From positions 1 through 63,878 of the forward strand of contig JBEKXK010000006.1 of the NCBI GenBank assembly GCA_049512055.1: a DNA stretch of 63,878 bases, given 5' to 3'. The notes beneath the pieces are model-generated. The model made no database searches and was not told the DNA's origin. It worked only from the letters and a program-made list of their open reading frames with translations. The translations under genes and the position numbers were made by a program. Source of the stretch: Syntrophales bacterium. Its GTDB lineage: Bacteria > Desulfobacterota > Syntrophia > Syntrophales > UBA2185. Within the stretch, counting starts at the first letter, position 1, and each line of letters starts with the position of its first letter. Positions 1 to 63,878 of the stretch are shown here, piece by piece.

Positions 1-195
1 GGAATCTTCATCGAAACGGTTCCCTTCCTGATATACTTAATGGTCGTCGGAGCCATGATAACCTATAAAAGCAGCGCGCCCATCAGGGCCAGGTATAGCT
101 GGCTGCCTGCCAGTGTAAGGAGATTGGACGACAGGATATCCGGAAATATTGCCGGTAAAATCGAAAATCTCATTTTAAAAGCCGTGAAGAAATGA
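1..195 (+). CDS. 3' end of a gene running in from the left edge, probably the TetR-family regulator of the exporter operon
   Basis: Frame 1 is open from base 1 to TGA at 193-195 (GIFIETVPFLIYLMVVGAM...LILKAVKK*). It ends 13 nt before tolC. The TetR call rests on context (ybhGFSR-like operons) only. Confidence 0.5.
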   Translation, partial: GIFIETVPFLIYLMVVGAMITYKSSAPIRARYSWLPASVRRLDDRISGNIAGKIENLILKAVKK

Positions 196-208
196 AGGGA
201 AGGGGAAT

Positions 209-1549
209 ATGCAGACGAAGAATATGCATGTGATTTTTTCTGCGACGATATTGCTTTTCTGTATTACTTATGAGACAGCTCTATCTGCCGAAAGGCTCAC
301 TCTGCAACAGAGTATCGATGTGGCCTTAAGGCAGAGTGTCCTCATCCAGTCGGCCCAGGAAGGCGTAAAAGGGGCGGAAGCCCAGAAGAAGGAAGCCTTT
401 ACAGGATTCCTGCCGAAGTTCAGCACCTATTATAGTTACTCGCGGCTGAATGTCGACCCGACGCTGAGTGCCACCCTTCCGGCTCCCCTGGGTCCCATCA
501 CATTGGTCACAGGGACAAAAGATAATTACAGTTGGGCTGTGGAAGTGAAACAACCGATCTTTGCCGGCGGCGGAATACTCGCAAATTATGAGGCCGGCCG
601 GCTCGGCCATGAAATCGCGTCACTGGAGGAAACGGCAGTAGTCCAGGACATGGTCCAGGAGGTTAGGGTAGCTTATTTCAATGTTCTGAAGGCGGAGAGG
701 GGCCTCGACGTGGCAAGACAATCGGTGGAGCAGCTCGACGCGCACCGCAGCATGGCCCAGGATTTTTTTGATGTCGGAGTGATTCCCAAGAACGATCTCC
801 TCCGCGCCGAGGTGGAACTCGCGAACGGCAGGCAGAATCTCGTCAGGGCGGAAAACGCGGTGGAGACAGCAAAAGCCAAATTCAATACCGTCCTCCGTAG
901 GGAAATCGATACACCGACTGAAGTCGAAGACATTCTTGCCCTGAGGCCGTACACAAAGACCTTCGATGAATGCCAGAAGCTTGCCATGGAAAACAGGCCG
1001 GAAGTGAAGTCCTACACCCGGAAAGTCGAACAGTCACAGAAACTGGTGAAACTGGCCAAGAGTGAATATCTCCCTTCCATAAATGTGGTCGGCCATTTTG
1101 AACGCTACGGCGACAACGCCAATGTTAACGGCAGCCCCTATAAGAATCAGGACAACACGTATGTCATGGGAATGGCCACCTGGAATTTCTGGGAGTGGGG
1201 CCGAACAAAAAACCGGGTCGACGCCAGCCGCTCCCGGGAGAATCAAACAGCATACGCCTTGGACAATATAAAAGATCAGGTCACTCTCGATGTAAAGAAC
1301 GCCTGGTTGGCGCTCCATGAGGCCGAAAAGCAGGTGGCGGTTACAAAAAAGTCGATTGAGCAGGCAGATGAGAACTTTCGTGTCAGTACGGAAAGATACC
1401 GGGAGCATGTGGGAACGTCAACGGACGTCATCGATGCGCAGACCCTGCTTACAAAGGCGAAAACGGATTACTTCAATGCCCTAAGCGATTACAACATAAG
1501 CATAGCCAGACTGGAGAGGGCGATGGGTGTGCGGGAGGTCTTGCCATGA
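209..1549 (+). CDS. TolC-family outer membrane efflux protein
   Basis: Signal peptide, LTLQQSIDVAL start, LPKFS/LPSIN repeats, VKQPIFAGG, DVIDAQ..L, C-terminal LERAMG. Confidence 0.93.
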   Translation: MQTKNMHVIFSATILLFCITYETALSAERLTLQQSIDVALRQSVLIQSAQEGVKGAEAQKKEAFTGFLPKFSTYYSYSRLNVDPTLSATLPAPLGPITLVTGTKDNYSWAVEVKQPIFAGGGILANYEAGRLGHEIASLEETAVVQDMVQEVRVAYFNVLKAERGLDVARQSVEQLDAHRSMAQDFFDVGVIPKNDLLRAEVELANGRQNLVRAENAVETAKAKFNTVLRREIDTPTEVEDILALRPYTKTFDECQKLAMENRPEVKSYTRKVEQSQKLVKLAKSEYLPSINVVGHFERYGDNANVNGSPYKNQDNTYVMGMATWNFWEWGRTKNRVDASRSRENQTAYALDNIKDQVTLDVKNAWLALHEAEKQVAVTKKSIEQADENFRVSTERYREHVGTSTDVIDAQTLLTKAKTDYFNALSDYNISIARLERAMGVREVLP

Positions 1550-2556
1550 AGAAGAGAATAATCGTTATAGTTTTTATCGTTCTCCTTGTAGGTGTCGGGT
1601 CCCTGGTCTATTTTGGACAGTGGCAGTCCCAGCGGGGCGAACTTTATTATTCCGGGACGATTGAGGCGACTAATTCCAATCTCGCCTTTCAGGCAAGCGG
1701 CCGTGTCATCAACGTGGCTGTCCGGGAAGGCTATGCCGTCAAAAAGGATCAACTCATTGCCGAGCTTGATCCAACGGAATATCAGTCAAAAAAAGAGCAG
1801 GCGCAGGCAAATCATGCCCGGTCGATCAAGACACGGGATCAACTGGCCACAATGCTTAATATATACAAAAGCACACTTCCTGCCGATGTCGTGAGGGCCG
1901 CGACAAATGTCACAAGCGCCAGGGACGTCATGGATGACGCGCAGAGGAATTATCAGCGGTATGAGCAATTGTTCAAGCGCGGCGTAGTCACGGAAAAGGA
2001 AAGGGACTCCGTAAAGCTCGGCTATGATACGGCTAAGTCCAGACTCGATGACGCGGAAGCCGCATTGAGACAGGCAAAGAGCAACCTGAAGAAGATTGAA
2101 GCAACGGAACAGGAAATCGAAGCATCCACGTCTCAGATCAAACAGGCCAAAGCTGCTCTCGAACAGTCCGACATTCAATTGCAATACTGCCGGCTGCTCG
2201 CCCCCTACAACGGGATCATCACGAGCCGCAACGTTGAACCCGGAGAAGTGGTCAGCCCCGGCCGCGAGGTCTTGACTATGGCCGATCTCGAGACTGTGGA
2301 CCTGAAAATATTTGTGGATGAGACAGAAATCGGAAAGGTGAAACCGGGGCAGGATGTGGATGTGAAGATCGATACCTTTCCCAATAAGATTTACAAAGGG
2401 AAGGTGACATTCATCTCACCGGAAGGTGAATTTACACCTAAGATAATTCAGACCAAGAAAGAAAGGGTGAAACTGGTGTACCTTGTGAAGGTCTCCATTC
2501 CCAATCCTTCTTTCGAACTGAAGTCCGGCATGCCGGCGGACGCCTGGCTGCGGTAA
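1546..2556 (+). CDS. HlyD-family membrane fusion protein (YbhG-like)
   Basis: N-terminal TM, SGTIEA, lipoyl halves (GRVINVAVREG, APYNGII..RNVEPGE), coiled coil, YbhG-type EFTPKIIQT motif. Confidence 0.93.
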   Translation: MKKRIIVIVFIVLLVGVGSLVYFGQWQSQRGELYYSGTIEATNSNLAFQASGRVINVAVREGYAVKKDQLIAELDPTEYQSKKEQAQANHARSIKTRDQLATMLNIYKSTLPADVVRAATNVTSARDVMDDAQRNYQRYEQLFKRGVVTEKERDSVKLGYDTAKSRLDDAEAALRQAKSNLKKIEATEQEIEASTSQIKQAKAALEQSDIQLQYCRLLAPYNGIITSRNVEPGEVVSPGREVLTMADLETVDLKIFVDETEIGKVKPGQDVDVKIDTFPNKIYKGKVTFISPEGEFTPKIIQTKKERVKLVYLVKVSIPNPSFELKSGMPADAWLR

Positions 2557-2635
2557 AAATCCCTCCCAACCTCCCTTTTACAAAGGGAGGAGTCGACAGG
2601 TTCCCACTTTGAAAAGGGGGGATTGAGGGGGATTT
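2557..2635. repeat. REP-like inverted pair (CCTCCCTTT..CAAAGGGAGG family)
   Basis: AAATCCCTCCCAACCTCCCTTTTACAAAGGGAGG ... CCCACTTTGAAAAGGGGGGATTGAGGGGGATTT; the ends are mutually complementary. A related half-unit lies at 7299-7333. Confidence 0.75.
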
Positions 2636-2709
2636 CTCAATCGGGGTTTTGAAATCTTCCCGGCTCTCTTTTAATTGAAAGGGGACGAACGTTTCGGAGA
2701 GCGCCGACA

Positions 2710-3474
2710 ATGGTCGCAGACAAAAGATCTTACATTTCTATAGAGAATGTTTCCATGCGCTTCGGCGATGTGGAGGCAGTGCATGATCTTTCCCTATCCA
2801 TCGAGCAGGGAACAATCTTCGGTCTCGTAGGGTCCGATGGGGCGGGAAAATCAACACTGCTGCGGATGGTGGCGACCATGATCCGGCCTGCATCGGGGAA
2901 AATTCTGATCGGCACTATCAACGTTGTCATGGACAAACAGCGGGTAAAACCTTTGATCGGCTACATGCCGCAGCGTTTTGGTCTCTACCAGGACCTGACA
3001 GTTGATGAAAATATGCAATTCTTCATGGACGTCTTTAATGTTCCAAGGCGAGAACGTGCGCAGAGAAGACAGAAGTACCTCGGATTTTCCAATCTGCTCC
3101 CCTTTGTCAATCGTCAGGCAGGCAACCTCTCCGGCGGAATGAAACAGAAACTGGGATTGGCCTGCGTTCTGGTCCATGAACCGAAGGTGTTGATCCTGGA
3201 CGAGCCGACGAACGGCGTGGATCCTGTTTCACGGCAGGAGTTCTGGGAAATACTCGCCCAGATGCGCGCAGATGGCATGACCATCATGGTGTCCACCGCT
3301 TATCTCGATGAGGGAGAAAAATGCGACCGTCTGGCGCTAATGCATCGTTCCCGCGTTCTTGACATTGCTGCGCCGCAGGAAATACGCGGACGTTACGCAA
3401 GCCTCGAAGAGGCCATGATCAAGCGCATCCAGGAAGTGGATGAGGAGATTGTTCATGATTCCTTCAAACGCTGA
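2710..3474 (+). CDS. ABC transporter ATP-binding protein (first half of YbhF-like pair)
   Basis: Walker A GSDGAGKS, LSGGMKQK signature, LILDEPT Walker B. Confidence 0.93.
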   Translation: MVADKRSYISIENVSMRFGDVEAVHDLSLSIEQGTIFGLVGSDGAGKSTLLRMVATMIRPASGKILIGTINVVMDKQRVKPLIGYMPQRFGLYQDLTVDENMQFFMDVFNVPRRERAQRRQKYLGFSNLLPFVNRQAGNLSGGMKQKLGLACVLVHEPKVLILDEPTNGVDPVSRQEFWEILAQMRADGMTIMVSTAYLDEGEKCDRLALMHRSRVLDIAAPQEIRGRYASLEEAMIKRIQEVDEEIVHDSFKR

Positions 3475-4231
3475 GGCCGTAGCTGTAACGGCTCTGGAAA
3501 AGCGGTTCGGCGCCTTCGTCGCGGTGGATAAGATTACCTTCTCCGTAAGAAGAGGAGAAATCTTCGGTTTCCTCGGGCCCAACGGCTCCGGGAAATCGAC
3601 GACCATCCGCATGCTCTGCGGCATACTGACCCCCACTTCGGGGAGCGGCCATGTGGCAGGACACGATATCGTGAAAGAGCCCGAGGAAATCAAAAAATCT
3701 ATCGGGTACATGTCCCAAAAGTTTTCCCTCTATGAAGACCTGAGCCCATACGAAAATATCAGATTCTATCTGGGCATCTACGCTGTGCCCGAGAACCAGT
3801 GGAAAGAGCGCATTGACTGGATTCTGGATATGACGCAGCTCGGGGAGGCGCGTAATCGATACACCCGGGAATTGCCGCAGGGCTGGCGTCAGCGTCTCGC
3901 CTTAGGCTGTGCCCTCCTCCACCGCCCGGACATCCTTTTCTTGGATGAACCCACCTCCGGTGTGGATCCGATTACACGCCAGCACTTCTGGGATTTCATT
4001 CGTCAACTGGCTGCGGAGGGAATCACGGTATTTGTTACAACACACTATATGGATGAAGCCCGGCATTGCGGGCGCATTGTAATGATCAACGAGGGCAAGA
4101 TAGTTGCTGTCGGCAGCCCCGCAGAAATAATTGCTGCGGCATGTCCGGGTCGTCCTGACGCCGACTTGAATGAAGCCTTTATCACCCTCATGTCTGGGAA
4201 AGTAAATTCTGATGGGGTATTTCACCATTGA
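3455..4231 (+). CDS. ABC transporter ATP-binding protein (second half of YbhF-like pair)
   Basis: GPNGSGKS, LPQGWRQR, FLDEPTSG, TTHYMDEA. Start placed at ATG 3455 behind GAGGAG. Confidence 0.93.
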   Translation: MIPSNAEAVAVTALEKRFGAFVAVDKITFSVRRGEIFGFLGPNGSGKSTTIRMLCGILTPTSGSGHVAGHDIVKEPEEIKKSIGYMSQKFSLYEDLSPYENIRFYLGIYAVPENQWKERIDWILDMTQLGEARNRYTRELPQGWRQRLALGCALLHRPDILFLDEPTSGVDPITRQHFWDFIRQLAAEGITVFVTTHYMDEARHCGRIVMINEGKIVAVGSPAEIIAAACPGRPDADLNEAFITLMSGKVNSDGVFHH

Positions 4232-5361
4232 GACTCAGAAATATTCAAGCTGTCACTCGCAAGGAGTTTTATCATCTGATAAGGGATTTCCGGAGCCTGT
4301 ATCTGGCGTTTGCCCTTCCGCTGCTGCTCATTCTGCTCTTCGGCTATGCCTTGAGTCTTGATGTCGATAATGTGGAAACGGTCGTGGTGGATCATGACAA
4401 TACAGATCTGAGCCGGGACTTCATACAGCATCTCGGCGCCTCCCCGTATTTTCATATTGGGGCGCACCTGCCCAATACAAAAGCCGCCATCGAATATTTA
4501 GACCGTGGGCGGGCGATACTTGCGGTCATAATACCCCCCAACTGGACGAGGGATATCCGCTCGGACCGTGCAGCTCAACTGCAGGTCCTTCTTGATGGGA
4601 GCGACCCCAGCTTTGCCAATATCACGCGGGGATATGTGAATGCCTTCGTCTCACAGTACAATCAGAAACTGCTTGTCGCATTCCTCGACCGTCAGGGCAT
4701 GGAGCAGATAAAACCGCCTATCAATGGCCGGGTACGCGTGTGGTTTAACGAAGACCTGGAGAGCCGTAATTTCATAGTTCCCGGCATGATTGCCGTCATC
4801 ATCATGATCGTGGGGGCCATGCTGACCTCCTTGGTCATCGCACGGGAATACGAGAACGGGACGATGGAAACGATCAAGTCTCTGCCGCTCTCTGCCGGCG
4901 ATTTGCTGATCGGCAAGGCGATCCCGTATTTCTTTGTCGGTCTGACCGATGTCCTTATTTCCATTCTCATGGGGCAGGTTCTCTTCGGAGTCGTCATGAA
5001 GTCCAGCTTCTGGCTGATGATATTAGCCTCTTCCATTTATCTGTCTGTAGCGTTGACGCTGGGTCTCGCCATTTCCTGCATCACGAAAACTCAACTGCTC
5101 GCCAATCAGGGCGCCATTCTTCTGACTTACCTTCCATCGCTGCTTCTGTCGAATTTCGTCTTCCCTGTGGTCAACATGCCGACGGTCCTGCAGCTTGTGA
5201 CATACGTCGTTCCCGCCACCTATTATGTCAATATTCTGAGCGGCTTATATCTGCGGAACCTTGGACTCGCCCATCTATGGCCGAGTTACTTAGTCATGAC
5301 TTTCATGTTTGCCGTTCTCGCAGTCCTGAACTATGTATTGCTCAAGAAGGAGGGGCTGTAA
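4228..5361 (+). CDS. ABC-2 permease (YbhS-like)
   Basis: KEFYHLIRD start, large extracytoplasmic loop, REYENGTME motif, several TM helices. Confidence 0.92.
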   Translation: MRLRNIQAVTRKEFYHLIRDFRSLYLAFALPLLLILLFGYALSLDVDNVETVVVDHDNTDLSRDFIQHLGASPYFHIGAHLPNTKAAIEYLDRGRAILAVIIPPNWTRDIRSDRAAQLQVLLDGSDPSFANITRGYVNAFVSQYNQKLLVAFLDRQGMEQIKPPINGRVRVWFNEDLESRNFIVPGMIAVIIMIVGAMLTSLVIAREYENGTMETIKSLPLSAGDLLIGKAIPYFFVGLTDVLISILMGQVLFGVVMKSSFWLMILASSIYLSVALTLGLAISCITKTQLLANQGAILLTYLPSLLLSNFVFPVVNMPTVLQLVTYVVPATYYVNILSGLYLRNLGLAHLWPSYLVMTFMFAVLAVLNYVLLKKEGL

Positions 5362-5362
5362 C

Positions 5363-6484
5363 ATGAACTGGCTTCGCATCCGGGAACTTGTCCGTAAGGA
5401 GTTTATTCTCCTCTTCCGCTACAGGAGAAGCAGGCGTGTTCTCATCGTTGCGCCGCTTCTCCAGCTGCTCTTGTTCGGATACGTCGTGAATTATGATATC
5501 AGAGTCATCCAGATCGCTATTCTTGATCAGTCCGGGACACGGGAAAGCCGCATGGTAGCTGACGCCTTCAGCGCCAATAAAATATTCAGGATTACCCAGA
5601 TTTTGCAGAACGACCGTGAACTGGAGCAGGCGCTGTTAGACACAAAGGTCGATATGGCGATCAAGATCGGACCCGACCTAAGCAAGAAAATCAGAAAAGG
5701 AGAAACGGCGGAGATTCAAATCATCGCCGATGGGACCATGAGCAACATGGCGTCCATCCGGATAGCTTATGCCATGCTGGTCATTGATAAGTTGAACCAG
5801 GACCTGCTCAAGGAGCTGTATCCCCGGCACATGGATTACGGTAAAATCGACGCGAGAATCAGAACGTGGTACAATCCAAACCTTGACAGTCAGTATTTCT
5901 TCGTTCCCGGCATCGTCGCTTTTGTGATTATGCTGATCGCTCTGCTCTTGACCTCGATTGCCATCATCAGGGAAAAAGAGGCAGGCACAATCGAGCAGTT
6001 AATCGTGACTCCGTTAAAGCCTATCGAACTCATCGTGGGAAAAACGATCCCTTATATAATCATCTCAATCCTGCAGATGGTAGCGGTTACGATCATCGCC
6101 GTTGTCTGGTTTGAGATACCGCTTGCCGGGAGTGTTGTCCTGCTCTTTGTAGCCACATTGCTCTTTCTTCTCTCCACTCTGGGTGTGGGTCTCTTTATCT
6201 CCACCGTTTCCTCAACACAGCAGCAGGCCATGATGACGACATTCTTCTTTCTCCTTCCCTTCTTCATGCTCAGCGGCTTTGTCTTTCCCATTGTCAACAT
6301 GCCCGTTGTCGTTCAGTGGTTGACATACCTGAACCCTTTGAGGTATTTTCTGGTTATCATCAGAGGCATTTTCCTGAAGGGCATTGGTCTTGAAATTCTC
6401 TGGCCCCAGTGTGCGGCATTGACCATAATCGGTCTTGTGGTGTTTACCGCTGCTGTAAGACGTTTCAGGAAGCGCCTTGACTAA
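5363..6484 (+). CDS. ABC-2 permease (YbhR-like)
   Basis: KEFILLFR, WYNPNLDS..FFVPG, REKEAGTIEQLIVTP, LSGFVFP. Start ATG 5363 behind AGGAGG. Confidence 0.92.
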   Translation: MNWLRIRELVRKEFILLFRYRRSRRVLIVAPLLQLLLFGYVVNYDIRVIQIAILDQSGTRESRMVADAFSANKIFRITQILQNDRELEQALLDTKVDMAIKIGPDLSKKIRKGETAEIQIIADGTMSNMASIRIAYAMLVIDKLNQDLLKELYPRHMDYGKIDARIRTWYNPNLDSQYFFVPGIVAFVIMLIALLLTSIAIIREKEAGTIEQLIVTPLKPIELIVGKTIPYIIISILQMVAVTIIAVVWFEIPLAGSVVLLFVATLLFLLSTLGVGLFISTVSSTQQQAMMTTFFFLLPFFMLSGFVFPIVNMPVVVQWLTYLNPLRYFLVIIRGIFLKGIGLEILWPQCAALTIIGLVVFTAAVRRFRKRLD

Positions 6485-6500
6485 CGACGGGGCAGGCATC

Positions 6501-7205
6501 ATGACAACTTCTGATTCTTCTCTAAAACATAACCCTTTCGGAGAACTGAAGAAATGCGTCGGACGCAAGACGCAGCCCAAGCCATCGTCCGCTCGCGTAT
6601 CCAAATCTGAGCTGGAGCCTGCCCGCGATCCGGAAATTGAAGAACAGGTTTTTCTCGAAGCCGTTCAGGATGTGAAACCGATGCAGCAGGACAAACGCGC
6701 GGCGAATAATATCAGGAGCAGGCCGCCGGAGACCGTCAAGGAGTCCCCGGAAACGGCAATCGTCGGTCAGCTTACGAATCTCGTAAAATATGGGGAGGGC
6801 TTCGTCATTTCGGATACGCCGGAGTACATCGAGGGCACAGGCTATGACGTGCATCCAGAGTTTGCGGGGAGACTCCATCGCGGTGATTTTTCCATACAGG
6901 CCCACGTTGATTTTCACGGGCAGAGCGTAGCAGAGGCAAAGAAGACATTCGAAGAGTTCCTAAATGGGGCTGTCAAATTGGGCAAGAGGGCGGTCCTGAT
7001 CATTCACGGACGCGGCCTCTCTTCGCCGGGCGAACCACTGTTGAAAAATAACGTCCATGAGTGGCTAACCCGCGGACACTGGCGCAAGTGGGTGATCGCC
7101 TTTTCAAGCGCGCAATCTTATGACGGCGGCGCAGGCGCAACATACGTTCTCCTCCGCCAACGGCCTGTTTCAAAGCATGCGCGAAAGGGACGACGAGAGG
7201 AATAA
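6501..7205 (+). CDS. Smr-domain protein (SmrA/SmrB-like)
   Basis: LHRGDF..VDFHG, IIHGRG, DGGAGATYVLL are Smr domain motifs. Confidence 0.88.
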   Translation: MTTSDSSLKHNPFGELKKCVGRKTQPKPSSARVSKSELEPARDPEIEEQVFLEAVQDVKPMQQDKRAANNIRSRPPETVKESPETAIVGQLTNLVKYGEGFVISDTPEYIEGTGYDVHPEFAGRLHRGDFSIQAHVDFHGQSVAEAKKTFEEFLNGAVKLGKRAVLIIHGRGLSSPGEPLLKNNVHEWLTRGHWRKWVIAFSSAQSYDGGAGATYVLLRQRPVSKHARKGRREE

Positions 7206-7210
7206 TTCAT

Positions 7211-7333
7211 TGTCACTCCCGCCCTCGAATGTCCTTATCGGGGGTGTGGACGACGGAATGTAGTGCAGACCTTTAGGCCTGCTTTCTTCAACAGGACGTT
7301 CCCCCTTTCTTGAAGGGGGATTCAGGGGGATTT
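7211..7333. repeat. Composite REP-like repeats
   Basis: CCTCGAATGTCCTTATCGGGGG (7223-7244) is identical to 16853-16874. CCCCCTTTCTTGAAGGGGGATTCAGGGGGATTT (about 7301-7333) matches the right arm of the 2557-2635 element. Confidence 0.7.
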
Positions 7334-7359
7334 TAAATGCCCATACACGAGGTGATTCC

Positions 7360-7809
7360 ATGACGCATACTTTCTTGTTACAGGAGGGAGTCTGGATCGC
7401 CCGCGGCCATTACTTTGATGACAGGGAGCGAATGTTGCCGCTCGAGGGAATGGTCAGAATCACGCACCTGGAAGGTTTGTGGCTAAATGAAGGGCAAGCG
7501 GAAATCAAGATGGGAGAGAATCCTGTCAAGATCCACAGTCGCTATGAAATTATTCCTTTCGAAGAAGGCAAGAATCAGACGACCTGGGAATCCGTGAACC
7601 CCGACCTGGGTATCCTACAGGGCCGGTCCATCATTGTTGCCGATACGATCATCTCGACCTGCCGCTCAGAAAAAGGTGAATACACCGGGGCCGAATTCCA
7701 TATAAAAGCAAGTGACGTCTATTATAAGAATCGGGGCATTCTTTTTAAAGGAAATGACAAATTATCATCCTGGAGCGTAGATCTGAAAAAATCATCGCAA
7801 GATTTATGA
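7360..7809 (+). CDS. Hypothetical protein, probably an all-beta barrel
   Basis: 149-aa ORF with GAGGTG RBS and alternating strand-like pattern. No recognised catalytic motif. Confidence 0.65.
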   Translation: MTHTFLLQEGVWIARGHYFDDRERMLPLEGMVRITHLEGLWLNEGQAEIKMGENPVKIHSRYEIIPFEEGKNQTTWESVNPDLGILQGRSIIVADTIISTCRSEKGEYTGAEFHIKASDVYYKNRGILFKGNDKLSSWSVDLKKSSQDL

Positions 7810-7937
7810 AACCAATCTTTCCCGGCGTGATGATACGTCTCAGAAAACGGCTTGATTAAGTGGGGCGTTTCCTGTAAATATCCTGAACATCACGCCCGTA
7901 AAAACTTCGCCGAAGCCTGGTCAATGGAGAAGGGACA

Positions 7938-8927
7938 ATGCTGAAGGTCCTTGACGACGAATCCGCAATCAAAAGATACAGGCGACAATTCATAAAGAGC
8001 TTCAAACCTTTCATCGATGAAAAAATCCCTGTAAGTCTGGGCCATCCCGGCGCAACGGTCAAGGCTAAGGCCTTGTGGTCGCAGCGCCTCGGCATCTGGA
8101 TGGTGAACGAGAAGACGTCGGGAAGCAGGTACGGGCATGCATTCGGGGCGGAAAAACCGACGGGCACATCTCATATCCCGATTACATGCGAAATCAATTT
8201 CCCCGTAAAAGGGGTTGACAGGCGCATGGGCGGGGCGCTGGCGATAGACCGCAAGGGCCGAATATTCGTGGCGCACCGGGGCAGAATCGGCGGCGGCAAG
8301 AAAGGCGTCGGCAAGGCTCTGTTCGATGACCACTACAGGGGCGTTTGGGCAATCATGGAAGACGGTTCCGCGGAAACCACTGTGGCTTTAATAGGCGTCC
8401 TGAATTCGCCGCGGTTCGTCAGGCAGGTCAGTCAATTTATCCGCAAGGTTGACAGGATGAAAAATATTTTTTCATCCCGCACTTCTCAAGTGGAAATGTC
8501 TTTTGACGAGCTTCATTTCCGGGAAGAGCTTATCGGTGCGCGCTATGCGGACCCGCTGACCGATCCTGCATCGATGTGCGACCACGGTTTAATTGTAAAG
8601 GATTTATACGACGTACTTTCCCGCCTCGGTTTTAAAGCAGGGAATGACCCGGAAGGGGACATCCTTATTGTGAATGCCAGAAAAGAGATAACAGCCGTCT
8701 TTGAAGTAATCACAGATGCATCAATACACAGTATACAGTCTGCTGCCGCCCGGCTGCTCCTCGCCAACACCGAACTTCCGAAGCAACCCCGTCTGATTCT
8801 CGCTATCCCCGAGGCTGTCGATGAAACGCTCAATAGAAAACTGAAGAAGCTGGGCGTCGATATGCTGCCATACAATTGGAAGCATGATCAGGCTGTCTTC
8901 CCGGGACTCAACGAGCTGATCACATAA
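7938..8927 (+). CDS. Two-domain protein with a degenerate PD-(D/E)XK-like C-terminal domain
   Basis: N-domain motifs CEINFP, HRGRIGGGKKGVGK. C-domain HGLIV...GDILI...FEVITD...LLL fits a restriction-nuclease fold pattern with the EXK lysine replaced. Lies 17 nt upstream of the RM gene. Confidence 0.6.
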   Translation: MLKVLDDESAIKRYRRQFIKSFKPFIDEKIPVSLGHPGATVKAKALWSQRLGIWMVNEKTSGSRYGHAFGAEKPTGTSHIPITCEINFPVKGVDRRMGGALAIDRKGRIFVAHRGRIGGGKKGVGKALFDDHYRGVWAIMEDGSAETTVALIGVLNSPRFVRQVSQFIRKVDRMKNIFSSRTSQVEMSFDELHFREELIGARYADPLTDPASMCDHGLIVKDLYDVLSRLGFKAGNDPEGDILIVNARKEITAVFEVITDASIHSIQSAAARLLLANTELPKQPRLILAIPEAVDETLNRKLKKLGVDMLPYNWKHDQAVFPGLNELIT

Positions 8928-8944
8928 GTGCTAAGGGGTGTAAC

Positions 8945-11831
8945 GTGGCAGCTCCCAAAGAAATCGTTGAATTAGTCGAGCGCTTTGAAAGCAACCGCAA
9001 GGATTATAAATCAGGCGGTTACAACGAGGCGCAATTGAGACAGGAGTTTATCGGCCCTTTTTTCAAGGCTCTCGGCTGGGACGTGGACAACACGGCCGGG
9101 CATGCTGAGGCATACAAGGACGTCATACATGAAGACGCAATCAAGATAGGCGGCGCTACCAAGGCCCCTGATTATGCCTTTCGCATCGGCGGCACACGAA
9201 AATTTTTTGTTGAAGCAAAAAAACCAGCGGTAAACATTTCCGAAGATGTAGCCTCCGCCTATCAACTGCGTCGCTACGCATGGTCTTCGAAACTTCCTCT
9301 TTCCATCCTCACTAATTTTGAAGAACTGTCCGTCTATGATTGTACCGTAAAGCCGAGCAACAAAGACAAGGCGTCCACCGGCCGCATACTGCATTTCGAT
9401 TACAGAACCTACTGCAAGAACTGGAGAGAGATCGTAGGAATATTCTCCAAGGATGCAGTTCTCAGAGGTTCGTTCGACCGGTACGCACAGTCTGCTGCCG
9501 GCCGCAAGAAAGGGACTGCCGGCGTTGATGATGCCTTCCTTGCCGACATTGATGAGTGGCGGCAGTCTCTGGCACAGAATATCGCCCTCCGCAATCCGAA
9601 GCTGACCCAACGGGATCTCAATTTTGCCGTAGGGAAAACAATCGACCGGATTATCTTCCTGCGCATCTGTGAAGACCGCGGTATCGAGCCATACGGCCAG
9701 CTCATGGCCCTTCAGAATGGTACGGGCATCTATAAGCGTTTGATCCAAATCTACTACAGCGCTGACGATAAATATAATTCCGGCCTCTTTCATTTCCGGC
9801 ATGAAAGAGATCGTTCCGAGCAGCCCGATGACCTGACGCTTAATCTCACCATAGACGATAAACCGTTGAAAGAAATTTTCAGCAGGCCTCTATTATCCCG
9901 ATAGTCCCTATGAGTTTTCTGTTCTTCCTGCCGATATCCTGGGTCATGTCTATGAGCAGTTTCTGGGGAAGGTCATCTACCTCACGGCGGGACACCGGGC
10001 CAAAGTCGAGGACAAACCGGAAGTCAAAAAGGCAGGCGGCGTCTATTATACGCCGACTTACATCGTCGACTATATTGTGAAGAATACGGTGGGCAAACTC
10101 GTTGAAGGGAAGAAGCCGAAGGGGGTTCAGAAGCTGAAGATACTTGATCCCGCCTGCGGCTCCGGCTCCTTCCTGATCGGCGCATATCAGTATCTTTTGG
10201 ACTGGCATCGTGACCGGTACATCGAAGATGGGCCTGAGAAATGGGTGAAGGGTCGAAATGCAGCGCTATGCCAGGTCATGCGCGGCGAATGGCGGTTAAC
10301 GACGGCTGAGCGGAAGCGTATCCTCCTAACTAACATCTACGGCGTGGATATTGACCCACAGGCCGTGGAGGTCACAAAGCTCTCACTCCTTCTCAAAGTT
10401 CTCGAAGGCGAAAACGAAGAGACCCTTGCCAATCAGATCAGGCTCTTCCACGAGCGCGCCCTTCCGGATCTGGGAAACAATGTCAAGTGCGGCAACTCAC
10501 TCATCGGCCCCGATTTTTACGACAACCAACAGTTAGGCTTCTTTGATGACGAAGAACGCTACCGCGTAAATGTCTTCGATTGGAAGAAAGAGTTCCTCGA
10601 AGTCTTCAACAATGGCGGCTTCGATGCTGTCATTGGAAATCCACCGTATGGATATATGATATCACGCGAACAACAACAATACCTTGCGAAGCATTACGAA
10701 CATCAAGATTATCAAAAGGATTTCTACCTTCTGTTCTTAGAGCGCTACAAGTTCTTCATAAAATATAACGGCCTTCTTGGTGTCATTGTATCTAACACTT
10801 GGCTTCAATCGGTGACGTTAAGGAAAATTAGACAGTATTTAACGAGCCGGTACCTTTGGCTAAGAATTCTATGCCTACAAGAAAAGGTGTTTCGGGCCAT
10901 TGTTGACACTCATGTTCTGATCTTTCAGAGAGTGGATCGCCTAGGTAAGGAGACGGGGTTCTTAAGCGTTGACTTTCGGTTAAATGGAACTATCTCAGAA
11001 AGCCATACGTTATCGTGGCAGGAAATACCCAACACTGGTGATCCAATAAATATAATCGCGAAGAGTGAAGCTCACGATTTATATGACAAGGTTCAACAGA
11101 TGTCTTTGTCCTTGTCAAGGATTTGCAGGGTATTCAATGGCGTCAAACCCTTTGAAAAAGGCAAAGGAAGCCCTCCCCAGACCGATCAGGTGCTGAAAGA
11201 GAAACCTTACGTGCGAGAAGGGGCAGCTCCCAATAAAAAATGGTCTCCGCTGTTGCGAGGGAGTCTAATTCATCGCTATACAAATCTGTGGAATCGAGAT
11301 TACTGGATTCAATATGGCCCTTGGCTTGCGGCCCCACGTGATCCCTCGATATTTGAAGCACCTTTGAAGATTGTTGTTCGCCAAACGGGTGATTCAATTA
11401 TTGGAACCTTGGTTGAACAAGGCTTCATAGCGCGCAACAACTTGCATGTATTGTTGCCAGAACATAATCCGTACAACCTTCGTTATGTCTTAGGAATAAT
11501 GAACTCCAAGTTAATGGATTTTATTTATACGATCATGAATCCCGAGAAAGGAGAAGCTCTAGCAGAAGTTAAAAAGAAACATGTCGAGCAACTGCCCATC
11601 CATGGCATTAATTTCTCCGACCACGCCGACAAAACGCACCACGACAAGATGGTAACATTAGTCGAACAGATGCTTTCGCTCAATAAGAAGCTGGCAGACG
11701 CAAAAACCGAACATGATAGAACCAACCTCCAGCGTCAGATCGACGCCACTGATCGCCAGATCGACCAGCTCGTTTATGAGTTGTATGGATTGACAGACGA
11801 AGAGATCAGTATTGTGGAGGGGAATGCATAG
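8945..11831 (+). pseudogene. Type IIG (Eco57I-like) restriction-modification fusion enzyme with a 1-nt frameshift
   Basis: NEAQLRQEFI and PDY..VEAKK nuclease motifs; GGVYYTP, ILDPACGSGSFL and IGNPPY N6-MTase motifs; TRD; C-terminal IDQLVYELYGLT. Removing one C at 9887-9888 joins KEIFSR to LYYPDSPYEFSVLPADILG and gives one continuous ORF. Confidence 0.85.
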
Positions 11832-11848
11832 TCGCGGGAGGAAGAAGA

Positions 11849-12067
11849 ATGAAAGATTATCACATCAATGTATTTTACAGTGAAGAAGATAGAGGGTATA
11901 TTGCCGATATACCAGATTTGAAACACTGTTCCGCTTTCGGTAACACTCAGGAAGAGGCTTTAAAAGAAGTATTAAAAGCAAAAGAAGCGTGGCTTGAAGT
12001 GGCTCGTAAACGGGGTAAACCAATACCGGAGGCACGGTATCGCCCGTTGATCTATCAAGTTGGGTAA
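11849..12067 (+). CDS. hicB: HicB-family antitoxin (short form, no DNA-binding domain)
   Basis: YIADIPDLKHCSAFGNTQEEAL...WLE...GKPIPE is the HicB partial RNase H fold pattern. Confidence 0.85.
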   Translation: MKDYHINVFYSEEDRGYIADIPDLKHCSAFGNTQEEALKEVLKAKEAWLEVARKRGKPIPEARYRPLIYQVG

Positions 12068-12092
12068 GTTCCACCAGCCTTTCCCTCTCACC

Positions 12093-12170
12093 ATGAAAGA
12101 ATTCATCTGTTTTGCCCATCGCGGCGCATCGGGGCATGAACTGGAAAACACGCTCGCGTGCCTACGCTGA
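12093..12170 (+). pseudogene. Truncated duplicate of the 5' end of the phosphodiesterase gene at 16051
   Basis: 12093-12157 matches 16051-16115 at 61 of 65 nt. Reads MKEFICFAHRGASGHELENTLACLR*. Confidence 0.88.
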
Positions 12171-12288
12171 TTTCTGCAAGTTAATATGTGATCGGAAGCA
12201 GCGTGCAAAAGGTGCAGCAACTTCTTTCTGTAACAAAGCATAAGGCAATTCTAACTCCGGTCCACCCTTTCGAACAGTAATCCTTATT

Positions 12289-12339
12289 GATTGAAGTCTT
12301 CAATCTTTCCGTTTCAAAAAAAAGTGGAAGATTTCAATC
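12289..12339. promoter_or_regulatory. Tandem palindromic operator-like sites upstream of the PAS kinase
   Basis: Perfect GATTGAAG-T-CTTCAATC (12289-12305) and degenerate AGTGGAAG-A-TTTCAATC (12323-12339). Confidence 0.55.
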
Positions 12340-12520
12340 GGCATTTGTGGTATTTTTTGGGCAATTAAGAACGATATTCCATAGTCAGAATTACCTTCCA
12401 AGCATCGGTAGCATCATAATTAGGATCACAACCCCCTTTTTCAGGGTGTGAGAAGAGTTTTTCCGCATGTAGCAATAGTTTCATCTGCAAGACCCATCTG
12501 GTAGAAAAGAGGACATTGTT

Positions 12521-15500
12521 ATGAAAGACGAGCGGAAGAAAAAAAAACAGCTCATCGATGAACTGATAACGCTCCGTAAACTTGTGGCGGAAAGTGAAGT
12601 ATCAAAGGACAAACATGAGTCCCATGATGATTTACTGTTGAAAAGCGGGGAGCGCTTCCGATATTTCGTGGAAAACGCCAATGACATCGTCTATTCCCTG
12701 ACGCCTGACGGGATCTTCACATATGCCTCCCCCAATTGGACGGAAATACTGGGGCATGACATCCACGAAGTTGTAGGCCAGTCATTTGAGTCCTTTGTGC
12801 ATCCCGAGGATATTCCTCTCTGTCGCGCATTCCTGGAACGGGTCGTAGCAACGGGGAAAAAGCAGGCTGGGGTCGAATATCGGGTGCGACACAAGACCGG
12901 CGCATGGCGGTGGCATACTTCGAATGCTTCGCCCCTACGTGATGCCGATGGTAACATTATTTCATATATGGGCATATCCCGTGACATCACCGAACGCAAA
13001 CGGACAGAGGAAGAACTCAGAGAGAACGAAGGGAAGTATAGATCCCTCTACCAGGAATTCCGCGGGATTCTCGATGCCATTCCGGACGGTCTGCTCCTAC
13101 TTTCGCCGGACTTGAAGATCGTTTGGGAGAATGAGGTGGCGAAGTCGGTGCATTTAGAGCATTCGGACATTAGCGATCCACGCTGTTACCATATAAAACA
13201 TGGGCGATCAGAACCCTGTGAATCATGTGTCGCGCCGGAGTGTCTTGCCTCAGGGCAGCCGAAAGTAGGAGAAAGCATAACTCCCGACGGAAGGATCTGG
13301 GAATTGCGCTTCTTCCCCGTCTTCGACGACAAGGGGGACGCAAAAGGAGTGATCGAGGTTGCACACAATATCACCGAGCGGAAAAAAGCGGAGGAGGCAC
13401 TGAGGGCATCGGAGAACCGATACCGGACCATCTTCGATACCACAGGGACCACCATGCTGATCGTTGAGGAAGATATGACGATTTCTCTTGTAAACCACGG
13501 ATTTGAAAGTCTGACCGGATACAAGCGGGAGGAGGTCGAAGGGAAGAAGAAGTGGACGGAGTTTGTTGAAAAGGGTGATTTAGAAAAGATGATCACGCAA
13601 CATCAGTTGCGAAGGGTAGATTCCGGTCTTGCGAAGAAGAGTTATGAGTTTCGACTTGTACACAGAGACGGTCGCCTGAAGAATATATTCTTAACCGTCG
13701 ATCTAATACCGGGTACGAAGAAAAGTGTTGCTTCTCTTATGGACATCACTGACCGCAGGCGGGCGGAGGAGGCGCTCCGGGAGAGCGAGGCACGGTACAA
13801 ACTGATCACAGACAACATGAGCGACACCGTATGGCTCATGGACATGGACCTGAAGACAACATGGTGCAGTCCATCTGTAGAGCGTAGCCGCGGGTACAGT
13901 TTCGAGGAAATTAAAGCCTTGCCGATGGAAAGGCATGTAACCCCGGCATCAATAGAAATTATTCTCAAAACGTTATCAGAGGAATTGACGCCGGAAAGGC
14001 TCCAGCAAAAGGATCTAAACATATTTAGAGAACTGGAGTTGGAATTTTACAAAAAGGATGGATCCACCTGTTGGAGTGAAGCCCGGTTTACACTCCTCAG
14101 GGATCCGCAGGGGAGTCCCATCGGCTTATTGGGTGTGGGACGTGACATCACAGAGCGCAAACGAGTGCAAGGGGCGTTGCGGGAGAGCGAGGAGAAATAC
14201 CGGGCAATCATCGAAAATATGCAAGAGGGCTACCATGAAGTGGACCTCAGAGGCAACTTTACATTCTTCAACGAGGCGACGTGCAAGATCATAGGTTACG
14301 ACAGAGAAGAACTGTTGGGGATGAATAACCGCCAATATGCAGATGAAGAAAATACCCGCAAGGTTTATCAAGTTTACAACCGGGTCTACCGAACCGGCGA
14401 ACCGGTAAAGAACTTTGAGTGGCAGATTATCAGGAAGAACGGTGATCGCAGAGATATGGAAATTTCCATATCACTCATCAAGGACGCGGATAATCATCCG
14501 ACCGGATTCCGGAGCGTCGTGCGCGACACCACCGATCGCAAGCGTGCGGATGCTCAGCGCAGATAAATGGAGGAACGTCTCCAGCGGGCGGAGAAGATGG
14601 AAGTGATAGGACTCCTGGCGGGAGGCGTGGCACACGATCTGAACAATGTTCTGGGTGTTGTCATTGGCTATTCTGAGATGCTCCTTATGGATGCTAATCA
14701 GTCAGGATCGATTAGACCCAGTCTCGTGAAAATTATGAACGGAGGACAGAAGGCTGCTGCGATTGTGCAGGATCTGCTGGCCCTGGCGAGAAGAGGGGTC
14801 TCCGGCAGAGAAGTTCTTAATCTGAACAAGATCATCGCTGAATGCCGGAAGTCGCCGGAGTTTGAGAAATTAGCTTCTTATCACCCCTCTGTAAAGATCG
14901 AGACCGATCTTGATCCGCGACTCTTCAATGTCTCCGGATCTTCCGTACATCTTGGCAAGACCTTATTCAACCTGGTTTCGAATGCGAGCGAAGCCATGCC
15001 GAGGGGCGGCATCTTGACCATCAAAACGGCCAATCAGTATCTGGCCGAGCCGATTCAGGGATATGATGAAGTCCGGGAAGGAGACTATGTTGTTCTCTCC
15101 GTATCCGATACGGGTGAAGGAATAGCGGCGGCTGATCTGAAACGCATCTTTGAGCCGTTCTACACAAAGAAGGTGATGGGGAGAAGCGGCACCGGCCTGG
15201 GGTTGGCGGTGGTATGGGGAACTGTGAAGGATCATAGAGGATACATTAACGTAGAGAGCGAAGAAGGGAAGGGGAGTGTCTTTACCATTTATTTCCCCGT
15301 AACGAGGGAAGACATCTCCGCTGAAGCTGCCGCCATATCAATGTCCGAATACATGGGGAAAGGCGAATCCATTCTCGTTGTGGATGATGTCGAGGAGCAG
15401 CGCGATCTTGCGGCAGGCATGCTTAGGAAGCTGAATTACAATGTAACGACTGTTTCCAGTGGCGAAGAAGCGATAGCGTACTTAAAGGAACATCAAGCTG

Positions 15501-15727
15501 ACTTGATGGTCCTGGACATGATTATGGATCCCGGTATAGACGGACTGGACACCTACAGGAATATCCTTAAAATCCATCAGAAACAGAAGGCGATTATCGT
15601 CAGCGGTTTCTCGGAGACGGCTCGGGTGATTACCACCCAGGCTCTCGGTGCGGGTGCCTACATAAGAAAACCCTATGTCATAGAGAAACTGGGGTTTGCC
15701 GTGAGGAGAGAGTTGGATAGAAAATAG
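12521..15727 (+). pseudogene. Five-PAS hybrid histidine kinase (PAS5-HisKA-HATPase-REC) interrupted by an in-frame TAA at 14564-14566
   Basis: Five PAS/PAC units ending in (D/N)(I/T)T(E/D)R, then AGA TAA ATG in the same frame, then AHDLNN, N box, DTGEG, FYTKK, GTGLG and a REC domain (VVDD, LDMIM, KP). Confidence 0.8.
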
Positions 15728-15791
15728 ATGGTGGCATATTCACCAGTACGAACCGTAATCGATGACTCTCAACGATACCATCGTTGTCATC

Positions 15792-15909
15792 GCCTAACAT
15801 CGGCTCCAGCGGACAGCGGCTATGCCGCTCGGAATCGGACGCGATCTTCAAGAAGTGGTGAGATGATGGGTAGTGGTCTTGTCCGCGCCGATGACACCTG
15901 TCGTTACAC
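15792..15909 (+). other. Degenerate attC-like integron recombination site
   Basis: Begins GCCTAAC (RYYYAAC core) followed by ATCGGCTCCAGCGG. Ends CCGATGACACCTGTC-GTTACAC with imperfect complementarity. 118 bp, located just after a stop codon. Confidence 0.4.
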
Positions 15910-15970
15910 TCTTTCAATCCGAAATCAATGGTGCCTAAGAAATCTCAACCTCTCGCTTTGTAGGTGCTAT

Positions 15971-16039
15971 GAGAAGAAACTGACTATGGCAAGAACAGAG
16001 CATGACAAGTCCGTCCTCAAGCATCAAATCGACACCACT
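15971..16039 (+). pseudogene. Remnant of the C-terminus of a second type IIG RM gene
   Basis: EKKLTMARTEHDKSVLKHQIDTT versus NKKLADAKTEHDRTNLQRQIDAT at 11682-11750: 13 of 23 residues identical, ungapped. Confidence 0.7.
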
Positions 16040-16050
16040 TTCCCCTCGCC

Positions 16051-16743
16051 ATGAAAGAATTCATCTGTTTTGCCCATCGCGGTGCATCAGGGCATGAACC
16101 GGAAAATACGCTCGCAGCAGTGGAGAAAGCTATTGCTCTTGGCGCTGATTGGATTGAAGTGGATGTGTATGCCGTTACGGGCGAGTTGATTGTCATACAC
16201 GATGAACGACTCGAGCGCACGACAAACAGCACAGGTTATGTCAGAGATACATCGCTTGCATACCTGCGTTCCCTCGATGCGGGGAGAGGTCAGCATATCC
16301 CCACCCTCCGTGAGGTCTTTGACTCTGTGGACGGTAAAGCTGGGATAAATATCGAGTTGAAGGGTGCTAAGACCGCAGGTTTGGCGGTTTCCCTGATCGA
16401 AGAGTATGTCAGGGAGCGGCAGTGGAATTATGAACAGTTCATAGTATCATCATTTAACCGCCGTCAATTAAGGAAGGTGAGGAAACTCAATCCCCATATC
16501 CGGATCGGTATTCTTATTAATCGTCCCCGGCGCCACTACGCGATATTTGCCCGGCGATATCGTGCATACTCTGTACATGCCCAAATCAATGTTGCCAGTG
16601 CACGATTTATTGCACGAGCCCATGAGCGCGGACTCAAGGTATTTGTGTATACAGTCAATAGCCCTGAAGAGATTGATAAATTGCAGGCATTGGGCGCTGA
16701 CGGGATATTCACCGACTTTCCTGAACTTGTCGTCAAGAGATAA
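16051..16743 (+). CDS. Glycerophosphodiester phosphodiesterase (UgpQ/GlpQ family)
   Basis: AHRGASGHEPENT, IEVDV, IVIHD, IPTL, NIELK, YTVN, DGIFTDFP. Confidence 0.93.
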   Translation: MKEFICFAHRGASGHEPENTLAAVEKAIALGADWIEVDVYAVTGELIVIHDERLERTTNSTGYVRDTSLAYLRSLDAGRGQHIPTLREVFDSVDGKAGINIELKGAKTAGLAVSLIEEYVRERQWNYEQFIVSSFNRRQLRKVRKLNPHIRIGILINRPRRHYAIFARRYRAYSVHAQINVASARFIARAHERGLKVFVYTVNSPEEIDKLQALGADGIFTDFPELVVKR

Positions 16744-16795
16744 CGGCCTCTGCAACGTTTCATATTGTCATTTCTACCGATGTGAGGGACATAAA

Positions 16796-16925
16796 TAAAT
16801 TCCTCACATTCGTTCGGAATCACAGTAAGTCTGGATTCCCGCTGGAGCCTGTCCTCGAATGTCCTTATCGGGGGCGGGAATGACAGACTTTTCTTTCTTG
16901 TCATTTCGAGTGAAACGAGAAATCC
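16796..16925. repeat. Nested REP cluster (GTCAT/ATGAC family) between convergent genes
   Basis: ATTCCTCACATTCGTTCGGAATCACA and the inverted TGTCATTTCGAGTGAAACGAGAAATC enclose CTGGATTCCCGC...GCGGGAATGACA, which itself carries the 22-mer shared with 7223-7244. Confidence 0.72.
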
Positions 16926-17006
16926 TTGTCCCGAGCAAAGTAGGAATAGCCGCCGCCGTAACCCCGAAGGAAGAGGGGATTATGACTGGTTGCGACGGGG
17001 GATGTG

Positions 17007-17972
17007 TCAGAAGCTCAAGGTGACAGTCAAGCCGCCGTAAAGGTAACTGCTATCGTTATCGGCCGGATTAGTCAATTTGCCACGGGCCTTGATCTCATTC
17101 TTTGCATCGTCAGACAGCGGGAATGAGTAGGATATGGTCGGGGCCACGGTCAGGTACTTTGCCACACTTATAGGGAGGCTTGCCGTGAGCACGCCATCAT
17201 GGAAATTACTGAATTTGTCGTTTGTCGCCTGGTAATTGTCATTGAACTTCGGATACCCACCATAAGATGAATTCACATTGTAGAGGGTTGCATCGGCATA
17301 GTCACTGAGCAAGTAGCTCGCGGATGCGCTCAATTGTAGCGAAACGGTCTTGTTGAATTCAAAGGTATGGGAAATCCCCAACAGGAAATAATACTGATGA
17401 TAATGATCAACTTCCTTATATGCAGTCAAAGTCGGAGAAAGGAGAGTATTAAGACCGAGAGTGACAAATACTTCCTGTGAATCAAGAGGTTTTTGAGCGC
17501 CGGCATTTGGCGCTCCCAGACCATAATAGATGTAACCAACACCGGCGTTTAAAATACCAAAAGTTTTGGTATAAGAGAGAGTAATATCCGTTTCCGTCCA
17601 GGTGCTGGAATAACTGGCGTTTGTTGTCGAGTAGGGCTTTGTATCAAGGTTTCCCCATATATTGGCGCTAAACCCTTTATAACCAACCGTCAGGGAGGGT
17701 TGAACTACAACGCTGTTTTTGGTGTTTTCATATCCACGCCATACATATTTTGACAAACCGGAAATGGATAACGAACCGGTGGGTTTATCTTCCGCAGGCG
17801 CAGCCGGAGCAGCGGCCTCTGTTGCAGGGGCAGGCGCTGCTGTCGCAGGGGCTGGAGTTGCTGCTGCGGGTTTCTGATCCTCAGCCAAAGTGGAGGCCAC
17901 ACCCATTGTCAGTAAGAGCAAAATCACAATCACACTTAAAGAAGCATTTCTCACGAAGATATATCTTTTCAT
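17007..17972 (-). CDS. Outer-membrane beta-barrel protein, TorF-like putative porin
   Basis: Signal peptide, Ala/Pro-rich linker, SKYVWRG..VVQP motif, ETDITLSY, C-terminal Phe. Start ATG 17972 behind GGAGG. Confidence 0.75.
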   Translation of the reverse strand: MKRYIFVRNASLSVIVILLLLTMGVASTLAEDQKPAAATPAPATAAPAPATEAAAPAAPAEDKPTGSLSISGLSKYVWRGYENTKNSVVVQPSLTVGYKGFSANIWGNLDTKPYSTTNASYSSTWTETDITLSYTKTFGILNAGVGYIYYGLGAPNAGAQKPLDSQEVFVTLGLNTLLSPTLTAYKEVDHYHQYYFLLGISHTFEFNKTVSLQLSASASYLLSDYADATLYNVNSSYGGYPKFNDNYQATNDKFSNFHDGVLTASLPISVAKYLTVAPTISYSFPLSDDAKNEIKARGKLTNPADNDSSYLYGGLTVTLSF

Positions 17973-18009
17973 CGCAATTCCTCCTGATCTGATTTTCGAA
18001 GTTTTATAA

Positions 18010-18026
18010 CTCAAGATATATGCCAG
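18010..18026 (-). promoter_or_regulatory. Candidate sigma-54 promoter for the porin gene
   Basis: Minus strand CTGGCATATATCTTGAG: correct -24/-12 spacing, but GA instead of GC at -12. Confidence 0.4.
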
Positions 18027-18309
18027 ATGTGAAAAGGTGCGTTAGCATCCATAATCGGTTGAATATGGAGACTATTTATCTTCTCTCTCTGTTGACTGAA
18101 AGTGCAACAAAGAAACAAAAATGTGATTTCTCTTTGGAGTGATAACAAAATTGTATGCCAATAAAAGTGATATGGCTTGCAGGATACAGAAGCCTTATGG
18201 ATTACTGGAAGTCAGGCGACTCACTTTTTTCCTTGAAAAAACGAAAGCGAATCCTTTATGGTAGCTTTGCTTTCTTGCCATGGGAAGTAATCCGATTTGA
18301 GGGAAATAA

Positions 18310-19653
18310 ATGAACCTTCTAACCAGTCCGCTTCTTACCGATCTTTACCAGTTGACCATGATGCAGGGTTATGTGGATGAAGGTATGCACGAAGAGGCAG
18401 TCTTCGAGTTTTATGTACGGAGCCTGCCCCCGAGCCGCGGTTTCCTGGTCGCGGCCGGCCTCGATACGTTGCTTGCTTTTCTCGAAGGGATGCGATTCAC
18501 GGAAGAGGAACTAAAATACATAGCAGGTATGGGCAGGTTTTCTCCAGCCCTGTTAGATTATCTCACTGAAATCCGCTTCCGCGGCGATGTATATGCCATG
18601 GCGGAGGGAACGGTCTTTTTCGAAAACGAGCCCGTTGTGCGCGTCGTCGCCCCCATGCCGGAGGCGCAACTGATTGAGACGCGCCTGATTAATATCCTGC
18701 ATTTCGAGACACTAATTGCCAGCAAGGCGGCCCGTTGCATGCTGGCAGCAGATGACAGGGCCGTCCTGATTGATTTCGGAGTCCGGCGATCTCACGGAGC
18801 TGAGGCGGGGCTGCTGGCGGCCCGGGACTCATATATAGCCGGCTTTGCGGGTACATCTACCGTGCTGGCGGAGGCCATCTACGGGATACCTATTTTCGGA
18901 ACGATGGCGCATTCCTATGTTGAGGCCCATGGGGACGAGTTGGAGGCGTTTCTCAGTTTTGCCCGTGCGAATCCGAATAATACGACCCTTCTTATCGATA
19001 CGTATGACGTCCATAAAGGGGCAAAAAAGGCAGTGGAAGCGGCGAAGATATTAAAGGAGGCAGGAATAATTGTTCGCGCCGTACGCCTTGATAGCGGCGA
19101 TCTTTTGGCTCTCTCGAAAGATGTCCGCGAGATCCTCGATCAGGCAGGTCTGACAGATGTCCGAATCTTCGCAAGCGGCAATCTTGACGAGTACGCGATC
19201 CGTGCTCTATTGTCTCGAGGGGCGCCCATAAACGGTTTTGGCGTGGGCACGAAATTAGATACCTCGGAAGACGCGCCATATATGGAATGCGCTTACAAGC
19301 TGATGGAGTATGCCGGCACGCCGCGCTTCAAGAAGTCAGAGGGGAAAGCCACCATTCCCGGACGCAAACAGGTCTTTCGCCAGTTTGATAACCGGACGAT
19401 GGTTCGGGATATTCTGACCATTGAAGGGGATGAGATAGAGGGGACGGCGCTTCTTGCCAAGGTGATGAGCGGCGGTAAAAGAAGGGTTTCGGAGCGCCGG
19501 GAATTGAAAGAGATTGCAGCGTATACGCGGTCGCAGTTGAATGCACTTCCGGCTCATTTCCGGAGGCTGGAGACGACACCGCCATATTCCGTCAAAATCT
19601 CTCCCGCATTATCAAGGATTGAACACGAAAGCGAGCGGCGGCTGGGTTTGTAA
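18310..19653 (+). CDS. pncB: Nicotinate phosphoribosyltransferase
   Basis: LLTDLYQLTM, DFGVRRSHG, GTMAHS, LIDTYD, VRLDSGD, FGVGT. Confidence 0.95.
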   Translation: MNLLTSPLLTDLYQLTMMQGYVDEGMHEEAVFEFYVRSLPPSRGFLVAAGLDTLLAFLEGMRFTEEELKYIAGMGRFSPALLDYLTEIRFRGDVYAMAEGTVFFENEPVVRVVAPMPEAQLIETRLINILHFETLIASKAARCMLAADDRAVLIDFGVRRSHGAEAGLLAARDSYIAGFAGTSTVLAEAIYGIPIFGTMAHSYVEAHGDELEAFLSFARANPNNTTLLIDTYDVHKGAKKAVEAAKILKEAGIIVRAVRLDSGDLLALSKDVREILDQAGLTDVRIFASGNLDEYAIRALLSRGAPINGFGVGTKLDTSEDAPYMECAYKLMEYAGTPRFKKSEGKATIPGRKQVFRQFDNRTMVRDILTIEGDEIEGTALLAKVMSGGKRRVSERRELKEIAAYTRSQLNALPAHFRRLETTPPYSVKISPALSRIEHESERRLGL

Positions 19654-19758
19654 ACTGTTCGTGATACGTTATGCGTGACTCCGGGGCACTTCGCGACGAA
19701 GGATCTTGAGATATATCCTCAGTTGAGATCACGAAAAGAGAAAGTTGCCAAAAATTCT

Positions 19759-21366
19759 CTATTTCTTCAAATTACGATTTAGAGCTGCCCCGATAAATTT
19801 GCCGAAGAGTGGATGGGGACTCGTCGGCCGCGATTTAAATTCGGGGTGAAACTGGCACCCCAAAAACCACGGGTTGTCTTTGATCTCGACAATCTCGACA
19901 AGACGGCGATCAGGCGACGTCCCTGTAATATGCAGACCCTTCTCCACAAGGATATCTCGGAAACTGTTGTTCACTTCATAACGGTGCCTGTGTCTTTCAC
20001 TGATTTCACTGACACCGTAAGCATCAAATGCAAAAGAGCCGGCCTCTAAAAGGCAGGCGTAAGCGCCCAGCCTCATCGTTGCGCCCATCTCCGTGATACT
20101 TCTCTGCTCGGGTAGATAATCGATCACCGGATACGGGGTTTCCTTGTCAAATTCGGAGCTGTTCGCCCTTTCGAGTTTGCATACGTGCCGGGCGAATTCC
20201 ACAACGGCGAGCTGCATGCCCAGGCAGATGCCGAAATACGGAACCTTCTTCTCACGGGCAAATTGAATGGCGGTGATCATCCCCTCAATGCCGCGCTCTC
20301 CGAAGCCTCCAGGCACGAGGATACCGTCAGCGCCTTCCAGAAGGTCGCCTAACCCTTCTTTCTCGATCTTTTCCGAATCGACAAAACGCAGGTTTACCCG
20401 GCAGTTGTTTGCAATGCCCCCATGCACTAATGCTTCATTGAGGCTCTTGTAAGAATCCGTCAAATTCACGTATTTGCCCACTATGGCGATACACACTTCG
20501 TGGGGAGGATTTTTGATCTTGTCTGCCACGTCCTCCCATGCCTCCAGATGCGGCCTGCCCGTCCAGATGTTTAAGAGGTCGACAATTTTATTATCCACCC
20601 CTTCCTTGTGAAAAACTATTGGCACTTCATAGATGCACTGCACATCCTTTGCCGTAAATACGGATGAAACTTCCACATTACAGAAAAGAGCTATCTTGGC
20701 CTTGATTTCTTCGGGGAGAAAATCTTCCGTGCGGCACAAGAGAATGTCAGGTTGAATACCGATTTCACGGAGGGCCTTCACGCTGTGCTGCGTTGGTTTT
20801 GTCTTAACCTCCCCGGCGGTCTTCATGAAGGGGACCCATGTCAGATGTATAAATATGGCGTTTTGTTTTCCCACTTCGTTGCGGAATTGCCTGATTGCTT
20901 CCAGAAAGGGCTGGCTCTCAATGTCTCCGACGGTTCCGCCGACTTCAATGATCGCGACATCGAACCCGGCCGCGCAGCTCTTGATGTAATCTTTTATTTC
21001 ATCCGTAACATGGGGAATCACCTGCACCGTCTTGCCTAGATATTCCCCCTTCCTTTCCTTGGAAATTACCGAAAAATATACCTGACCAGACGTGAGATTA
21101 TTGCACTTCGCCATGCGGGTCGAGGTAAATCGCTCATAGTGCCCCAAGTCAAGGTCTGTTTCCGCGCCGTCGTCCGTCACAAAAACCTCGCCGTGCTGGA
21201 ATGGACTGAGGGTGCCGGGATCGACATTGATATACGGATCAAGCTTTTGATTGGTCACCCTGAGCCCCCGGCTTTCGAGAAGGGCTGCAATAGAAGCAGC
21301 CGCCAAGCCTTTGCCAAGGGAAGAGAGAACGCCGCCCGTCACAAAAATAAATTTTGTCTTCTTCAT
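19759..21366 (-). CDS. pyrG: CTP synthase
   Basis: [50 protein letters not shown]. Confidence 0.98.
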
Positions 21367-21381
21367 GATTGCTCCTGAAAT

Positions 21382-24300
21382 TTACTTGGCCTGAGAATTG
21401 CTGCTGTTCCCTCCCAGAGATTTTCTTATCTGACCCGCAATAACCTCCACCGTCTCGCCCAAGAGAATTCCTGTGGAAATATTTTCCAGATAGCCGTCAT
21501 CCCACTGCAGATTATATTCGTTAACGAGATTGCGGATGTCGTTGAATTTGTAGCCCAAGACTTCTTTCTTTCCTTTCACGGAAAGTAACTCGTTAAATTC
21601 CACGTGGATCAGGAGCAGGCTCCCTATGCCTCCTTTGTCTCCGAAAAGGGGAATAACGACGATGGAAGCGCAGTCGGCTTTTCCCCGCCCAATATATACA
21701 TGGCCGGTACTCACTATCGTCCTCTTGGTCCCCATGAGATTACTTGAACCTTCGGTCCTCGACTTCATCGTGAGTGAGATGCCCCCTCTGTCTTTAACAG
21801 TTATCGTCGAAGTATCCACGGGATTTCCTTCAGCGTCCAGATTATTAATGACATAGAGGGTATAACCGTTCAACGCGGCAATGGCCGGCTGAATCCTTGC
21901 GATGCTCAATACATTCTTGGTGACGATGGATTTGGTCGAGAATTCAAGTTGTCTTAATATGTCAAAGATAATACCCCTGAGAGGCTGCTCTTTCCTGCTT
22001 GTTCCGACTGTCACTGTTTTCGCCTGATGTCTGATGGCGTCTATCGGCCTGGAGAGCTCATCTACCGAGTGGCCGAGAGAGATGTCAAGCATCTCGACCG
22101 GGGATGATAGCCCCTCCTCACTCTTGAAATCGCTCCAGTAGTCTTCAAGAGGCAGTTTTCCGGCTGCATATTTGAGAAGAAGAACTATATCGGATATGGT
22201 ATTCACATTGGTGAATGAAAAGGCGCCGTCCGTTCTTCTTTGATTGAATTCAATCGAGAAATCCCTGACGAGCTTCCGGTAGTTTCTGTCGGCAAGCCTC
22301 TCGTAAATGGAATAATTTTTCTTCTCATGTTCCGCCATTATAAGATCGAGGTGGCTCCTGAATTCCCGCAAGAAGATGGCGTCTTCGTTAATGCTGCAAG
22401 CGGCATAGTAACCCCATAGATGTCCTGCCAGGGTATTTAAGATTACAGGCAGGGGCATCGCCGCCCTCGGCACCTCAACGACCGCATCGGCAACGCCGTC
22501 GAACCTCGCTTCACCTTCATCCGCAAAAACGACAACACCCGCCCTGTGCGCCTTGAAGATGGCCACATCTTTGATGATGTCTCCTGTCACAGTTTCCGGG
22601 CTGCCCGCTGCACAGACTATGATCAAAGGTTCGGCAGACAGGTCAATATGCTTCTTGTTTTCTATAAAATCTGACGATATCGTTTTGTAACAGAGCTCGC
22701 TCAGCTTTATCCTGATCTCATCTGCTGCCGCCTTGTTAGGCCCGTCTCCCACGATGGCCCAGTACCTTCTCTTTTTTGCCAGCAGTTCGACAGATTGCTT
22801 GATTTGCCCTTTCTTCTCTATCACCCTGTTCATCATGCTGGGCGCATGTTCGAGGTTGTGAAGCTCCTCGGCAATAAAGTCGTCGGAGACATTCGTAAGA
22901 AGCTGGGCAAGACAGAGCGCCAAGACATGCCCCGCCACAACCTGGGAGTAAAATGCCTTGGTTGAAGCCACGGACATCTCTATATCCCTGCCGTCGCTCG
23001 TATAAAAAACTCCGTTTGCCTTCCCTGTTATGTCGGATTGCCTTCTGTTGACGATGGCGATTACCGTCGCCCCCCGTTCCACAGCCATAGCTACGGCACG
23101 GTTGGTGTCTGTCGTCGTGCCCGACTGGGTGATGGGGATGACCAGCGTATCTTTCAGGTCATCCTCTAAAAAGAAGCCGCTCAATTCCGATGCGACCTTC
23201 GCGTCGATTTTGATATGAGTGCCTTTCAGATATCGTTGCAGTCCGTCGGCAACGGCCTCTCCGGCAACGGCGGCTGTACCGTGACCGATGACGATAATTC
23301 TCTTTGTCTCGCCGCGGGTGAAGGCCTGTCTCCATCCCTCCGGTATGATGTCCCGGCCAAGATTGAAGGTAACTTCATATCTTCCATTTTCTCTTTTTGA
23401 GATTCTATATTTGCCGCGCAGCGTTTTTCTTACGGAGAGAGTTGCTTCAGATATTTCTTTCAGGAAATAATGCGGATAATTACCCCGATCTATATCACGG
23501 GTGGTGATTTCTGCCTTCTGCACGGAGTCGCTTCCCATGGAGAGAGAAGTCCCGTCGTAAAAAAGCGCGCTGATCCCCGCAAGTCCCCCTTGAGAGTTCT
23601 GTTCAAGGATGAATATCTGTCCTGATGCTTCAGGTGCATCGTCTGAGGAAGGCCTTTCGCCGTCCATCTTCAGGAAAAACGGAGTGCCCTCCACGAGGCC
23701 ATAAAGTTCCGATGAAAATATATAATCCTCAGGGGCAAGGCCTACATAAATGGATTGCCCGCTGCCCTTCAAGGCAAGAAACACCTTCCCCGGCTCCGTA
23801 TTGCTGGTCATGCCGATGGCATGGGAGCCTTCAAATGCGTTTACGGCCAATCTGAACGCCTCGGTCAGATCATGCCCGGCAAGCAGATGCTTTTCAATTT
23901 GCAGGGGTATGATCTTCGTGTCAGTCGTAATATGAGGAGCAATGAGGTCTTCTCCCTCTTCAATCGCATTTCGCAGCGATTGATAATTGTCTATGTCTCC
24001 ATTGAGGATAACGTTAATGAACCAGCTTCCCTCGCCATAGAAAGGGTATTTTTTTATGATCTCCGGCCATGGAGCATCTTCACGGCCGCTGTTTCCGTTC
24101 ATGGTAAAGTTATTAATCGGATGGCAGTTTTCTTCCGTAATGGAACCCACTGATGCCCACCTTGTGTGGGATATGGAAGTCTCAAATTCCGTCTCCTCCT
24201 TGGATAATTCATAGAAAATCTTATCGTGGGAGATGAATCTTCTCAGATCCCTGACATTTTGACCGAGCTCGCCGATAATGGATGATGTCTTGTATACGAA

Positions 24301-25179
24301 CGCGATATCAATCCCTTTGCCCCGCGGACTACTCACGGATGGGATTGCATGAGAGACACAAATTGAACCGTTGATAAGGTCGCCTGCGCGGATCCTCGCG
24401 GAATAATCATCATACAGGCCTTTCTCTTTGAGCACGCTTAAGATATTCTCAAGCGATGCCGTATCGGAGAGCCTGAAGGATATCTGCATTCCCGCCGAGT
24501 CCCTTCCTCTTACCTCCAGCCTGTCGAGGCAATTCAGAAGAAAATTTATTTTCTTATATTTTGTAAAGGATACGGGAGAAATTTCTTTGACGCCGCCCGC
24601 TTCCGAGAGCCCCCTGATTTTTTCTATATTCTCGATTACGTCTTTCTCGAGACCCCAGATAATATCCTTCATCAGGATATGTCTGCTGTTTATCGTTTCC
24701 GTCTCCTCCGTCGGGAAGTTACCGGCGTTTTCTTCGAGGCCTTTTTCTTCGTCCAGGAAGAACAGCTTCATCTCGTTGGTGAGGTCCGACAGTTGAGAGG
24801 CGATGAGGGGTTTGAAATAGATTTCCTGAAATGCGGCGTCTGTCTTTAACTGGAAGAGCCTTTCTTCCATTTCCTGAAGCTTTCGGCCGCCCCCCAGATA
24901 TTGGCCGGGTGTTATAGAGCCGGCAGAGAGCGCCTTCATGTTATTCTTCTTGATGTCTCGGAAAAGCTTGGCAAGCTTCTTTATAAGGTCGCCTTCTTCA
25001 CGTTTGCCGACCCCTTTTATCGCCAGGATTCCGGCGAAGCCGCAGCAGACGATATCAGGAATTATCGGGAAGAAGACTATCGAGTATTCAGGAACCGTGT
25101 GTACATTAACGCCGACGTAGATCTTCCATTTCATGAGATAGTTGATTATTTCAGCGTACCATTGTCTTAATATCTGCAT
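21382..25179 (-). CDS. Very large GlmS-like glutamine amidotransferase/SIS isomerase (about 1265 aa)
   Basis: CGFAGI, LEVRGRDSAG, HTRWAS, NGDIDNY, QSGTTTDT, SVASTKAF, IKLSELCY, KKH and AKTVTVG map in order onto GlmS motifs, with large insertions. Start uncertain (ATG 25179 chosen). Confidence 0.8.
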   Translation of the reverse strand: MQILRQWYAEIINYLMKWKIYVGVNVHTVPEYSIVFFPIIPDIVCCGFAGILAIKGVGKREEGDLIKKLAKLFRDIKKNNMKALSAGSITPGQYLGGGRKLQEMEERLFQLKTDAAFQEIYFKPLIASQLSDLTNEMKLFFLDEEKGLEENAGNFPTEETETINSRHILMKDIIWGLEKDVIENIEKIRGLSEAGGVKEISPVSFTKYKKINFLLNCLDRLEVRGRDSAGMQISFRLSDTASLENILSVLKEKGLYDDYSARIRAGDLINGSICVSHAIPSVSSPRGKGIDIAFVYKTSSIIGELGQNVRDLRRFISHDKIFYELSKEETEFETSISHTRWASVGSITEENCHPINNFTMNGNSGREDAPWPEIIKKYPFYGEGSWFINVILNGDIDNYQSLRNAIEEGEDLIAPHITTDTKIIPLQIEKHLLAGHDLTEAFRLAVNAFEGSHAIGMTSNTEPGKVFLALKGSGQSIYVGLAPEDYIFSSELYGLVEGTPFFLKMDGERPSSDDAPEASGQIFILEQNSQGGLAGISALFYDGTSLSMGSDSVQKAEITTRDIDRGNYPHYFLKEISEATLSVRKTLRGKYRISKRENGRYEVTFNLGRDIIPEGWRQAFTRGETKRIIVIGHGTAAVAGEAVADGLQRYLKGTHIKIDAKVASELSGFFLEDDLKDTLVIPITQSGTTTDTNRAVAMAVERGATVIAIVNRRQSDITGKANGVFYTSDGRDIEMSVASTKAFYSQVVAGHVLALCLAQLLTNVSDDFIAEELHNLEHAPSMMNRVIEKKGQIKQSVELLAKKRRYWAIVGDGPNKAAADEIRIKLSELCYKTISSDFIENKKHIDLSAEPLIIVCAAGSPETVTGDIIKDVAIFKAHRAGVVVFADEGEARFDGVADAVVEVPRAAMPLPVILNTLAGHLWGYYAACSINEDAIFLREFRSHLDLIMAEHEKKNYSIYERLADRNYRKLVRDFSIEFNQRRTDGAFSFTNVNTISDIVLLLKYAAGKLPLEDYWSDFKSEEGLSSPVEMLDISLGHSVDELSRPIDAIRHQAKTVTVGTSRKEQPLRGIIFDILRQLEFSTKSIVTKNVLSIARIQPAIAALNGYTLYVINNLDAEGNPVDTSTITVKDRGGISLTMKSRTEGSSNLMGTKRTIVSTGHVYIGRGKADCASIVVIPLFGDKGGIGSLLLIHVEFNELLSVKGKKEVLGYKFNDIRNLVNEYNLQWDDGYLENISTGILLGETVEVIAGQIRKSLGGNSSNSQAK

Positions 25180-25220
25180 ATGAAAATCCTCAAAGTCCCG
25201 ATTTCGTCTAATTGATGGCG

Positions 25221-26480
25221 TCAGGAGTTGCAGGACGGCAAATGCATTAATGCCGCATGGATGACATGATCTACAAGGTTTTGCAGCCATGCCGTTCCCT
25301 TGATTGATGCATCTCTATTTAGGCTCTGAATGACCGTTATATAATCACCTTCATCTTTCATTCTGTTACGAATGAGTTTAATGAATGAGTCCCTATTCTT
25401 GAGATCAACAGATACTTCTTTCCCGGTGGTGAAAGTCTCCTCAAGCCTCGGCCAATTTTCGCTCAATTCATTTTTCTGTTTGAGAAGCTCTTCCTGCGTG
25501 CCTTTTTTCATGGCATCTCTGCCCAGCTCTATTGATGTTTCCATTTTGAGAGACAGGTCTTTGAAGCGCTTCAATCTTTCATCAATGGCAATTTCAAGCT
25601 TGTCCATGGCCCCGGCATACAGCTCCGCGCCCATATGCTCCTGTTGAAAAAAGGGTTGCCGGACGTGGGCATACCACTGTCTTAAGGCCAAGAGGTTGGC
25701 GATGTAGCAGATGTTATTATAGACGCGATGCTTGATACTTCTGTAAAAACCTGCACGAAAGGATTTGTCGTGGGTGGGGATGTCTCTTTCCGTTATTAAT
25801 CTGTTTCCTTTAGGATAATCCCTCCTGCAAACCACTCCCGCCGCGGTCACGCTGCCGTAACCGATTCTGACAGGGCCGACCAGGCCTCCCTGACCCCCCA
25901 AGAAAATGGGCGGTTGGTTTAACATTACGCCTCTGGGTACGTCGCCGATGAGTGAAGGTGTGGCTTTATCCTGGTTGGGTGTGTAATTGAAATGTATATA
26001 GGAGCTTCCAACTTCGCTGTGATTTTTCCGGCTCGTTCCGCCTGCCATGAAACAGTCACAAAAGTTGATGAGGCTGCCCAAGGTTACAAATGGGAAGAGT
26101 ATGGTCTGCTTTAATCCGACTGTATGATTCGCATTGGCCTCTTCTTCGAGGATACATCCTTCACGGACCTGCGCGCCGCATGCCACGGTCGCCTTGCGCA
26201 GAAAGACGGATGATTTAAAAAATCCCCCTCTCAGCTCGACATCCGGTCCGGTTTGACAATCGACGACGGTTGCCGGCGCCTCATATCCCAGCTTGGTTCC
26301 CGGAGAGATCAGGGTTTTTAACCCATAGATCCTGGTTCCGGGATAAATGGATACGCCGTCGCCGGAAATCCTCTCCGGAACTATTTCTTCCCCGATATCT
26401 ACAGAAAAGGGGCTCGGTATATTGACCCCCTTTTCCATCAATTTAACTATGTTATGTGACAGGCTAACGTTTAGTTTCAC
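25221..26480 (-). CDS. GlmU-acetyltransferase-like left-handed beta-helix protein with no uridylyltransferase domain
   Basis: LMEKGVNI start, hexapeptide repeats, GAQVREG, VGLKQT, EVGSSYIHFNY, GPVRIG..SVTAAG resemble the GlmU C-domain. Start is GTG 26480 or ATG 26438. Confidence 0.7.
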   Translation of the reverse strand: MKLNVSLSHNIVKLMEKGVNIPSPFSVDIGEEIVPERISGDGVSIYPGTRIYGLKTLISPGTKLGYEAPATVVDCQTGPDVELRGGFFKSSVFLRKATVACGAQVREGCILEEEANANHTVGLKQTILFPFVTLGSLINFCDCFMAGGTSRKNHSEVGSSYIHFNYTPNQDKATPSLIGDVPRGVMLNQPPIFLGGQGGLVGPVRIGYGSVTAAGVVCRRDYPKGNRLITERDIPTHDKSFRAGFYRSIKHRVYNNICYIANLLALRQWYAHVRQPFFQQEHMGAELYAGAMDKLEIAIDERLKRFKDLSLKMETSIELGRDAMKKGTQEELLKQKNELSENWPRLEETFTTGKEVSVDLKNRDSFIKLIRNRMKDEGDYITVIQSLNRDASIKGTAWLQNLVDHVIHAALMHLPSCNS

Positions 26481-26778
26481 GACTGATGCCCAGCTTGGCC
26501 ATTTTTTTCTGGAATGTGTTTCTGTTGATTCCAAGGTAATTGGCTGCAGCACTCTTGACATTACCATTCCGCTTAAGGGCAATCTTGAAAAGACATCTTT
26601 CCACCATGATCAAAACTTCTTCATGCAATCTGCTTTTCCTTTTTTTCCCATCACCGACTTGACAGAGGACTGTAGAAATGTCTTCAAGCTTTTTTTCCAT
26701 AGCCTCCTCAATAAGCGCATATGGCTTTGCCTGAACATTTTGATCCACAGCTACAGATTTTGTTTTCTTGCGTTTCAT
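26464..26778 (-). CDS. Stand-alone Fis-like HTH protein
   Basis: VERCLFKIALKRNGNVKSAAANYLGINRNTFQKKM is a Fis/HTH_8 pattern. Confidence 0.85.
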   Translation of the reverse strand: MKRKKTKSVAVDQNVQAKPYALIEEAMEKKLEDISTVLCQVGDGKKRKSRLHEEVLIMVERCLFKIALKRNGNVKSAAANYLGINRNTFQKKMAKLGISRETKR

Positions 26779-26870
26779 AATAACGACGCGCCCTTTCTCC
26801 CATGCTTTTGTCGCGAAGAAGGTCTGATGATTCTTAACTTAGCTTGTGACTTTTTACAAGATCAGAAAAT

Positions 26871-27389
26871 TTATGAGGTAAACAGTTTTGTGATTATGAT
26901 CCCTGCAAGTACCACAGCCGTAAACCAGGTCATAACGATATCCGACATATTATTTGCAGGATGTTCAATCTGTCTCCTGACTTCTTCTTCCACCTTTTCA
27001 TTGTCCATATGACCGACAAGTTCACTGACGAGAGTGGAAAACTTTTCATACGCGTTAGATAGAATATAAAATCCCTTCACTGTAGTCAACAGGATATATA
27101 CCCTTTTTCTCAGTATAAGAGCGCCAATATGAGTTATATCCTCCCAGCGGAGTTCTTTTTTCCGCATGAATTTCCTGATCATGATGCCATGGTCTCCCGT
27201 TTGGACCATGCGGAATGAAGATTCGAAAAGAACATAAAGAACGGGCATGAAGATAGCAGTAAGCAATATTCTTTCTAATCTCGACCCACTCAGGAAATAC
27301 GACAGCAGGACAAGGAGGAAGAGGAGAATAAAATCAACGAAAAAGGGAAATAAAAACGACCTTCTTATTCTATAGACGTTTTGATACAT
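26871..27389 (-). CDS. Membrane protein with a probable bacterial PH-like domain
   Basis: Two N-terminal TMs, GIMIRKFMRKKELRWEDI motif, C-terminal TM. Confidence 0.65.
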   Translation of the reverse strand: MYQNVYRIRRSFLFPFFVDFILLFLLVLLSYFLSGSRLERILLTAIFMPVLYVLFESSFRMVQTGDHGIMIRKFMRKKELRWEDITHIGALILRKRVYILLTTVKGFYILSNAYEKFSTLVSELVGHMDNEKVEEEVRRQIEHPANNMSDIVMTWFTAVVLAGIIITKLFTS

Positions 27390-27423
27390 AGCTTCTATGG
27401 GTAAATGAATGCGGACCTCTCAT

Positions 27424-27903
27424 TTAGTTATCTCTAATAAAGAGGCCGCTCTTGCCGCCATGTTTTGTGATTAATTTGATGTCCGAAAGAACTATGTTTT
27501 TATCGGCGGATTTGCACATATCGTAAATTGTGAGAGCCGCAACGCTGACGGCGGTCATGGCCTCCATCTCCACCCCTGTTCTACCTACAGTCTTCACAGT
27601 CGCTTCAATGGTTATTTCGCCGGAATCCGCATCTTTCGTAAACCTTATGTCAATACCTGTCAATTCCAAAGGGTGGCACATAGGGATCATTTCGCTTGTC
27701 TTTTTGGCTGCCATGATCCCCGCAATCTTGGCTACAACGAAGACATCTCCCTTAGGTATCTCTCCCTTTTCGATGAGGCTCAACGTCTTTTTTTTCATCA
27801 GGACCTTCCCTCGGGCAACGGCCTTTCGTACGGATCGTTCCTTTTCCGTTACATCAACCATCTTGGCCTTGCCTTTATCATCGAGGTGGGAGAACTTAGT
27901 CAT
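27424..27903 (-). CDS. moaC: Cyclic pyranopterin monophosphate synthase
   Basis: FSHLD..MVDV, KGDV, IPMCHP, TGVEMEA, IYDMCK, KHGGKSG. Confidence 0.97.
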   Translation of the reverse strand: MTKFSHLDDKGKAKMVDVTEKERSVRKAVARGKVLMKKKTLSLIEKGEIPKGDVFVVAKIAGIMAAKKTSEMIPMCHPLELTGIDIRFTKDADSGEITIEATVKTVGRTGVEMEAMTAVSVAALTIYDMCKSADKNIVLSDIKLITKHGGKSGLFIRDN

Positions 27904-27940
27904 TATGTTTTTCTGAACCTCTTAGCAGGAAGTTGCGCCG

Positions 27941-28033
27941 AAATTAGCATAGCGCCTTTCCCCAGTCAAGAGGGTTAAAAAAATACTTTTCCCAAAGAAA
28001 TATCTTGCCATGGAAAAAGTTATTCTGTAATAT
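27941..28033. promoter_or_regulatory. Divergent sigma-70 promoters for moaC and comM
   Basis: Minus strand TTGACT-17-TAATTT with TGn extension (27969-27941). Plus strand TTGCCA-17-TAATAT (28005-28033). Confidence 0.6.
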
Positions 28034-28070
28034 TTTCGCCCACTCTTGAGAAAGTCTCGGGGAGCACGAA

Positions 28071-29600
28071 TTGATTGTAAAGGTCATCAGCAGCACCGTT
28101 GTCGGTGTAGATTCGTATCCAGTCGACGTGGAAGTAGATATATCACCGGGACTTCCTCAATTTTTGACGGTAGGGCTTCCCGATGTTGCAGTCAAGGAAA
28201 GCAAAGACAGAATCAAGGCGGCCATCAAAAATTCCGGCTACAAATTCCCCAAGAACCACGTTACCGTAAATCTTGCACCCGCAGACATTAAGAAAGAAGG
28301 AACCGGTTTCGACCTTCCCATTGCAGTAGGCATCTTGACAGGCGAAGGATGCATTGAGCTTACGGACGCTCTCGATTACATCCTCGTCGGAGAATTGTCC
28401 TTGGACGGAAGCATCAAGTGCGTTGATGGAGTCCTTCCCGCGGCCCTCCTGGCAAAGGAAATGGGGAAGAGGGGTATCATCGTGGCGAGGGAAAACGCCA
28501 ACGAAGCCGCCATGGTGGAAGCTGTCGAAGTGATTCCTGTTGATGTCCTTTCCGACGTTGTTGAATTTCTTAACGGCAGGAAGAAAATAATACCATTGAC
28601 GCTTGACGTAGCCGATTTATTCAATAAGAGTTGTAATTATCCTTTCGATTTCAGCGAGATCCGCGGTCAGGAGCACGCAAAAAGGGCATTGGAAGTTGCC
28701 GCAGCCGGAGGTCATAATATAATAATGATAGGTCCGCCGGGCTCAGGAAAGACGATGCTGGCACAGAGGCTCCCGACCATACTTCCCGGCCTGACTTTTA
28801 CTGAAGCAATTGATATTACGAAGATATTTTCTGTAACAGGACTGCTCAACAAGAGAGAGACCATTTTAGGGACGAGACCGTTTCGAGCGCCCCATCACAC
28901 AATTTCAGATGCCGGACTCGTGGGGGGAGGACACACTCCCAGACCGGGAGAGATCAGCCTTGCCCACCACGGCGTCTTGTTTCTCGACGAGCTGCCGGAA
29001 TTCAAGAGAAATGTCCTTGAGGCATTGAGACAACCTTTGGAGGATGGACATGTCACGATCACGAGGTCTTCCATTACTGCCACATATCCGGCAAGATTTA
29101 TGCTTGTGGCGGCTATGAACCCCTGCCCCTGCGGTTATTATACCGATCAGACGCGGGCTTGCAGATGCACAACACAGCAGATCCGCCAGTATCAGGCGAG
29201 GATATCGGGACCCCTCTTGGATAGAATAGATATTCATATCGAGGTCCCGTCGGTAAGATATAAGGACCTTACGGGAAGGTCTGCCGGTGAATCGTCCGGC
29301 GCCATTAAGGAAAGAATAGAGCGGGCGAGGTCCATGCAGAAGCGAAGATTTGCCGGCCGGAGTCTGCAATTCAATGCGAGGATGTCAGACAAAGAGATAA
29401 AACTATATTGCACTGTTGATGAGGAATCCCAGAAACTAATTGAAATGGCCATTGAGAAACTCTGGCTCTCAGCACGGGCCTATACCAAGGTGCTGAAGAT
29501 TGCCAGAACTATTGCGGATATTGAAGTAGATGAGAATATCCGGTCCCGCCATGTCGCCGAGGCCATCCAATATAGAAGCCTTGATAGAAAAATGATTTAG
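28071..29600 (+). CDS. comM: YifB/ComM Mg-chelatase-like AAA+ ATPase
   Basis: VGLPD..KESKDR, VNLAPAD, FDLPIA, GPPGSGKT, FRAPHH, LFLDELPEF, NPCPCGY, SGPLLDRID. Confidence 0.95.
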   Translation: MIVKVISSTVVGVDSYPVDVEVDISPGLPQFLTVGLPDVAVKESKDRIKAAIKNSGYKFPKNHVTVNLAPADIKKEGTGFDLPIAVGILTGEGCIELTDALDYILVGELSLDGSIKCVDGVLPAALLAKEMGKRGIIVARENANEAAMVEAVEVIPVDVLSDVVEFLNGRKKIIPLTLDVADLFNKSCNYPFDFSEIRGQEHAKRALEVAAAGGHNIIMIGPPGSGKTMLAQRLPTILPGLTFTEAIDITKIFSVTGLLNKRETILGTRPFRAPHHTISDAGLVGGGHTPRPGEISLAHHGVLFLDELPEFKRNVLEALRQPLEDGHVTITRSSITATYPARFMLVAAMNPCPCGYYTDQTRACRCTTQQIRQYQARISGPLLDRIDIHIEVPSVRYKDLTGRSAGESSGAIKERIERARSMQKRRFAGRSLQFNARMSDKEIKLYCTVDEESQKLIEMAIEKLWLSARAYTKVLKIARTIADIEVDENIRSRHVAEAIQYRSLDRKMI

Positions 29601-29644
29601 TGATAAGGGACTCTACCTACGCCGATGGTAGAGCAAAGGGGGGG

Positions 29645-30730
29645 ATGAAACGTATGGAGATTAAGATTGTTCGCGCCAAACCTAAGCAGATGAAGGCGAA
29701 GCCCGAGGACGAATCAAAGCTGGGGTTCGGTAAAATATTCACGGATCACATCTTTACGATGAAATATCATGCGGATCGTGGCTGGTATGACGCAATGATA
29801 GAACCCTATCGGCCCTTGTCCCTTGACCCTACAGCCATGTGCCTTCACTACGGACAGGAAATATTTGAAGGATTGAAGGCATACCGGGGAAAGAACAAAG
29901 CGCTCTTCCTCTTCAGACCGGACCGGAATATAAATCGGATGAACAACTCCGCAGATAGACTCTGTATGCCGCGGGTCGATCCCGATCTATTCATGGAGGC
30001 CCTGAAAAAACTTGTTCTCATCGACAAGGACTGGGTGCCTCGATCCCATGGGGCGTCCCTATATATCAGACCGACGATGATTGCCACGGAAGCGGCCCTG
30101 GGCGTGCACAGCGCCAATGCATACCTGTTTTTCATTGTCGTTGGTCCCGTCGGTCCATACTATCTCCAGGGATTCAGCCCGACGAGCCTCTACGTGGATG
30201 AAGAGTTTGTCCGGGCCGTGCGGGGAGGAATAGGGTTCATTAAGGCTGCGGGTAATTATGCCGCAAGTCTCCTGGCAAGCAAATTAGCCGCTGAAAAAGG
30301 TTTTACGCAGGTGCTTTGGTTAGATGCCATCGAGAGAAGGTATATTGAAGAGGTGGGGACGAGCAACATCTTTTTCCTTATCGGGGATGAATTGATTACA
30401 CCTCCCCTCGCGGGAAGCATCCTGCCTGGCGTCACCCGTGATTCAGTAATACAGATGGCCAGGAGGTGGAATATCGCCGTTTCCGAAAGGCCCATTTCGA
30501 TCGATGAGCTTATGGATGCATCCGCCCAAGGCACGCTGAAGGAGGCCTTTGCCTCCGGGACGGCCGCTATAGTTTCGCCCATTGGAGAGATCTTTTACAA
30601 GGGGAGGCCGACGGCCATAAGTGGAGGGAAAATAGGGGCCCTAACCGAAAAATTATACAATGAAATCCTTCAGATACAATACGGCGAAAAAGATGATCCT
30701 TTTGGCTGGAGGGTGCCCATATCGGACTGA
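29645..30730 (+). CDS. ilvE: Branched-chain amino acid aminotransferase
   Basis: FTDH, LHYGQEIFEGLKAY, LYIRP, KAAGNYA, EEVGTSN, ILPGVTR, GTAA. Confidence 0.95.
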   Translation: MKRMEIKIVRAKPKQMKAKPEDESKLGFGKIFTDHIFTMKYHADRGWYDAMIEPYRPLSLDPTAMCLHYGQEIFEGLKAYRGKNKALFLFRPDRNINRMNNSADRLCMPRVDPDLFMEALKKLVLIDKDWVPRSHGASLYIRPTMIATEAALGVHSANAYLFFIVVGPVGPYYLQGFSPTSLYVDEEFVRAVRGGIGFIKAAGNYAASLLASKLAAEKGFTQVLWLDAIERRYIEEVGTSNIFFLIGDELITPPLAGSILPGVTRDSVIQMARRWNIAVSERPISIDELMDASAQGTLKEAFASGTAAIVSPIGEIFYKGRPTAISGGKIGALTEKLYNEILQIQYGEKDDPFGWRVPISD

Positions 30731-30778
30731 GATAGGTATTTTGAAGGATATTCCCTTTGATACAGGCACTTGCGATTC

Positions 30779-30824
30779 AAATCCACAGAAGTGTGGATGA
30801 GATTGTTGATAAACATGTTGATAA
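30779..30824. promoter_or_regulatory. Cluster of four DnaA-box-like 9-mers
   Basis: AAATCCACA-gaag-TGTGGATGA-gat-TGTTGATAA-aca-TGTTGATAA in an AT-rich intergenic region. Confidence 0.65.
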
Positions 30825-31011
30825 GATGCGTAAGTCCTCAATTGTGACAATTTAATACCTCATTGCATACTATGTAGGCATTGAATAAGTTAAGCAATTA
30901 CAATATGATATATAAGTAGCCTTTAGTTTCTGCTACTTGATGATTGCTTTTCGTGAGATATAAACTCTCGGAAAAAAATATGCCATTCTTGTTCTCATTT
31001 GGTGAAAAAAA

Positions 31012-31704
31012 ATGAAAAAAAAATGCAAAGGCAGTAATCGTTATTCATTAAAGATAGCAATTTTCTTGAATTTCCTTCTATTTATTGCTTCCGGAACATC
31101 ATTCGGAAATACCCTGCCTCTTGATGAGCTGATTGTGAAAGCGCAGGAAAGATATGAAAGAACCGAGGACATAAAAGCGCAGTTCATACAGGAAGTGACG
31201 ATCAAGGCCATGAATAAGACAGAAAGGGAGGAAGGGGTTGTTTATGTAAAAAATCCCAGGAGAATGTTGTGGGTCTATTCGAAACCAAAGGCAAAAAAAT
31301 TAATCATCAACCCCAAGAAAGCCTGGTTGTATGTTCCGGAGGACCATGCTGCCTACGTGCAGGATACGGAAAATATCTATAGGTCAAAGCTGGCCGTGAA
31401 GTTTCTTTCAGGCATAGGCAAACTGAGCGAGGATTTTCATGTAGGCTTTTCAAAGCCCGACAATGTGGATAAGAATGGCGACTATCTCCTTACCCTTATT
31501 CCCAAGATTTCGGACACAGGCGTCGATAAGTTGTATGTCACCATAGATAAGGAAAATTTTCAGATCATACAATGCAGTTTTACAGACCTGTATGGAAATC
31601 TTACCCGTATCCGGCTTTCAGATATAAGAATCAACAACAATCTTGACGATAAGATTTTTAGCTTCAAGCCACCATCAGGCGTAGATGTATTCAATATGCC
31701 ATGA
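31012..31704 (+). CDS. lolA: Outer-membrane lipoprotein carrier
   Basis: Signal peptide, IKAQFIQ, KNPRRMLWVY..P, AWLYVP, YGNLTRI, FSFKPP.GVDV. Confidence 0.85.
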   Translation: MKKKCKGSNRYSLKIAIFLNFLLFIASGTSFGNTLPLDELIVKAQERYERTEDIKAQFIQEVTIKAMNKTEREEGVVYVKNPRRMLWVYSKPKAKKLIINPKKAWLYVPEDHAAYVQDTENIYRSKLAVKFLSGIGKLSEDFHVGFSKPDNVDKNGDYLLTLIPKISDTGVDKLYVTIDKENFQIIQCSFTDLYGNLTRIRLSDIRINNNLDDKIFSFKPPSGVDVFNMP

Positions 31705-31821
31705 TTGATGGTGCCACCGTCCCTCCTCCAGCAACTTTCTGATTTTATACGAGGTCATTGTAAGACTTGTTTAAGAATATGTTTGCATCAATATCGCATT
31801 TTTTTTGGCCCAGAATATCGG

Positions 31822-31904
31822 TGAATTCGATAGCGAGCGAATGCCGAATGATACTGTTCCATAAGAATCGAAGTGTTCCGCAGCTTGCTGCGGAGAGCTT
31901 CAAT
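31822..31904 (+). mobile_element. Miniature hairpin element, copy 1 (internally deleted)
   Basis: TGAATTCGATAGCGAGCG...TCCGCAGCTTGCTGCGGAGAGCTTCAAT. Lacks the first hairpin found in copies 2 and 3. Confidence 0.75.
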
Positions 31905-31954
31905 TATTTGATACCCTGTGGGTTTGGGGATTTTTCGATTTGCCCCGCTGAAAG

Positions 31955-33964
31955 ATGACACAGATGAAACGATATACGGTGGATGAGTCTACCTCCTCGG
32001 ATATTGAAAAGGCGTTGACCCTAGAGTGGCTTGATACCAACGGTTTGGGGGGTTATGCCTCCAGTACGATCCTCTCTTGCAATACGAGAAAGTATCATGG
32101 CCTCTTGGTGGCAAATCTAAGGATACCGAAAGGGAGGCATGTCCTCCTTTCATGGATCGAGGACGCGGTCATTTCAAGCAAAAGGGAATTCTTCCTTTCA
32201 TGCTGTCAATATCCCGGTTTCTTTTTTCCCGGCGAGAAGCATTTCCTCAAGGAATTCACCCTGGATTATTCCCCCCGGTTTACCTATGAGGCGGATGGGA
32301 CACGCATCCAGAAGGCGATCATGATGATCCATAACGAGGATCGCGTACTTATCAGGTATGATGTCGAAGATTGTCAGTCCCCGGGCCTCTTGCGCCTGAG
32401 GCCATTCGTTGCATTTCGGGGTTATCATGGCTTGACCAAAGAGAACATGTTCCTGCAAACGGAAACATACAGGACGGAAAAGGGATTCAAGCTGCACCCT
32501 TATGACGGCATGCCTCCCATGGTTCTCCAAACAAATGCAGAAGCGAACTTTTTTTCTTCTCCTGTCTGGTACAATAATTTTGAATATGAGAGAGAGAAAG
32601 AGAGGGGCTTTGACTGGCATGAGGATCTCTTCTGTCCTGGCATTCTCGAGATTCCCATTGAAAAAGGAAGTGCAGTCATCATCTCCGCAGCGACGGACGC
32701 CTGCCGGGAAAAGCTGGAACAAATATGGATGACGGAAACGGCAAGGCGCGCCAAGGAGGCGTCAAGAGACGAGAAGATTGCGGAGAAGTTTGAAAATGAG
32801 GAGGATAAGGTTCACGTCCGAAACCTGATTGTTTCGGGCCGGCAATTTCTCATCAGCTCACCCACAGGCAGACCGGCGATCATTGCGGGGTATCACTGGT
32901 TCGGCGACTGGGGACGGGACACACTCATCTCGCTTCCCGGTCTGACATTCCTGAGCGGCCGTTCCGAGGAGGGGATGGCCCTCCTCGACTCAATCGGCCC
33001 ATATGAAAAGAACGGTATCCTGCCCAATTATTTCTCCGATGATGAGATGGAAAATGCCTACAATACTGTCGATACGTCCTTGTGGTATTTCTGGGCCATT
33101 CAACAGATGCTGAAGTGCGGAGGCGAAATAACGTTTATCAAAAACAGGATGTGGCCGGTCATGAAGAGGATCCTAAGGGGGTATATGGATGGTACTGCAT
33201 TCAACATCTATATGGGCGAAAACGGTTTGCTCCACGCAGGTGACAAAGGCACGCATATAACATGGATGGATGCAACCGTGGCAGGCACGCCTGTAACCGC
33301 GCGATGGGGATATCCCATAGAGATCAACGCGCTCTGGTACAACGCCATCTGCTTTGCCGACGAACTCGGACAGGCTTTCGGTGACCATGAGTTTTCTCTC
33401 CGGGATCTGATATTAAGGATAAGGAAGTCCTTTATCGATACCTTCTGGATCGAAGGCGAGGCCTATCTGGGTGACGTCTTTCGCGACGGTTTTCTGGACC
33501 ATGCCGTGAGGCCGAATCAGATTCTGGCCGTTTCGCTTCCCTATTCGCCATTGGATGCAGCTAAATGGACGGGTGTGCTCGAGAAGGTGAGGACGCACCT
33601 CCTTACCCCTGTGGGATTGAGAACCCTCTCACCGGAAGATAAAGGCTATAAGGGCCGGTACGAGGGCGATGGCTTGACAAGAGATGCGGCCTATCATCAA
33701 GGCACTGTATGGCCCTGGCTTATAGCACATTTCGGCGAGGCATATATCAAGGCCGCAGAAGATAAGGCGGCGGCTAAGACATTCCTTCTCGATTATATGC
33801 GAACATTTATCCGCCAGCATATGCCGGCGGCCGGCATCGGCTGCATATCTGAAATTTTTGATGGCGACCCTCCCCATCGCCCGAATGGGTGCATTTCGCA
33901 GGCATGGAGCGCCGCCGGACTAATAAGACTGTACATGCTTCTCAATGAAACTCCTGACGGTTGA
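31955..33964 (+). CDS. Glycogen debranching enzyme (amylo-alpha-1,6-glucosidase, GH133 type)
   Basis: EWLDTNGLGGYASST..TRKYHGLL, IAGYHWFGDWGRD, TWMDA, EINALWYN, RPNQ, YHQGTVWPW, QAWS. Confidence 0.93.
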   Translation: MTQMKRYTVDESTSSDIEKALTLEWLDTNGLGGYASSTILSCNTRKYHGLLVANLRIPKGRHVLLSWIEDAVISSKREFFLSCCQYPGFFFPGEKHFLKEFTLDYSPRFTYEADGTRIQKAIMMIHNEDRVLIRYDVEDCQSPGLLRLRPFVAFRGYHGLTKENMFLQTETYRTEKGFKLHPYDGMPPMVLQTNAEANFFSSPVWYNNFEYEREKERGFDWHEDLFCPGILEIPIEKGSAVIISAATDACREKLEQIWMTETARRAKEASRDEKIAEKFENEEDKVHVRNLIVSGRQFLISSPTGRPAIIAGYHWFGDWGRDTLISLPGLTFLSGRSEEGMALLDSIGPYEKNGILPNYFSDDEMENAYNTVDTSLWYFWAIQQMLKCGGEITFIKNRMWPVMKRILRGYMDGTAFNIYMGENGLLHAGDKGTHITWMDATVAGTPVTARWGYPIEINALWYNAICFADELGQAFGDHEFSLRDLILRIRKSFIDTFWIEGEAYLGDVFRDGFLDHAVRPNQILAVSLPYSPLDAAKWTGVLEKVRTHLLTPVGLRTLSPEDKGYKGRYEGDGLTRDAAYHQGTVWPWLIAHFGEAYIKAAEDKAAAKTFLLDYMRTFIRQHMPAAGIGCISEIFDGDPPHRPNGCISQAWSAAGLIRLYMLLNETPDG

Positions 33965-34079
33965 ATTCGGTAGTGAGCGCATTCCCCGCGGCTTGCTACG
34001 GGGTAAGCGAGCGAATGACGAACAATACTGTTCCTTAAGAATCGAAGATTCTCCGCAGCTTGTCGCGGAGAGCTTCAAT
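33962..34079 (+). mobile_element. Miniature hairpin element, copy 2
   Basis: 118 bp with two CCGC(A/G)GCTTG..CGG hairpins and TTGAA/TTCAA ends. Its first bases form the TGA stop of the upstream gene. Confidence 0.8.
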
Positions 34080-34249
34080 TCCCATTAAGGAGTTCGCCGG
34101 CATATTACTGAAGGATTTTGTGGTTTACTTTGACCTTCCATTATGACATTATAAAAAATATGTTTCAGCGGTATCGTGCGAGAGTCACCTCTGTAATAAC
34201 ATTCCGGTGCAGACACATAATTGTTTTATGCTAAGGAGGCGCTCAGCCC

Positions 34250-35542
34250 TTGAGAATCCTTATGTTCGGGTGGGAATTCCCGCCCCATGTGAGCGGCGGT
34301 CTCGGAACGGCCTGTTTCGGCATCACAAAGGCGCTCGTCTCGCTGGGTCACAAGATATCCTTTGTCGTTCCCAAATGGCCCGGTGAAGCGTTGCCATCAC
34401 ACGTGGAATTGATTTCGACGCCGGCAATTCCCGTGAGGGCGGAGGATATTGACGCCTTGGATATCTTTGCCGGACTCCATGTCAGATTAATTAATTCTGC
34501 TTTGAGACCGTATCTGAGCAATGGCCAGTATGAAAAGCAGCAGCGGCGGCATTCAAACCTGTCTTCATACAAAGAGGGCTGGATGGAAACGGAGGGCTCC
34601 CACGTCTTGGAAACCTCAGGACCATATGGTCCGAATCTGATTGCCGAAGTCATGAGGTATGCAAGGGCGGCCGGTGTCATTGCCGGAGATCAGTCGTTTG
34701 ATGTCATCCACGCCCATGACTGGATGACCGTCTTTGCCGGCCTCTATGCCAAGGAGGCCAGCGGGAAGCCCCTTGTGCTTCACATTCATTCTCTGGAATT
34801 TGACAGAAGCGGCGAACACGTGAATCAGGATATCTTTTATCTGGAGCGCTTCGGCATGGTGTTGTGCGATCATGTTATTGCTGTCAGCAATTACACAAAG
34901 AATTTGATTATCAAACACTATGGTATTGATCCTGACAAGATTTCCGTGGTTCATAACGCCGTTTCGCGGGACGAGGCGCCACGGGTCTACCATTGGGAAA
35001 GAAATCCTGACAAAAAGATTGTGCTCTTTCTCGGCAGAATTACATTCCAGAAGGGTCCCGATTATTTTGTCGAGGCTGCGGCAAGAGTCTTGAAAGAATT
35101 TCCAGAGGTCACGTTTGTCATGGCGGGCGCCGGAGATATGATGTCCCGCATGATCGAGCGGGTCGCCGAACTGCACATAGGGAAGAATTTTCACTTTACC
35201 GGCTTTCTTCAGGGAATAGAAGTCGAACGTATATTCTCCATGAGTGACATGTATGTCATGCCCAGCGTATCGGAACCTTTCGGCATATCTTCTCTTGAGG
35301 CGATGATCTACGCTGTGCCTGTCATTATTTCCAGACAGTCCGGTGCAGCGGAGATTCTTGATCATGTTCTGAAAGTGGACTTCTGGGATGTGGATGAAAT
35401 CGCCAACAAGATAATTGCTATTCTACGATACCCGAGCCTAGCGGGGGAGATTATCGAGATGTCGCGTGAACAAATACGAAGTGTTCACTGGGAAAAGGCT
35501 GCGGAAAAGATCGTCGATGTCTACAGGCTCGTGACACATTGA
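34250..35542 (+). CDS. GT4 glycosyltransferase of the glycogen cluster
   Basis: GWEFPPHVSGGLG, IHAHDW, FLGRITFQKG, SEPFGISSLEA. Confidence 0.93.
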   Translation: MRILMFGWEFPPHVSGGLGTACFGITKALVSLGHKISFVVPKWPGEALPSHVELISTPAIPVRAEDIDALDIFAGLHVRLINSALRPYLSNGQYEKQQRRHSNLSSYKEGWMETEGSHVLETSGPYGPNLIAEVMRYARAAGVIAGDQSFDVIHAHDWMTVFAGLYAKEASGKPLVLHIHSLEFDRSGEHVNQDIFYLERFGMVLCDHVIAVSNYTKNLIIKHYGIDPDKISVVHNAVSRDEAPRVYHWERNPDKKIVLFLGRITFQKGPDYFVEAAARVLKEFPEVTFVMAGAGDMMSRMIERVAELHIGKNFHFTGFLQGIEVERIFSMSDMYVMPSVSEPFGISSLEAMIYAVPVIISRQSGAAEILDHVLKVDFWDVDEIANKIIAILRYPSLAGEIIEMSREQIRSVHWEKAAEKIVDVYRLVTH

Positions 35543-35554
35543 AAAGGTGGGAAA

Positions 35555-36766
35555 ATGCCAAGTATATGTCTTCTCTTTCACGTGAATAAGCCTCGCTGGC
35601 TTAAGCACTATACCTTTTTTGATATTGACCATGACCACGTCTACGAGGATTCGGAAAGAAACCTCGAGAACCTGCACATATCAGCTGAAAAATGCTATCT
35701 TCCGGCCAACCGCATCATGCTTGATCTGATCAAGCGCTATAAGGGAGATTTCCGGGTGGCGTTTTCGATCACAGGCGTTCTCCTTGATCAGCTTGAAAAA
35801 CATCGTGTTGACGTTCTTGAAAGTTTTAAGCGACTTGCCGATACGGGATGTGTGGAGTTTGTCAATGAGACCTATTACCATTCCCTTGCATATCTCTATT
35901 CGGTCCGGGAATTCAGAGAGCAGGTCATGTTGCACAGGAAAAAGATAAAGACCCTGTTCGGTCAAACTCCCGGGACACTGCGTCACACTGAGCTCATCTA
36001 TAACAGCGCCCTCGCGAAATACGCAGAAAAAATGGGATACCGCGTCATTGTGGCCGAAGGGGCGGACAAGATTCTGGGATGGAGGTCTCCCAACTATGTC
36101 TACCGACCCTCAGGGTGCAAGAATCTGAAACTGCTCTTGAGAAACTACCGTCTCTCCGATGATATTGCCTTTCATTTTTCGGACCCCAAGTGGTCTGAAC
36201 ATCCAGTTGTGGCCGATAAATATGCCAACTGGATTCACAGTATGAACGATACCGGGGATGTCATAAACCTTTTCATGAATTATGAGACCTTTGGCGAACA
36301 TAACCCGGATGAAACGGGGATACTTGACTTTCTCCGTCTCTTGCCCACTGAAATTCTGGCGCAATCCAAGTTCAGGTTTCAGACCCCATTGGAGATTGCC
36401 GGAGACTACACGCCTGTTGACGAACTTGATGTGGAGGATTATATCTCATGGGCGGATGCGGAAAGGGATTTGGACTCTAGGCTGGGAAATGCATTGCAGA
36501 AAGACGCGATTGATGCGCTTTACAGTATGGAGTCGAAAGTGCGGCGCCGGAAAGACGCGATATTTCTCCACACGTGGCGCATGCTTCAGGCATCAGATCA
36601 TTTCTTCTACATGCGTACCAGAGGGCATGCCGAGGGGAATGAAGATAAACATTTCAATCCCTACGGGTCGCCCTATGACGCGTATATCAACTATATGAAT
36701 ATCATCGATGACTTTTCCGGATATTTAGGTAAAAAGAGGAGCGCAATTAATGAAAAGGCAGAATAA
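35555..36766 (+). CDS. GH57 alpha-amylase-like protein, catalytic machinery apparently incomplete
   Basis: KCYLPAN, NETYYHSL, HTELIY, FMNYETFGEH, SWADAERD, ASDHFFYM. Confidence 0.88.
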   Translation: MPSICLLFHVNKPRWLKHYTFFDIDHDHVYEDSERNLENLHISAEKCYLPANRIMLDLIKRYKGDFRVAFSITGVLLDQLEKHRVDVLESFKRLADTGCVEFVNETYYHSLAYLYSVREFREQVMLHRKKIKTLFGQTPGTLRHTELIYNSALAKYAEKMGYRVIVAEGADKILGWRSPNYVYRPSGCKNLKLLLRNYRLSDDIAFHFSDPKWSEHPVVADKYANWIHSMNDTGDVINLFMNYETFGEHNPDETGILDFLRLLPTEILAQSKFRFQTPLEIAGDYTPVDELDVEDYISWADAERDLDSRLGNALQKDAIDALYSMESKVRRRKDAIFLHTWRMLQASDHFFYMRTRGHAEGNEDKHFNPYGSPYDAYINYMNIIDDFSGYLGKKRSAINEKAE

Positions 36767-39700
36767 AGGCTACCTGTTTGAGGTCAGCTGGGAGGTATGC
36801 AATAAGGTAGGAGGAATATATACCGTTATTGCCAGCAAGATGCGGGAGGCCGTTCGCAACTATGGCGAAAGATACTTCCTTCTGGGACCTGACCTCAAGA
36901 CGAACCCTGATTTTGAAGAAACAGACGAGGACTGCTGGGTCAAGATCAGGGAAAGTACGGCCATCAAGGAAATCCCGTGCCGTTTTGGCAGGTGGAAAAT
37001 TCCCGGAGATCCGAAGGTCATCCTTGTTAATTTCGGAAAGAAATATGACAAAGACCAGTTGCTTTACAGACTCTGGGAGGATTACGGCATAGATTCCATA
37101 GCCGGCGGATGGGACTATGTGGAACCCTTGATGTTCAGTTATGCCTGCGGTGAAGTAATCGAAACGATCTATAACCTCATGGTCAGACCGCATAATAACA
37201 TGCTGGCCATCGCCCAGTTTCACGAATGGATGTGCGGCGCGGGCCTCCTATGTGTGAAAAAAAAGGTTCCCGAAATAGGCACCATATTTACGACACACGC
37301 AACGATTCTTGGAAGAACGCTCGCAGGTTCAGGGGTGGATATATATACAGACATGGACAACATATCGCCTCTGGCAGAAGCGAGCGCTCACAACATCAAA
37401 GCCAAATATTCGATGGAAGTGGCCTCTGCAAGGGAGGCGGACTGTTTCACAACAGTCAGTGAAATAACCGCTGCCGAGGCGAAGAATTTTCTTGGCAGAT
37501 ACCCGGATGTCATTACACCTAACGGTCTCGATGTGGACCACATTCCCGATCTTACTGCAAACAGAGCGCCGGCGTTGAAATCGAGGGGAAAGCTCCTGGC
37601 TGCAGCTTCACGGTTTTTGAGAAAAGATTTTCCTTCGCATGCGAAGATATTGATCATATCGGGACGCTACGAATTCCATAATAAAGGCATTGACATTTTT
37701 CTAAATGCCCTGGGCCGGCTCGAAAAGGATATGACCAAAGATGAAGAGGTTCTGGCCTGCCTTTTCGTACTCGGAGGACACATGGATCTGATTCCCACCC
37801 TGCAGTGCGAGCCCGGAAGAGCCGAACCGGGCAACCCTCCTGTTGCCACCCACAGGCTCCACTATGAGGCGTCCGATCCTATTTTGCAGACATGCAACAG
37901 ATTGGGACTTATGAATACGCCCCAAAACAGGATTCACGTCATCTTTGACCCGGCATATCTGAACGGTCACGACGGCCTGATCGACATGACTTATTATGAA
38001 GCCCTCTCGGGATGTGACCTTGGGGTATTCCCCTCATACTATGAACCGTGGGGATATACGCCCCTGGAGAGTGTTGCCCATTCCGTACCCACGATAACCA
38101 CCGATCAGGCCGGTTTCGGCCTATGGGTTCAGGAAAAGGCGGGTGAGAACAGCGGGGTTATCCTCTTGAAACGCAAGGGGCAGAAAATCGATCTGATTGA
38201 AGAAAATCTATACAATATCTTCAAGGGATTTCTATTCTGGAATGATCAGGAAATAGAAGAGAGGCGGAAGAGCGCCAGACATGTGGCCCTTCAGGCAAAC
38301 TGGAGAGACTTCTTCAAGTTTTACCTCCAGGCCTATGACGAAGCCATCTCCGCTGCCCATGAACGTGCGGAAAAGCTTGTCCTGATAGACTACAGGGTGG
38401 AAAGAAAATATGTCTTCGCCGGCAGCGTCTCTACGCAGCCGCATTTCCGTGCATTTACCGCCGTGGTAAATCTTCCCCACAAAATTGAGCGGCTGCGGGA
38501 ACTCGCCCACAATCTCTGGTGGACATGGCACCCCAAAGCCCGCAGCCTCTATATTTCCCTCGATCCCAAAGTATGGCAGCAAATGGGAAATAACCCTGTC
38601 AGGATGTTGGAGCATGTGTCGCGGGAAAAGTTATTGGAGGCGTCAGAAAATCCCAGCTATATGATAATGTATGCGCAGATCATGCAGCAGTTCGACGAGT
38701 ACATGAATGACAGGACTACCGACGAAAGGGTTCAGGTCTCTCAGGCAATCAAATGGTCTTCGCCGATTGCCTATTTCTCCGCCGAATACGGACTGCACGA
38801 ATGCATGCCAATTTATTCGGGGGGGTTGGGTACGCTCTCCGGTGATCATCTGAAAACCGCCAGCGATCTTAATATTCCGCTTGTGGGTATAGGCCTTCTT
38901 TATAAGAACGGCTATTTCAAACAGGTTATTGATAAGAACGGCATCCAGATAGAGGAATATCCGGAGAATGAATTCTCGATGATGCCCGTTCAAATTGTCA
39001 GGGACGACATGGGAAATGAAGTTCAGATTTCTCTCGAACTACCGGGAAGAACACTCTATGCGAATATCTGGGAGGTCAAGGCGGGCCGAGTATCGTTATA
39101 CCTGCTGAATGCGGATGTTCCGGGCAATACCGTACAGGACCGGAAAATAACGGAGCGGCTTTATCCGGCGGACCAGAGAATAAGGATTGAACAGGAGATC
39201 CTATTGGGCATGGGCGGCGTCAGGCTGATAAAGAAATTGGGCATCCGACCGCGTGTCTACCATCTAAACGAGGGTCATTCCGCATTTCTTATCTTCGAAC
39301 GCATCACCGGTCTGATGGCGGAGGAATCTCTTTCCCTGGATGAGGCCATTGAGGTAGTTTGCGGAAGCACGGCATTTACGACCCATACACCCGTTGAAGC
39401 AGGCATCGAACGGTTTCCCAGGGATTTGATGGAACATTATTTCTCCAGCTTCATCAAGAAAACTGGCATGTCCTGGGCCCAGTTTTGGGAGTTGGGACGG
39501 AAGGAAGGTGGAGAAGAGAGAACATTCTTCATGGCGATTTTTGCCCTGAAGATGGCCCATATGAGCAATGCCGTGAGCCATGTTCATGAAGAAGTGTCGA
39601 AGCGCATGTGGCGTGATGTATGGAAGGGTTTCAACATCTCGGACATCCCTATCACTCACATCACGAACGGCGTCCATGTGATGTCTTATATCGCACCGAG

Positions 39701-41006
39701 GATGCAATCCCTCTTTGATAAATACCTCGGAGGCTGGGAGAAGAACATGGGAAACGCGGAAATCTGGGAAAAGGTCAAAGACATTCCCGATTCGCTGCTG
39801 TGGGACACGAGATATGAGCTCAAGCAGAAGACGATCAATTTCTTGCGGGAGTATCTCTCCAAGCACTGGGTTAAATATGGTTATACGAAGACGTGGCGGG
39901 AGGAATTCTTTTCAAAAATCAATCCCGCTGCCCTGATGATCGGATTCGCAAGACGCTTTGCGCCTTACAAGCGCGCCGATATGCTCCTGTCCGACCTTGA
40001 TCGTCTGGACAGAATCCTGAATCATCCGACGCGTCCTGTTCATATAATCATGGCCGGGAAGGCGCATCCCAACGACGGCATGGGAAAAAGCCTCATCAAA
40101 AAGGTTATAGACGTCTGCAGGGACGAAAGATTCAGAGGCAAGATATTTTTCATCGAGGATTACGATATCAGCATTGCCCGGCGCCTTGTTCAGGGGGTCG
40201 ATGTGTGGCTGAATACGCCCCGGAGACCCTATGAGGCAAGCGGTACAAGCGGTCAGAAGGTCGTCGCCAACGGCGTTCTTAATATCAGCGTATCTGACGG
40301 GTGGTGGTGTGAAGGCTATGACGGAACCAATGGCTGGACCATAGGGCCTGTCTGTAAAGGTTTTATTGAAGAGCGGGCGAATGCCGATGAAGAGGACAGC
40401 CAGTCGCTTTATGCAATCCTCGAAAATTCGGTGATACCCGCATTTTACAGCCGGGAAATATCAGGACTGCCGGAGAAATGGATCAGCATGATCAAGAGAT
40501 CCCTGCAAACGCTTATGCCCAGATTCAACACGGAAAGGATGCTGCTGGATTACTACAACGATATGTATCTGCCCACTGCAGAAAGGGAACACGAACTTTA
40601 TACGGATGCGCACAAACTGGCCCGCGAGCTTGCGGACTGGAGGCGCAAAATTCCCATGCGGTTTTCCTCGCTCAGGCTCCTGGATGCGAGCATTGAAGGG
40701 ATCCACGGGGATACCGTGCTTGTCGATCAACCGCTGATCATCAGCGCCAGGGTCGATCCGGGGAAGGTGGAGCCGGAAGAAATATTGGTTGAGCTGATAA
40801 TAGGAAGAAGGGATGGGTATGAATATGCCGATTCTCCCGATTGTGTTCCTTTGAGCATAGCTAAGAAGGGGTCGGATGGAATACTCACATATTCTGCGGA
40901 ATACATCGTGAAAAACAATGGGCCCTATTTCTACGGTATCAGGGTGCTGCCGTACCATAAGAATCTTGCCGCCAAGCACGCAACCGGCCTTATCCTTTGG
41001 GCGTGA
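36750..41006 (+). CDS. Fusion of GT3 glycogen synthase and GT35 alpha-glucan phosphorylase
   Basis: N-half FEVSWEVCNKVGGIYTV, FHEW, TTHAT, GRYEFHNKG, YYEPWGYTPLE. C-half NLWW, YSGGLG, HLNEGH, FARRFAPYKR, EASGTSGQK. One uninterrupted 1418-aa ORF. Confidence 0.93.
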   Translation: MKRQNKGYLFEVSWEVCNKVGGIYTVIASKMREAVRNYGERYFLLGPDLKTNPDFEETDEDCWVKIRESTAIKEIPCRFGRWKIPGDPKVILVNFGKKYDKDQLLYRLWEDYGIDSIAGGWDYVEPLMFSYACGEVIETIYNLMVRPHNNMLAIAQFHEWMCGAGLLCVKKKVPEIGTIFTTHATILGRTLAGSGVDIYTDMDNISPLAEASAHNIKAKYSMEVASAREADCFTTVSEITAAEAKNFLGRYPDVITPNGLDVDHIPDLTANRAPALKSRGKLLAAASRFLRKDFPSHAKILIISGRYEFHNKGIDIFLNALGRLEKDMTKDEEVLACLFVLGGHMDLIPTLQCEPGRAEPGNPPVATHRLHYEASDPILQTCNRLGLMNTPQNRIHVIFDPAYLNGHDGLIDMTYYEALSGCDLGVFPSYYEPWGYTPLESVAHSVPTITTDQAGFGLWVQEKAGENSGVILLKRKGQKIDLIEENLYNIFKGFLFWNDQEIEERRKSARHVALQANWRDFFKFYLQAYDEAISAAHERAEKLVLIDYRVERKYVFAGSVSTQPHFRAFTAVVNLPHKIERLRELAHNLWWTWHPKARSLYISLDPKVWQQMGNNPVRMLEHVSREKLLEASENPSYMIMYAQIMQQFDEYMNDRTTDERVQVSQAIKWSSPIAYFSAEYGLHECMPIYSGGLGTLSGDHLKTASDLNIPLVGIGLLYKNGYFKQVIDKNGIQIEEYPENEFSMMPVQIVRDDMGNEVQISLELPGRTLYANIWEVKAGRVSLYLLNADVPGNTVQDRKITERLYPADQRIRIEQEILLGMGGVRLIKKLGIRPRVYHLNEGHSAFLIFERITGLMAEESLSLDEAIEVVCGSTAFTTHTPVEAGIERFPRDLMEHYFSSFIKKTGMSWAQFWELGRKEGGEERTFFMAIFALKMAHMSNAVSHVHEEVSKRMWRDVWKGFNISDIPITHITNGVHVMSYIAPRMQSLFDKYLGGWEKNMGNAEIWEKVKDIPDSLLWDTRYELKQKTINFLREYLSKHWVKYGYTKTWREEFFSKINPAALMIGFARRFAPYKRADMLLSDLDRLDRILNHPTRPVHIIMAGKAHPNDGMGKSLIKKVIDVCRDERFRGKIFFIEDYDISIARRLVQGVDVWLNTPRRPYEASGTSGQKVVANGVLNISVSDGWWCEGYDGTNGWTIGPVCKGFIEERANADEEDSQSLYAILENSVIPAFYSREISGLPEKWISMIKRSLQTLMPRFNTERMLLDYYNDMYLPTAEREHELYTDAHKLARELADWRRKIPMRFSSLRLLDASIEGIHGDTVLVDQPLIISARVDPGKVEPEEILVELIIGRRDGYEYADSPDCVPLSIAKKGSDGILTYSAEYIVKNNGPYFYGIRVLPYHKNLAAKHATGLILWA

Positions 41007-41037
41007 TTCGCGGCAGTGATATCAAGAATAGAGGAGA

Positions 41038-41262
41038 TTATTTTCTGTTGATGAACATCATGATGATCGTGAGGATGATGCTGATGATTATGCACGTGGC
41101 GAGTGGAAAATAGAAGGTGACATTCTTGCCTTTATAAAAGAAGTCACCGGGAAGTTTTCCGAGCCACGGTATCTTCCCTCCCAGAAGGAGCAGGAATCCC
41201 AAGCCTGCGATGACCAAACCGATAAGAATCAGAATCTTGCCGAAGCCGGAAAAGTCAAGCAT
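41038..41262 (-). CDS. DUF2905-like small membrane protein
   Basis: GKILILIG...LGKLPGDF...FYFPLATCII pattern. Start ATG 41262. Confidence 0.85.
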   Translation of the reverse strand: MLDFSGFGKILILIGLVIAGLGFLLLLGGKIPWLGKLPGDFFYKGKNVTFYFPLATCIIISIILTIIMMFINRK

Positions 41263-41295
41263 ATAAATTTCCCTTTTAGACGGACTTTTATAAAA

Positions 41296-41383
41296 GAGAT
41301 TGCCACGTCGCCCCCGTCCCTCGCAATGACAGCAAATCGATGTCGATGCATGATTTATCACTGCGAGCACGGGAGAAGCAATC
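41296..41383. repeat. REP-like inverted pair (GTCATTGCGAG..GCAATCTC family)
   Basis: GAGATTGCCACG...CTCGCAATGAC and the inverted ATCACTGCGAG...GAAGCAATC. Confidence 0.7.
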
Positions 41384-41414
41384 GCATTGCTGATCTCAAC
41401 TAATTATAACACAT

Positions 41415-42359
41415 TTATGACCAGTCAAACGGAGCTTTTTTTCTGAAATCCGGAACCAGCGCCTTGTTGTCAACATCCTGGGTGAAGATGGTTTCAAAGC
41501 CCATATCGAGGGCATGATTTATGACAAACTCATATTCCTCGCGTGTAATCCTTTTTCTCAAATGGGGATGATTCTTGACAGACGGCATGGGCGTGTACTG
41601 GGACATGATGCTCAGAGGTACGGAAACGGATATATGCTTTTTGATTAATCGGAGGACTTTCAGGCTGTTCGATATAAATCCGGGGATGATGAGATGGCGG
41701 ATGAGCATGCCCCGTTTTGCTGAACCCTCTTCCATTAAAATTTCATCTCCTACCTGACGCACCATTTCCTTGAGGGAAGGGATGGCATGCGCCGTGTAAT
41801 CCTTCACACCGGAAAGGACAAGAGCGTCATTCTCTGTGCCGTATTTAAAGTCCGGCAGGTAGATATCCACCATGCCTTCCAGGATTTTCAGAACTTCCGG
41901 GTTCTCATAACCACCGCAATTGTATACGAGGGGAAGACGCAAACCTCCTTGGCGGGCGATGAAAAGGGCCTCCATGACCTGCGGTATCTGGGGAGTGGGC
42001 GTAACGGGCTCGATGTTATGGCAGTTCTTTTTCTCAAGCGCCAGCATGATTGCGGAAAGTCCTTCGACGTCTGTCCGCTTGCCGGAAATATCGTGGCTTA
42101 ACTGATAGTTCTGGCAGTAGATGCACTTGAGATTGCAGGAAGAAAGGAAGATAGTTCCGGCGCCCCGTGTACCCGATATGGAGGGCTCCTCGCCATAATG
42201 GGGCAGGGCGTGGCTTACTGCGACGTCGTCTGCGAGACGGCAGAAGCCTAATTCACCTTTTGTCCTGTCGACAAGGCATTTTCTGGGACACAGTGTGCAG
42301 CTCTTCAGGATTCCCTTCAGCCGGTCAATACTTCGCCCCGGGATAGTTTCAGCGTCCAC
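41415..42359 (-). CDS. Radical SAM protein, PflX-like
   Basis: CTLCPRKC..R..GFC, HYGEEP, CNLKCIYCQN, DIYLPDFKY, IRHLIIP, MSQYTP. Confidence 0.9.
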   Translation of the reverse strand: MDAETIPGRSIDRLKGILKSCTLCPRKCLVDRTKGELGFCRLADDVAVSHALPHYGEEPSISGTRGAGTIFLSSCNLKCIYCQNYQLSHDISGKRTDVEGLSAIMLALEKKNCHNIEPVTPTPQIPQVMEALFIARQGGLRLPLVYNCGGYENPEVLKILEGMVDIYLPDFKYGTENDALVLSGVKDYTAHAIPSLKEMVRQVGDEILMEEGSAKRGMLIRHLIIPGFISNSLKVLRLIKKHISVSVPLSIMSQYTPMPSVKNHPHLRKRITREEYEFVINHALDMGFETIFTQDVDNKALVPDFRKKAPFDWS

Positions 42360-42372
42360 TTCCGATCATGCC

Positions 42373-43449
42373 TCACTGAATTTCTATCTTCTCCACAACG
42401 TTTCTGATTTTTCCGCTTTCTATAAGCTCCAGGAACTCTTCTCCCAGAAGCTGTGCACGATCCACCACACTCCACCAGTTCTTGATCCTGGCAGACGGGT
42501 CATCGATGTAGGTCGCGAAATCGTCCCGGTCAGGTATTTTCCCCCTGGGGAGCTGCGTGACAAAGCCGCTGGAGGGATGAATCATCAGGACATTGTCAAT
42601 ATCGTCCGCTCGCGGCAGACGGTAGGAAAGCTTCTTATCCAACCATCCCGGTATAATTCTTTCCTGATGGTTAAAGAACAGAACGATATCGTCATTTTTC
42701 GCGGCGTAGTTGTGGGTGAGATGATAATCGATCAGACCGCCATCCCTGTATACTCCCAAAGGCGCTCCATAGATGTTTCTGACTCCGGCAACAACCAGAG
42801 GAATGGCGCCCGAGGCCACCAGGGCATACTTGAAATTGATCTGGTTGAGCGGAATGTACCTTCCGCGGAAACCTGGCCTGAGGCAAAAGGGCGGCGGCTT
42901 CGGCCCGTTATAGAATACAACCCGCTCGGCAAAATAATGGATGTATGATCTCTTAATGGCATTGAGGAGAAAGCCTATACCGAGGCCGAACTGCTGTACC
43001 CACTTCGATTCAGAGGCCACAAGGTTCCTTGCACGGGCTGTAATAATCACAAAACGGTACTTCTTACTGGCCAGTGCAAAGGGCAGGGCGTCGTCCTCTA
43101 TATATGAATTTACAATGCCCAAGAGGGACGCCTGAACGGTGGCCGGCGTGTCGGCCCTCGTGTAACTTTTGCTAATGTAGGATTCCATGAGAGTGCGGTA
43201 ACTCTTTTCCGGCTCAGGTTGCAGCCAGGCGGCGAACCGCAACGCCCCTGCCGATGAACCGACGAGGTGCGTCGCCTTTGCACATCCGAGGAGGCCCTTC
43301 GTCAGGAGGGTCAGGTCGAAGCCGCTTGCAACCAGCCAACGGGGACCAGTGGCCGGGGCGAAATAGGTAGTAACGCGGTCTAAGTGAAAGCCGCCATCCT
43401 GGATGATTTCATAGGCCCGCTTGCCAGCTTTTATACAGATATTGTTCAT
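42373..43449 (-). CDS. Patatin-like phospholipase family protein
   Basis: GSSAG nucleophile elbow, ASGAIP, YRDGG. Confidence 0.8.
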   Translation of the reverse strand: MNNICIKAGKRAYEIIQDGGFHLDRVTTYFAPATGPRWLVASGFDLTLLTKGLLGCAKATHLVGSSAGALRFAAWLQPEPEKSYRTLMESYISKSYTRADTPATVQASLLGIVNSYIEDDALPFALASKKYRFVIITARARNLVASESKWVQQFGLGIGFLLNAIKRSYIHYFAERVVFYNGPKPPPFCLRPGFRGRYIPLNQINFKYALVASGAIPLVVAGVRNIYGAPLGVYRDGGLIDYHLTHNYAAKNDDIVLFFNHQERIIPGWLDKKLSYRLPRADDIDNVLMIHPSSGFVTQLPRGKIPDRDDFATYIDDPSARIKNWWSVVDRAQLLGEEFLELIESGKIRNVVEKIEIQ

Positions 43450-43546
43450 TGTTATCGACCGTTGGTGACTTCAAAATCTTGCAGCCTTGGGTAAGATTTC
43501 TTACAGATATGCTGAGAATCACCGGGGATTGCAACAACAAATGACC

Positions 43547-43575
43547 TTGACAGTATCCCGGCCGTTCGGTAGACT
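43547..43575 (+). promoter_or_regulatory. Sigma-70 promoter for the proA operon
   Basis: TTGACA-17 bp-TAGACT. Confidence 0.7.
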
Positions 43576-43709
43576 AACGCATCTGAGAGGGATTTACCCG
43601 CTTGCTCAATTTGATGGCGGTTAATACATAAACTCTGGCTGTTTTGTCAACGTCTATTGTTGGTTTCATCCCCAAAAAATATGTGCCGATGGTCAGGGAA
43701 GTTATTTGT

Positions 43710-44966
43710 ATGGATATCAAAGCCCGTGTGGCAGAAATAGCAAAAAATGCAAAAAAAGCGGCTACCTCGCTCGCCCGCTTGCCGTCGGACGTAAAAGACA
43801 GGGCTCTCCTCGACATGGCCGAGGCGCTTACCAGGCAAACCGGCCTTCTCATGAAGGAAAATGCCAAGGATCTCGAAAAAGCCGCACAGATGGGCCTTTC
43901 CGCCGCCATGATTGACAGGCTCGTGTTGAACGAAGCTACGATCGAGGGCATTGCAAAAGGCCTGACAGAAGTGGCCTGTCTTCCGGACCCGATAGGAAGA
44001 ATAACATCCATGTGGCGGAGACCGAATGGTCTTCTCGTCGGTCGCATGAGAATTCCTCTGGGTGTAATCGGCATCATCTATGAGTCCCGCCCTAACGTGA
44101 CCGCAGACGCAGCCGCCCTCTGTCTGAAATCAGGCAATGCCGTCATCCTACGCGGAGGGTCTGAGGCGATAAACTCGAATATCGCCATTGCCAAGATACT
44201 GCAGCGCGTCTTGAAGAATCAAGCCATTCCCGAAAAGGCGATTCAGGTCATTCCCATGACCGAGAGGGAAGCGGTCCGCGAGATGCTGCAGCTTGAAGAA
44301 TATATAGACGTGATCATCCCGAGAGGGGGCGAAGAACTGATCAGGGCTGTTGTCAATGAATCGAAGATTCCCGTCATCAAACATTACAAAGGGGTCTGCC
44401 ACATATTTGTGGATGCCGGCGCTGACTTTGAGATGGCCGTAGATATTTGCATGAATGCAAAGACCCAGCGTCCGGGTGTTTGCAATGCCATGGAGACCCT
44501 ACTTGTCCACCAGGATATTGCAGGGGAATTTCTGCCGCTTGTTGCCCGCCATCTCAAGGAGGCGGGAGTTATCCTCCGGGGCTGTGACAGGACAAGGCGA
44601 ATCGTGAAGGATGTCGAAGAGGCAAAAGAGGAAGATTGGTATCAGGAATATCTCGATCTCGTTTTGTCCGTGCGCGTCGTCGACGATCTTGATGAGGCTG
44701 TGGCCCACATTGAAAAATACGGTTCTCTGCACACCGAATCAATCATCACGAACAATTACCAAAACGCGCAGCGCTTCTTAAATGAAGTCAACTCGTCCAC
44801 TGTCCTCGTCAATGCGTCCACCCGCTTCAGCGACGGGTTTGAGCTGGGCCTCGGCGCAGAAATAGGAATCAGCACGACAAAACTTCATGCCTTCGGTCCC
44901 ATGGGGCTGGAAGAGCTGACAACAACAAAATTTATTATCTACGGGAATGGACAGGTGAGAACATGA
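43710..44966 (+). CDS. proA: Gamma-glutamyl phosphate reductase
   Basis: [51 protein letters not shown]. Confidence 0.97.
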
Positions 44967-45616
44967 AATGGGGATTATTGGGAGGCACATTCGATCCGAT
45001 ACACAATGGCCATCTCCGATGCGCCGAGGAAGTGCTCGAAATTTTTGATCTGAACAGGATCATCTTTGTTCCCGCCGCAAGGCCGCCGCATAAGATAGAC
45101 GGCGATATCACATCATTTCATCACCGGGAGCAGATGATCAAGCTGGCTATTGAAGGGAATCCGGTATTCACATTTTCCGACGTGGAGAAGCAGCGTGAAG
45201 AGAAGTCTTACTCGGTGGAGACCGTTGATTACATCCTCAAGAAATACATGACAGACCTGCAATTGTATTTCATCCTGGGGCAGGACGCCTTTCATGCCAT
45301 CCACAGTTGGAAAGACTGGCAGAGGCTGCTGCTCTTATGTAATTTTGTCGTTATGACAAGGCCCGGTTACGAAGACAGGGGGCTGGATGGCATCCTTCCC
45401 GCCGATTTCGCTTCCCAATTCAAGTACGATGACAGTGTGAAGGGTCTCAGGGGGCCTACAGGGCACGTCATTTATTTCAGGGGTGTCACCTTCCTGGATA
45501 TCTCATCCAGCGATATCAGGCAAAGGGCAAGAGAGGGCAGGTCCATCAAATACCTCGTTCCTGAGACGGTCCGGCATTACATTATGAAAAACTCTTTGTA
45601 CAGTAACTCAAAATAG
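44963..45616 (+). CDS. nadD: Nicotinate-nucleotide adenylyltransferase
   Basis: [34 protein letters not shown]. Confidence 0.96.
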
Positions 45617-45660
45617 CAGGTACCCATACGTCTAATCCTAAGCATACCGTCAATCGGTCA

Positions 45661-46443
45661 GTGTCCGTACGAACCGGGAGGATATTCCTCGCACTGGGTA
45701 TTATCGCACTTCTATTTGGGGCCGCCGCATCAGGGGCCGCAGACAATTTTCCTAAACCGGCAGGCGCTGTCAATGATTTTGCCCGCGTGATCCCGCCGGA
45801 ATATAAGAACCGCATGGAGAGTCTCTCTCGAGAAGTGCTCGAAAAAACAGGGACTGCCATTGTTGTTGTCACTGTGGAAAGCATCGGGGATAATGAACTG
45901 AACGATTATGTCAACAGCTTGTACAAGGCTTGGGGCATAGGCAAGAAAGGCGAAGACAAGGGCGTTTTGATTTTCCTCACCTTGAAGGAGCGGAAATTCA
46001 GGATTGAAACCGGATACGGCGTGGAAGGCATCCTCCCCGACGGGCTCGTCGGTGAGATTCGTGACAAGTATGCGCTTCCGTATTTCAGGAAGGGCGACTT
46101 CGGGCAGGGACTTTCCAATACGGTTACCGCCGTGGCTTCTGTTGTGGCAAAGGCAGCCAATGTATCTATCACGGGCGGTGCGCCCGTCGCGCAGCCTGCA
46201 GAGAGGAAAGTCGAAAAGAGGGGCGGCATATTACCCCTCATCATCATTGTTCTGATACTGGCTGCACTCCTGGGAACGAGGCAAGGAAGGGACCTGCTCC
46301 CCTGGCTGCTGCTCTTTGCATTCACCGGTAGAGGCGGAGGCTATGGCGGCGGCGGTGGAGGCTTTGGGAGTTTTGGCGGCGGCGGCTTCGGCGGTTTCGG
46401 CGGCGGTGGAAGCGGGGGCGGCGGAGCGGGCGGCGACTTCTGA
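45661..46443 (+). CDS. TPM-domain membrane protein (YgcG-like) with Gly-rich tail
   Basis: VNDFA, WGIGKKGEDKGVL, RIETGYGVEG.LPD, one TM, GFGGGGSGGGGAGGDF end. Confidence 0.92.
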   Translation: MSVRTGRIFLALGIIALLFGAAASGAADNFPKPAGAVNDFARVIPPEYKNRMESLSREVLEKTGTAIVVVTVESIGDNELNDYVNSLYKAWGIGKKGEDKGVLIFLTLKERKFRIETGYGVEGILPDGLVGEIRDKYALPYFRKGDFGQGLSNTVTAVASVVAKAANVSITGGAPVAQPAERKVEKRGGILPLIIIVLILAALLGTRQGRDLLPWLLLFAFTGRGGGYGGGGGGFGSFGGGGFGGFGGGGSGGGGAGGDF

Positions 46444-46458
46444 CGAGAGGTGATCGAC

Positions 46459-47190
46459 ATGGCAAAGGTACCGAAAAATCCTGGGGAGATTTTTGAAGAG
46501 TTCACGGACGACTTCAAGAAGGCCTTCGGCAGTGATCTCATTTCCATAATTCTCTATGGAAGTGGGGCGAGCGGCCATTATGTCCCCGGAAAATCTGATC
46601 TCAATTTTCTCATAGTACTCTCCGAGGGAGGGATCGATAATCTGGATAGGGCCTTCAGCACTGTTGCCCGGTGGCGGAAGCGTAAGGCGGCAATTCCCCT
46701 TTTCATGACGAAGGCGGAAATATTGTCTTCCCGTGATACATATCCCATTGAGTTCCTCTCTATGAAGAAACATTATGTCCTTGTAAGCGGCGAGGATGTC
46801 CTCGGGGGGCTCTGCTTCGATCCATCCCATCTCCGCTTGCAGTCTGAGAGAGAATTCAAGGGGAAGTTGGTTCATTTGAGGAGGAGCTTCCTGGAATCAG
46901 AAGGACGCACACGGCAGATTCGCGAGCTGATCAAGGCCTCCTTCACGGCATTTATCTCCATATTCAGAGCCCTCCTGTACATCAAGGGTATTGACATACC
47001 CCAGGCGCGAAGGGATATAATCAATGCTGTCGCCAGGGAATATTCCGTCGATCCTGCTATTTTTCTGAAGTGCGCGGATATCAAGGAAGACATTGACCGG
47101 AGTGCCGATTCTGAGATTCAGGTTGTTTTTAAAGATTACGTAAAAGAGATCGAAAAACTATCCGCCATCGTTGACGGCACGAGTGTATAA
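46459..47190 (+). CDS. Minimal nucleotidyltransferase-fold protein with a helical C-domain
   Basis: IILYGSGASG...SDLNFLIV is the pol-beta NTase hG[GS]..DxD motif, with Asn at the second Asp position. Confidence 0.8.
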   Translation: MAKVPKNPGEIFEEFTDDFKKAFGSDLISIILYGSGASGHYVPGKSDLNFLIVLSEGGIDNLDRAFSTVARWRKRKAAIPLFMTKAEILSSRDTYPIEFLSMKKHYVLVSGEDVLGGLCFDPSHLRLQSEREFKGKLVHLRRSFLESEGRTRQIRELIKASFTAFISIFRALLYIKGIDIPQARRDIINAVAREYSVDPAIFLKCADIKEDIDRSADSEIQVVFKDYVKEIEKLSAIVDGTSV

Positions 47191-47258
47191 AAACACTCTA
47201 ACTGCAGGGCATAGTGAATGCGATTCTTAAGAAATTGCACAATATCGGGAGGTGCGAC

Positions 47259-47822
47259 ATGACCAGCGGGAAAAAAATTCTCATTATTGCGGGAGTAATT
47301 GTTCTTGTCCTTGTACTTTTTCTATACTCCAATTACAACACCTTCGTTTCTCTGGATGAGACTGTAAAAGCTTCCTGGGCGCAGGTGGAAAATCAATTGC
47401 AGCGACGGTATGACCTGATACCCAACCTTGTGGAGACGGTAAAAGGGTACGCCAAGCAGGAGAAAGATGTCCTCGTCGAAGTTACCAATGCGAGGGCAAA
47501 GGTGGGCGGCGCGGCGAATGTGCCGGACAAGATCAGCGCCAATAACGAATTGTCTGGCGCCCTGAGCAGGCTCTTGGTTGTCGTCGAAAAATATCCGGAT
47601 CTCAAATCCAACCAGAATTTTATGCGCCTTCAGGATGAACTTGCGGGCACGGAAAACCGGATTGCCGTGGAAAGAAAGCGATATAATGATGCAGTGAGAA
47701 CTTACAATATCGCGATCAGAAGCTTTCCGGGGAATCTATTTGCAGGGATGTTCGGTTTCCATGGTGCAGCCTTTTTTGACGCGCCGGCACAGGCTAAGGC
47801 CGCTCCACAGGTCAAATTCTAA
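47259..47822 (+). CDS. lemA: LemA family protein
   Basis: YN, WAQVENQLQRRYDLIPNLVETVKGYA, EKYPDLKSNQNF, TENRIAVERKRYN. Confidence 0.96.
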   Translation: MTSGKKILIIAGVIVLVLVLFLYSNYNTFVSLDETVKASWAQVENQLQRRYDLIPNLVETVKGYAKQEKDVLVEVTNARAKVGGAANVPDKISANNELSGALSRLLVVVEKYPDLKSNQNFMRLQDELAGTENRIAVERKRYNDAVRTYNIAIRSFPGNLFAGMFGFHGAAFFDAPAQAKAAPQVKF

Positions 47823-47912
47823 ATGGGAGATGCATCGTTCGAAGGAGCTGCCGGTATCTTGAGGATGCGAGAGGCCAAGGAGCCTGGGAAGCGAGCGACG
47901 GCAAAAAACACT

Positions 47913-48030
47913 TGAATTCGATAGCGAGCGCATTCCCCCTAGCTTGCTGCTGGGTAAGCGAGCGAATGCCGAACGATAGTGTTCCTTAAGAATCGAAGAT
48001 TCTCCGCAGCTTTCTGGGGAGAGCTTCAAT
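47913..48030 (+). mobile_element. Miniature hairpin element, copy 3
   Basis: 118 bp, colinear with 33962-34079. Confidence 0.8.
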
Positions 48031-48057
48031 CCCCGAATCCTTATACAGGAGAGCAGG

Positions 48058-48966
48058 ATGGACAGAACCGTTACGACAGTTATCGACAGTGAAAAGTGTA
48101 TCGGGTGCGGTTTATGCGTAAAGGTTTGCCCCTCAAGGACCCTCTCCATGCAGGACGAAAAGGCGGTCGTCACCGGTGACAGATCGCTTCAATGCGGGCA
48201 TTGTGCCGTCGTATGTCCCGTGGATGCGGTTACAGTAAACGCAGTCGATAAAGAATCTTCCCGGTTCAGTACTTTCGCGCGGGAAGATTCATGGCTGCCC
48301 TTCGGCGAATTTGACACAGTGCAGCTCGTGAGGCTCATGGGATCGCGACGTTCGTGTCGCAATTACTTAAGCAAACCTGTGGATCGCTCAATACTTGACG
48401 ATCTGGTCAAAATCGGCGTTACGGCCCCTTCGGGGACGAACAGCCAGTCATGGACATTCACCGTGCTCCCCACGCGGAAGGCCGTTGTGAATCTGGCGGA
48501 GCGTATCGCCGCCTTTTTCAGGAAGCTCAACCGCGTATCCGAAAATCGATACGTCAGAGGATTTCTGAAGCTAATCGGCAGAACGGAACTTGATGAATAC
48601 TACCGCGAATATCACGATTCTGTCGAGGAGGCGCTCGCCGAGTGGAAGACTTCAGGGATTGACAGATTGCTTCATGGGGCAACGGCTGCGATAGTTGTAG
48701 GATCAAGGCCTGGAGCATCCTGCCCCGCGGAAGACGCCCTTCTTGCCACACAGAACATACTGCTCGCTGCGCACAGCATGGGACTGGGCACCTGTCTCAT
48801 CGGCTTTGCCGTCGAGGCCATGAGACGGGATAAGAGAATCAAGAGGTCTTTGGGCATTCCTGATGACGAGAAAGTGTATTCCGTGATCGCTTTGGGATAT
48901 CCCGATGAGAGATACAGGCGAGTGGGGGTCAGAAAGAAATATGTCCAGCGTTATTATGAGGCATAA
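48058..48966 (+). CDS. Ferredoxin-nitroreductase fusion
   Basis: CIGCGLC...CP, a second cluster motif SLQCGHC...CP (first Cys replaced), RRSCRNY, APSGTNSQ, GLGTCLIG. Confidence 0.92.
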   Translation: MDRTVTTVIDSEKCIGCGLCVKVCPSRTLSMQDEKAVVTGDRSLQCGHCAVVCPVDAVTVNAVDKESSRFSTFAREDSWLPFGEFDTVQLVRLMGSRRSCRNYLSKPVDRSILDDLVKIGVTAPSGTNSQSWTFTVLPTRKAVVNLAERIAAFFRKLNRVSENRYVRGFLKLIGRTELDEYYREYHDSVEEALAEWKTSGIDRLLHGATAAIVVGSRPGASCPAEDALLATQNILLAAHSMGLGTCLIGFAVEAMRRDKRIKRSLGIPDDEKVYSVIALGYPDERYRRVGVRKKYVQRYYEA

Positions 48967-49033
48967 TGGGAGTGATATTTGCGGGCATTCTTCCGACATT
49001 TTCAATATGAGCAGGATTGTTCGAGAGGCTTGT

Positions 49034-49240
49034 CTATTGAATCCGGGTCCGATCCGCTTCATCTTTCATGAGACGCAGCATCGATTGCGGGACAAGATAG
49101 TCGCGCATTTTTGAGACAATATAGATCAGGATCCAGAGATCATCAGGTGTCCTCTTGCCCCTCTTTCCGATAATTTTACCCTCACAGCCATAAAGAGGAT
49201 GTCTGGGATGATCGACAACTACCATATCTCCTAATTCCAT
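49034..49240 (-). CDS. Small KOW/SH3-like hypothetical protein (68 aa)
   Basis: MELGDMVVV..P.HPLYGCEGKII pattern behind a purine-rich RBS. Confidence 0.6.
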   Translation of the reverse strand: MELGDMVVVDHPRHPLYGCEGKIIGKRGKRTPDDLWILIYIVSKMRDYLVPQSMLRLMKDEADRTRIQ

Positions 49241-49458
49241 CTTCCTTTCCTCCTCATTTCTTCCGGCATCATTATCGGAAACAGTCCCCGCCATTTCCTT
49301 AACTTGTAACACAATTTAAATCAGAAGTCCCATCTTTTTAAAATATTAATGCCGGCATTGTCTGCGTCTCCTCTCCGGAAGATGCCATGTGTTATTAAAG
49401 CAAAATATTTTAGAAAAAGCTTGACATCTTGCCGGGTATATAATACTCAGAAGCACGC

Positions 49459-49479
49459 GGTAAGTAAATGTTACTTACC
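49459..49479. promoter_or_regulatory. Perfect palindrome, candidate TetR operator of the beta-oxidation operon
   Basis: GGTAAGTAA-ATG-TTACTTACC, just downstream of TTGACA (49421) and TATAAT (49439). Confidence 0.7.
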
Positions 49480-49745
49480 ATCCTTTCAACCGTCCATTGT
49501 CGGTAGTCTTTCATGTACTCTTTAAAACGCATCCAGCAATTAAAGGCTCATATTCCGGGGGTATAAACCCTTCGCGTACACTTTCGATCACAAGTTAGCT
49601 TGTTCTTGCAAATAGTTCGGCTGCGAATCTGAGAGATGGCCCTTTGCCGGGATATTCTTGTAATCATGACTTGTCAGGGGTACTAAGAAATATTGTCAAT
49701 TTGGCGACACTTCTTGGGAACAACCAAAAAATAATATGAGGAGGC

Positions 49746-50897
49746 ATGTATATGGGCAGGAGTTTGTTCGGAGAGGAGCATGAGATATTCCGCGATTCAT
49801 TCAAAAAGTTCCTGGCAAAGGAGGTGACCCCCTTCATAGAAAAGTGGGAAGAGGAAGGCATTGTGCCCAGAGAAATGTGGAACAGGCTGGGTGACAATGG
49901 ATTTCTCTGCCCGTGGCTTGACGAGAAATACGGCGGCTCCGGGGCGGGCTTCGAATACTCCGCCATCATCATTGAAGAACTTGCCTACATCGGAAGCCAT
50001 GGACTCATAGCGGGCCTGCACAGCGATATTATTGTTCCTTACATTTACAGCTTCGGAAATGAAGAACAGAAGATGAAGTGGCTCCCCGGGTGCGCCTCAG
50101 GCGACATCGTGACGGCCATCGCCATGACGGAACCGGGCACAGGGTCGGACCTCGCCGCGGTCCGGGCTACGGCGGTGAAGGACGGCGACTCATATGTGAT
50201 CAACGGGGCGAAGACTTTCATTTCCAACGGCATTCACTGCGATCTGGTCATCGTGGTGGCAAAGACGGACACCCATGCCGATCCTCCCTTCAAGGGCATC
50301 AGTCTCATCTGTGTCGAAAACGGAACGCCGGGTTTCCAGAAGGGAAGGAAGCTCAATAAAATGGGATTTCACAGCCAGGACACAGCGGAGATGAACTTCG
50401 AAGACTGCCGGGTGCCAGCGTCCAATCTGTTGGGGAAGGAGGGGCAGGGTTTCTATTATCTGATGCAGAAACTGCAGGCGGAGAGGCTCGTGGTTTGCAT
50501 TATGGCCCAGGCGATGGCGGAGGCGATGCTGGAAATGACTATCAAGTATTGCAGGGAGAGAACCGTCTTCGGAAAGCCCGTCAGCTCTTTTCAGCATAAT
50601 ACGTTCAAGATTGTGGAGATGGCTACGGAGATTGAACTGGGAAGGACTTTCCTCGATTCTCTCCTTCTGGATTATTGTGAAAAGAAAGATATTGTGAAAA
50701 GAGTTTCCATGGGCAAAGCCTGGATGTCGGAAATGGCAAACCGAGTAGCCTATGATTGTTTGCAGCTTCACGGCGGCTACGGCTACATGGAAGAATATCC
50801 GATTTGCCGTTTTGCAAGAGACGTGCGGGTCATTCCCATATTTGCAGGCACCACGGAGGTCATGAAGGTAATCGTGGGCCGCATGATGGGCCTGTGA
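49746..50897 (+). CDS. Acyl-CoA dehydrogenase (LCAD-like subgroup)
   Basis: AIAMTEPGTGSD, INGAKTFISNG, QDTAE, LQAERL, QLHGGYGYMEEY, IFAGTTEVMK. Start 49746 or 49752. Confidence 0.95.
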   Translation: MYMGRSLFGEEHEIFRDSFKKFLAKEVTPFIEKWEEEGIVPREMWNRLGDNGFLCPWLDEKYGGSGAGFEYSAIIIEELAYIGSHGLIAGLHSDIIVPYIYSFGNEEQKMKWLPGCASGDIVTAIAMTEPGTGSDLAAVRATAVKDGDSYVINGAKTFISNGIHCDLVIVVAKTDTHADPPFKGISLICVENGTPGFQKGRKLNKMGFHSQDTAEMNFEDCRVPASNLLGKEGQGFYYLMQKLQAERLVVCIMAQAMAEAMLEMTIKYCRERTVFGKPVSSFQHNTFKIVEMATEIELGRTFLDSLLLDYCEKKDIVKRVSMGKAWMSEMANRVAYDCLQLHGGYGYMEEYPICRFARDVRVIPIFAGTTEVMKVIVGRMMGL

Positions 50898-50932
50898 TCA
50901 TAGAAAAAGAGGGAAAAGAAGGAGGAGGGACA

Positions 50933-52258
50933 ATGAGGACTTATATGTCGTGGCAGGATGAGTACAAGAGCAAGCTCATGACGGCGGAAGAGGCAGTCAA
51001 AAAAGTGAAATCGAATGATGTGGTAGGATTCGGCCTTTCATTGGGCGCGCCTACGGCTCATCTTGTGGACGCCCTTTTGGCGCGTGCCGGTGAGTTAGAA
51101 GGCGTACGAATCTTAGATGCTGTGCCGATCCGGCCGATGAAATTGTACGATCCCGATTTCATGAACAGCATTCGGGAATCTTTTACCTACAGTTCATTAT
51201 TATACAATCCTCTCAACCGAAAATTGGCCCAGGGCAAAAATGTGGATTATCAAAGTGTCAACAGCTCTGATGCAGGCGAGCGGATGGGGCGGATTTGCAA
51301 TGTGGCCATGGTCTGTGTGTGCCGTCCCGAGGCGGGCATGGTCAATCTGGGACTGACCAACTTCTTTTCTCCGGAGATGATTCGGGGAGCTGAAATCGTG
51401 ATAGCCGAAGTCAACGATCAGATGCCCATGGTGTATGGTGATAACTGGATGCCGATATCGGAATTCGACTGCTTTGTCGAACATTCCAGCCCGATTCCCG
51501 AGTTCAAGCGCAAGGGCGAGCCCTCCCATCTGGAATTCGCCATCGCGGAAAACGTGGCCTCGCTCATCAGAGACGGGGACTGCCTGCAGATGGGGATAGG
51601 AACACTGCCGGAGGCCATTATCCGGCTTTTGCGGGATAAAGGTAAAAAAGACCTCGGTGTGCATACCGAGATGTTCCCCATGGGATTGCCGCATCTCGTC
51701 AAGGAAGGGATTGTCACAAACAAGTTGAAGAGGGTTCACACGGGAAAGACGGTCGCGAGCTTCTGCATGGGAGACCGTGATATGTATGACTTCGTTACGC
51801 GCAGCCCGGACTGCGTCTTTTATCCAACCTCCTATATCAACGCCCCCCATCTGCTTCGGGAGATAGATAATCTGGTATCGATAAACATGGACCTGGAATG
51901 TGATTTCATGGGCCAGTTAAATGCCGAGAGGGTTGACTTCCGTATGGTGGGGGCTGCCGGAGGCCAGCTGGATTTCGTCATCGGAGCAGCCTGGTCAAAT
52001 GGCGGGAGGGCAGTCAACGTCCTGCCTTCCACGCGGACCCTGAAGTCCGGCCAGGTTGTTTCTACTATTGTACCTCAGTTATCACCGGGGTCCCACGTCA
52101 TCGTGCCGCACATGTACAGCCAGTTTGTGGTAACAGAGCATGGCATCGCTGATCTGTATTACAAATCCATGCGTGAGAGGGCCGATGCCCTGATTGCCAT
52201 AGCCCATCCGGATTTTAGAGCGGAGCTTCGCAGGGAAGCCAAACGAATTCTTTATTGA
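50933..52258 (+). CDS. Acetyl-CoA hydrolase/4-hydroxybutyrate CoA-transferase family protein
   Basis: YKSKLMTAEEAV, LQMGIG, LGVHTEM, GGQLDF, VVTEHGIA, IAHPDFR. Start ATG 50933 behind GGAGG. Confidence 0.92.
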   Translation: MRTYMSWQDEYKSKLMTAEEAVKKVKSNDVVGFGLSLGAPTAHLVDALLARAGELEGVRILDAVPIRPMKLYDPDFMNSIRESFTYSSLLYNPLNRKLAQGKNVDYQSVNSSDAGERMGRICNVAMVCVCRPEAGMVNLGLTNFFSPEMIRGAEIVIAEVNDQMPMVYGDNWMPISEFDCFVEHSSPIPEFKRKGEPSHLEFAIAENVASLIRDGDCLQMGIGTLPEAIIRLLRDKGKKDLGVHTEMFPMGLPHLVKEGIVTNKLKRVHTGKTVASFCMGDRDMYDFVTRSPDCVFYPTSYINAPHLLREIDNLVSINMDLECDFMGQLNAERVDFRMVGAAGGQLDFVIGAAWSNGGRAVNVLPSTRTLKSGQVVSTIVPQLSPGSHVIVPHMYSQFVVTEHGIADLYYKSMRERADALIAIAHPDFRAELRREAKRILY

Positions 52259-52311
52259 AGAGGAATATGATTTTGAAAAAGTTAACCCTCATGTTGAAAG
52301 GAGAAAATTAA

Positions 52312-53079
52312 ATGGATGTTAAAGGTTGTAAAGCAATTGTAACAGGCGGTGCATCGGGACTCGGCGAAGCGTGCGTCCGCAATCTGGTGGGCCTGGGCGG
52401 GAAGGCGGCGATTCTGGATTTTGATGCGACGAAGGGAGAGAAACTTGCCGCAGAGCTCGGAAGCAATGTCATCTATGCCAACACGGATGTAACGGGCGAG
52501 GAAAGCGTACAGGCGGCCATCAAGAAAGCGATGGACGCCTTTGGAGCGATAAACGTAGTGATCAATTGTGCCGGCGTGGGGGACCCCGGGAAGGTTCTTT
52601 CCAAGAAGGGCCCCATGGCGCTTTCGTACTTCAACCGCGTGGTACAGATCAACCTGGTGGGCACCTTCAATGTCATCAGGCTTGCGGTGGAGCAGATGGT
52701 CAAGAATACTGGAAATAAAGACGGTGAGAAAGGTGTCATCATCAATACCGCCTCGGTCGCCGCCTTCGACGGTCAGATCGGGCAGCCGGCATACAGCGCC
52801 TCCAAGGCCGGTGTCGTTGGCATGACCCTGCCCATTGCCAGGGAGTGCGCCGAGTATGGAATCAGGGTAATGACGATTGCGCCGGGACTCTTCAATACGC
52901 CGATGCTCGCGCAACTGCCCGAGGCGGCGCGCGAAGCCTTAGGCAAGATGGTTCCGTTCCCACAGCGTCTCGGCGATCCGATGGAATATGCAAAGATGGC
53001 CCAGCATATCATCGAGAATCCCATGCTTAATGGAGAGGTCATAAGGCTCGATGGCGCTATCCGGATGGCGGCGAAGTAA
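52312..53079 (+). CDS. SDR 3-hydroxyacyl-CoA dehydrogenase type 2 (HSD17B10-like)
   Basis: TGGASGLG, NCAG, ASVAAFDGQIGQ.AYSASK, NGEVIRLDGAIRM. Confidence 0.95.
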   Translation: MDVKGCKAIVTGGASGLGEACVRNLVGLGGKAAILDFDATKGEKLAAELGSNVIYANTDVTGEESVQAAIKKAMDAFGAINVVINCAGVGDPGKVLSKKGPMALSYFNRVVQINLVGTFNVIRLAVEQMVKNTGNKDGEKGVIINTASVAAFDGQIGQPAYSASKAGVVGMTLPIARECAEYGIRVMTIAPGLFNTPMLAQLPEAAREALGKMVPFPQRLGDPMEYAKMAQHIIENPMLNGEVIRLDGAIRMAAK

Positions 53080-53169
53080 AAACAAATTTCAAACAACAAA
53101 ATTCTGCATCGCATTGCTGGGATTTTGCATGCAAGGCCGAAAAGAAACTAAGAAGGAGAATAGAAAGAG

Positions 53170-54387
53170 ATGGAAACCAAGAATGGTATCGTGATGGTAA
53201 GTGCGGTGAGAACGCCGTTCAGCAAATTCGACTCCGCCATGGCGGATATACCGAGCATTGACCTCGGTGTAATGGTCATGAAAGAGGTGATCGAGCGTGT
53301 GAAAATCAAGCCCGAGGAAGTGGATGACATCAGTTACGGGAGCTGCATCCCGGCGGAAGTCGCCCTGGAAACGGATGTGCCGGCAAGGCAGGCGACGCTC
53401 CTTGCCGGGTTCCCGGCGGACAATATTTCTCTGACCCTGGACAGGGCATGCTGTTCATCCCTGACATGTCTTCGCTTGGGTGTGAGGGCCATCAAGGCCG
53501 GAGAGGCGGAGATCGCCATGGCCGTGGGCGCGGAGAACATGCCGCGGACGCCCCATCTGGCACCCGGTTTGAGAAAGGGAACAAGGATAGGGCACATCAA
53601 GCTGATCGATTGCCTCTTTGAGCTTGGTTATACGGCCAAAGGGTTCAACCCCGTTGCCAAAGACGCGGGGGAAGTGGCCCTCGAATACGGCGTGACAAGG
53701 GAGATGCAGGACGCCTGGGCGCTTGGGAGCCAGGAGAAGTACGCGAAGGCCTTTGCGGAAGGCAAGTTCAAGATCGGAGAGGAACTCATGCCCGTAGTGA
53801 TTCCCCAGAAGAAGGGTGATCCTATCGTCATCGAAAAGGACGAATCGCCGAGGAAGACAAGCATGGAGGCCCTGGCGAAACTGAAACCCATCTATGGCAG
53901 TCCCACTGTGACAGCGGGAAACGCGCCTCCCATCAGCGCCGGCGCGAGCGCGATTCTTATCATGACCGCTAAGAAGGCCAAGGAGAAGGGTCTTAAGCCC
54001 CTGGCAACAGTAGTTGCAGTAGCGGCATCGGCTACAGTCCCCCGTGAAATCGCCGTCATTCCGGCTTATACGATTCAAAAGGCCCTGAAGCAGGCCGGTC
54101 TGACGCTCGACGACATGAAGCTGATTGAAATAAACGAAGCCTTTGCAGTACTCCCTCTTGTTGCTACGAAGATACTCGCCAATAACGACGAGAAAAAGTG
54201 GAAAGAGCTTCAGGCCAAGACCAATGTGAACGGCGGCGCCATCGCCATCGGTCATCCCGTGGGAGCAAGCGCCGCAAGACTTATGATGACTCTCGCATAC
54301 GAACTGAAACGGCGCGGAGGCGGTTACGGCGTAGCGGCCATCTGCGGCGGTCTGGCGCAGGGCGAGGCAGTTATCATCAAGGTATAG
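53170..54387 (+). CDS. Thiolase
   Basis: AVRTPF, RACCSS, VTAGNA, EINEAF, NVNGGAIAIGHPVGAS, ICGGLAQG. Confidence 0.95.
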   Translation: METKNGIVMVSAVRTPFSKFDSAMADIPSIDLGVMVMKEVIERVKIKPEEVDDISYGSCIPAEVALETDVPARQATLLAGFPADNISLTLDRACCSSLTCLRLGVRAIKAGEAEIAMAVGAENMPRTPHLAPGLRKGTRIGHIKLIDCLFELGYTAKGFNPVAKDAGEVALEYGVTREMQDAWALGSQEKYAKAFAEGKFKIGEELMPVVIPQKKGDPIVIEKDESPRKTSMEALAKLKPIYGSPTVTAGNAPPISAGASAILIMTAKKAKEKGLKPLATVVAVAASATVPREIAVIPAYTIQKALKQAGLTLDDMKLIEINEAFAVLPLVATKILANNDEKKWKELQAKTNVNGGAIAIGHPVGASAARLMMTLAYELKRRGGGYGVAAICGGLAQGEAVIIKV

Positions 54388-54454
54388 AAAAAAGTAGAAC
54401 TCGCTCAGCCCATCACAATGATTGCAAGCAATGGAAGAGCAAAGGAGAAAGAGG

Positions 54455-55237
54455 ATGGACTATCAGACGATTCTATATGAGAAGGGCGAAGGCATTGCCG
54501 TCATCACCTTGAATCGCCCCAAGAGCATGAATGCCCTCAACAGTCAGCTATTCAGGGAACTGGATCACGTCCTCACAGAGATTGACGGTGATGAGGAAGT
54601 GAAAGTGGTGATCCTTGCGGGGGCGGAAAAGTTCTTTGCCGCAGGCGCCGATATCACCGAGATCGGAGGGATCGCCACACCGGTGGACGCGCACCGGTTT
54701 CTGAAGGATGTCCAGGCGGTATTCAACAAGATTGAGGACCTGGAAAAGCCTGTTATTGCTGCAGTGAGCGGCTTGGCCTTGGGCGGGGGCTGTGAACTTA
54801 CGCTTTCCTGCGATCTGAGGATCGCCGCGGATAATGCAACCTTCGGTCAGCCGGAGATCAAGATCGGCGTGATTCCCGGGGCGGGAGGCACGCAGCGGCT
54901 TCCCAGGATCATTGGCATCACCAAGGCGAAGGAGCTTCTCTACACCGGCGATTTCATCGATGCGCAGGAGGCCTATCGCATCGGCCTCGTAAACAAGGTG
55001 GTGCCCGCTGCTTCGTTGATGGACGAAGCCAGGAATATGGCCGGGAAGATTGCCCGCCAGCCGGGCTTCGCCCTGAAGATTACAAAGATCGCAGTCAATG
55101 GCGGGATGAACATGGACATGAAGTCAGCCATGGCCTACGAAGCGCGATGTTTTGAAATCCTCTTTTCCACGGCGGATCAGAAAGAAGGGATGAAGGCCTT
55201 CGTAGAAAAGCGAAAGCCTTCGTTCACAAACAGGTGA
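54455..55237 (+). CDS. Enoyl-CoA hydratase (crotonase)
   Basis: LNRP..MNAL, FAAGAD, ALGGGCE, FGQPE..G.IPGAGGTQRL. Confidence 0.95.
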   Translation: MDYQTILYEKGEGIAVITLNRPKSMNALNSQLFRELDHVLTEIDGDEEVKVVILAGAEKFFAAGADITEIGGIATPVDAHRFLKDVQAVFNKIEDLEKPVIAAVSGLALGGGCELTLSCDLRIAADNATFGQPEIKIGVIPGAGGTQRLPRIIGITKAKELLYTGDFIDAQEAYRIGLVNKVVPAASLMDEARNMAGKIARQPGFALKITKIAVNGGMNMDMKSAMAYEARCFEILFSTADQKEGMKAFVEKRKPSFTNR

Positions 55238-55238
55238 T

Positions 55239-56246
55239 ATGGGGAAAGTTGTTTCATTGAAGGAGGCCATCGCCTGCATCCGGGACGGGGACGTGCTGTT
55301 TCTGGGCTCTTTGATCGAATGCCGGCGTCCCATGGCCGCCGCGTATGAGATCGTCAGGCAGCAAAAGAAGGGGCTGATCCTCCTTGCAGAATGTTCGCTT
55401 GCCGAGGATATACTCGTGGGGATGGGATGCGCTGCGGCGTGGCGCGGCTGCTATACGGGGATGGCGAATTTTGGTCTTTCTCCGGCAACTTTAAGAAAAA
55501 TAGAAGCGGGTGAATTTATCATCGATGATATCGGCCATATCGATATCATCCTTGGCGCCATGGCGTCCATGGCCGGGAGTCCCTTTGTCGCCACCCGCGC
55601 CACTTTGGGAAGCGACGTCCTCAATCCCGAGTTCTCGCGGACGGAGCAGATACGGAAGCTGGCGCGTGATCCCTCCATGATTCCGGAGAAGAAGTTCGTC
55701 TTGATGGATGATCCCTTTTATGGGAACGGCCCGGTAAAACTGCAGCCCGCTATGCCGGCGGACGTGGCCGTCATCCATGTCCAGCAGGCAGGCGACGATG
55801 GGACCGGGCGGATAGAAGGCAGTCTCGCCTTCGACCATTATTTCATCCATGCCTCCAAGCGAGTCATTCTGACGGCGGAGCAGGTTGTCCCGGAAGCCTA
55901 TCTGCGGAGGGACCCCAACCACAATCAGATTCCCTGCACGAGCGTTGATATGGTCGTGGAAATCCCGTGGGGCGGGCATCCCAGCCAGGTGCAGGGCTTT
56001 TACGATGTCGATATGCCCTTTATCAGGAAGTATGTAACAGCCGCGAAGACCGCGGCCGGCTTGGAGAAGTGGGTTCATGAATGGGTATTTGCCATAAACA
56101 CGCACGATGAATATCTGGACAGGATAGGGGCGGCGCGGCTTCAATATCTGCGGTCGATTCCACCCTATGGATACCGCCCCCGCAATAATTGTGAGACATC
56201 GCATAGTCATGACAACATGTTGAATGAGACGGGAGGTGATGCGTAA
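55239..56246 (+). CDS. CoA-transferase alpha subunit (GctA-like), copy 1
   Basis: KVVSLKEAI, RRPMAAAYEIVRQ, LGSD, DVAVIHVQ, ILTAEQVV, RRDP, PWGGHP, YDVD. Confidence 0.88.
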   Translation: MGKVVSLKEAIACIRDGDVLFLGSLIECRRPMAAAYEIVRQQKKGLILLAECSLAEDILVGMGCAAAWRGCYTGMANFGLSPATLRKIEAGEFIIDDIGHIDIILGAMASMAGSPFVATRATLGSDVLNPEFSRTEQIRKLARDPSMIPEKKFVLMDDPFYGNGPVKLQPAMPADVAVIHVQQAGDDGTGRIEGSLAFDHYFIHASKRVILTAEQVVPEAYLRRDPNHNQIPCTSVDMVVEIPWGGHPSQVQGFYDVDMPFIRKYVTAAKTAAGLEKWVHEWVFAINTHDEYLDRIGAARLQYLRSIPPYGYRPRNNCETSHSHDNMLNETGGDA

Positions 56247-56317
56247 GAACCGGCATTGGACGATCACGAACGGTTATCTGGTCACAATTGATGGGGATAC
56301 ACTGAAGGAGGGAAATT

Positions 56318-57292
56318 ATGAAAAGAAGCAAGGTCGTCAGTTTGAAAGAAGCAATGCAGGAAATACAGGAAGGTGATTGTCTCGTCATGGGCGGCGTGGT
56401 GGAGGATCGTCGTCCCATAGCCGCTGCCTTGGAACTGATACGGCAAGGCAAGAAAAATCTCATCATGCTGGCGGAGTGTTCGCTTTCGGAGGACATGCTC
56501 GTCGGTGCCGGTTGCGTCGCGGCGTATCGCGGCACCTACACAGCCATCGGGGCTTTCGGCATTTCTCCTTCACTGAAGAGAATGTCGGAGGCAGGCCGCA
56601 TCGTCATCGATGACATCGGCCACACGGATGTGTGTCTGGGCGCGATGGCAGCCATGGCGGGCGCGCCGTTCATCGCTTCGAGAACAACATTCGGAACGGA
56701 TGTGCTGAATCCCGCGTATGATAACGTGGCCAAGATCAGGGCATTGGCGAGAAACAAGGAGATGATCCCGGAGAAGAAGTATATTCTTATGGAGGATCCT
56801 TTCTACGGCCGCGGCACGGTCCAGCTCCATCCCGCAATGAAAGCGGACGTTCTCATCTGCCACGTCCAGTATGCGGGCGAGGAAGGAACGGCCCGGATCG
56901 ACGGCAGTCTGGTCTTCGACCATTTTGCCGCTCACGGAGCCGCAAAAGTCATTATTACGGCAGAGCAGGTCGTCCCTGAGGAATATCTCAGGCGTGACCC
57001 CAATCGCAATCAGATCCCCTGCACAAGTGTTGATATGGTCGTTGAGGTCCCTTGGGGTGGTCATCCGGGACAGGTTCTCAATTTTTATGACATGGATATT
57101 CCGTTCCTCATGGATTATGTCGGAAAAGCGAAAACGGAGGCGGGATTTAAAGAATGGGCCGATTCCTGGGTTTACGGGCTGAAAGGCCACGACGATTACC
57201 TGAATAAGCTGGGCGCTTCGCGCCTGGAAAAGTTGCGGGCCATACCGCCGTTCGGCTATCGTCCAAGACCGAAAGGAGGGACACAATCATGA
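56318..57292 (+). CDS. CoA-transferase alpha subunit (GctA-like), copy 2
   Basis: Colinear paralog of 55239-56246, sharing LAECSL.ED, DDIGH.D and NQIPCTSVDMVVE.PWGGHP. Confidence 0.88.
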   Translation: MKRSKVVSLKEAMQEIQEGDCLVMGGVVEDRRPIAAALELIRQGKKNLIMLAECSLSEDMLVGAGCVAAYRGTYTAIGAFGISPSLKRMSEAGRIVIDDIGHTDVCLGAMAAMAGAPFIASRTTFGTDVLNPAYDNVAKIRALARNKEMIPEKKYILMEDPFYGRGTVQLHPAMKADVLICHVQYAGEEGTARIDGSLVFDHFAAHGAAKVIITAEQVVPEEYLRRDPNRNQIPCTSVDMVVEVPWGGHPGQVLNFYDMDIPFLMDYVGKAKTEAGFKEWADSWVYGLKGHDDYLNKLGASRLEKLRAIPPFGYRPRPKGGTQS

Positions 57293-58095
57293 CAGAACAA
57301 TACGCAAAAGCGCAAGACTACAAGCCGACGGAGGCAATGGTTATTTACGGCGCCCGGATGCTGAGCGAATTTAACGGCAAGACCGGGATCATCGGGATTG
57401 GAGCGCCGCTTCTGGCAACACACCTGGCAAAGATACTTTATGCGCCGGACATGAAGATGATTGTGGAAACGGGTCAGGCGGATGCCGACCCGATCGAGGT
57501 GCCCCTGTCCATCATGGACAGTCGCCTGACCTATGGCTCGTCCTGGCAGATGGGTGACCCGGAAGGCCTGTTCCCTCTTATGCGGGGGGAAATCGACTTC
57601 GGTTTCATCGGAGGGGCGCAGATCGACAAATACGGCAGCCTGAACTCGACCTTTATCGGGACAGATTACAACAAGCCGACGAAGAGACTGGCCGGCACGG
57701 CGGGCGCAGTCGATATCGGCGGATTCGCCAAGGCGACAATTATCACCATGGCGCACCAGAAGCGCCGGGTATTGGAGAAGGTGGATTATCTCACCACGCC
57801 GGGCTGGATGGTGAAGAAATGGCCGGAAGGCAAGATGGTTAGAAGGGAAGAGATTGGTCTCCCCGGCGGCCCTATTGCATTCATTTCTTCCCTGGGGGTC
57901 ATGAGATTCGATGCGAAGACGAAGGTCATGTATGTGGAAAAATGTTTTCAAGGGGTGACGCCTGAAGCGATCAAGGAGAACACGGGTTTTGATATAGATA
58001 TCTCCCGCGCGACTGAGGCAGACCCCTTACTCATAGAGGAGCTGAAGGTCCTGAGGGAAAAGTGCGATCCCTTAAACATATACCGCACGCGATAA
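57289..58095 (+). CDS. CoA-transferase beta subunit (GctB-like)
   Basis: IGIGAP, IVETG (putative catalytic Glu), GFIGGAQIDKYGSLNST, VDYLTTPG, ENTGF. Confidence 0.9.
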   Translation: MTEQYAKAQDYKPTEAMVIYGARMLSEFNGKTGIIGIGAPLLATHLAKILYAPDMKMIVETGQADADPIEVPLSIMDSRLTYGSSWQMGDPEGLFPLMRGEIDFGFIGGAQIDKYGSLNSTFIGTDYNKPTKRLAGTAGAVDIGGFAKATIITMAHQKRRVLEKVDYLTTPGWMVKKWPEGKMVRREEIGLPGGPIAFISSLGVMRFDAKTKVMYVEKCFQGVTPEAIKENTGFDIDISRATEADPLLIEELKVLREKCDPLNIYRTR

Positions 58096-58256
58096 GCCGC
58101 TAAGAGGCATGGAGATGACGAGACAGGGTTGGGGCTCGGGTGCCGCGCATCGCGACCCGCGCGCCCGGCCCTAAGCTCATGGGACGGAATACCGTGTCCG
58201 GTCAGCCACCTTAAAGATATATAACCACTTCATAAATAATTTCCACTGGAGGACGT

Positions 58257-58895
58257 ATGCCGGCGGCACATAAAAATGTCAGGAAAGGCTCGGACAAATT
58301 GAATGCAAGGCCTTTGCCTGTCGGGGGTATCAAGATTAGAGAGGCCTTCAAAGCGCTCTTGGAAGAAAAGGAATTCAACGCGATTACGACTGCCCAGATC
58401 TCCAAGAAATCGGGTGTCAACGAAGCCCTCATCTATAAGTATTTTGGCGACAAGCGAGGGCTCTTGCATCAGGTGCTCGGGGACTATCTCGATGAATATC
58501 TTGGGGTGATGGAGTCGGAGCTGAAAGGGATCAAGGGCACCTTCAATAAATTGAAAAAGATCGTCTGGTCCCAGATGAACCTCTATGAGACGAAACGCGT
58601 GCTCGCCAAAATTCTCCTTCTGGAAGTGAGAAATTACCCGGGTTATTTCGAAAGCGAAAGCTATGGTCAGGTGAAGAGGTTCAGCCGAATCATAACGGAG
58701 ATTCTGAAGGAAGGCATAAAAAATGGTGAAATCCGCAACGACATACCGGTCACGTCCATGAGGCAGGTGATACTGGGCGGCATCGAGCACCTGTGCCTAC
58801 CGAAGATCATATATGGAAAGCCGTATTCTGCCAAGGAGCTCACAAAAGAATTATGCATGGCTGTATTTCAGGGAATAGCAAAGCGCCCTTCTTAA
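58257..58895 (+). CDS. TetR-family transcriptional regulator
   Basis: ITTAQISKKSGVNEALIYKYFGDK HTH; C-terminal EG..GEIR.D. Confidence 0.93.
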   Translation: MPAAHKNVRKGSDKLNARPLPVGGIKIREAFKALLEEKEFNAITTAQISKKSGVNEALIYKYFGDKRGLLHQVLGDYLDEYLGVMESELKGIKGTFNKLKKIVWSQMNLYETKRVLAKILLLEVRNYPGYFESESYGQVKRFSRIITEILKEGIKNGEIRNDIPVTSMRQVILGGIEHLCLPKIIYGKPYSAKELTKELCMAVFQGIAKRPS

Positions 58896-58958
58896 AAGAA
58901 CGAAGCGGGGAATCCACCACAATCGCTCCGCACCTTTCACAGAAGGAGATATGACAGC

Positions 58959-59888
58959 ATGAAGAACCGTATCATCGAACTCTTCAATATCAAATATCCC
59001 ATTGCTCTGGGGGGAATGGCGGGCGTGACGGATGCCAAACTGGCCGCCGCAGTCAGTGAGGCGGGAGGGCTCGGCACAATTGCCGGCGCCACGGAGTCCG
59101 CCGAGAGCTTAGCTGTGGAAATCCGTCGTCTGCGGGATATGACGGCGCTTCCCTTTGCGGTGAATATTCCACTCATAGCTCCTCAGTCAAAAGAGCTGAT
59201 TCAGGTGGTGATTGAAAAAAAGGTTCCCGTCGTAATCACCGCCGCGGGCAGTCCCGCGGTCTTCACCGCAGCGCTGAAGCAGGCAGGCAGCCGCGTGGTG
59301 CATGTCATACCCTGCGTTGATGCAGCGAAGAAGGCGGAAGGCGCCGGGGTCGATGCCGTCATTGCCGAAGGTTTCGAATCCGGGGGATTTGCGTCTCCTT
59401 TTGAAATCGGCACCCTTGCCTTGATTCCGCAGGTCGTTGATGCCGTCCGGATACCGGTCCTTGCAGCCGGCGGCGTAGTCGATGCGCGGGGATATGCGGC
59501 CTGCCGCATTCTTGGCGCGGACGGTGTCAGCGTGGGTACGGCTTTTCTCGCCACGGTGGAATGCACCAAAATAGGCAGTGCATGGCGGGAACAAATTTTA
59601 AGTGGAAGGGACGTTTCCACGAAAATCCTGGCCAGAGGAATCGCGCCGCTCAGGATGCTTGTAAATCGATGGACGGATGAATTGGAAAAACTTATCTCTA
59701 CAGGCGTGACAAAAAAAGATATCATGAAATTTATTTTTTCCGGCGACCCGATGAGCACCGAGGATGGCCCTTTTGCCTGCGGGCAGGCGGTTGGCCTGAT
59801 TCGGAGAATTTGTACTGTGAAGGAAGTCATGGACGATTTCGTCGTTGGCTCCGAGGAACTACTGAAAAAAATGGCAGTGAGAGATTAG
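58959..59888 (+). CDS. FabK/nitronate monooxygenase-family flavoprotein
   Basis: YPIALGGM, AVSEAGGLG, PFAVN, IAEGFESGG, LAAGGV.D, GQAVG. Confidence 0.9.
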   Translation: MKNRIIELFNIKYPIALGGMAGVTDAKLAAAVSEAGGLGTIAGATESAESLAVEIRRLRDMTALPFAVNIPLIAPQSKELIQVVIEKKVPVVITAAGSPAVFTAALKQAGSRVVHVIPCVDAAKKAEGAGVDAVIAEGFESGGFASPFEIGTLALIPQVVDAVRIPVLAAGGVVDARGYAACRILGADGVSVGTAFLATVECTKIGSAWREQILSGRDVSTKILARGIAPLRMLVNRWTDELEKLISTGVTKKDIMKFIFSGDPMSTEDGPFACGQAVGLIRRICTVKEVMDDFVVGSEELLKKMAVRD

Positions 59889-60045
59889 GGTACAAGATCA
59901 TACAAAAACATTTTGTTCTGCAATGTTGTGATGCTTCTAAATGCATCTGAGCAATTGAGACCGATTAAGTCCCGGCCAATCTTTCTTCCTGTACTGTTGT
60001 TTTTCTGATTCAGACAACCCGTACTACACTTCACTCGGTAATCGC

Positions 60046-60094
60046 CAAAAAACCGCAGAACTCTAAATGAAAATGTGATACATGTTCTGGAGGC
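60046..60094 (+). repeat. 49-bp direct repeat, copy 1
   Basis: CAAAAAACCGCAGAACTCTAA... matches 61529-61577 at 42 of 49 nt. Confidence 0.8.
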
Positions 60095-60156
60095 TACAGC
60101 CATATCTTCATTGATTGAGTCTTATAAATCAGGATGCTGACAAAATCGAGGATGCC

Positions 60157-61461
60157 ATGACCCATCACTTGGTAAAGTCGGGCTATACATCTCTAGTAGA
60201 CCGTATTAATCGTTTTCCCCAGGGGGCACCCCCATCTGATACTCTCTATAAAATCCTGAAGGTTCTCTTCAGCGAAAAAGATGCTGCCCTTGTATCTCTT
60301 CTTCCAATAAAACCATTCACGGTGGAGAAGGCTGCCCGTATTTGGAAGATGAAGCCATCGGATGCTCAGAAAATTTTAGATGACCTTGCAGATCGAGCAA
60401 TTCTTCTCGACATGGAGGAAAATGGAAAGCAAGCCTATGTTCTACCACCGCCGATGGCCGGGTTTTTCGAGTTTTCCCTCATGCGACTCCGCGGAGATAT
60501 TGATCAGAAGGCACTAAGCGAATTTTTTTATCAGTATCTTAATGTGGAAGAGGACTTCATCAAAGCTCTTTTTACGGAAGGAGAAACACAGTTAGGTCGA
60601 GTGTTCGTTCACGAACCGGCCCTTTCCCCTGAAATCAGCTTATGCGTTCTGGAATATGAACGAGCCACAGAGGTCATAAAAACGGCATCATGCAGGGGCA
60701 TCAGCATCTGTTATTGCCGTCATAAAATGCAGCATCTCGACCGCGATTGTAATGCACCGAAGGAGATCTGCATGACCTTTAACGTGGCTGCACAGTCTTT
60801 GATTAAGCACGGTCATGCTCGGCCGGTTAGTGCGGAGGAATGTCTGGACTTGCTCAACGTCGCTTATGATCAAAAGCTGGTTCAGTTCGGTTCCAATGTC
60901 CGTGAGAAAGTACATTTCATCTGTAACTGCTGTGGCTGCTGCTGTGAGGCCATGATCGCCGCCAGGCGCTTTGGCCTTCTGCATCCCGTTCATACTACAA
61001 ATTTTCTGCCGGAGATTCAGGAAGGAGGCTGCACGGGTTGCGGTCATTGTGTCAACGTTTGTCCCGTGGAAGCCATGAGCCTTGTTTCGGCTAACAATCC
61101 CCGCAATCCTAAAAATAAAAAATCCCAATTGCGTGAGGAAGCATGCCTAGGTTGTGGTCTGTGTGCGAGGGTCTGTCAGGGAAATCACATTGCATTAAAA
61201 TTACGTTCCCAACGAGTCATAACACCACTTAGCTCCGTTCATCTCGCGGTTGTAATGGCCGTCGAAAGAGGGAAACTACAGAATCTCATTTTCGATAATC
61301 GGGCTCTTCTCAGCCATAGGGCAATGGCGGCTATTCTGGGTGTCATCCTTAAGCTCCCCGCCGTTAAACAAACAATGGCAAACCGCCAATTGAAGTCGAG
61401 ATACCTTGAAACTCTGGTCAGACGAATGAATCTGGACAGTAAACATCTTCCGACAGAGTAA
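60157..61461 (+). CDS. 4Fe-4S dicluster protein with an additional Cys-rich domain
   Basis: CYCR, C...C, ICNCCGCCC, CTGCGHC...CP, CLGCGLC...C. Start ATG 60157 behind GAGG. Confidence 0.88.
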   Translation: MTHHLVKSGYTSLVDRINRFPQGAPPSDTLYKILKVLFSEKDAALVSLLPIKPFTVEKAARIWKMKPSDAQKILDDLADRAILLDMEENGKQAYVLPPPMAGFFEFSLMRLRGDIDQKALSEFFYQYLNVEEDFIKALFTEGETQLGRVFVHEPALSPEISLCVLEYERATEVIKTASCRGISICYCRHKMQHLDRDCNAPKEICMTFNVAAQSLIKHGHARPVSAEECLDLLNVAYDQKLVQFGSNVREKVHFICNCCGCCCEAMIAARRFGLLHPVHTTNFLPEIQEGGCTGCGHCVNVCPVEAMSLVSANNPRNPKNKKSQLREEACLGCGLCARVCQGNHIALKLRSQRVITPLSSVHLAVVMAVERGKLQNLIFDNRALLSHRAMAAILGVILKLPAVKQTMANRQLKSRYLETLVRRMNLDSKHLPTE

Positions 61462-61528
61462 ACATTATTTCCTGTAACTGCGTTTTTCTAATTCTGACAA
61501 TATATACAACATATCAATCGATAATAAT

Positions 61529-61577
61529 CAAAAAACCGCAGAACTCTAACTTAACATGTGGTGCATGTTCAGGTGGC
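61529..61577 (+). repeat. 49-bp direct repeat, copy 2
   Basis: See 60046-60094. The first 21 nt are identical. Confidence 0.8.
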
Positions 61578-61756
61578 AGGTTAATGTTGTAAAAGCACGT
61601 CCACACCATGTACATATTACCGTGAGAGCAATTCATAGAGTTTTGCATTAAAGAAAAGGTTCTCACGCCCGAGCATATTTTATGGCAGTATTTCATTGAC
61701 ATACAAGATTGGTTTCTCTATTTTTTTTATATTTCTTTTCACAGAAAGTGAGCCAA

Positions 61757-63679
61757 ATGAACCCACCAAGTAAAAACCTGATAAGATTTTTAAGGAGGGT
61801 GATCTCCGGAGGGATGCCGGAAAATCCGGACATTGAAACTCAGCTCAGGGTCCGGGTGATGAATATCATCAGTATTCTGACCATATTAATCCTTATCGTT
61901 TTCGGGCTGACCGCCCTAAAGAAGGGGAACCCTTTGACGACCCTCTTTGATTTATCGGTCGCCTTTATCTTCATTGTCACTCAGATTTATTGGAGAAGAA
62001 CGAGGCGTTATGATTATCCTATATATTTCTGGGTCAGCTCTACGGGTGTGCTCTTTATTTATCTGTATATTAGCGGGGGAGTAGATAATACCGGTCATCT
62101 TTGGGGTTATATTTTTCCTCTCGTTGCCGCTTTCCTTCTGGGTCCCAGATGGGGAGCCATTGCCATCCTCGCCTTCCTGGCATCCTTGATATTATTGTGG
62201 ATGGTGCAACTTTCACAGGGCTTGAACCTTTATTCAGAAGGCTTCACCGTCCGATTCATCGCGTCCTTTTCCATCATTTCGTTTTCAGCATGTTTTTACG
62301 AACGCTTCAGACGAGAAACGCAAGAGCATCTGACAATCAGCAACCTGGAACTGGATAAGCAGATCACCAAACTTAAAGAGACGGAAGAAGCGCTAGAGAA
62401 AAATCAGGATGAACTGGAACAGCGGGTCAGGGACCGAACGGCGGAACTCACCCTGGCCAATACGATACTTCTCCGGGAAATCGATGAACGACAGCAACTG
62501 GAAAATCGACTGGCGGAAAACGAGGAGCGCCTGCAGCGAGCGGAGAAGATGGAAGCACTGGGAACCCTGGCAGGCGGCGTCGCCCACGATCTCAACAATG
62601 TACTGGGCATTGTCGTCGGCTATGCGGAGCTGCTCCTGATGGATCAGGATGAATCAAGCTCAATCAGACCCAATCTCCTGAACATCATGTCGGGAAGCCA
62701 GAGGGCTGCTGCGATTGTTCAGGATCTGCTAACCCTGGCGAGAAGGGGCGTCTCCGGCAGAAAAGTCCTTAATCTGAACAGGATCGTTGTTGACTCTCAA
62801 CAGTCGCCGGAGTTTGAGAATTTATCCTCCTATCATCCCTCTACAAAGATCAGGACAGAACTTGAACCGGATCTGCTGAACATATCCGGTTCTTCCGTGC
62901 ACCTTGGCAAGACCTTATTCAATATGGTTTCGAATGCGACTGAGGCCATGCCGAATGGCGGCACTGTGACCATCAACACGACCAATCAGTATCTGGACAA
63001 GCCGATTCAGGGATATGAAGAGATTCAGGAAGGAGACTATGTTGTTCTTTCCGTCTCCGATACGGGGGAAGGCATATCAGCGACCGATCTGAAACACATC
63101 TTTGAGCCGTTTTACACAAAGAAGGTGATGGGGAGAAGCGGAACAGGCCTGGGGTTGGCGGTGGTCTGGGGTACGGTGAAGGATCATAATGGATACATTA
63201 ACGTGAAGAGCGAAGAAGGGAAAGGGAGTACCTTTACCCTCTATTTTCCCGCAACGAGGGAAGATATTTCTGCTGAAGCTGCTGCCGTATCAATATCCGA
63301 ATACATAGGGCATGGCGAATCTATTCTCATTGTGGATGATGTAAAGGGGCAGCGCGACCTCGCGGCCACGATGCTGAGGAAACTGAATTACAATGTAGCG
63401 AGTGTTTCCAGTGGTGAAGAGGCGGTGGCTTACCTGAAAGAACATAATGTTGATTTGATGGTTCTGGACATGATTATGGATCCTGGCATGGATGGACTTG
63501 ATACCTACAAGAAGGTCCTTGAGATTCATCCCCAGCAGAAGGCGATAATCGCGAGCGGATTTTCGGAGACGGATCGCGTGATTACCGCCCAGACCCTCGG
63601 TGTCGGCGCCTATGTCAGAAAGCCCTATGTCATAGAGAAACTGGGACTGGCCGTAAAGAATGAACTGGATCGGACATAG
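61757..63679 (+). CDS. Membrane-bound hybrid histidine kinase (multi-TM sensor, HisKA, HATPase, REC)
   Basis: About 5-6 TMs, ELEQRV..RT.EL coiled coil, AHDLNN, DTGEG, GTGLG, REC (IVDD, LDMIM, KP). Confidence 0.93.
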   Translation: MNPPSKNLIRFLRRVISGGMPENPDIETQLRVRVMNIISILTILILIVFGLTALKKGNPLTTLFDLSVAFIFIVTQIYWRRTRRYDYPIYFWVSSTGVLFIYLYISGGVDNTGHLWGYIFPLVAAFLLGPRWGAIAILAFLASLILLWMVQLSQGLNLYSEGFTVRFIASFSIISFSACFYERFRRETQEHLTISNLELDKQITKLKETEEALEKNQDELEQRVRDRTAELTLANTILLREIDERQQLENRLAENEERLQRAEKMEALGTLAGGVAHDLNNVLGIVVGYAELLLMDQDESSSIRPNLLNIMSGSQRAAAIVQDLLTLARRGVSGRKVLNLNRIVVDSQQSPEFENLSSYHPSTKIRTELEPDLLNISGSSVHLGKTLFNMVSNATEAMPNGGTVTINTTNQYLDKPIQGYEEIQEGDYVVLSVSDTGEGISATDLKHIFEPFYTKKVMGRSGTGLGLAVVWGTVKDHNGYINVKSEEGKGSTFTLYFPATREDISAEAAAVSISEYIGHGESILIVDDVKGQRDLAATMLRKLNYNVASVSSGEEAVAYLKEHNVDLMVLDMIMDPGMDGLDTYKKVLEIHPQQKAIIASGFSETDRVITAQTLGVGAYVRKPYVIEKLGLAVKNELDRT

Positions 63680-63761
63680 TTAGCAGCAGGTTAACCGTTA
63701 CAAACAGTATTCATTGTTTTTTTAGAGTTGCTCTTTTGCGGACTTGTAGGTGGCGTCAATA

Positions 63762-63878
63762 GTGCGCCGTGAAAAGGCGCTGTTTTTCAACGGGAGCGAA
63801 TCCCGTCCGGCAACTTTCGCTCCAGCCGGTAGCAATCAGGGCAGTCGTGGAGGCAACGAAGCGGCTGAAGCCTCTGAT
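63762..63878 (+). mobile_element. 5' end of a group II intron, truncated by the window edge
   Basis: GTGCG 5' consensus, hairpin ACGGGAGCGAATCCCGT, CCGG...GCTCCAGCCGG, and GTCGTGGAGGCAACGAAGCGGC with a GNRA loop. All are typical of domain I. Confidence 0.75.

Follow-up and report, generated by a model that had tools for sequence, protein, structure and literature searches.

The window, a stretch of 63,878 nucleotides from a Syntrophales bacterium (contig JBEKXK010000006.1), carries on its minus strand a gene for a GlmS homologue of 1265 amino acids, which agrees with the original prediction of a double-sized GlmS-like enzyme. The glutaminase and isomerase parts of the glucosamine-6-phosphate synthase GlmS are interrupted and extended by further modules, and a leader precedes the putative nucleophile cysteine (Table 1).

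Table 1. Features of the long-form GlmS gene and its neighbours. Positions refer to the window.
Feature	Position	Strand	Remarks
pyrG (CTP synthase)	19759..21366	-	15 nt downstream of the long-form gene; Pfam CTP_synth_N and GATase
Long-form GlmS gene	21382..25179	-	ORF and translation; 1265 aa plus stop
Family-specific C-terminal alpha/beta domain, residues 1063-1265 (203 aa)	21385..21993	-	pLDDT about 85-90
QAKTVTVGTSRK, equivalent of the K603-bearing GlmS C-terminal lid	21994..22029	-	superposes on the end of 4amv_A
Helical insert, residues 929-1050 (122 aa)	22030..22395	-	precedes the catalytic tail; helices 356-497 of the C-half model
Isomerase domain, two SIS subdomains, residues 561-928	22396..23499	-	
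Class II (Ntn) glutaminase core, residues 212-560, with smaller inserts	23500..24546	-	
Helical insert, residues 57-211 (155 aa)	24547..25011	-	between strand beta1 and helix alpha1 of the glutaminase domain
Cys46-Gly47, putative Ntn nucleophile	25039..25044	-	TGC GGC; preceding codon TGC (Cys45)
Leader, residues 1-45	25045..25179	-	predicted beta-hairpin (19-22 and 33-36); conserved G23, F37-P38, L44
GAGGA ribosome-binding site	25187..25191	-	7 nt before ATG 25179; read from the sequence
P0002, GlmU C-half-like hexapeptide (LbH) protein, about 419 aa	25221..26480	-	ORF open to 26582

The upstream gene product P0002, a GlmU-like acetyltransferase homologue, matched the GlmU models of NCBIfam over positions 240-436 with E-values between 1e-9 and 1e-12, and its atlas clusters are automatically named 'UDP-N-acetylglucosamine pyrophosphorylase family'; no match was obtained for it in PDB sequences or Pfam. 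A gene of this type adjoins the long GlmS in 22 of 80 loci and, among nine more distant loci fetched, only in L014. Binding of P0002 to the extra domains of the long form was considered and dropped: the P0002 family cannot depend on these domains, because it occurs in 15 genomes with canonical GlmS as well. The pyrG gene is present in 42 of the 80 related loci. The GlmM of this genome is canonical (594 bits), and no nagB was found. Near the long GlmS gene, Rfam revealed neither a glmS ribozyme nor another RNA family, and the promoter and terminator scans remained at chance level. A look-up of RNA sequencing runs gave none for the region.

The maximum open reading frame on the minus strand spans 21382..25290. 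The candidate ATG at 25290 falls within the upstream gene, since that gene ends at 25221 and overlaps it. Judged from the sequence, ATG 25179 is the best-supported start; the equivalent MQIL... start forms the N-terminus of close homologues. At the second candidate (M16, ATG 25134), more distant homologues carry K, R, or L. The long architecture recurs in the best 120 of 6837 homologue matches and in at least 592 species genomes and is thus not a chance product.

Both catalytic halves are well recognizable. The N-terminal part adopts the class II (Ntn) glutaminase fold, in which the GlmS residues R26, R73/W74/T76, N98/G99, and D123 correspond to R224, R340/W341/S343, N393/G394, and D420. These equivalents are invariant in 47 sequences, with Ser at the T76 position. 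The isomerase part has the two-SIS fold, including the phosphate loop (S347-Q348-S349-T352, present as T-Q-S-T), and equivalents of V399-K403, K485/E488, H504, and the K603 tail, most of them invariant; the retention of K485/E488, H504, and K603 had been anticipated. The tail motif QAKTVTVGTSRK shows a mean pairwise identity of 0.99 in 71 relatives. Substitutions with respect to E. coli GlmS affect T76, H77, and S303, which are replaced by S, V, and A in the long form. The curated family models were not reached: the scores amounted to 223.4 bits for TIGR01135 (cut-off 418) and 243.3 bits for NF001484 (cut-off 381). GlmS proteins comprise about 600-700 amino acids and end just past the K603 lid, whereas in the long form 207 residues follow the AKTVTV motif.

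The additional sequence is distributed over three modules, in line with the long insertion after the CG motif, the insert before AKTVTV, and the tail of about 200 residues that had been noticed originally. The first insert follows the first strand of the glutaminase domain and consists of long helices (pLDDT about 90; mean pairwise identity 0.26). It lies outside the superposition on GlmS, which starts at model residue 188-191. The second insert is more conserved (identity 0.42). For the C-terminal domain, no PDB sequence match was found at E<=10, and the Pfam matches at E<=1 did not agree on a family (six weak ones, widely scattered, the commonest in 2 of 32 members). It was detected in 362 representative proteins (E<=0.001), and among the matches listed the alignment nearly always reaches the C-terminal end of the protein. 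Atlas feature matches of this domain scored 0.80 or less, all to unnamed clusters. Fold searches with both half models returned mainly GlmS-domain matches, so that the tail and the two helical inserts were barely sampled for their folds. Altogether, about 480 residues in three modules match no described family; a role in regulation or assembly is our guess.

The GlmS reaction is the committed step in the synthesis of peptidoglycan, lipopolysaccharide, and further polymers of amino sugars. GlmS is a textbook example of an Ntn amidotransferase and begins with Met-Cys, as does the eukaryotic GFAT. In the long form, the nucleophile does not follow the initiator Met. The Cys-Gly motif (25044-25039) is preceded by GTC TGC and lacks an adjacent start codon, as described in the original prediction, and the 30 to 45 residues proposed to lie before it amount to 45 from ATG 25179 or 30 from ATG 25134. 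The protein thereby shares the feature of propeptide-bearing amidotransferases, in which residues are encoded before the nucleophile and no start codon lies at the Cys. C46 and G47 are each found in 71 of 71 relatives and are invariant in A1/A4 as well, while the codon before the Cys differs (TGC, TTT, AAC, TAC, GCC, CCG, and others). In L015 and L019, the sole candidate for a start codon precedes the Cys by 55 and 30 codons, respectively. The 32 residues preceding the Cys align without a single gap across the 71 relatives, and G23 (63/71), F37 (66/71), P38 (70/71), and L44 (55/71) are conserved. The variability in the leader is highest at third codon positions (0.67 compared to 0.52 and 0.43 at the others, calculated from the 35 of 81 sequences matching a narrower motif). 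By these patterns, the leader is a translated, conserved protein segment.

In the AF2 model, the strands of the leader hairpin are predicted with a pLDDT of about 70. The Cys strand is unplaced (pLDDT <50 for residues 47-62) and superpositions begin at GlmS residue 10; hence, an Ntn position of Cys46 is not evident from the model. A complex prediction of the leader (1-45) with the mature N-half (46-575), run without controls, gave a score of 0.00 (mark 0.32) and counts neither way.

Seven long-form relatives lack the leader and have the same inserts and tail domain as the protein described here. Instead of 45 additional residues, they begin with Met-Cys or Leu-Cys: the start codon abuts the Cys codon in all seven (ATG in L020, L069, L091, L099, L110, and L111; TTG in L021), and a stop codon is located 2-13 codons upstream of it. 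They are placed in at least three separate spots on the tree. Because the start abuts the Cys in every leaderless relative, the mature enzyme seems to need an N-terminal Cys, which in turn implies removal of the leader where it is present. The conserved 45-residue leader most likely has to be cut off. The propeptide-activated enzyme proposed at the outset gained support from this comparison, taken together with the translated leader and the invariance of Cys46 and the glutaminase residues.

A canonical glmS, whose presence elsewhere had to be considered, was not found in this genome (92% complete) at the profile cut-off, which all 14 control genomes exceeded, and the long form was the sole GlmS-like gene detected here and in the order as a whole. 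None of the 101 genomes of the order reached the canonical GlmS cut-off; the long form is present in 87 of them. In a phylum sample of 201 genomes, canonical GlmS was detected in 171, the long-form tail in 19, and both in none. Since the compared genomes are kin, this either/or pattern rests on few independent events. Neither form was detected in 14 genomes of the order, and in five of these, which are 97-100% complete, the tail and the isomerase part are missing as well. Either glucosamine 6-phosphate (GlcN6P) can be obtained another way, or the genes are unassembled. According to record titles, the long form also occurs in parts of neighbouring Thermodesulfobacteriota orders (Syntrophus, Smithella, Desulfomonilia, Desulfobacterales). 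It seems to have replaced canonical GlmS in the whole order and in parts of these neighbours. The plain alternative named with the original prediction, a start directly before the Cys in the organism's only GlmS, is split by these results: the start does not abut the Cys, in agreement with the original prediction, and no other GlmS-like gene was found. A special extra function is therefore not needed.

On balance, we consider it probable that the organism's glucosamine-6-phosphate synthase is the long form encoded by this gene, made as a proenzyme that loses its leader. The glutaminase and the two-SIS isomerase domains would perform ordinary GlmS chemistry, converting glutamine and fructose 6-phosphate (Fru6P) to glutamate and GlcN6P; we infer this activity from the either/or distribution with canonical GlmS. 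The three added modules would be carried along with this core: a helical insert after beta1, another before the catalytic C-tail, and the C-terminal alpha/beta domain. Removal of the 45-residue leader would leave Cys46 with a free alpha-amino group, a requirement for glutamine hydrolysis in class II amidotransferases. By analogy to other Ntn enzymes, the cleavage is probably autocatalytic and performed by Cys46. A more far-reaching version, which appears possible but doubtful, includes zymogen control: the leader hairpin might shut the glutaminase until assembly or metabolite binding through the family-specific modules, upon which Cys46 would cut off the leader. The detached leader might remain associated as a small subunit, in the manner of two-chain Ntn hydrolases. 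If true, this regulation of GlmS would be unlike the small RNA, ribozyme, and UDP-GlcNAc feedback systems known elsewhere.

Known propeptides of amidotransferases are short or poorly conserved, and a leader with this conservation and fixed length could alternatively belong permanently to the structure. It would then never be removed and the glutaminase would be blocked or work differently, with free ammonia aminating Fru6P or with leader movement gating the use of glutamine. The conserved sequence and length and the predicted hairpin would suit such a permanent element, and such anaerobes often live in ammonium-rich habitats, which speaks for an ammonia-using enzyme. We nevertheless regard a permanent leader as unlikely: an enzyme restricted to ammonia would have no reason to keep Cys46, Gly47, and all glutamine-binding residues invariant, and the start codon of the leaderless relatives always abuts the Cys codon and never lies a few residues upstream, which argues for a free N-terminal Cys. 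The ammonia-dependent enzyme originally offered as an alternative is disfavoured because the whole glutamine site is kept.

Rather improbable in our view is that the protein is not the housekeeping GlmS and acts as an amidotransferase for another ketose phosphate or amino sugar, or as a sugar-phosphate sensor, with GlcN6P coming from elsewhere. The scores below the curated GlmS cut-offs, the three modules with no assigned role, and the 14 of 101 related genomes that seem to manage with neither form are compatible with this explanation. Against it, the residues by which E. coli GlmS binds Fru6P/GlcN6P are all retained, the tail motif reaches 99% identity throughout the family, the long form never coexists with canonical GlmS in the 201 phylum genomes, and no nagB was found, while a canonical GlmM and a GlmU-like neighbour are present. 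The different amino-sugar product once suggested is not supported by these results.

A mis-set start, with initiation at an atypical codon immediately ahead of Cys46 and an untranslated 5' sequence in place of the leader, is very improbable, as it has in its favour only the general rule of a Met-Cys start in GlmS and against it the varying codon before the Cys, the 32 in-frame, ungapped upstream codons with conserved residues in 71 relatives, the peak of variability at third codon positions, and the ribosome-binding site ahead of ATG 25179. A lipoprotein or export signal cut before the Cys is hardly credible: the Cys does follow a partly hydrophobic N-terminal stretch with a nearby Leu, but a lipobox has a small residue at -1 and Leu at -3, whereas position -1 is occupied here by C (28), N (14), F (9), or A (6 of 71) and Leu stands at -2, so that the lipobox of bacterial lipoprotein precursors is not present; moreover, prolines interrupt the hydrophobic run and an enzyme using glutamine and Fru6P is cytoplasmic.

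If confirmed, the proenzyme would add a processing step to GlmS biology and leave three new domains to explain. The leaderless relatives represent natural controls for the contribution of the leader and make the question directly testable. The assignment would also correct automatic annotation: many records name long-form proteins just 'SIS domain-containing protein', and in pathway reconstructions these genomes would be counted as devoid of GlmS.

To our knowledge, no GlmS with a propeptide has been reported, and a literature search conducted largely outside the subscription journals brought up no account of a GlmS with such a length or leader. Compared to bacterial GlmS (E. coli; PDB 1xff, 1jxa, 2j6h, 4amv; TIGR01135), the long form is twice as long with about 22-25% identity and adds the 45-residue leader in place of the Met-Cys start, the helical inserts of 155 and 122 residues, and the C-terminal domain of 203 residues. 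Eukaryotic GFAT1 (PDB 6r4e and others) comprises about 680 residues, lacks a leader and an extra C-terminal domain, and has its insert placed elsewhere. Propeptide lengths are 11 residues in B. subtilis PurF and about 36-42 in GltB. The PurF of the genome studied here has 14 residues (MSQYFIPASKPKEE) before the Cys, with GAA as the preceding codon. In class II amidotransferases, residues before the Cys are cleaved autocatalytically; likewise, in the B. subtilis-type PurF (PDB 1gph, 1ao0) and the large subunit of glutamate synthase, the Ntn Cys is encoded behind extra residues whose removal activates the glutaminase (PMC9140057). In contrast to the propeptides of PurF and GltB, the leader of the long-form GlmS has conserved motifs and a fixed length.

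The maximal minus-strand ORF of the long-form GlmS extends from 25290 to 21382. Its first ATG (25290) lies inside the upstream gene, because that gene ends only at 25221. The next ATG (25179) is preceded by a GAGGA motif 7 bases upstream, and close homologues start at the equivalent MQIL... position. The second candidate start, M16 (ATG 25134), is without a ribosome-binding site, and distant homologues have K, R or L at this position. The start is therefore placed at ATG 25179, which gives a protein of 1265 aa. The entry for this protein in a public collection begins at M16 (1250 aa); ATG 25179 is better supported than 25134, both by the homologues and by the GAGGA site. The original prediction of a double-sized GlmS-like protein at 21382..25179, with its nucleophile behind a leader, was confirmed, and the Cys-Gly site is found where it had been placed: TGC GGC encodes Cys46-Gly47 at 25044-25039 and is preceded by GTC TGC.

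Among 89 related loci (L014-L102), the leader motif was present in 72 and a variant of it in L082. The leader was absent in five; of the rest, eight lacked the N-terminus at a contig end and three were masked. The alignment of 71 relatives showed zero gaps in the 32 residues before Cys, and several leader positions were conserved (G23 63/71, V/I20 63/71, I/V35 69/71, F37 66/71, P38 70/71, L44 55/71). C46 and G47 were present in all 71, and the residue directly before Cys varied (C 28, N 14, F 9, A 6, others). The codon before Cys is a start codon only in L055 (ATG) and L059 (TTG), both of which retain the leader. In L015 and L019, the single in-frame start candidate is located 55 and 30 codons upstream, respectively. 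Third codon positions of the leader differed most (0.67 vs 0.52 and 0.43), as compared in the 35 of 81 sequences matching a narrower motif. Conservation without gaps, the nature of the codon before Cys, the upstream-only starts and the codon-position pattern indicate, at the level of sequence, that the leader is translated and under selection.

Seven relatives are leaderless: L020 and L021 (1127-1163 aa), L069, L091, L099, L110 and L111. P0040, which shares 65% identity with the long-form GlmS at 21382..25179, is 85% identical to L110 and 83% identical to L111. In all seven, the start codon directly precedes the Cys codon (ATG; TTG in L021), and a stop codon is found 2-13 codons further upstream. 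A quick IQ-TREE phylogeny (LG+G4, SH-aLRT support) was calculated from 86 rows: 73 leader forms, five leaderless forms, six of the seven canonical GlmS fetched and two 1540-aa forms. The tree does not contain L110/L111, a canonical row rejected by the filter, or loci whose N-terminal part is missing, masked or short. The long forms were separated from canonical GlmS with a support of 99-100. L020 and L021 branched off as the sister group of the remaining 76 long forms (support 88), whereas L091 and the pair L069/L099 were nested among leader forms. An ancestral leaderless state with later gain of the leader is only a suggestion, because the run warned that the L020/L021 join near the canonical rows may be due to long-branch attraction. 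The leader has been lost several times, each time with the start codon exactly at Cys. A requirement for Cys as the first residue of the mature enzyme would predict this pattern, which a leader free to remain attached explains only with difficulty. Removal of the leader from the long-form GlmS is thus considered likely. Class II amidotransferases provide a precedent, in that residues ahead of their Cys are removed autocatalytically (PMC9140057). A propeptide-type Ntn amidotransferase is also encoded in the same organism: in its PurF (L002, G000:C42, ORF from locus base 1459), a 14-residue stretch, MSQYFIPASKPKEE, precedes the nucleophile Cys, and GAA lies directly upstream of the Cys codon. 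Three AsnB-like genes of this genome start with ATG-TGY (Met-Cys).

Two AlphaFold models, of the N half and the C half, were computed from 47-row alignments (mean pLDDT 80.0 and 82.7). Two strands are predicted for the leader in the N-half model (residues 19-22 and 33-36, pLDDT ~70). This model is uninformative on the position of Cys46, because pLDDT is below 50 for residues 47-62 directly after it and GlmS was superposed only from its residue 10 onwards.

Features of the long-form GlmS and its surroundings. Residues are numbered from ATG 25179, except for the phmmer pieces, which follow P0003 (the protein numbered from M16; add 15). Identities are regional mean pairwise values among 71 leader-bearing relatives.
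Feature	Position	Strand	Description or E. coli GlmS equivalent	Identity
MoaC	27424-27903	-	upstream of the neighbour/GlmS pair	
172-aa protein	26871-27389	-	no Pfam family; upstream of the pair	
Small Fis-family HTH protein	26464-26778	-	upstream of the pair	
Upstream neighbour P0002	25221..26480, frame open to 26582	-	resembles hexapeptide acetyltransferase half of GlmU	
Leader	1-45		45 residues	0.30
Strand beta1				0.55
N insert	57-211		helical, 155 residues, between strand beta1 and helix alpha1, pLDDT ~90	0.26
Glutaminase core			contains smaller inserts	0.51
SIS1				0.58
SIS2				0.69
C insert	929-1050		helical, 122 residues	0.42
Lid				0.99
Tail domain	after lid		alpha/beta, ~203 residues, C-half model	0.44
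phmmer piece 1	197-218		GlmS 14-35	
phmmer piece 2	316-339		GlmS 64-87	
phmmer piece 3	372-913		GlmS 92-589	
Catalytic residue	R224		R26	
Catalytic residues	R340/W341/S343		R73/W74/T76	
Catalytic residues	N393/G394		N98/G99	
Catalytic residue	D420		D123	
T-Q-S-T loop			S347-Q348-S349-T352	
Further equivalents present			VASTKAF, K485/E488 (RIKLSE), H504 (KKH), K603 (QAKTVTV)	
Group II intron start	63788-63878	+	Rfam RF02003, domains 1-4, 61.5 bits; cut by window end	

A tail profile built from 32 sequences gave no match at E<=10 to PDB sequences and no consistent family in Pfam. Against 1.84 billion representative proteins, 362 matches were obtained at E<=0.001, 247 at E<=1e-10 and 86 at E<=1e-30. 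Among the full-length matches listed, the tail is located at the C-end of 1135-1260-aa proteins and of two proteins of ~1540 aa. Three short matches whose sequences were inspected look like fragments, since they start within the lid motif or directly at it. Because of its C-end position in the full-length matches listed and the lack of a PDB match and of a consistent Pfam family, the tail domain is, on sequence grounds, specific to the long-form GlmS family. The ~1540-aa proteins P0243 and P0272 are distant relatives with the same C-terminal tail; their glutaminase-like N-part is very diverged, with a 'GCSVGGG' motif ~70 residues from the N-terminus, and almost nothing in them was matched by Pfam.

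A canonical glmS elsewhere in the source genome (92% complete, 183 contigs), a check proposed with the original prediction, was searched for with the glmS model and gave no match over the cut-off; 14 of 14 control genomes were above it. None of 101 genomes of the order reached the cut-off, and the long type was counted in 87 of them in a per-genome table (best E 1e-45 or better), with open frames of mostly 1200-1440 aa. The remaining genomes gave PurF-like matches only (5/101) or nothing at E<=1e-30 (9/101). In a phylum sample of 201 genomes, canonical GlmS was found in 171 and the long-form tail in 19, without overlap in either direction (0/19 and 0/171). A scan with one genome per species detected relatives in at least 592 genomes, with record titles including Syntrophus, Smithella, Syntrophales, Desulfomonilia, Desulfobacterales and Desulfosarcinaceae. 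The inference that the long form replaces canonical GlmS is weakened by two points. Five order genomes that are 97-100% complete are without canonical GlmS, tail and isomerase part, and the either/or pattern represents few independent events, given how closely the compared genomes are related. No GlmS of either form was found in G004, G026, G095, G073, G044 and nine other genomes (14/101 of the order), which could be due to gaps in the assemblies or to GlcN6P being obtained in another way.

The source genome encodes a canonical GlmM (594 bits), and no match to nagB was found in it. GlmU appears to be split: only the uridyltransferase half was found, as a separate 258-codon frame (G000:C10:1367-2083). 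The upstream neighbour, whose Atlas entry begins at residue 35 of the ORF, has a helical C-terminal part. A GlmU C-half-like gene adjoins the long GlmS, before or after it, in 22 of 80 related loci, and pyrG follows in 42, many of these 80 loci ending at contig edges. Homologues of the Fis-family HTH, 172-aa and MoaC genes occur in 20-22 of the 80. In the phylum sample, the neighbour family was present in 28 of 201 genomes, comprising all 13 with leader-type long GlmS, none of the six with the leaderless 1130-1165-aa type, and 15 with canonical GlmS. A full-length GlmU match was obtained in only two of the 28 (G238 and G269); the match in G252 was over the cut-off but truncated (positions 2-357), and most others had the GlmU N-terminal part alone or no match. 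Because full-length GlmU is found in so few of these genomes, the upstream neighbour may be regarded as a candidate free-standing GlcN-1-P acetyltransferase, consistent with the long GlmS being set in the hexosamine pathway.

Databases label the long-form proteins as 'SIS domain-containing protein' or, by annotation transfer, as GlmS, and a full-text literature search turned up no account of a GlmS that is long or has a leader. In Pfam, the protein matched a single SIS domain and, weakly, class II GATase, and two NCBIfam GlmS models scored 223 and 243 bits, far under their cut-offs of 418 and 381. Using phmmer against PDB sequences, E. coli GlmS was aligned in three pieces. Equivalents of all GlmS catalytic residues were found, the great majority of them invariant in the family alignments; H77 and S303 of E. 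coli GlmS are replaced by Val and Ala. A function as long-form GlcN6P synthase is probable; that it is both this synthase and a proenzyme from which the leader is removed is moderately probable.

Follow-up and report, generated by a model that had tools for sequence, protein, structure and literature searches.

The gene cluster described here most likely supplies two of the steps by which bacteria ordinarily make UDP-GlcNAc, in an order-specific form, and we regard it as likely that it serves housekeeping UDP-GlcNAc synthesis in this remodelled guise. The cluster lies in a window of 63,878 nucleotides (the whole stretch of DNA that was analysed) from a Syntrophales genome. In the proposed pathway, a giant GlmS of 1265 residues would convert fructose-6-phosphate and glutamine into glucosamine-6-phosphate, a GlmM encoded on another contig (C76) would yield glucosamine-1-phosphate, the 419-residue LbH protein would carry out the acetyl-CoA-dependent acetylation of glucosamine-1-phosphate, and a stand-alone N-terminal half of GlmU (contig C10) would add UMP. 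This reading rests on homology, conserved residues, distribution, synteny and gene fusions, from which we infer all of the enzyme activities. A literature search found no description of this remodelled GlmS/LbH form of the pathway.

Table 1. Genes of the cluster and parts of the giant GlmS, with positions in the window.
Feature	Position	Strand	Remarks
moaC (cyclic pyranopterin monophosphate synthase)	27424..27903	-	Pfam MoaC 193 bits; NCBIfam 226 bits, over cut-off
Predicted membrane protein, 172 aa	26871..27389	-	Sole hit DUF2232, weak, 16 bits, under cut-off
Fis-type HTH protein, 104 aa	26464..26778	-	Pfam HTH_8
LbH protein, 419 aa, GTG start	25221..26480	-	GlmU-acetyltransferase-like beta-helix
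Giant GlmS (P0001), 1265 aa, ATG start	21382..25179	-	SIS and weak GATase domains in Pfam
Leader (prosegment), codons 1–45 of GlmS	25045..25179	-	Conserved; precedes the nucleophile cysteine
Cys46 codon, equivalent of GlmS Cys1	25042..25044	-	CGFAGI motif
Glutaminase domain, residues 47–560	23500..25041	-	By alignment to E. coli GlmS
Isomerase part, residues 600–930	22390..23382	-	Two SIS subdomains; TQSGTTTDT, VASTKAF, KLSE and KH motifs
Helical insertion (residues 931–1040) and internal catalytic C-tail RPIDAIRHQAKTVTVGTSR (1044–1062)	21976..22389	-	
Extra C-terminal alpha/beta domain, residues 1069–1256	21412..21975	-	Putatively PAS/GAF-like by fold; model pLDDT 86
pyrG, CTP synthase	19759..21366	-	NCBIfam 851 bits

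All six open reading frames of the cluster are on the minus strand (Table 1). The fis and LbH genes overlap by 17 nt, and gaps of 41 nt and 15 nt separate the LbH gene from glmS and glmS from pyrG, exactly as an earlier sequence-only reading of this DNA had given them; its gene identifications agree with the Pfam and NCBIfam family calls. The remaining intergenic distances are 34 nt between moaC and the membrane protein gene and 92 nt between the latter and fis. The genes are presumably co-transcribed. The order moaC-membrane protein-fis-LbH-GlmS-pyrG, or fis-GlmS-LbH, was seen again in nine of ten loci spread over different families within the order; therefore, the arrangement is not due to chance. 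Public relatives are labelled Syntrophales, Syntrophus and Smithella, and fis is present in 36 of the 63 related public loci, as is the LbH gene (36/63).

The giant GlmS, whose ATG is preceded at 8 nt by the sequence GAGGA, was the best hit in a genome-wide glmS search (188.5 bits) and is the sole gene of GlmS type found in the genome. Its scores against the glmS models TIGR01135 and NF001484 (223–243 bits) do not reach the cut-offs of 418 and 381, and the LbH protein matches its family only in part (see below); thus, both proteins are remodelled, as the sequence-only reading had proposed, with scores far under the curated family cut-offs. Like E. coli GlmS (PDB codes 4amv, 2j6h and 1jxa), the protein consists of an Ntn glutaminase and two SIS subdomains, and the aligned catalytic residues and the lysine of the AK(S/T)VTV tail are common to both. 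In the glutaminase domain, the equivalents of R26, the W74 loop, N98, G99 and D123 of E. coli GlmS are kept in the motifs RGRDSAG, HTRWAS, NGDIDN and TTDT. In the isomerase part, the S347-Q-S-x-x-T352 loop, K485, E488 and H504 are kept, with TQSGTTTDT, KLSE and KH aligned. The C-tail motif HQAKTVTV is invariant in all 21 aligned giants, but is internal rather than terminal; by motif likeness, its Lys1054 (codon 22018–22020) would be the equivalent of Lys603 of E. coli GlmS.

In contrast to bacterial GlmS of about 608 residues, the giant is twice as long, and only it has a leader of about 45 residues, three insertions in the glutaminase domain (at residues about 53–208, 234–329 and 355–386), a helical insertion before the tail, the helices of which are taken from the predicted structure, and a domain of about 190 residues after the tail. 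Within the glutaminase, identity is 0.30–0.40 in the insertions versus 0.63–0.76 in the core.

The giant GlmS is probably made as a pro-enzyme, the leader of which is cut to free Cys46. Ntn amidotransferases require a free N-terminal cysteine, and B. subtilis PurF has a short N-terminal propeptide that is removed to expose its catalytic cysteine. The GlmS leader likewise precedes the catalytic cysteine, but is about four times as long as a PurF-type propeptide; a comparable leader was not found described for GlmS in a literature search. Nearly all close homologues (118 of 120) share the CGFAGI motif. Comparison of the leader with that of a genome of the same genus gave 12 synonymous and 13 non-synonymous codon differences and no indels.

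The extra C-terminal domain was compared with PAS/GAF-like sensor domains, whose fold is a five-stranded sheet flanked by helices. It has no Pfam match and no Foldseek match at E≤0.001; its best structural match is 7jsr_A (Z 9.9, rmsd 4.4 over 159 residues), and GAF, PAS and Cache domains match with Z of 5.4–6.5. The protein in 7jsr, the large glutamate dehydrogenase of M. smegmatis, is a different enzyme with only 11% identity to the GlmS domain; according to its description (PMC8175468), its N-terminal segment is sensor-like. In the proposed mechanism, removal of the leader would expose Cys46, and the C-tail, no longer the end of the protein, would be joined to the putatively PAS/GAF-like domain. 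This domain could gate the tethered C-tail in response to a metabolite signal.

The additions could instead have no regulatory function: on this view, either the start of the protein was called wrongly or the leader stays attached as a structural strand, and the C-terminal domain serves oligomerisation or stability alone. The extra regions are far less conserved than the cores (identity 0.28–0.54 versus 0.63–0.93), the fold matches of the C-terminal domain are middling and disclose no known ligand site, and the leader is absent in some lineages, with a leaderless M-C-G start in two of them (G011 and G358) and in 4 of the 120 close homologues. We nevertheless find this explanation somewhat doubtful. 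The giant GlmS sequence has no alternative start codon adjoining Cys46, and 113 of the 120 close homologues have a called leader of at least 25 residues with shared motifs; the need of Ntn amidotransferases for a free N-terminal cysteine also speaks for cleavage. Furthermore, the C-tail of E. coli GlmS is a mobile lid, whereas that of the giant is tethered on both sides.

Eukaryotic GFAT1 is under protein-level feedback by UDP-GlcNAc. Like the giant, it is a GlmS relative of greater length (PDB code 6r4e); however, its additions lie elsewhere and are unrelated in sequence, and it has neither a leader nor a domain after the C-tail.

The LbH protein consists of a beta-helix (residues 1–225) and a C-terminal helical bundle (residues 236–397), numbered here on its 405-residue ATG form (P0002). 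The GTG start, which gives 419 residues and hence the 17-nt overlap with fis, is supported because homologues extend about 14 residues further at the N-terminus and many family members have 419–420 residues. No Pfam match was found at E≤0.01. Matches to GlmU models cover only positions about 232–447 (18–45 bits), and for bifunctional GlmU (TIGR01173) only positions 240–436 (37 bits, the cut-off of 367 not being reached); therefore, the gene lacks a uridylyltransferase domain. The earlier reading had noted this absence, and the missing part is found as the separate GlmU N-half on contig C10. A search of the PDB with the family profile returned only GlmU acetyltransferase domains (18 sequences, E 1e-11 to 4e-6), the next family following at E 0.059. 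Likewise, the Foldseek matches of the LbH model (pLDDT 94.8) are all GlmU among those listed, down to rank 35. The helical bundle of about 160 residues gave no match. Thus, by both profile and fold, the closest relative is the left-handed beta-helix of the GlmU acetyltransferase domain (PDB codes 2oi6, 3twd and 5vmk), from which the LbH protein differs in being stand-alone, in having six additional residues between the equivalents of K351 and N386, and in its C-terminal helical bundle.

We predict from these comparisons that the LbH protein is a glucosamine-1-phosphate N-acetyltransferase. In the profile alignment, its invariant residues R92, K110, N151 and K158 align with R333, K351, N386 and K392 of GlmU, which we take from the E. 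coli literature to be sugar-phosphate-binding residues.

The gene inventory is consistent with this assignment. In the source genome (92% complete), a profile search with curated cut-offs found no canonical glmS and no full-length glmU; nagB was not found either. The genome does contain the stand-alone GlmU N-half (256 residues; 268 bits over model positions 2–237) and a canonical glmM (594 bits). The genes for two UDP-GlcNAc consumers, murA and lpxA, are both present, and UDP-GlcNAc is therefore needed. Across a sample of 121 genomes of the order, which includes single-contig genomes (e.g. G007), canonical GlmS and full-length GlmU are each found in none. The giant GlmS, of about 1250 residues, occurs in 106 of the 121, the GlmU N-half alone in 115, and the LbH protein in 113 (98 of the 99 high-quality genomes). 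No GlmS of either type was found in 15 of the 121 genomes, and a renewed search of five of these with the protein itself found nothing.

The phylogenetic profiling that the sequence-only reading had proposed for the two genes bears out their association: giant GlmS and LbH co-occur in 100 genomes of the order and are immediate same-strand neighbours in 61 of them, by a hand count of coordinates. That reading had favoured a different route, leading to an N-acyl-hexosamine phosphate, against which the lack of canonical glmS and glmU in the genome and across the order argues. The outcome that the same reading had named as refuting it, ordinary GlcNAc-1-phosphate made with a known split uridylyltransferase, is most likely the true one, given the N-half on contig C10 and glmM on contig C76. 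The suggestion in that reading of a complex built through the extra helical domains found no support: the LbH helical domain is kept in 24 of 41 genomes outside the order with canonical GlmS, and in a genome without any GlmS, and a profile comparison of the LbH family with the C-terminal region of GlmS detected no homology.

We consider it distinctly unlikely that the LbH protein instead binds sugar phosphates without catalysis, as a subunit or regulator, or that it acts on another hexosamine-1-phosphate or with another acyl donor, with acetylation left to another enzyme, such as a GNAT acting on glucosamine-6-phosphate as in eukaryotes. The catalytic residues His363, Glu349 and Ser405 of GlmU are not kept, their counterparts in the HMMER profile alignment being F126, G108 and G182; against this, D128, H140, E142 and H149 are invariant and lie at most one coil from the aligned active site, and another placement of the gap would bring D128 to the position of the GlmU histidine. 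The fusions bear on the same question. Among the long LbH relatives, 39 of 41 are GlmU (residues 2–340) fused to the LbH module, and in one further relative the fusion partner is GlmM (565 bits, over the cut-off), so that these partners are the enzymes directly after and directly before acetylation; a single fusion to a galactokinase-like kinase could indicate another sugar. A canonical acetyltransferase domain accompanies the LbH protein in seven genomes, one in the order (G070) and six elsewhere in the phylum (G247, G277, G284, G305, G384 and G400), and the LbH protein is therefore not always the sole acetyltransferase candidate. Nevertheless, besides the missing full-length GlmU, the canonical C-half of GlmU occurs in just 1 of the 121 genomes of the order, and the one further GlmU-like LbH protein of note in the genome sits in an O-antigen-type cluster.

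The predicted acetyltransferase role also accords with the distribution beyond the order, where full-length GlmU is absent from 35 of 41 LbH-bearing genomes. In G409, the LbH gene lies next to canonical glmS and a glmU that is truncated, and in a genome without GlmS (G095) the gene order is LbH-GlmM-NagB-like-kinase. Full-length GlmU is also missing from roughly one in three of the phylum genomes without an LbH protein, which must therefore have other solutions. The available portion of a preprint on S. aureus NagU (10.64898/2026.06.23.733835) describes bacteria with only the N-terminal domain of GlmU, for which 'an unidentified acetyltransferase' is inferred. This is the same split-GlmU situation as seen order-wide here; that portion names no candidate for the species with NagU homologues, whereas the LbH family is proposed here. 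The family could be the missing acetyltransferase of bacteria without a complete GlmU.

A separate module, with a tie to pyrG and a CTP-dependent nucleotidyltransferase that would activate a different N-acyl-hexosamine phosphate, is highly improbable. In its favour, pyrG follows glmS at a distance of at most 300 nt in 27 of the 63 related loci and immediately precedes the LbH gene in G309, a genome of an unrelated lineage, and both enzymes are distant from their canonical families. Against it, the giant retains the GlmS catalytic residues, inspection of reading frames and Pfam matches found no cytidylyltransferase in the cluster, and 115 of the 121 genomes keep the GlmU-type uridylyltransferase half. 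Neither the genome nor the order has a second, canonical pathway that could feed MurA and LpxA, and pyrG is the only CTP synthase gene, a single match in a whole-genome search. Of the activation step that the earlier reading had envisaged as separate or CTP-dependent, the first part thus stands, with the uridylyltransferase half on contig C10, and the second is not supported.

The genes for MoaC, the membrane protein, the Fis-type protein and PyrG recur beside the two hexosamine genes and are at most candidate members of the pathway. PyrG scores 816–851 bits with TIGR00337, over the cut-off and with both domains; its gene lies outside the interval 21382–27903 to which the sequence-only reading was assigned, although named in its title. 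The Fis-type protein, a candidate regulator or nucleoid protein, matches HTH_8 with 46 bits, over the Pfam cut-off of 22, and the Fis equivalog models with 29–42 bits, under their cut-offs of 99–122. The moaC gene, the first of the cluster, has no evident connection to amino sugars and is upstream of the cluster in 31 of the 63 related loci. Homologues of the membrane protein occupy the same position between moaC and fis in 36 of the 63, and fis always lies immediately before the first hexosamine gene.

The six genes of the cluster all lie on the minus strand, and long gaps between them are absent (see table). The sequence-only reading had described a 17-nt overlap and gaps of 41 and 15 nt, in exact agreement with the measured ORF coordinates. 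The GTG start of the 419-aa LbH protein (a GlmU-acetyltransferase-like β-helix with a helical bundle), which is the source of the overlap, is backed by homologues with about 14 extra N-terminal residues and also by many family members of 419–420 aa. The ATG of the 1265-aa GlmS-like protein (giant GlmS) at 25179 has GAGGA 8 nt upstream. The 172-aa membrane protein was assigned to no family by Pfam or NCBIfam; its position is kept in 36 of 63 related loci. An Rfam search of window positions 18000–30000 returned no match at E≤0.1, and a promoter and terminator scan gave no useful intergenic signal.

Genes of the cluster, with their positions in the window
Feature	Position	Strand	Remark
moaC	27424–27903	minus	MoaC confirmed by Pfam and NCBIfam
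172-aa membrane protein	26871–27389	minus	between moaC and fis
104-aa Fis-type HTH protein	26464–26778	minus	HTH_8 confirmed by Pfam/NCBIfam
LbH protein	25221–26480	minus	GTG start; far from GlmU families
1265-aa GlmS-like protein	21382–25179	minus	far from glmS families
pyrG	19759–21366	minus	PyrG confirmed by Pfam and NCBIfam

The window's own genome is 92% complete. A profile search of this genome found nothing above the glmS or glmU cut-offs, and the best genome-wide match to glmS was the giant GlmS. Contig C10 encodes a 256-aa protein that aligns to positions 2–237 of GlmU with 268 bits and ends directly after the nucleotidyltransferase domain. The glmM gene is canonical (594 bits), the UDP-GlcNAc users murA and lpxA are both encoded, nagB was not found in the genome, and pyrG is the only CTP synthase gene. 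There is no second, ordinary UDP-GlcNAc pathway in this genome. The proposal, made from the sequence alone, that the module serves a separate amino-sugar route was therefore abandoned: canonical glmS and glmU are missing from both this genome and the 121 sampled genomes of its order, and the remaining steps and users (the GlmU N-half, glmM, murA and lpxA) are present. The module is probably the housekeeping UDP-GlcNAc machinery of the lineage, remodelled and split.

The same arrangement was found throughout the order Syntrophales (121 genomes sampled), with 0/121 genomes containing a glmS over cut-off and 0/121 a full-length GlmU. The giant GlmS form occurs in 106 genomes, where the best match spans the isomerase domain and the open frames are mostly 1200–1400 codons; 115 genomes contain the GlmU N-half only, in frames of about 250–320 codons. 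Full-length LbH proteins (47–89% identity) were found in 113 genomes, including 98 of the 99 high-quality ones, with a single match in 111 of the 113 and a second, partial match in G064 and G112. The 15 genomes in which the giant form was not found have no GlmS-type isomerase match (PurF-like matches only in 6, no match in 9), and a repeated search of five of these, all of high quality and 94–100% complete, with the protein itself gave no GlmS. Genomes assembled as a single contig (G007, G041, G059, G070 and G074) display the same pattern as the rest of the order; thus, incompleteness does not explain it. G070 additionally encodes the GlmU C-half as a canonical protein of its own (272 bits), so that the N-half, the canonical C-half, the LbH protein and the giant GlmS are found together on its one contig (C1:4244065–4244727 and C1:935941–937158).

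The pairing of the LbH gene with glmS was counted by hand from match coordinates in the 100 order genomes containing both. On the same strand, the LbH gene is directly upstream of glmS in 53, directly downstream in 8 and about 2.7 kb downstream in 2. The two genes are within about 6 kb on opposite strands in 6 genomes, distant on one contig in 4, and on separate contigs in 27. Among ten fetched loci from different families, moaC and a Fis-type gene are upstream in nine, and the recurring order is moaC-membrane-fis-LbH-GlmS-pyrG or fis-GlmS-LbH.

Beyond the order, the C-terminal region of the giant GlmS was found in at least 594 species-level genomes, with Syntrophus aciditrophicus, Smithella, Desulfomonilia and several Desulfobacterales among the labels of the matches listed. 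In the 63 closer loci, many of which are broken off at contig ends, fis and the LbH gene were each found 36 times, and pyrG is no more than 300 nt away from glmS in 27. The locus of Syntrophus aciditrophicus (L055) repeats the gene order seen in the window. A sample of 301 genomes of the phylum Desulfobacterota contains the LbH protein in 52, canonical GlmS in 259 and a GlmU match over cut-off in 171. The 41 LbH-bearing genomes outside the order comprise 24 with canonical GlmS, 16 with giant-type scores (six of them confirmed as giants of 1175–1269 aa at 42–45% identity) and one with neither. In family f76, a giant of lower identity (37–41%) occurs together with full-length GlmU and without the LbH protein. 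The two remodelled genes are therefore linked, but not inseparable.

Six of the 41 LbH-bearing genomes outside the order have a clear full-length GlmU, 25 only the N-part or a truncated GlmU, and 10 no match at E≤1e-40; in four genomes checked in detail, GlmU is cut at model position 328–357. Five of the 10 were searched further: in 4/5 the best match to the GlmU C-half was the LbH protein itself, and 4/5 encode a separate N-type transferase that scores weakly (about 100 bits). Many genomes of the phylum without the LbH protein are also without full-length GlmU (best E 1e-68 to 1e-108), and other split or truncated GlmU solutions therefore exist in the phylum. In locus L037 (G309:C3:5655000–5669000), from a lineage outside the order, pyrG is directly upstream of the LbH gene (2163–5200), with the giant GlmS on another contig.

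The giant GlmS scores 223–243 bits against glmS cut-offs of 381–418; aligned with the E. coli enzyme, it retains the catalytic elements in both of its domains. These are RGRDSAG (R26), HTRWAS, NG (N98-G99) and TTDT (D123) in the first set, and TQSGTTTDT, VASTKAF, KLSE (K485, E488) and KH (H504) in the second. The motif RPIDAIRHQAKTVTVGTSR, invariant in 21/21 giants, resembles the C-tail of canonical GlmS including its lysine, here Lys1054. In contrast to the E. coli enzyme, the giant has insertions at about 53–208, 234–329 and 355–386, a helical insertion at 931–1040, an extra α/β domain (1069–1256) C-terminal to the tail, and a leader of about 45 residues ahead of the invariant Cys46. Identity is lower in the extra regions (0.28–0.54) than in the cores (0.63–0.93). 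Compared with two close relatives, the leader contains no indels, and roughly half of its codon differences are synonymous.

No start codon adjoins Cys46. Called leaders are at least 25 residues long in 113 of 120 close homologues and share the motifs W-K-I-x-V-G and F-F-P; an M-C-G-F start is found in 4/120, and in two lineages a stop and a Shine-Dalgarno sequence immediately precede M-C-G. Since Ntn amidotransferases need a free N-terminal cysteine, we infer that the leader is a prosegment needing removal.

The C-terminal portion (residues 930–1265) was modeled with a pLDDT of 86. Foldseek found nothing in the PDB at E≤0.001 with this model, the matches of a wide VIA structural search were taken up by generic helical bundles, aligned to model residues 1–129, and an atlas look-up gave unannotated clusters only, with scores below 0.9 that serve as leads. 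The best structural comparison (Z 9.9) was to residues 174–361 of the large glutamate dehydrogenase of M. smegmatis, followed by GAF, PAS and Cache domains (Z 5.4–6.5). The N-terminal segment of the dehydrogenase is described as ACT-like and PAS-type sensor domains (PMC8175468). The PAS/GAF likeness of the predicted domain is taken as a lead, not as membership.

The LbH protein has no Pfam match and reaches just 18–45 bits, to the C-terminal half of GlmU models. A profile of 42 family members against the PDB matched GlmU acetyltransferase domains only (18 sequences, E 1e-11 to 4e-6), with the next family at 0.059. The AlphaFold model (pLDDT 94.8, pTM 0.94) contains a β-helix (residues 1–225, numbered in the 405-aa ATG form) and a helical bundle (236–397), and the Foldseek matches listed with it, down to rank 35, are all GlmU. 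The equivalents of GlmU R333, K351, N386 and K392 are invariant in the family (R92, K110, N151 and K158), whereas GlmU His363, Glu349 and Ser405 align to F126, G108 and G182. The invariant residues D128, H140, E142 and H149 are located within one coil of the aligned active site and could replace the catalytic residues of GlmU.

Two possible kinships of the LbH protein gained no support. DUF4954/DUF6819 proteins are a lead only (atlas score 0.88), and a Pfam scan of 42 family members gave no DUF4954 match; the GlmS C-terminal region shows no homology to the family (hhalign probability 0.1). A different LbH protein of the same genome, encoded on contig C39, matches the GlmU C-half with 60 bits. 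It was rejected as a housekeeping acetyltransferase because its neighbors, read by eye, are an FdtA-like cupin and a flippase, as in an O-antigen-type cluster. This 242-aa protein, the small cupin-type ORF and the flippase-type ORF (locus L009, 1021–3599) appear to form a surface-sugar cluster.

The LbH family comprises 734 representatives at 50% clustering (E≤0.001), one cluster having a member labelled Planctomycetota. Of 41 relatives of at least 710 aa, 39 (740–760 aa) consist of GlmU positions 2–340 followed by the whole LbH module. Another (914 aa) carries the module ahead of GlmM (565 bits, over cut-off); three cluster members, one of which groups three accessions, have this form, and those with a name carry the label Desulfococcaceae. 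In the last, a galactokinase-like kinase precedes the module, and 12 of 14 proteins in its cluster have this form (838–840 aa). The GlmU-fused forms are one clade in a quick tree, with the other two fusions elsewhere amid stand-alone forms. In G409, the LbH gene adjoins a truncated glmU and a canonical glmS. By their annotation, the fusion and neighbor partners are all enzymes of hexosamine-phosphate metabolism. As judged from sequence, the unusual features of the module are real and widespread.

GlmS and GlmU are regarded as essential enzymes that nearly all bacteria possess, and as targets for antibiotics, and here a whole order, as sampled in 121 genomes, is without canonical GlmS and full-length GlmU. 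Literature searches found no published description of the giant GlmS or the LbH form. Both are currently named by similarity only, the former as 'SIS domain-containing protein' and the latter as 'UDP-N-acetylglucosamine pyrophosphorylase', which is wrong because the nucleotidyltransferase domain is absent. A June 2026 bioRxiv preprint (10.64898/2026.06.23.733835) reports species whose GlmU consists of the N-domain alone and concludes that an acetyltransferase still to be identified must act in them. The LbH family is a specific candidate for this enzyme and can be tested as such. In a transposon study of Planctopirus limnophila, the N-domain was the only part of GlmU reported as essential.

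A joint reading, which we put forward tentatively and consider somewhat less probable than its opposite, is that the LbH family is the missing acetyltransferase of bacteria with only the GlmU N-domain and that the giant GlmS is a zymogen with a sensor. The LbH family would complete UDP-GlcNAc synthesis wherever only the uridylyltransferase part of GlmU exists, in Desulfobacterota, in Rokubacteria-type fused forms and perhaps in Planctomycetota, using a catalytic set that differs from the GlmU histidine. The built-in PAS/GAF-like sensor of the giant GlmS would gate the catalytic C-tail. With this protein, both the activation of a pro-enzyme and the control of the C-tail lid by a domain could be put to the test. 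If the reading is true, bacteria would control hexosamine synthesis at the protein level in a way not known to have been described for them.

One of the five re-tested genomes without GlmS of either type, G095, has a locus (L131, C38:9000–26000, at about 3824–10431) with the order moaC-membrane-fis-LbH-GlmM-NagB-like-PfkB kinase, in which GlmM scores 614 bits and the NagB-like protein 141 bits, below cut-off. This gene content suggests that GlmS is replaced by an ammonia-using deaminase route. In three of the five re-tested GlmS-less genomes (G028, G064 and G044), mnmG is upstream of the LbH gene. Further fusions or extensions may be present in two other genomes, where an LbH homologue (G017:C5:124527–125678) lies inside a 2248-codon open frame and a giant GlmS (G117:C106:38939–40567) inside one of 1586 codons.
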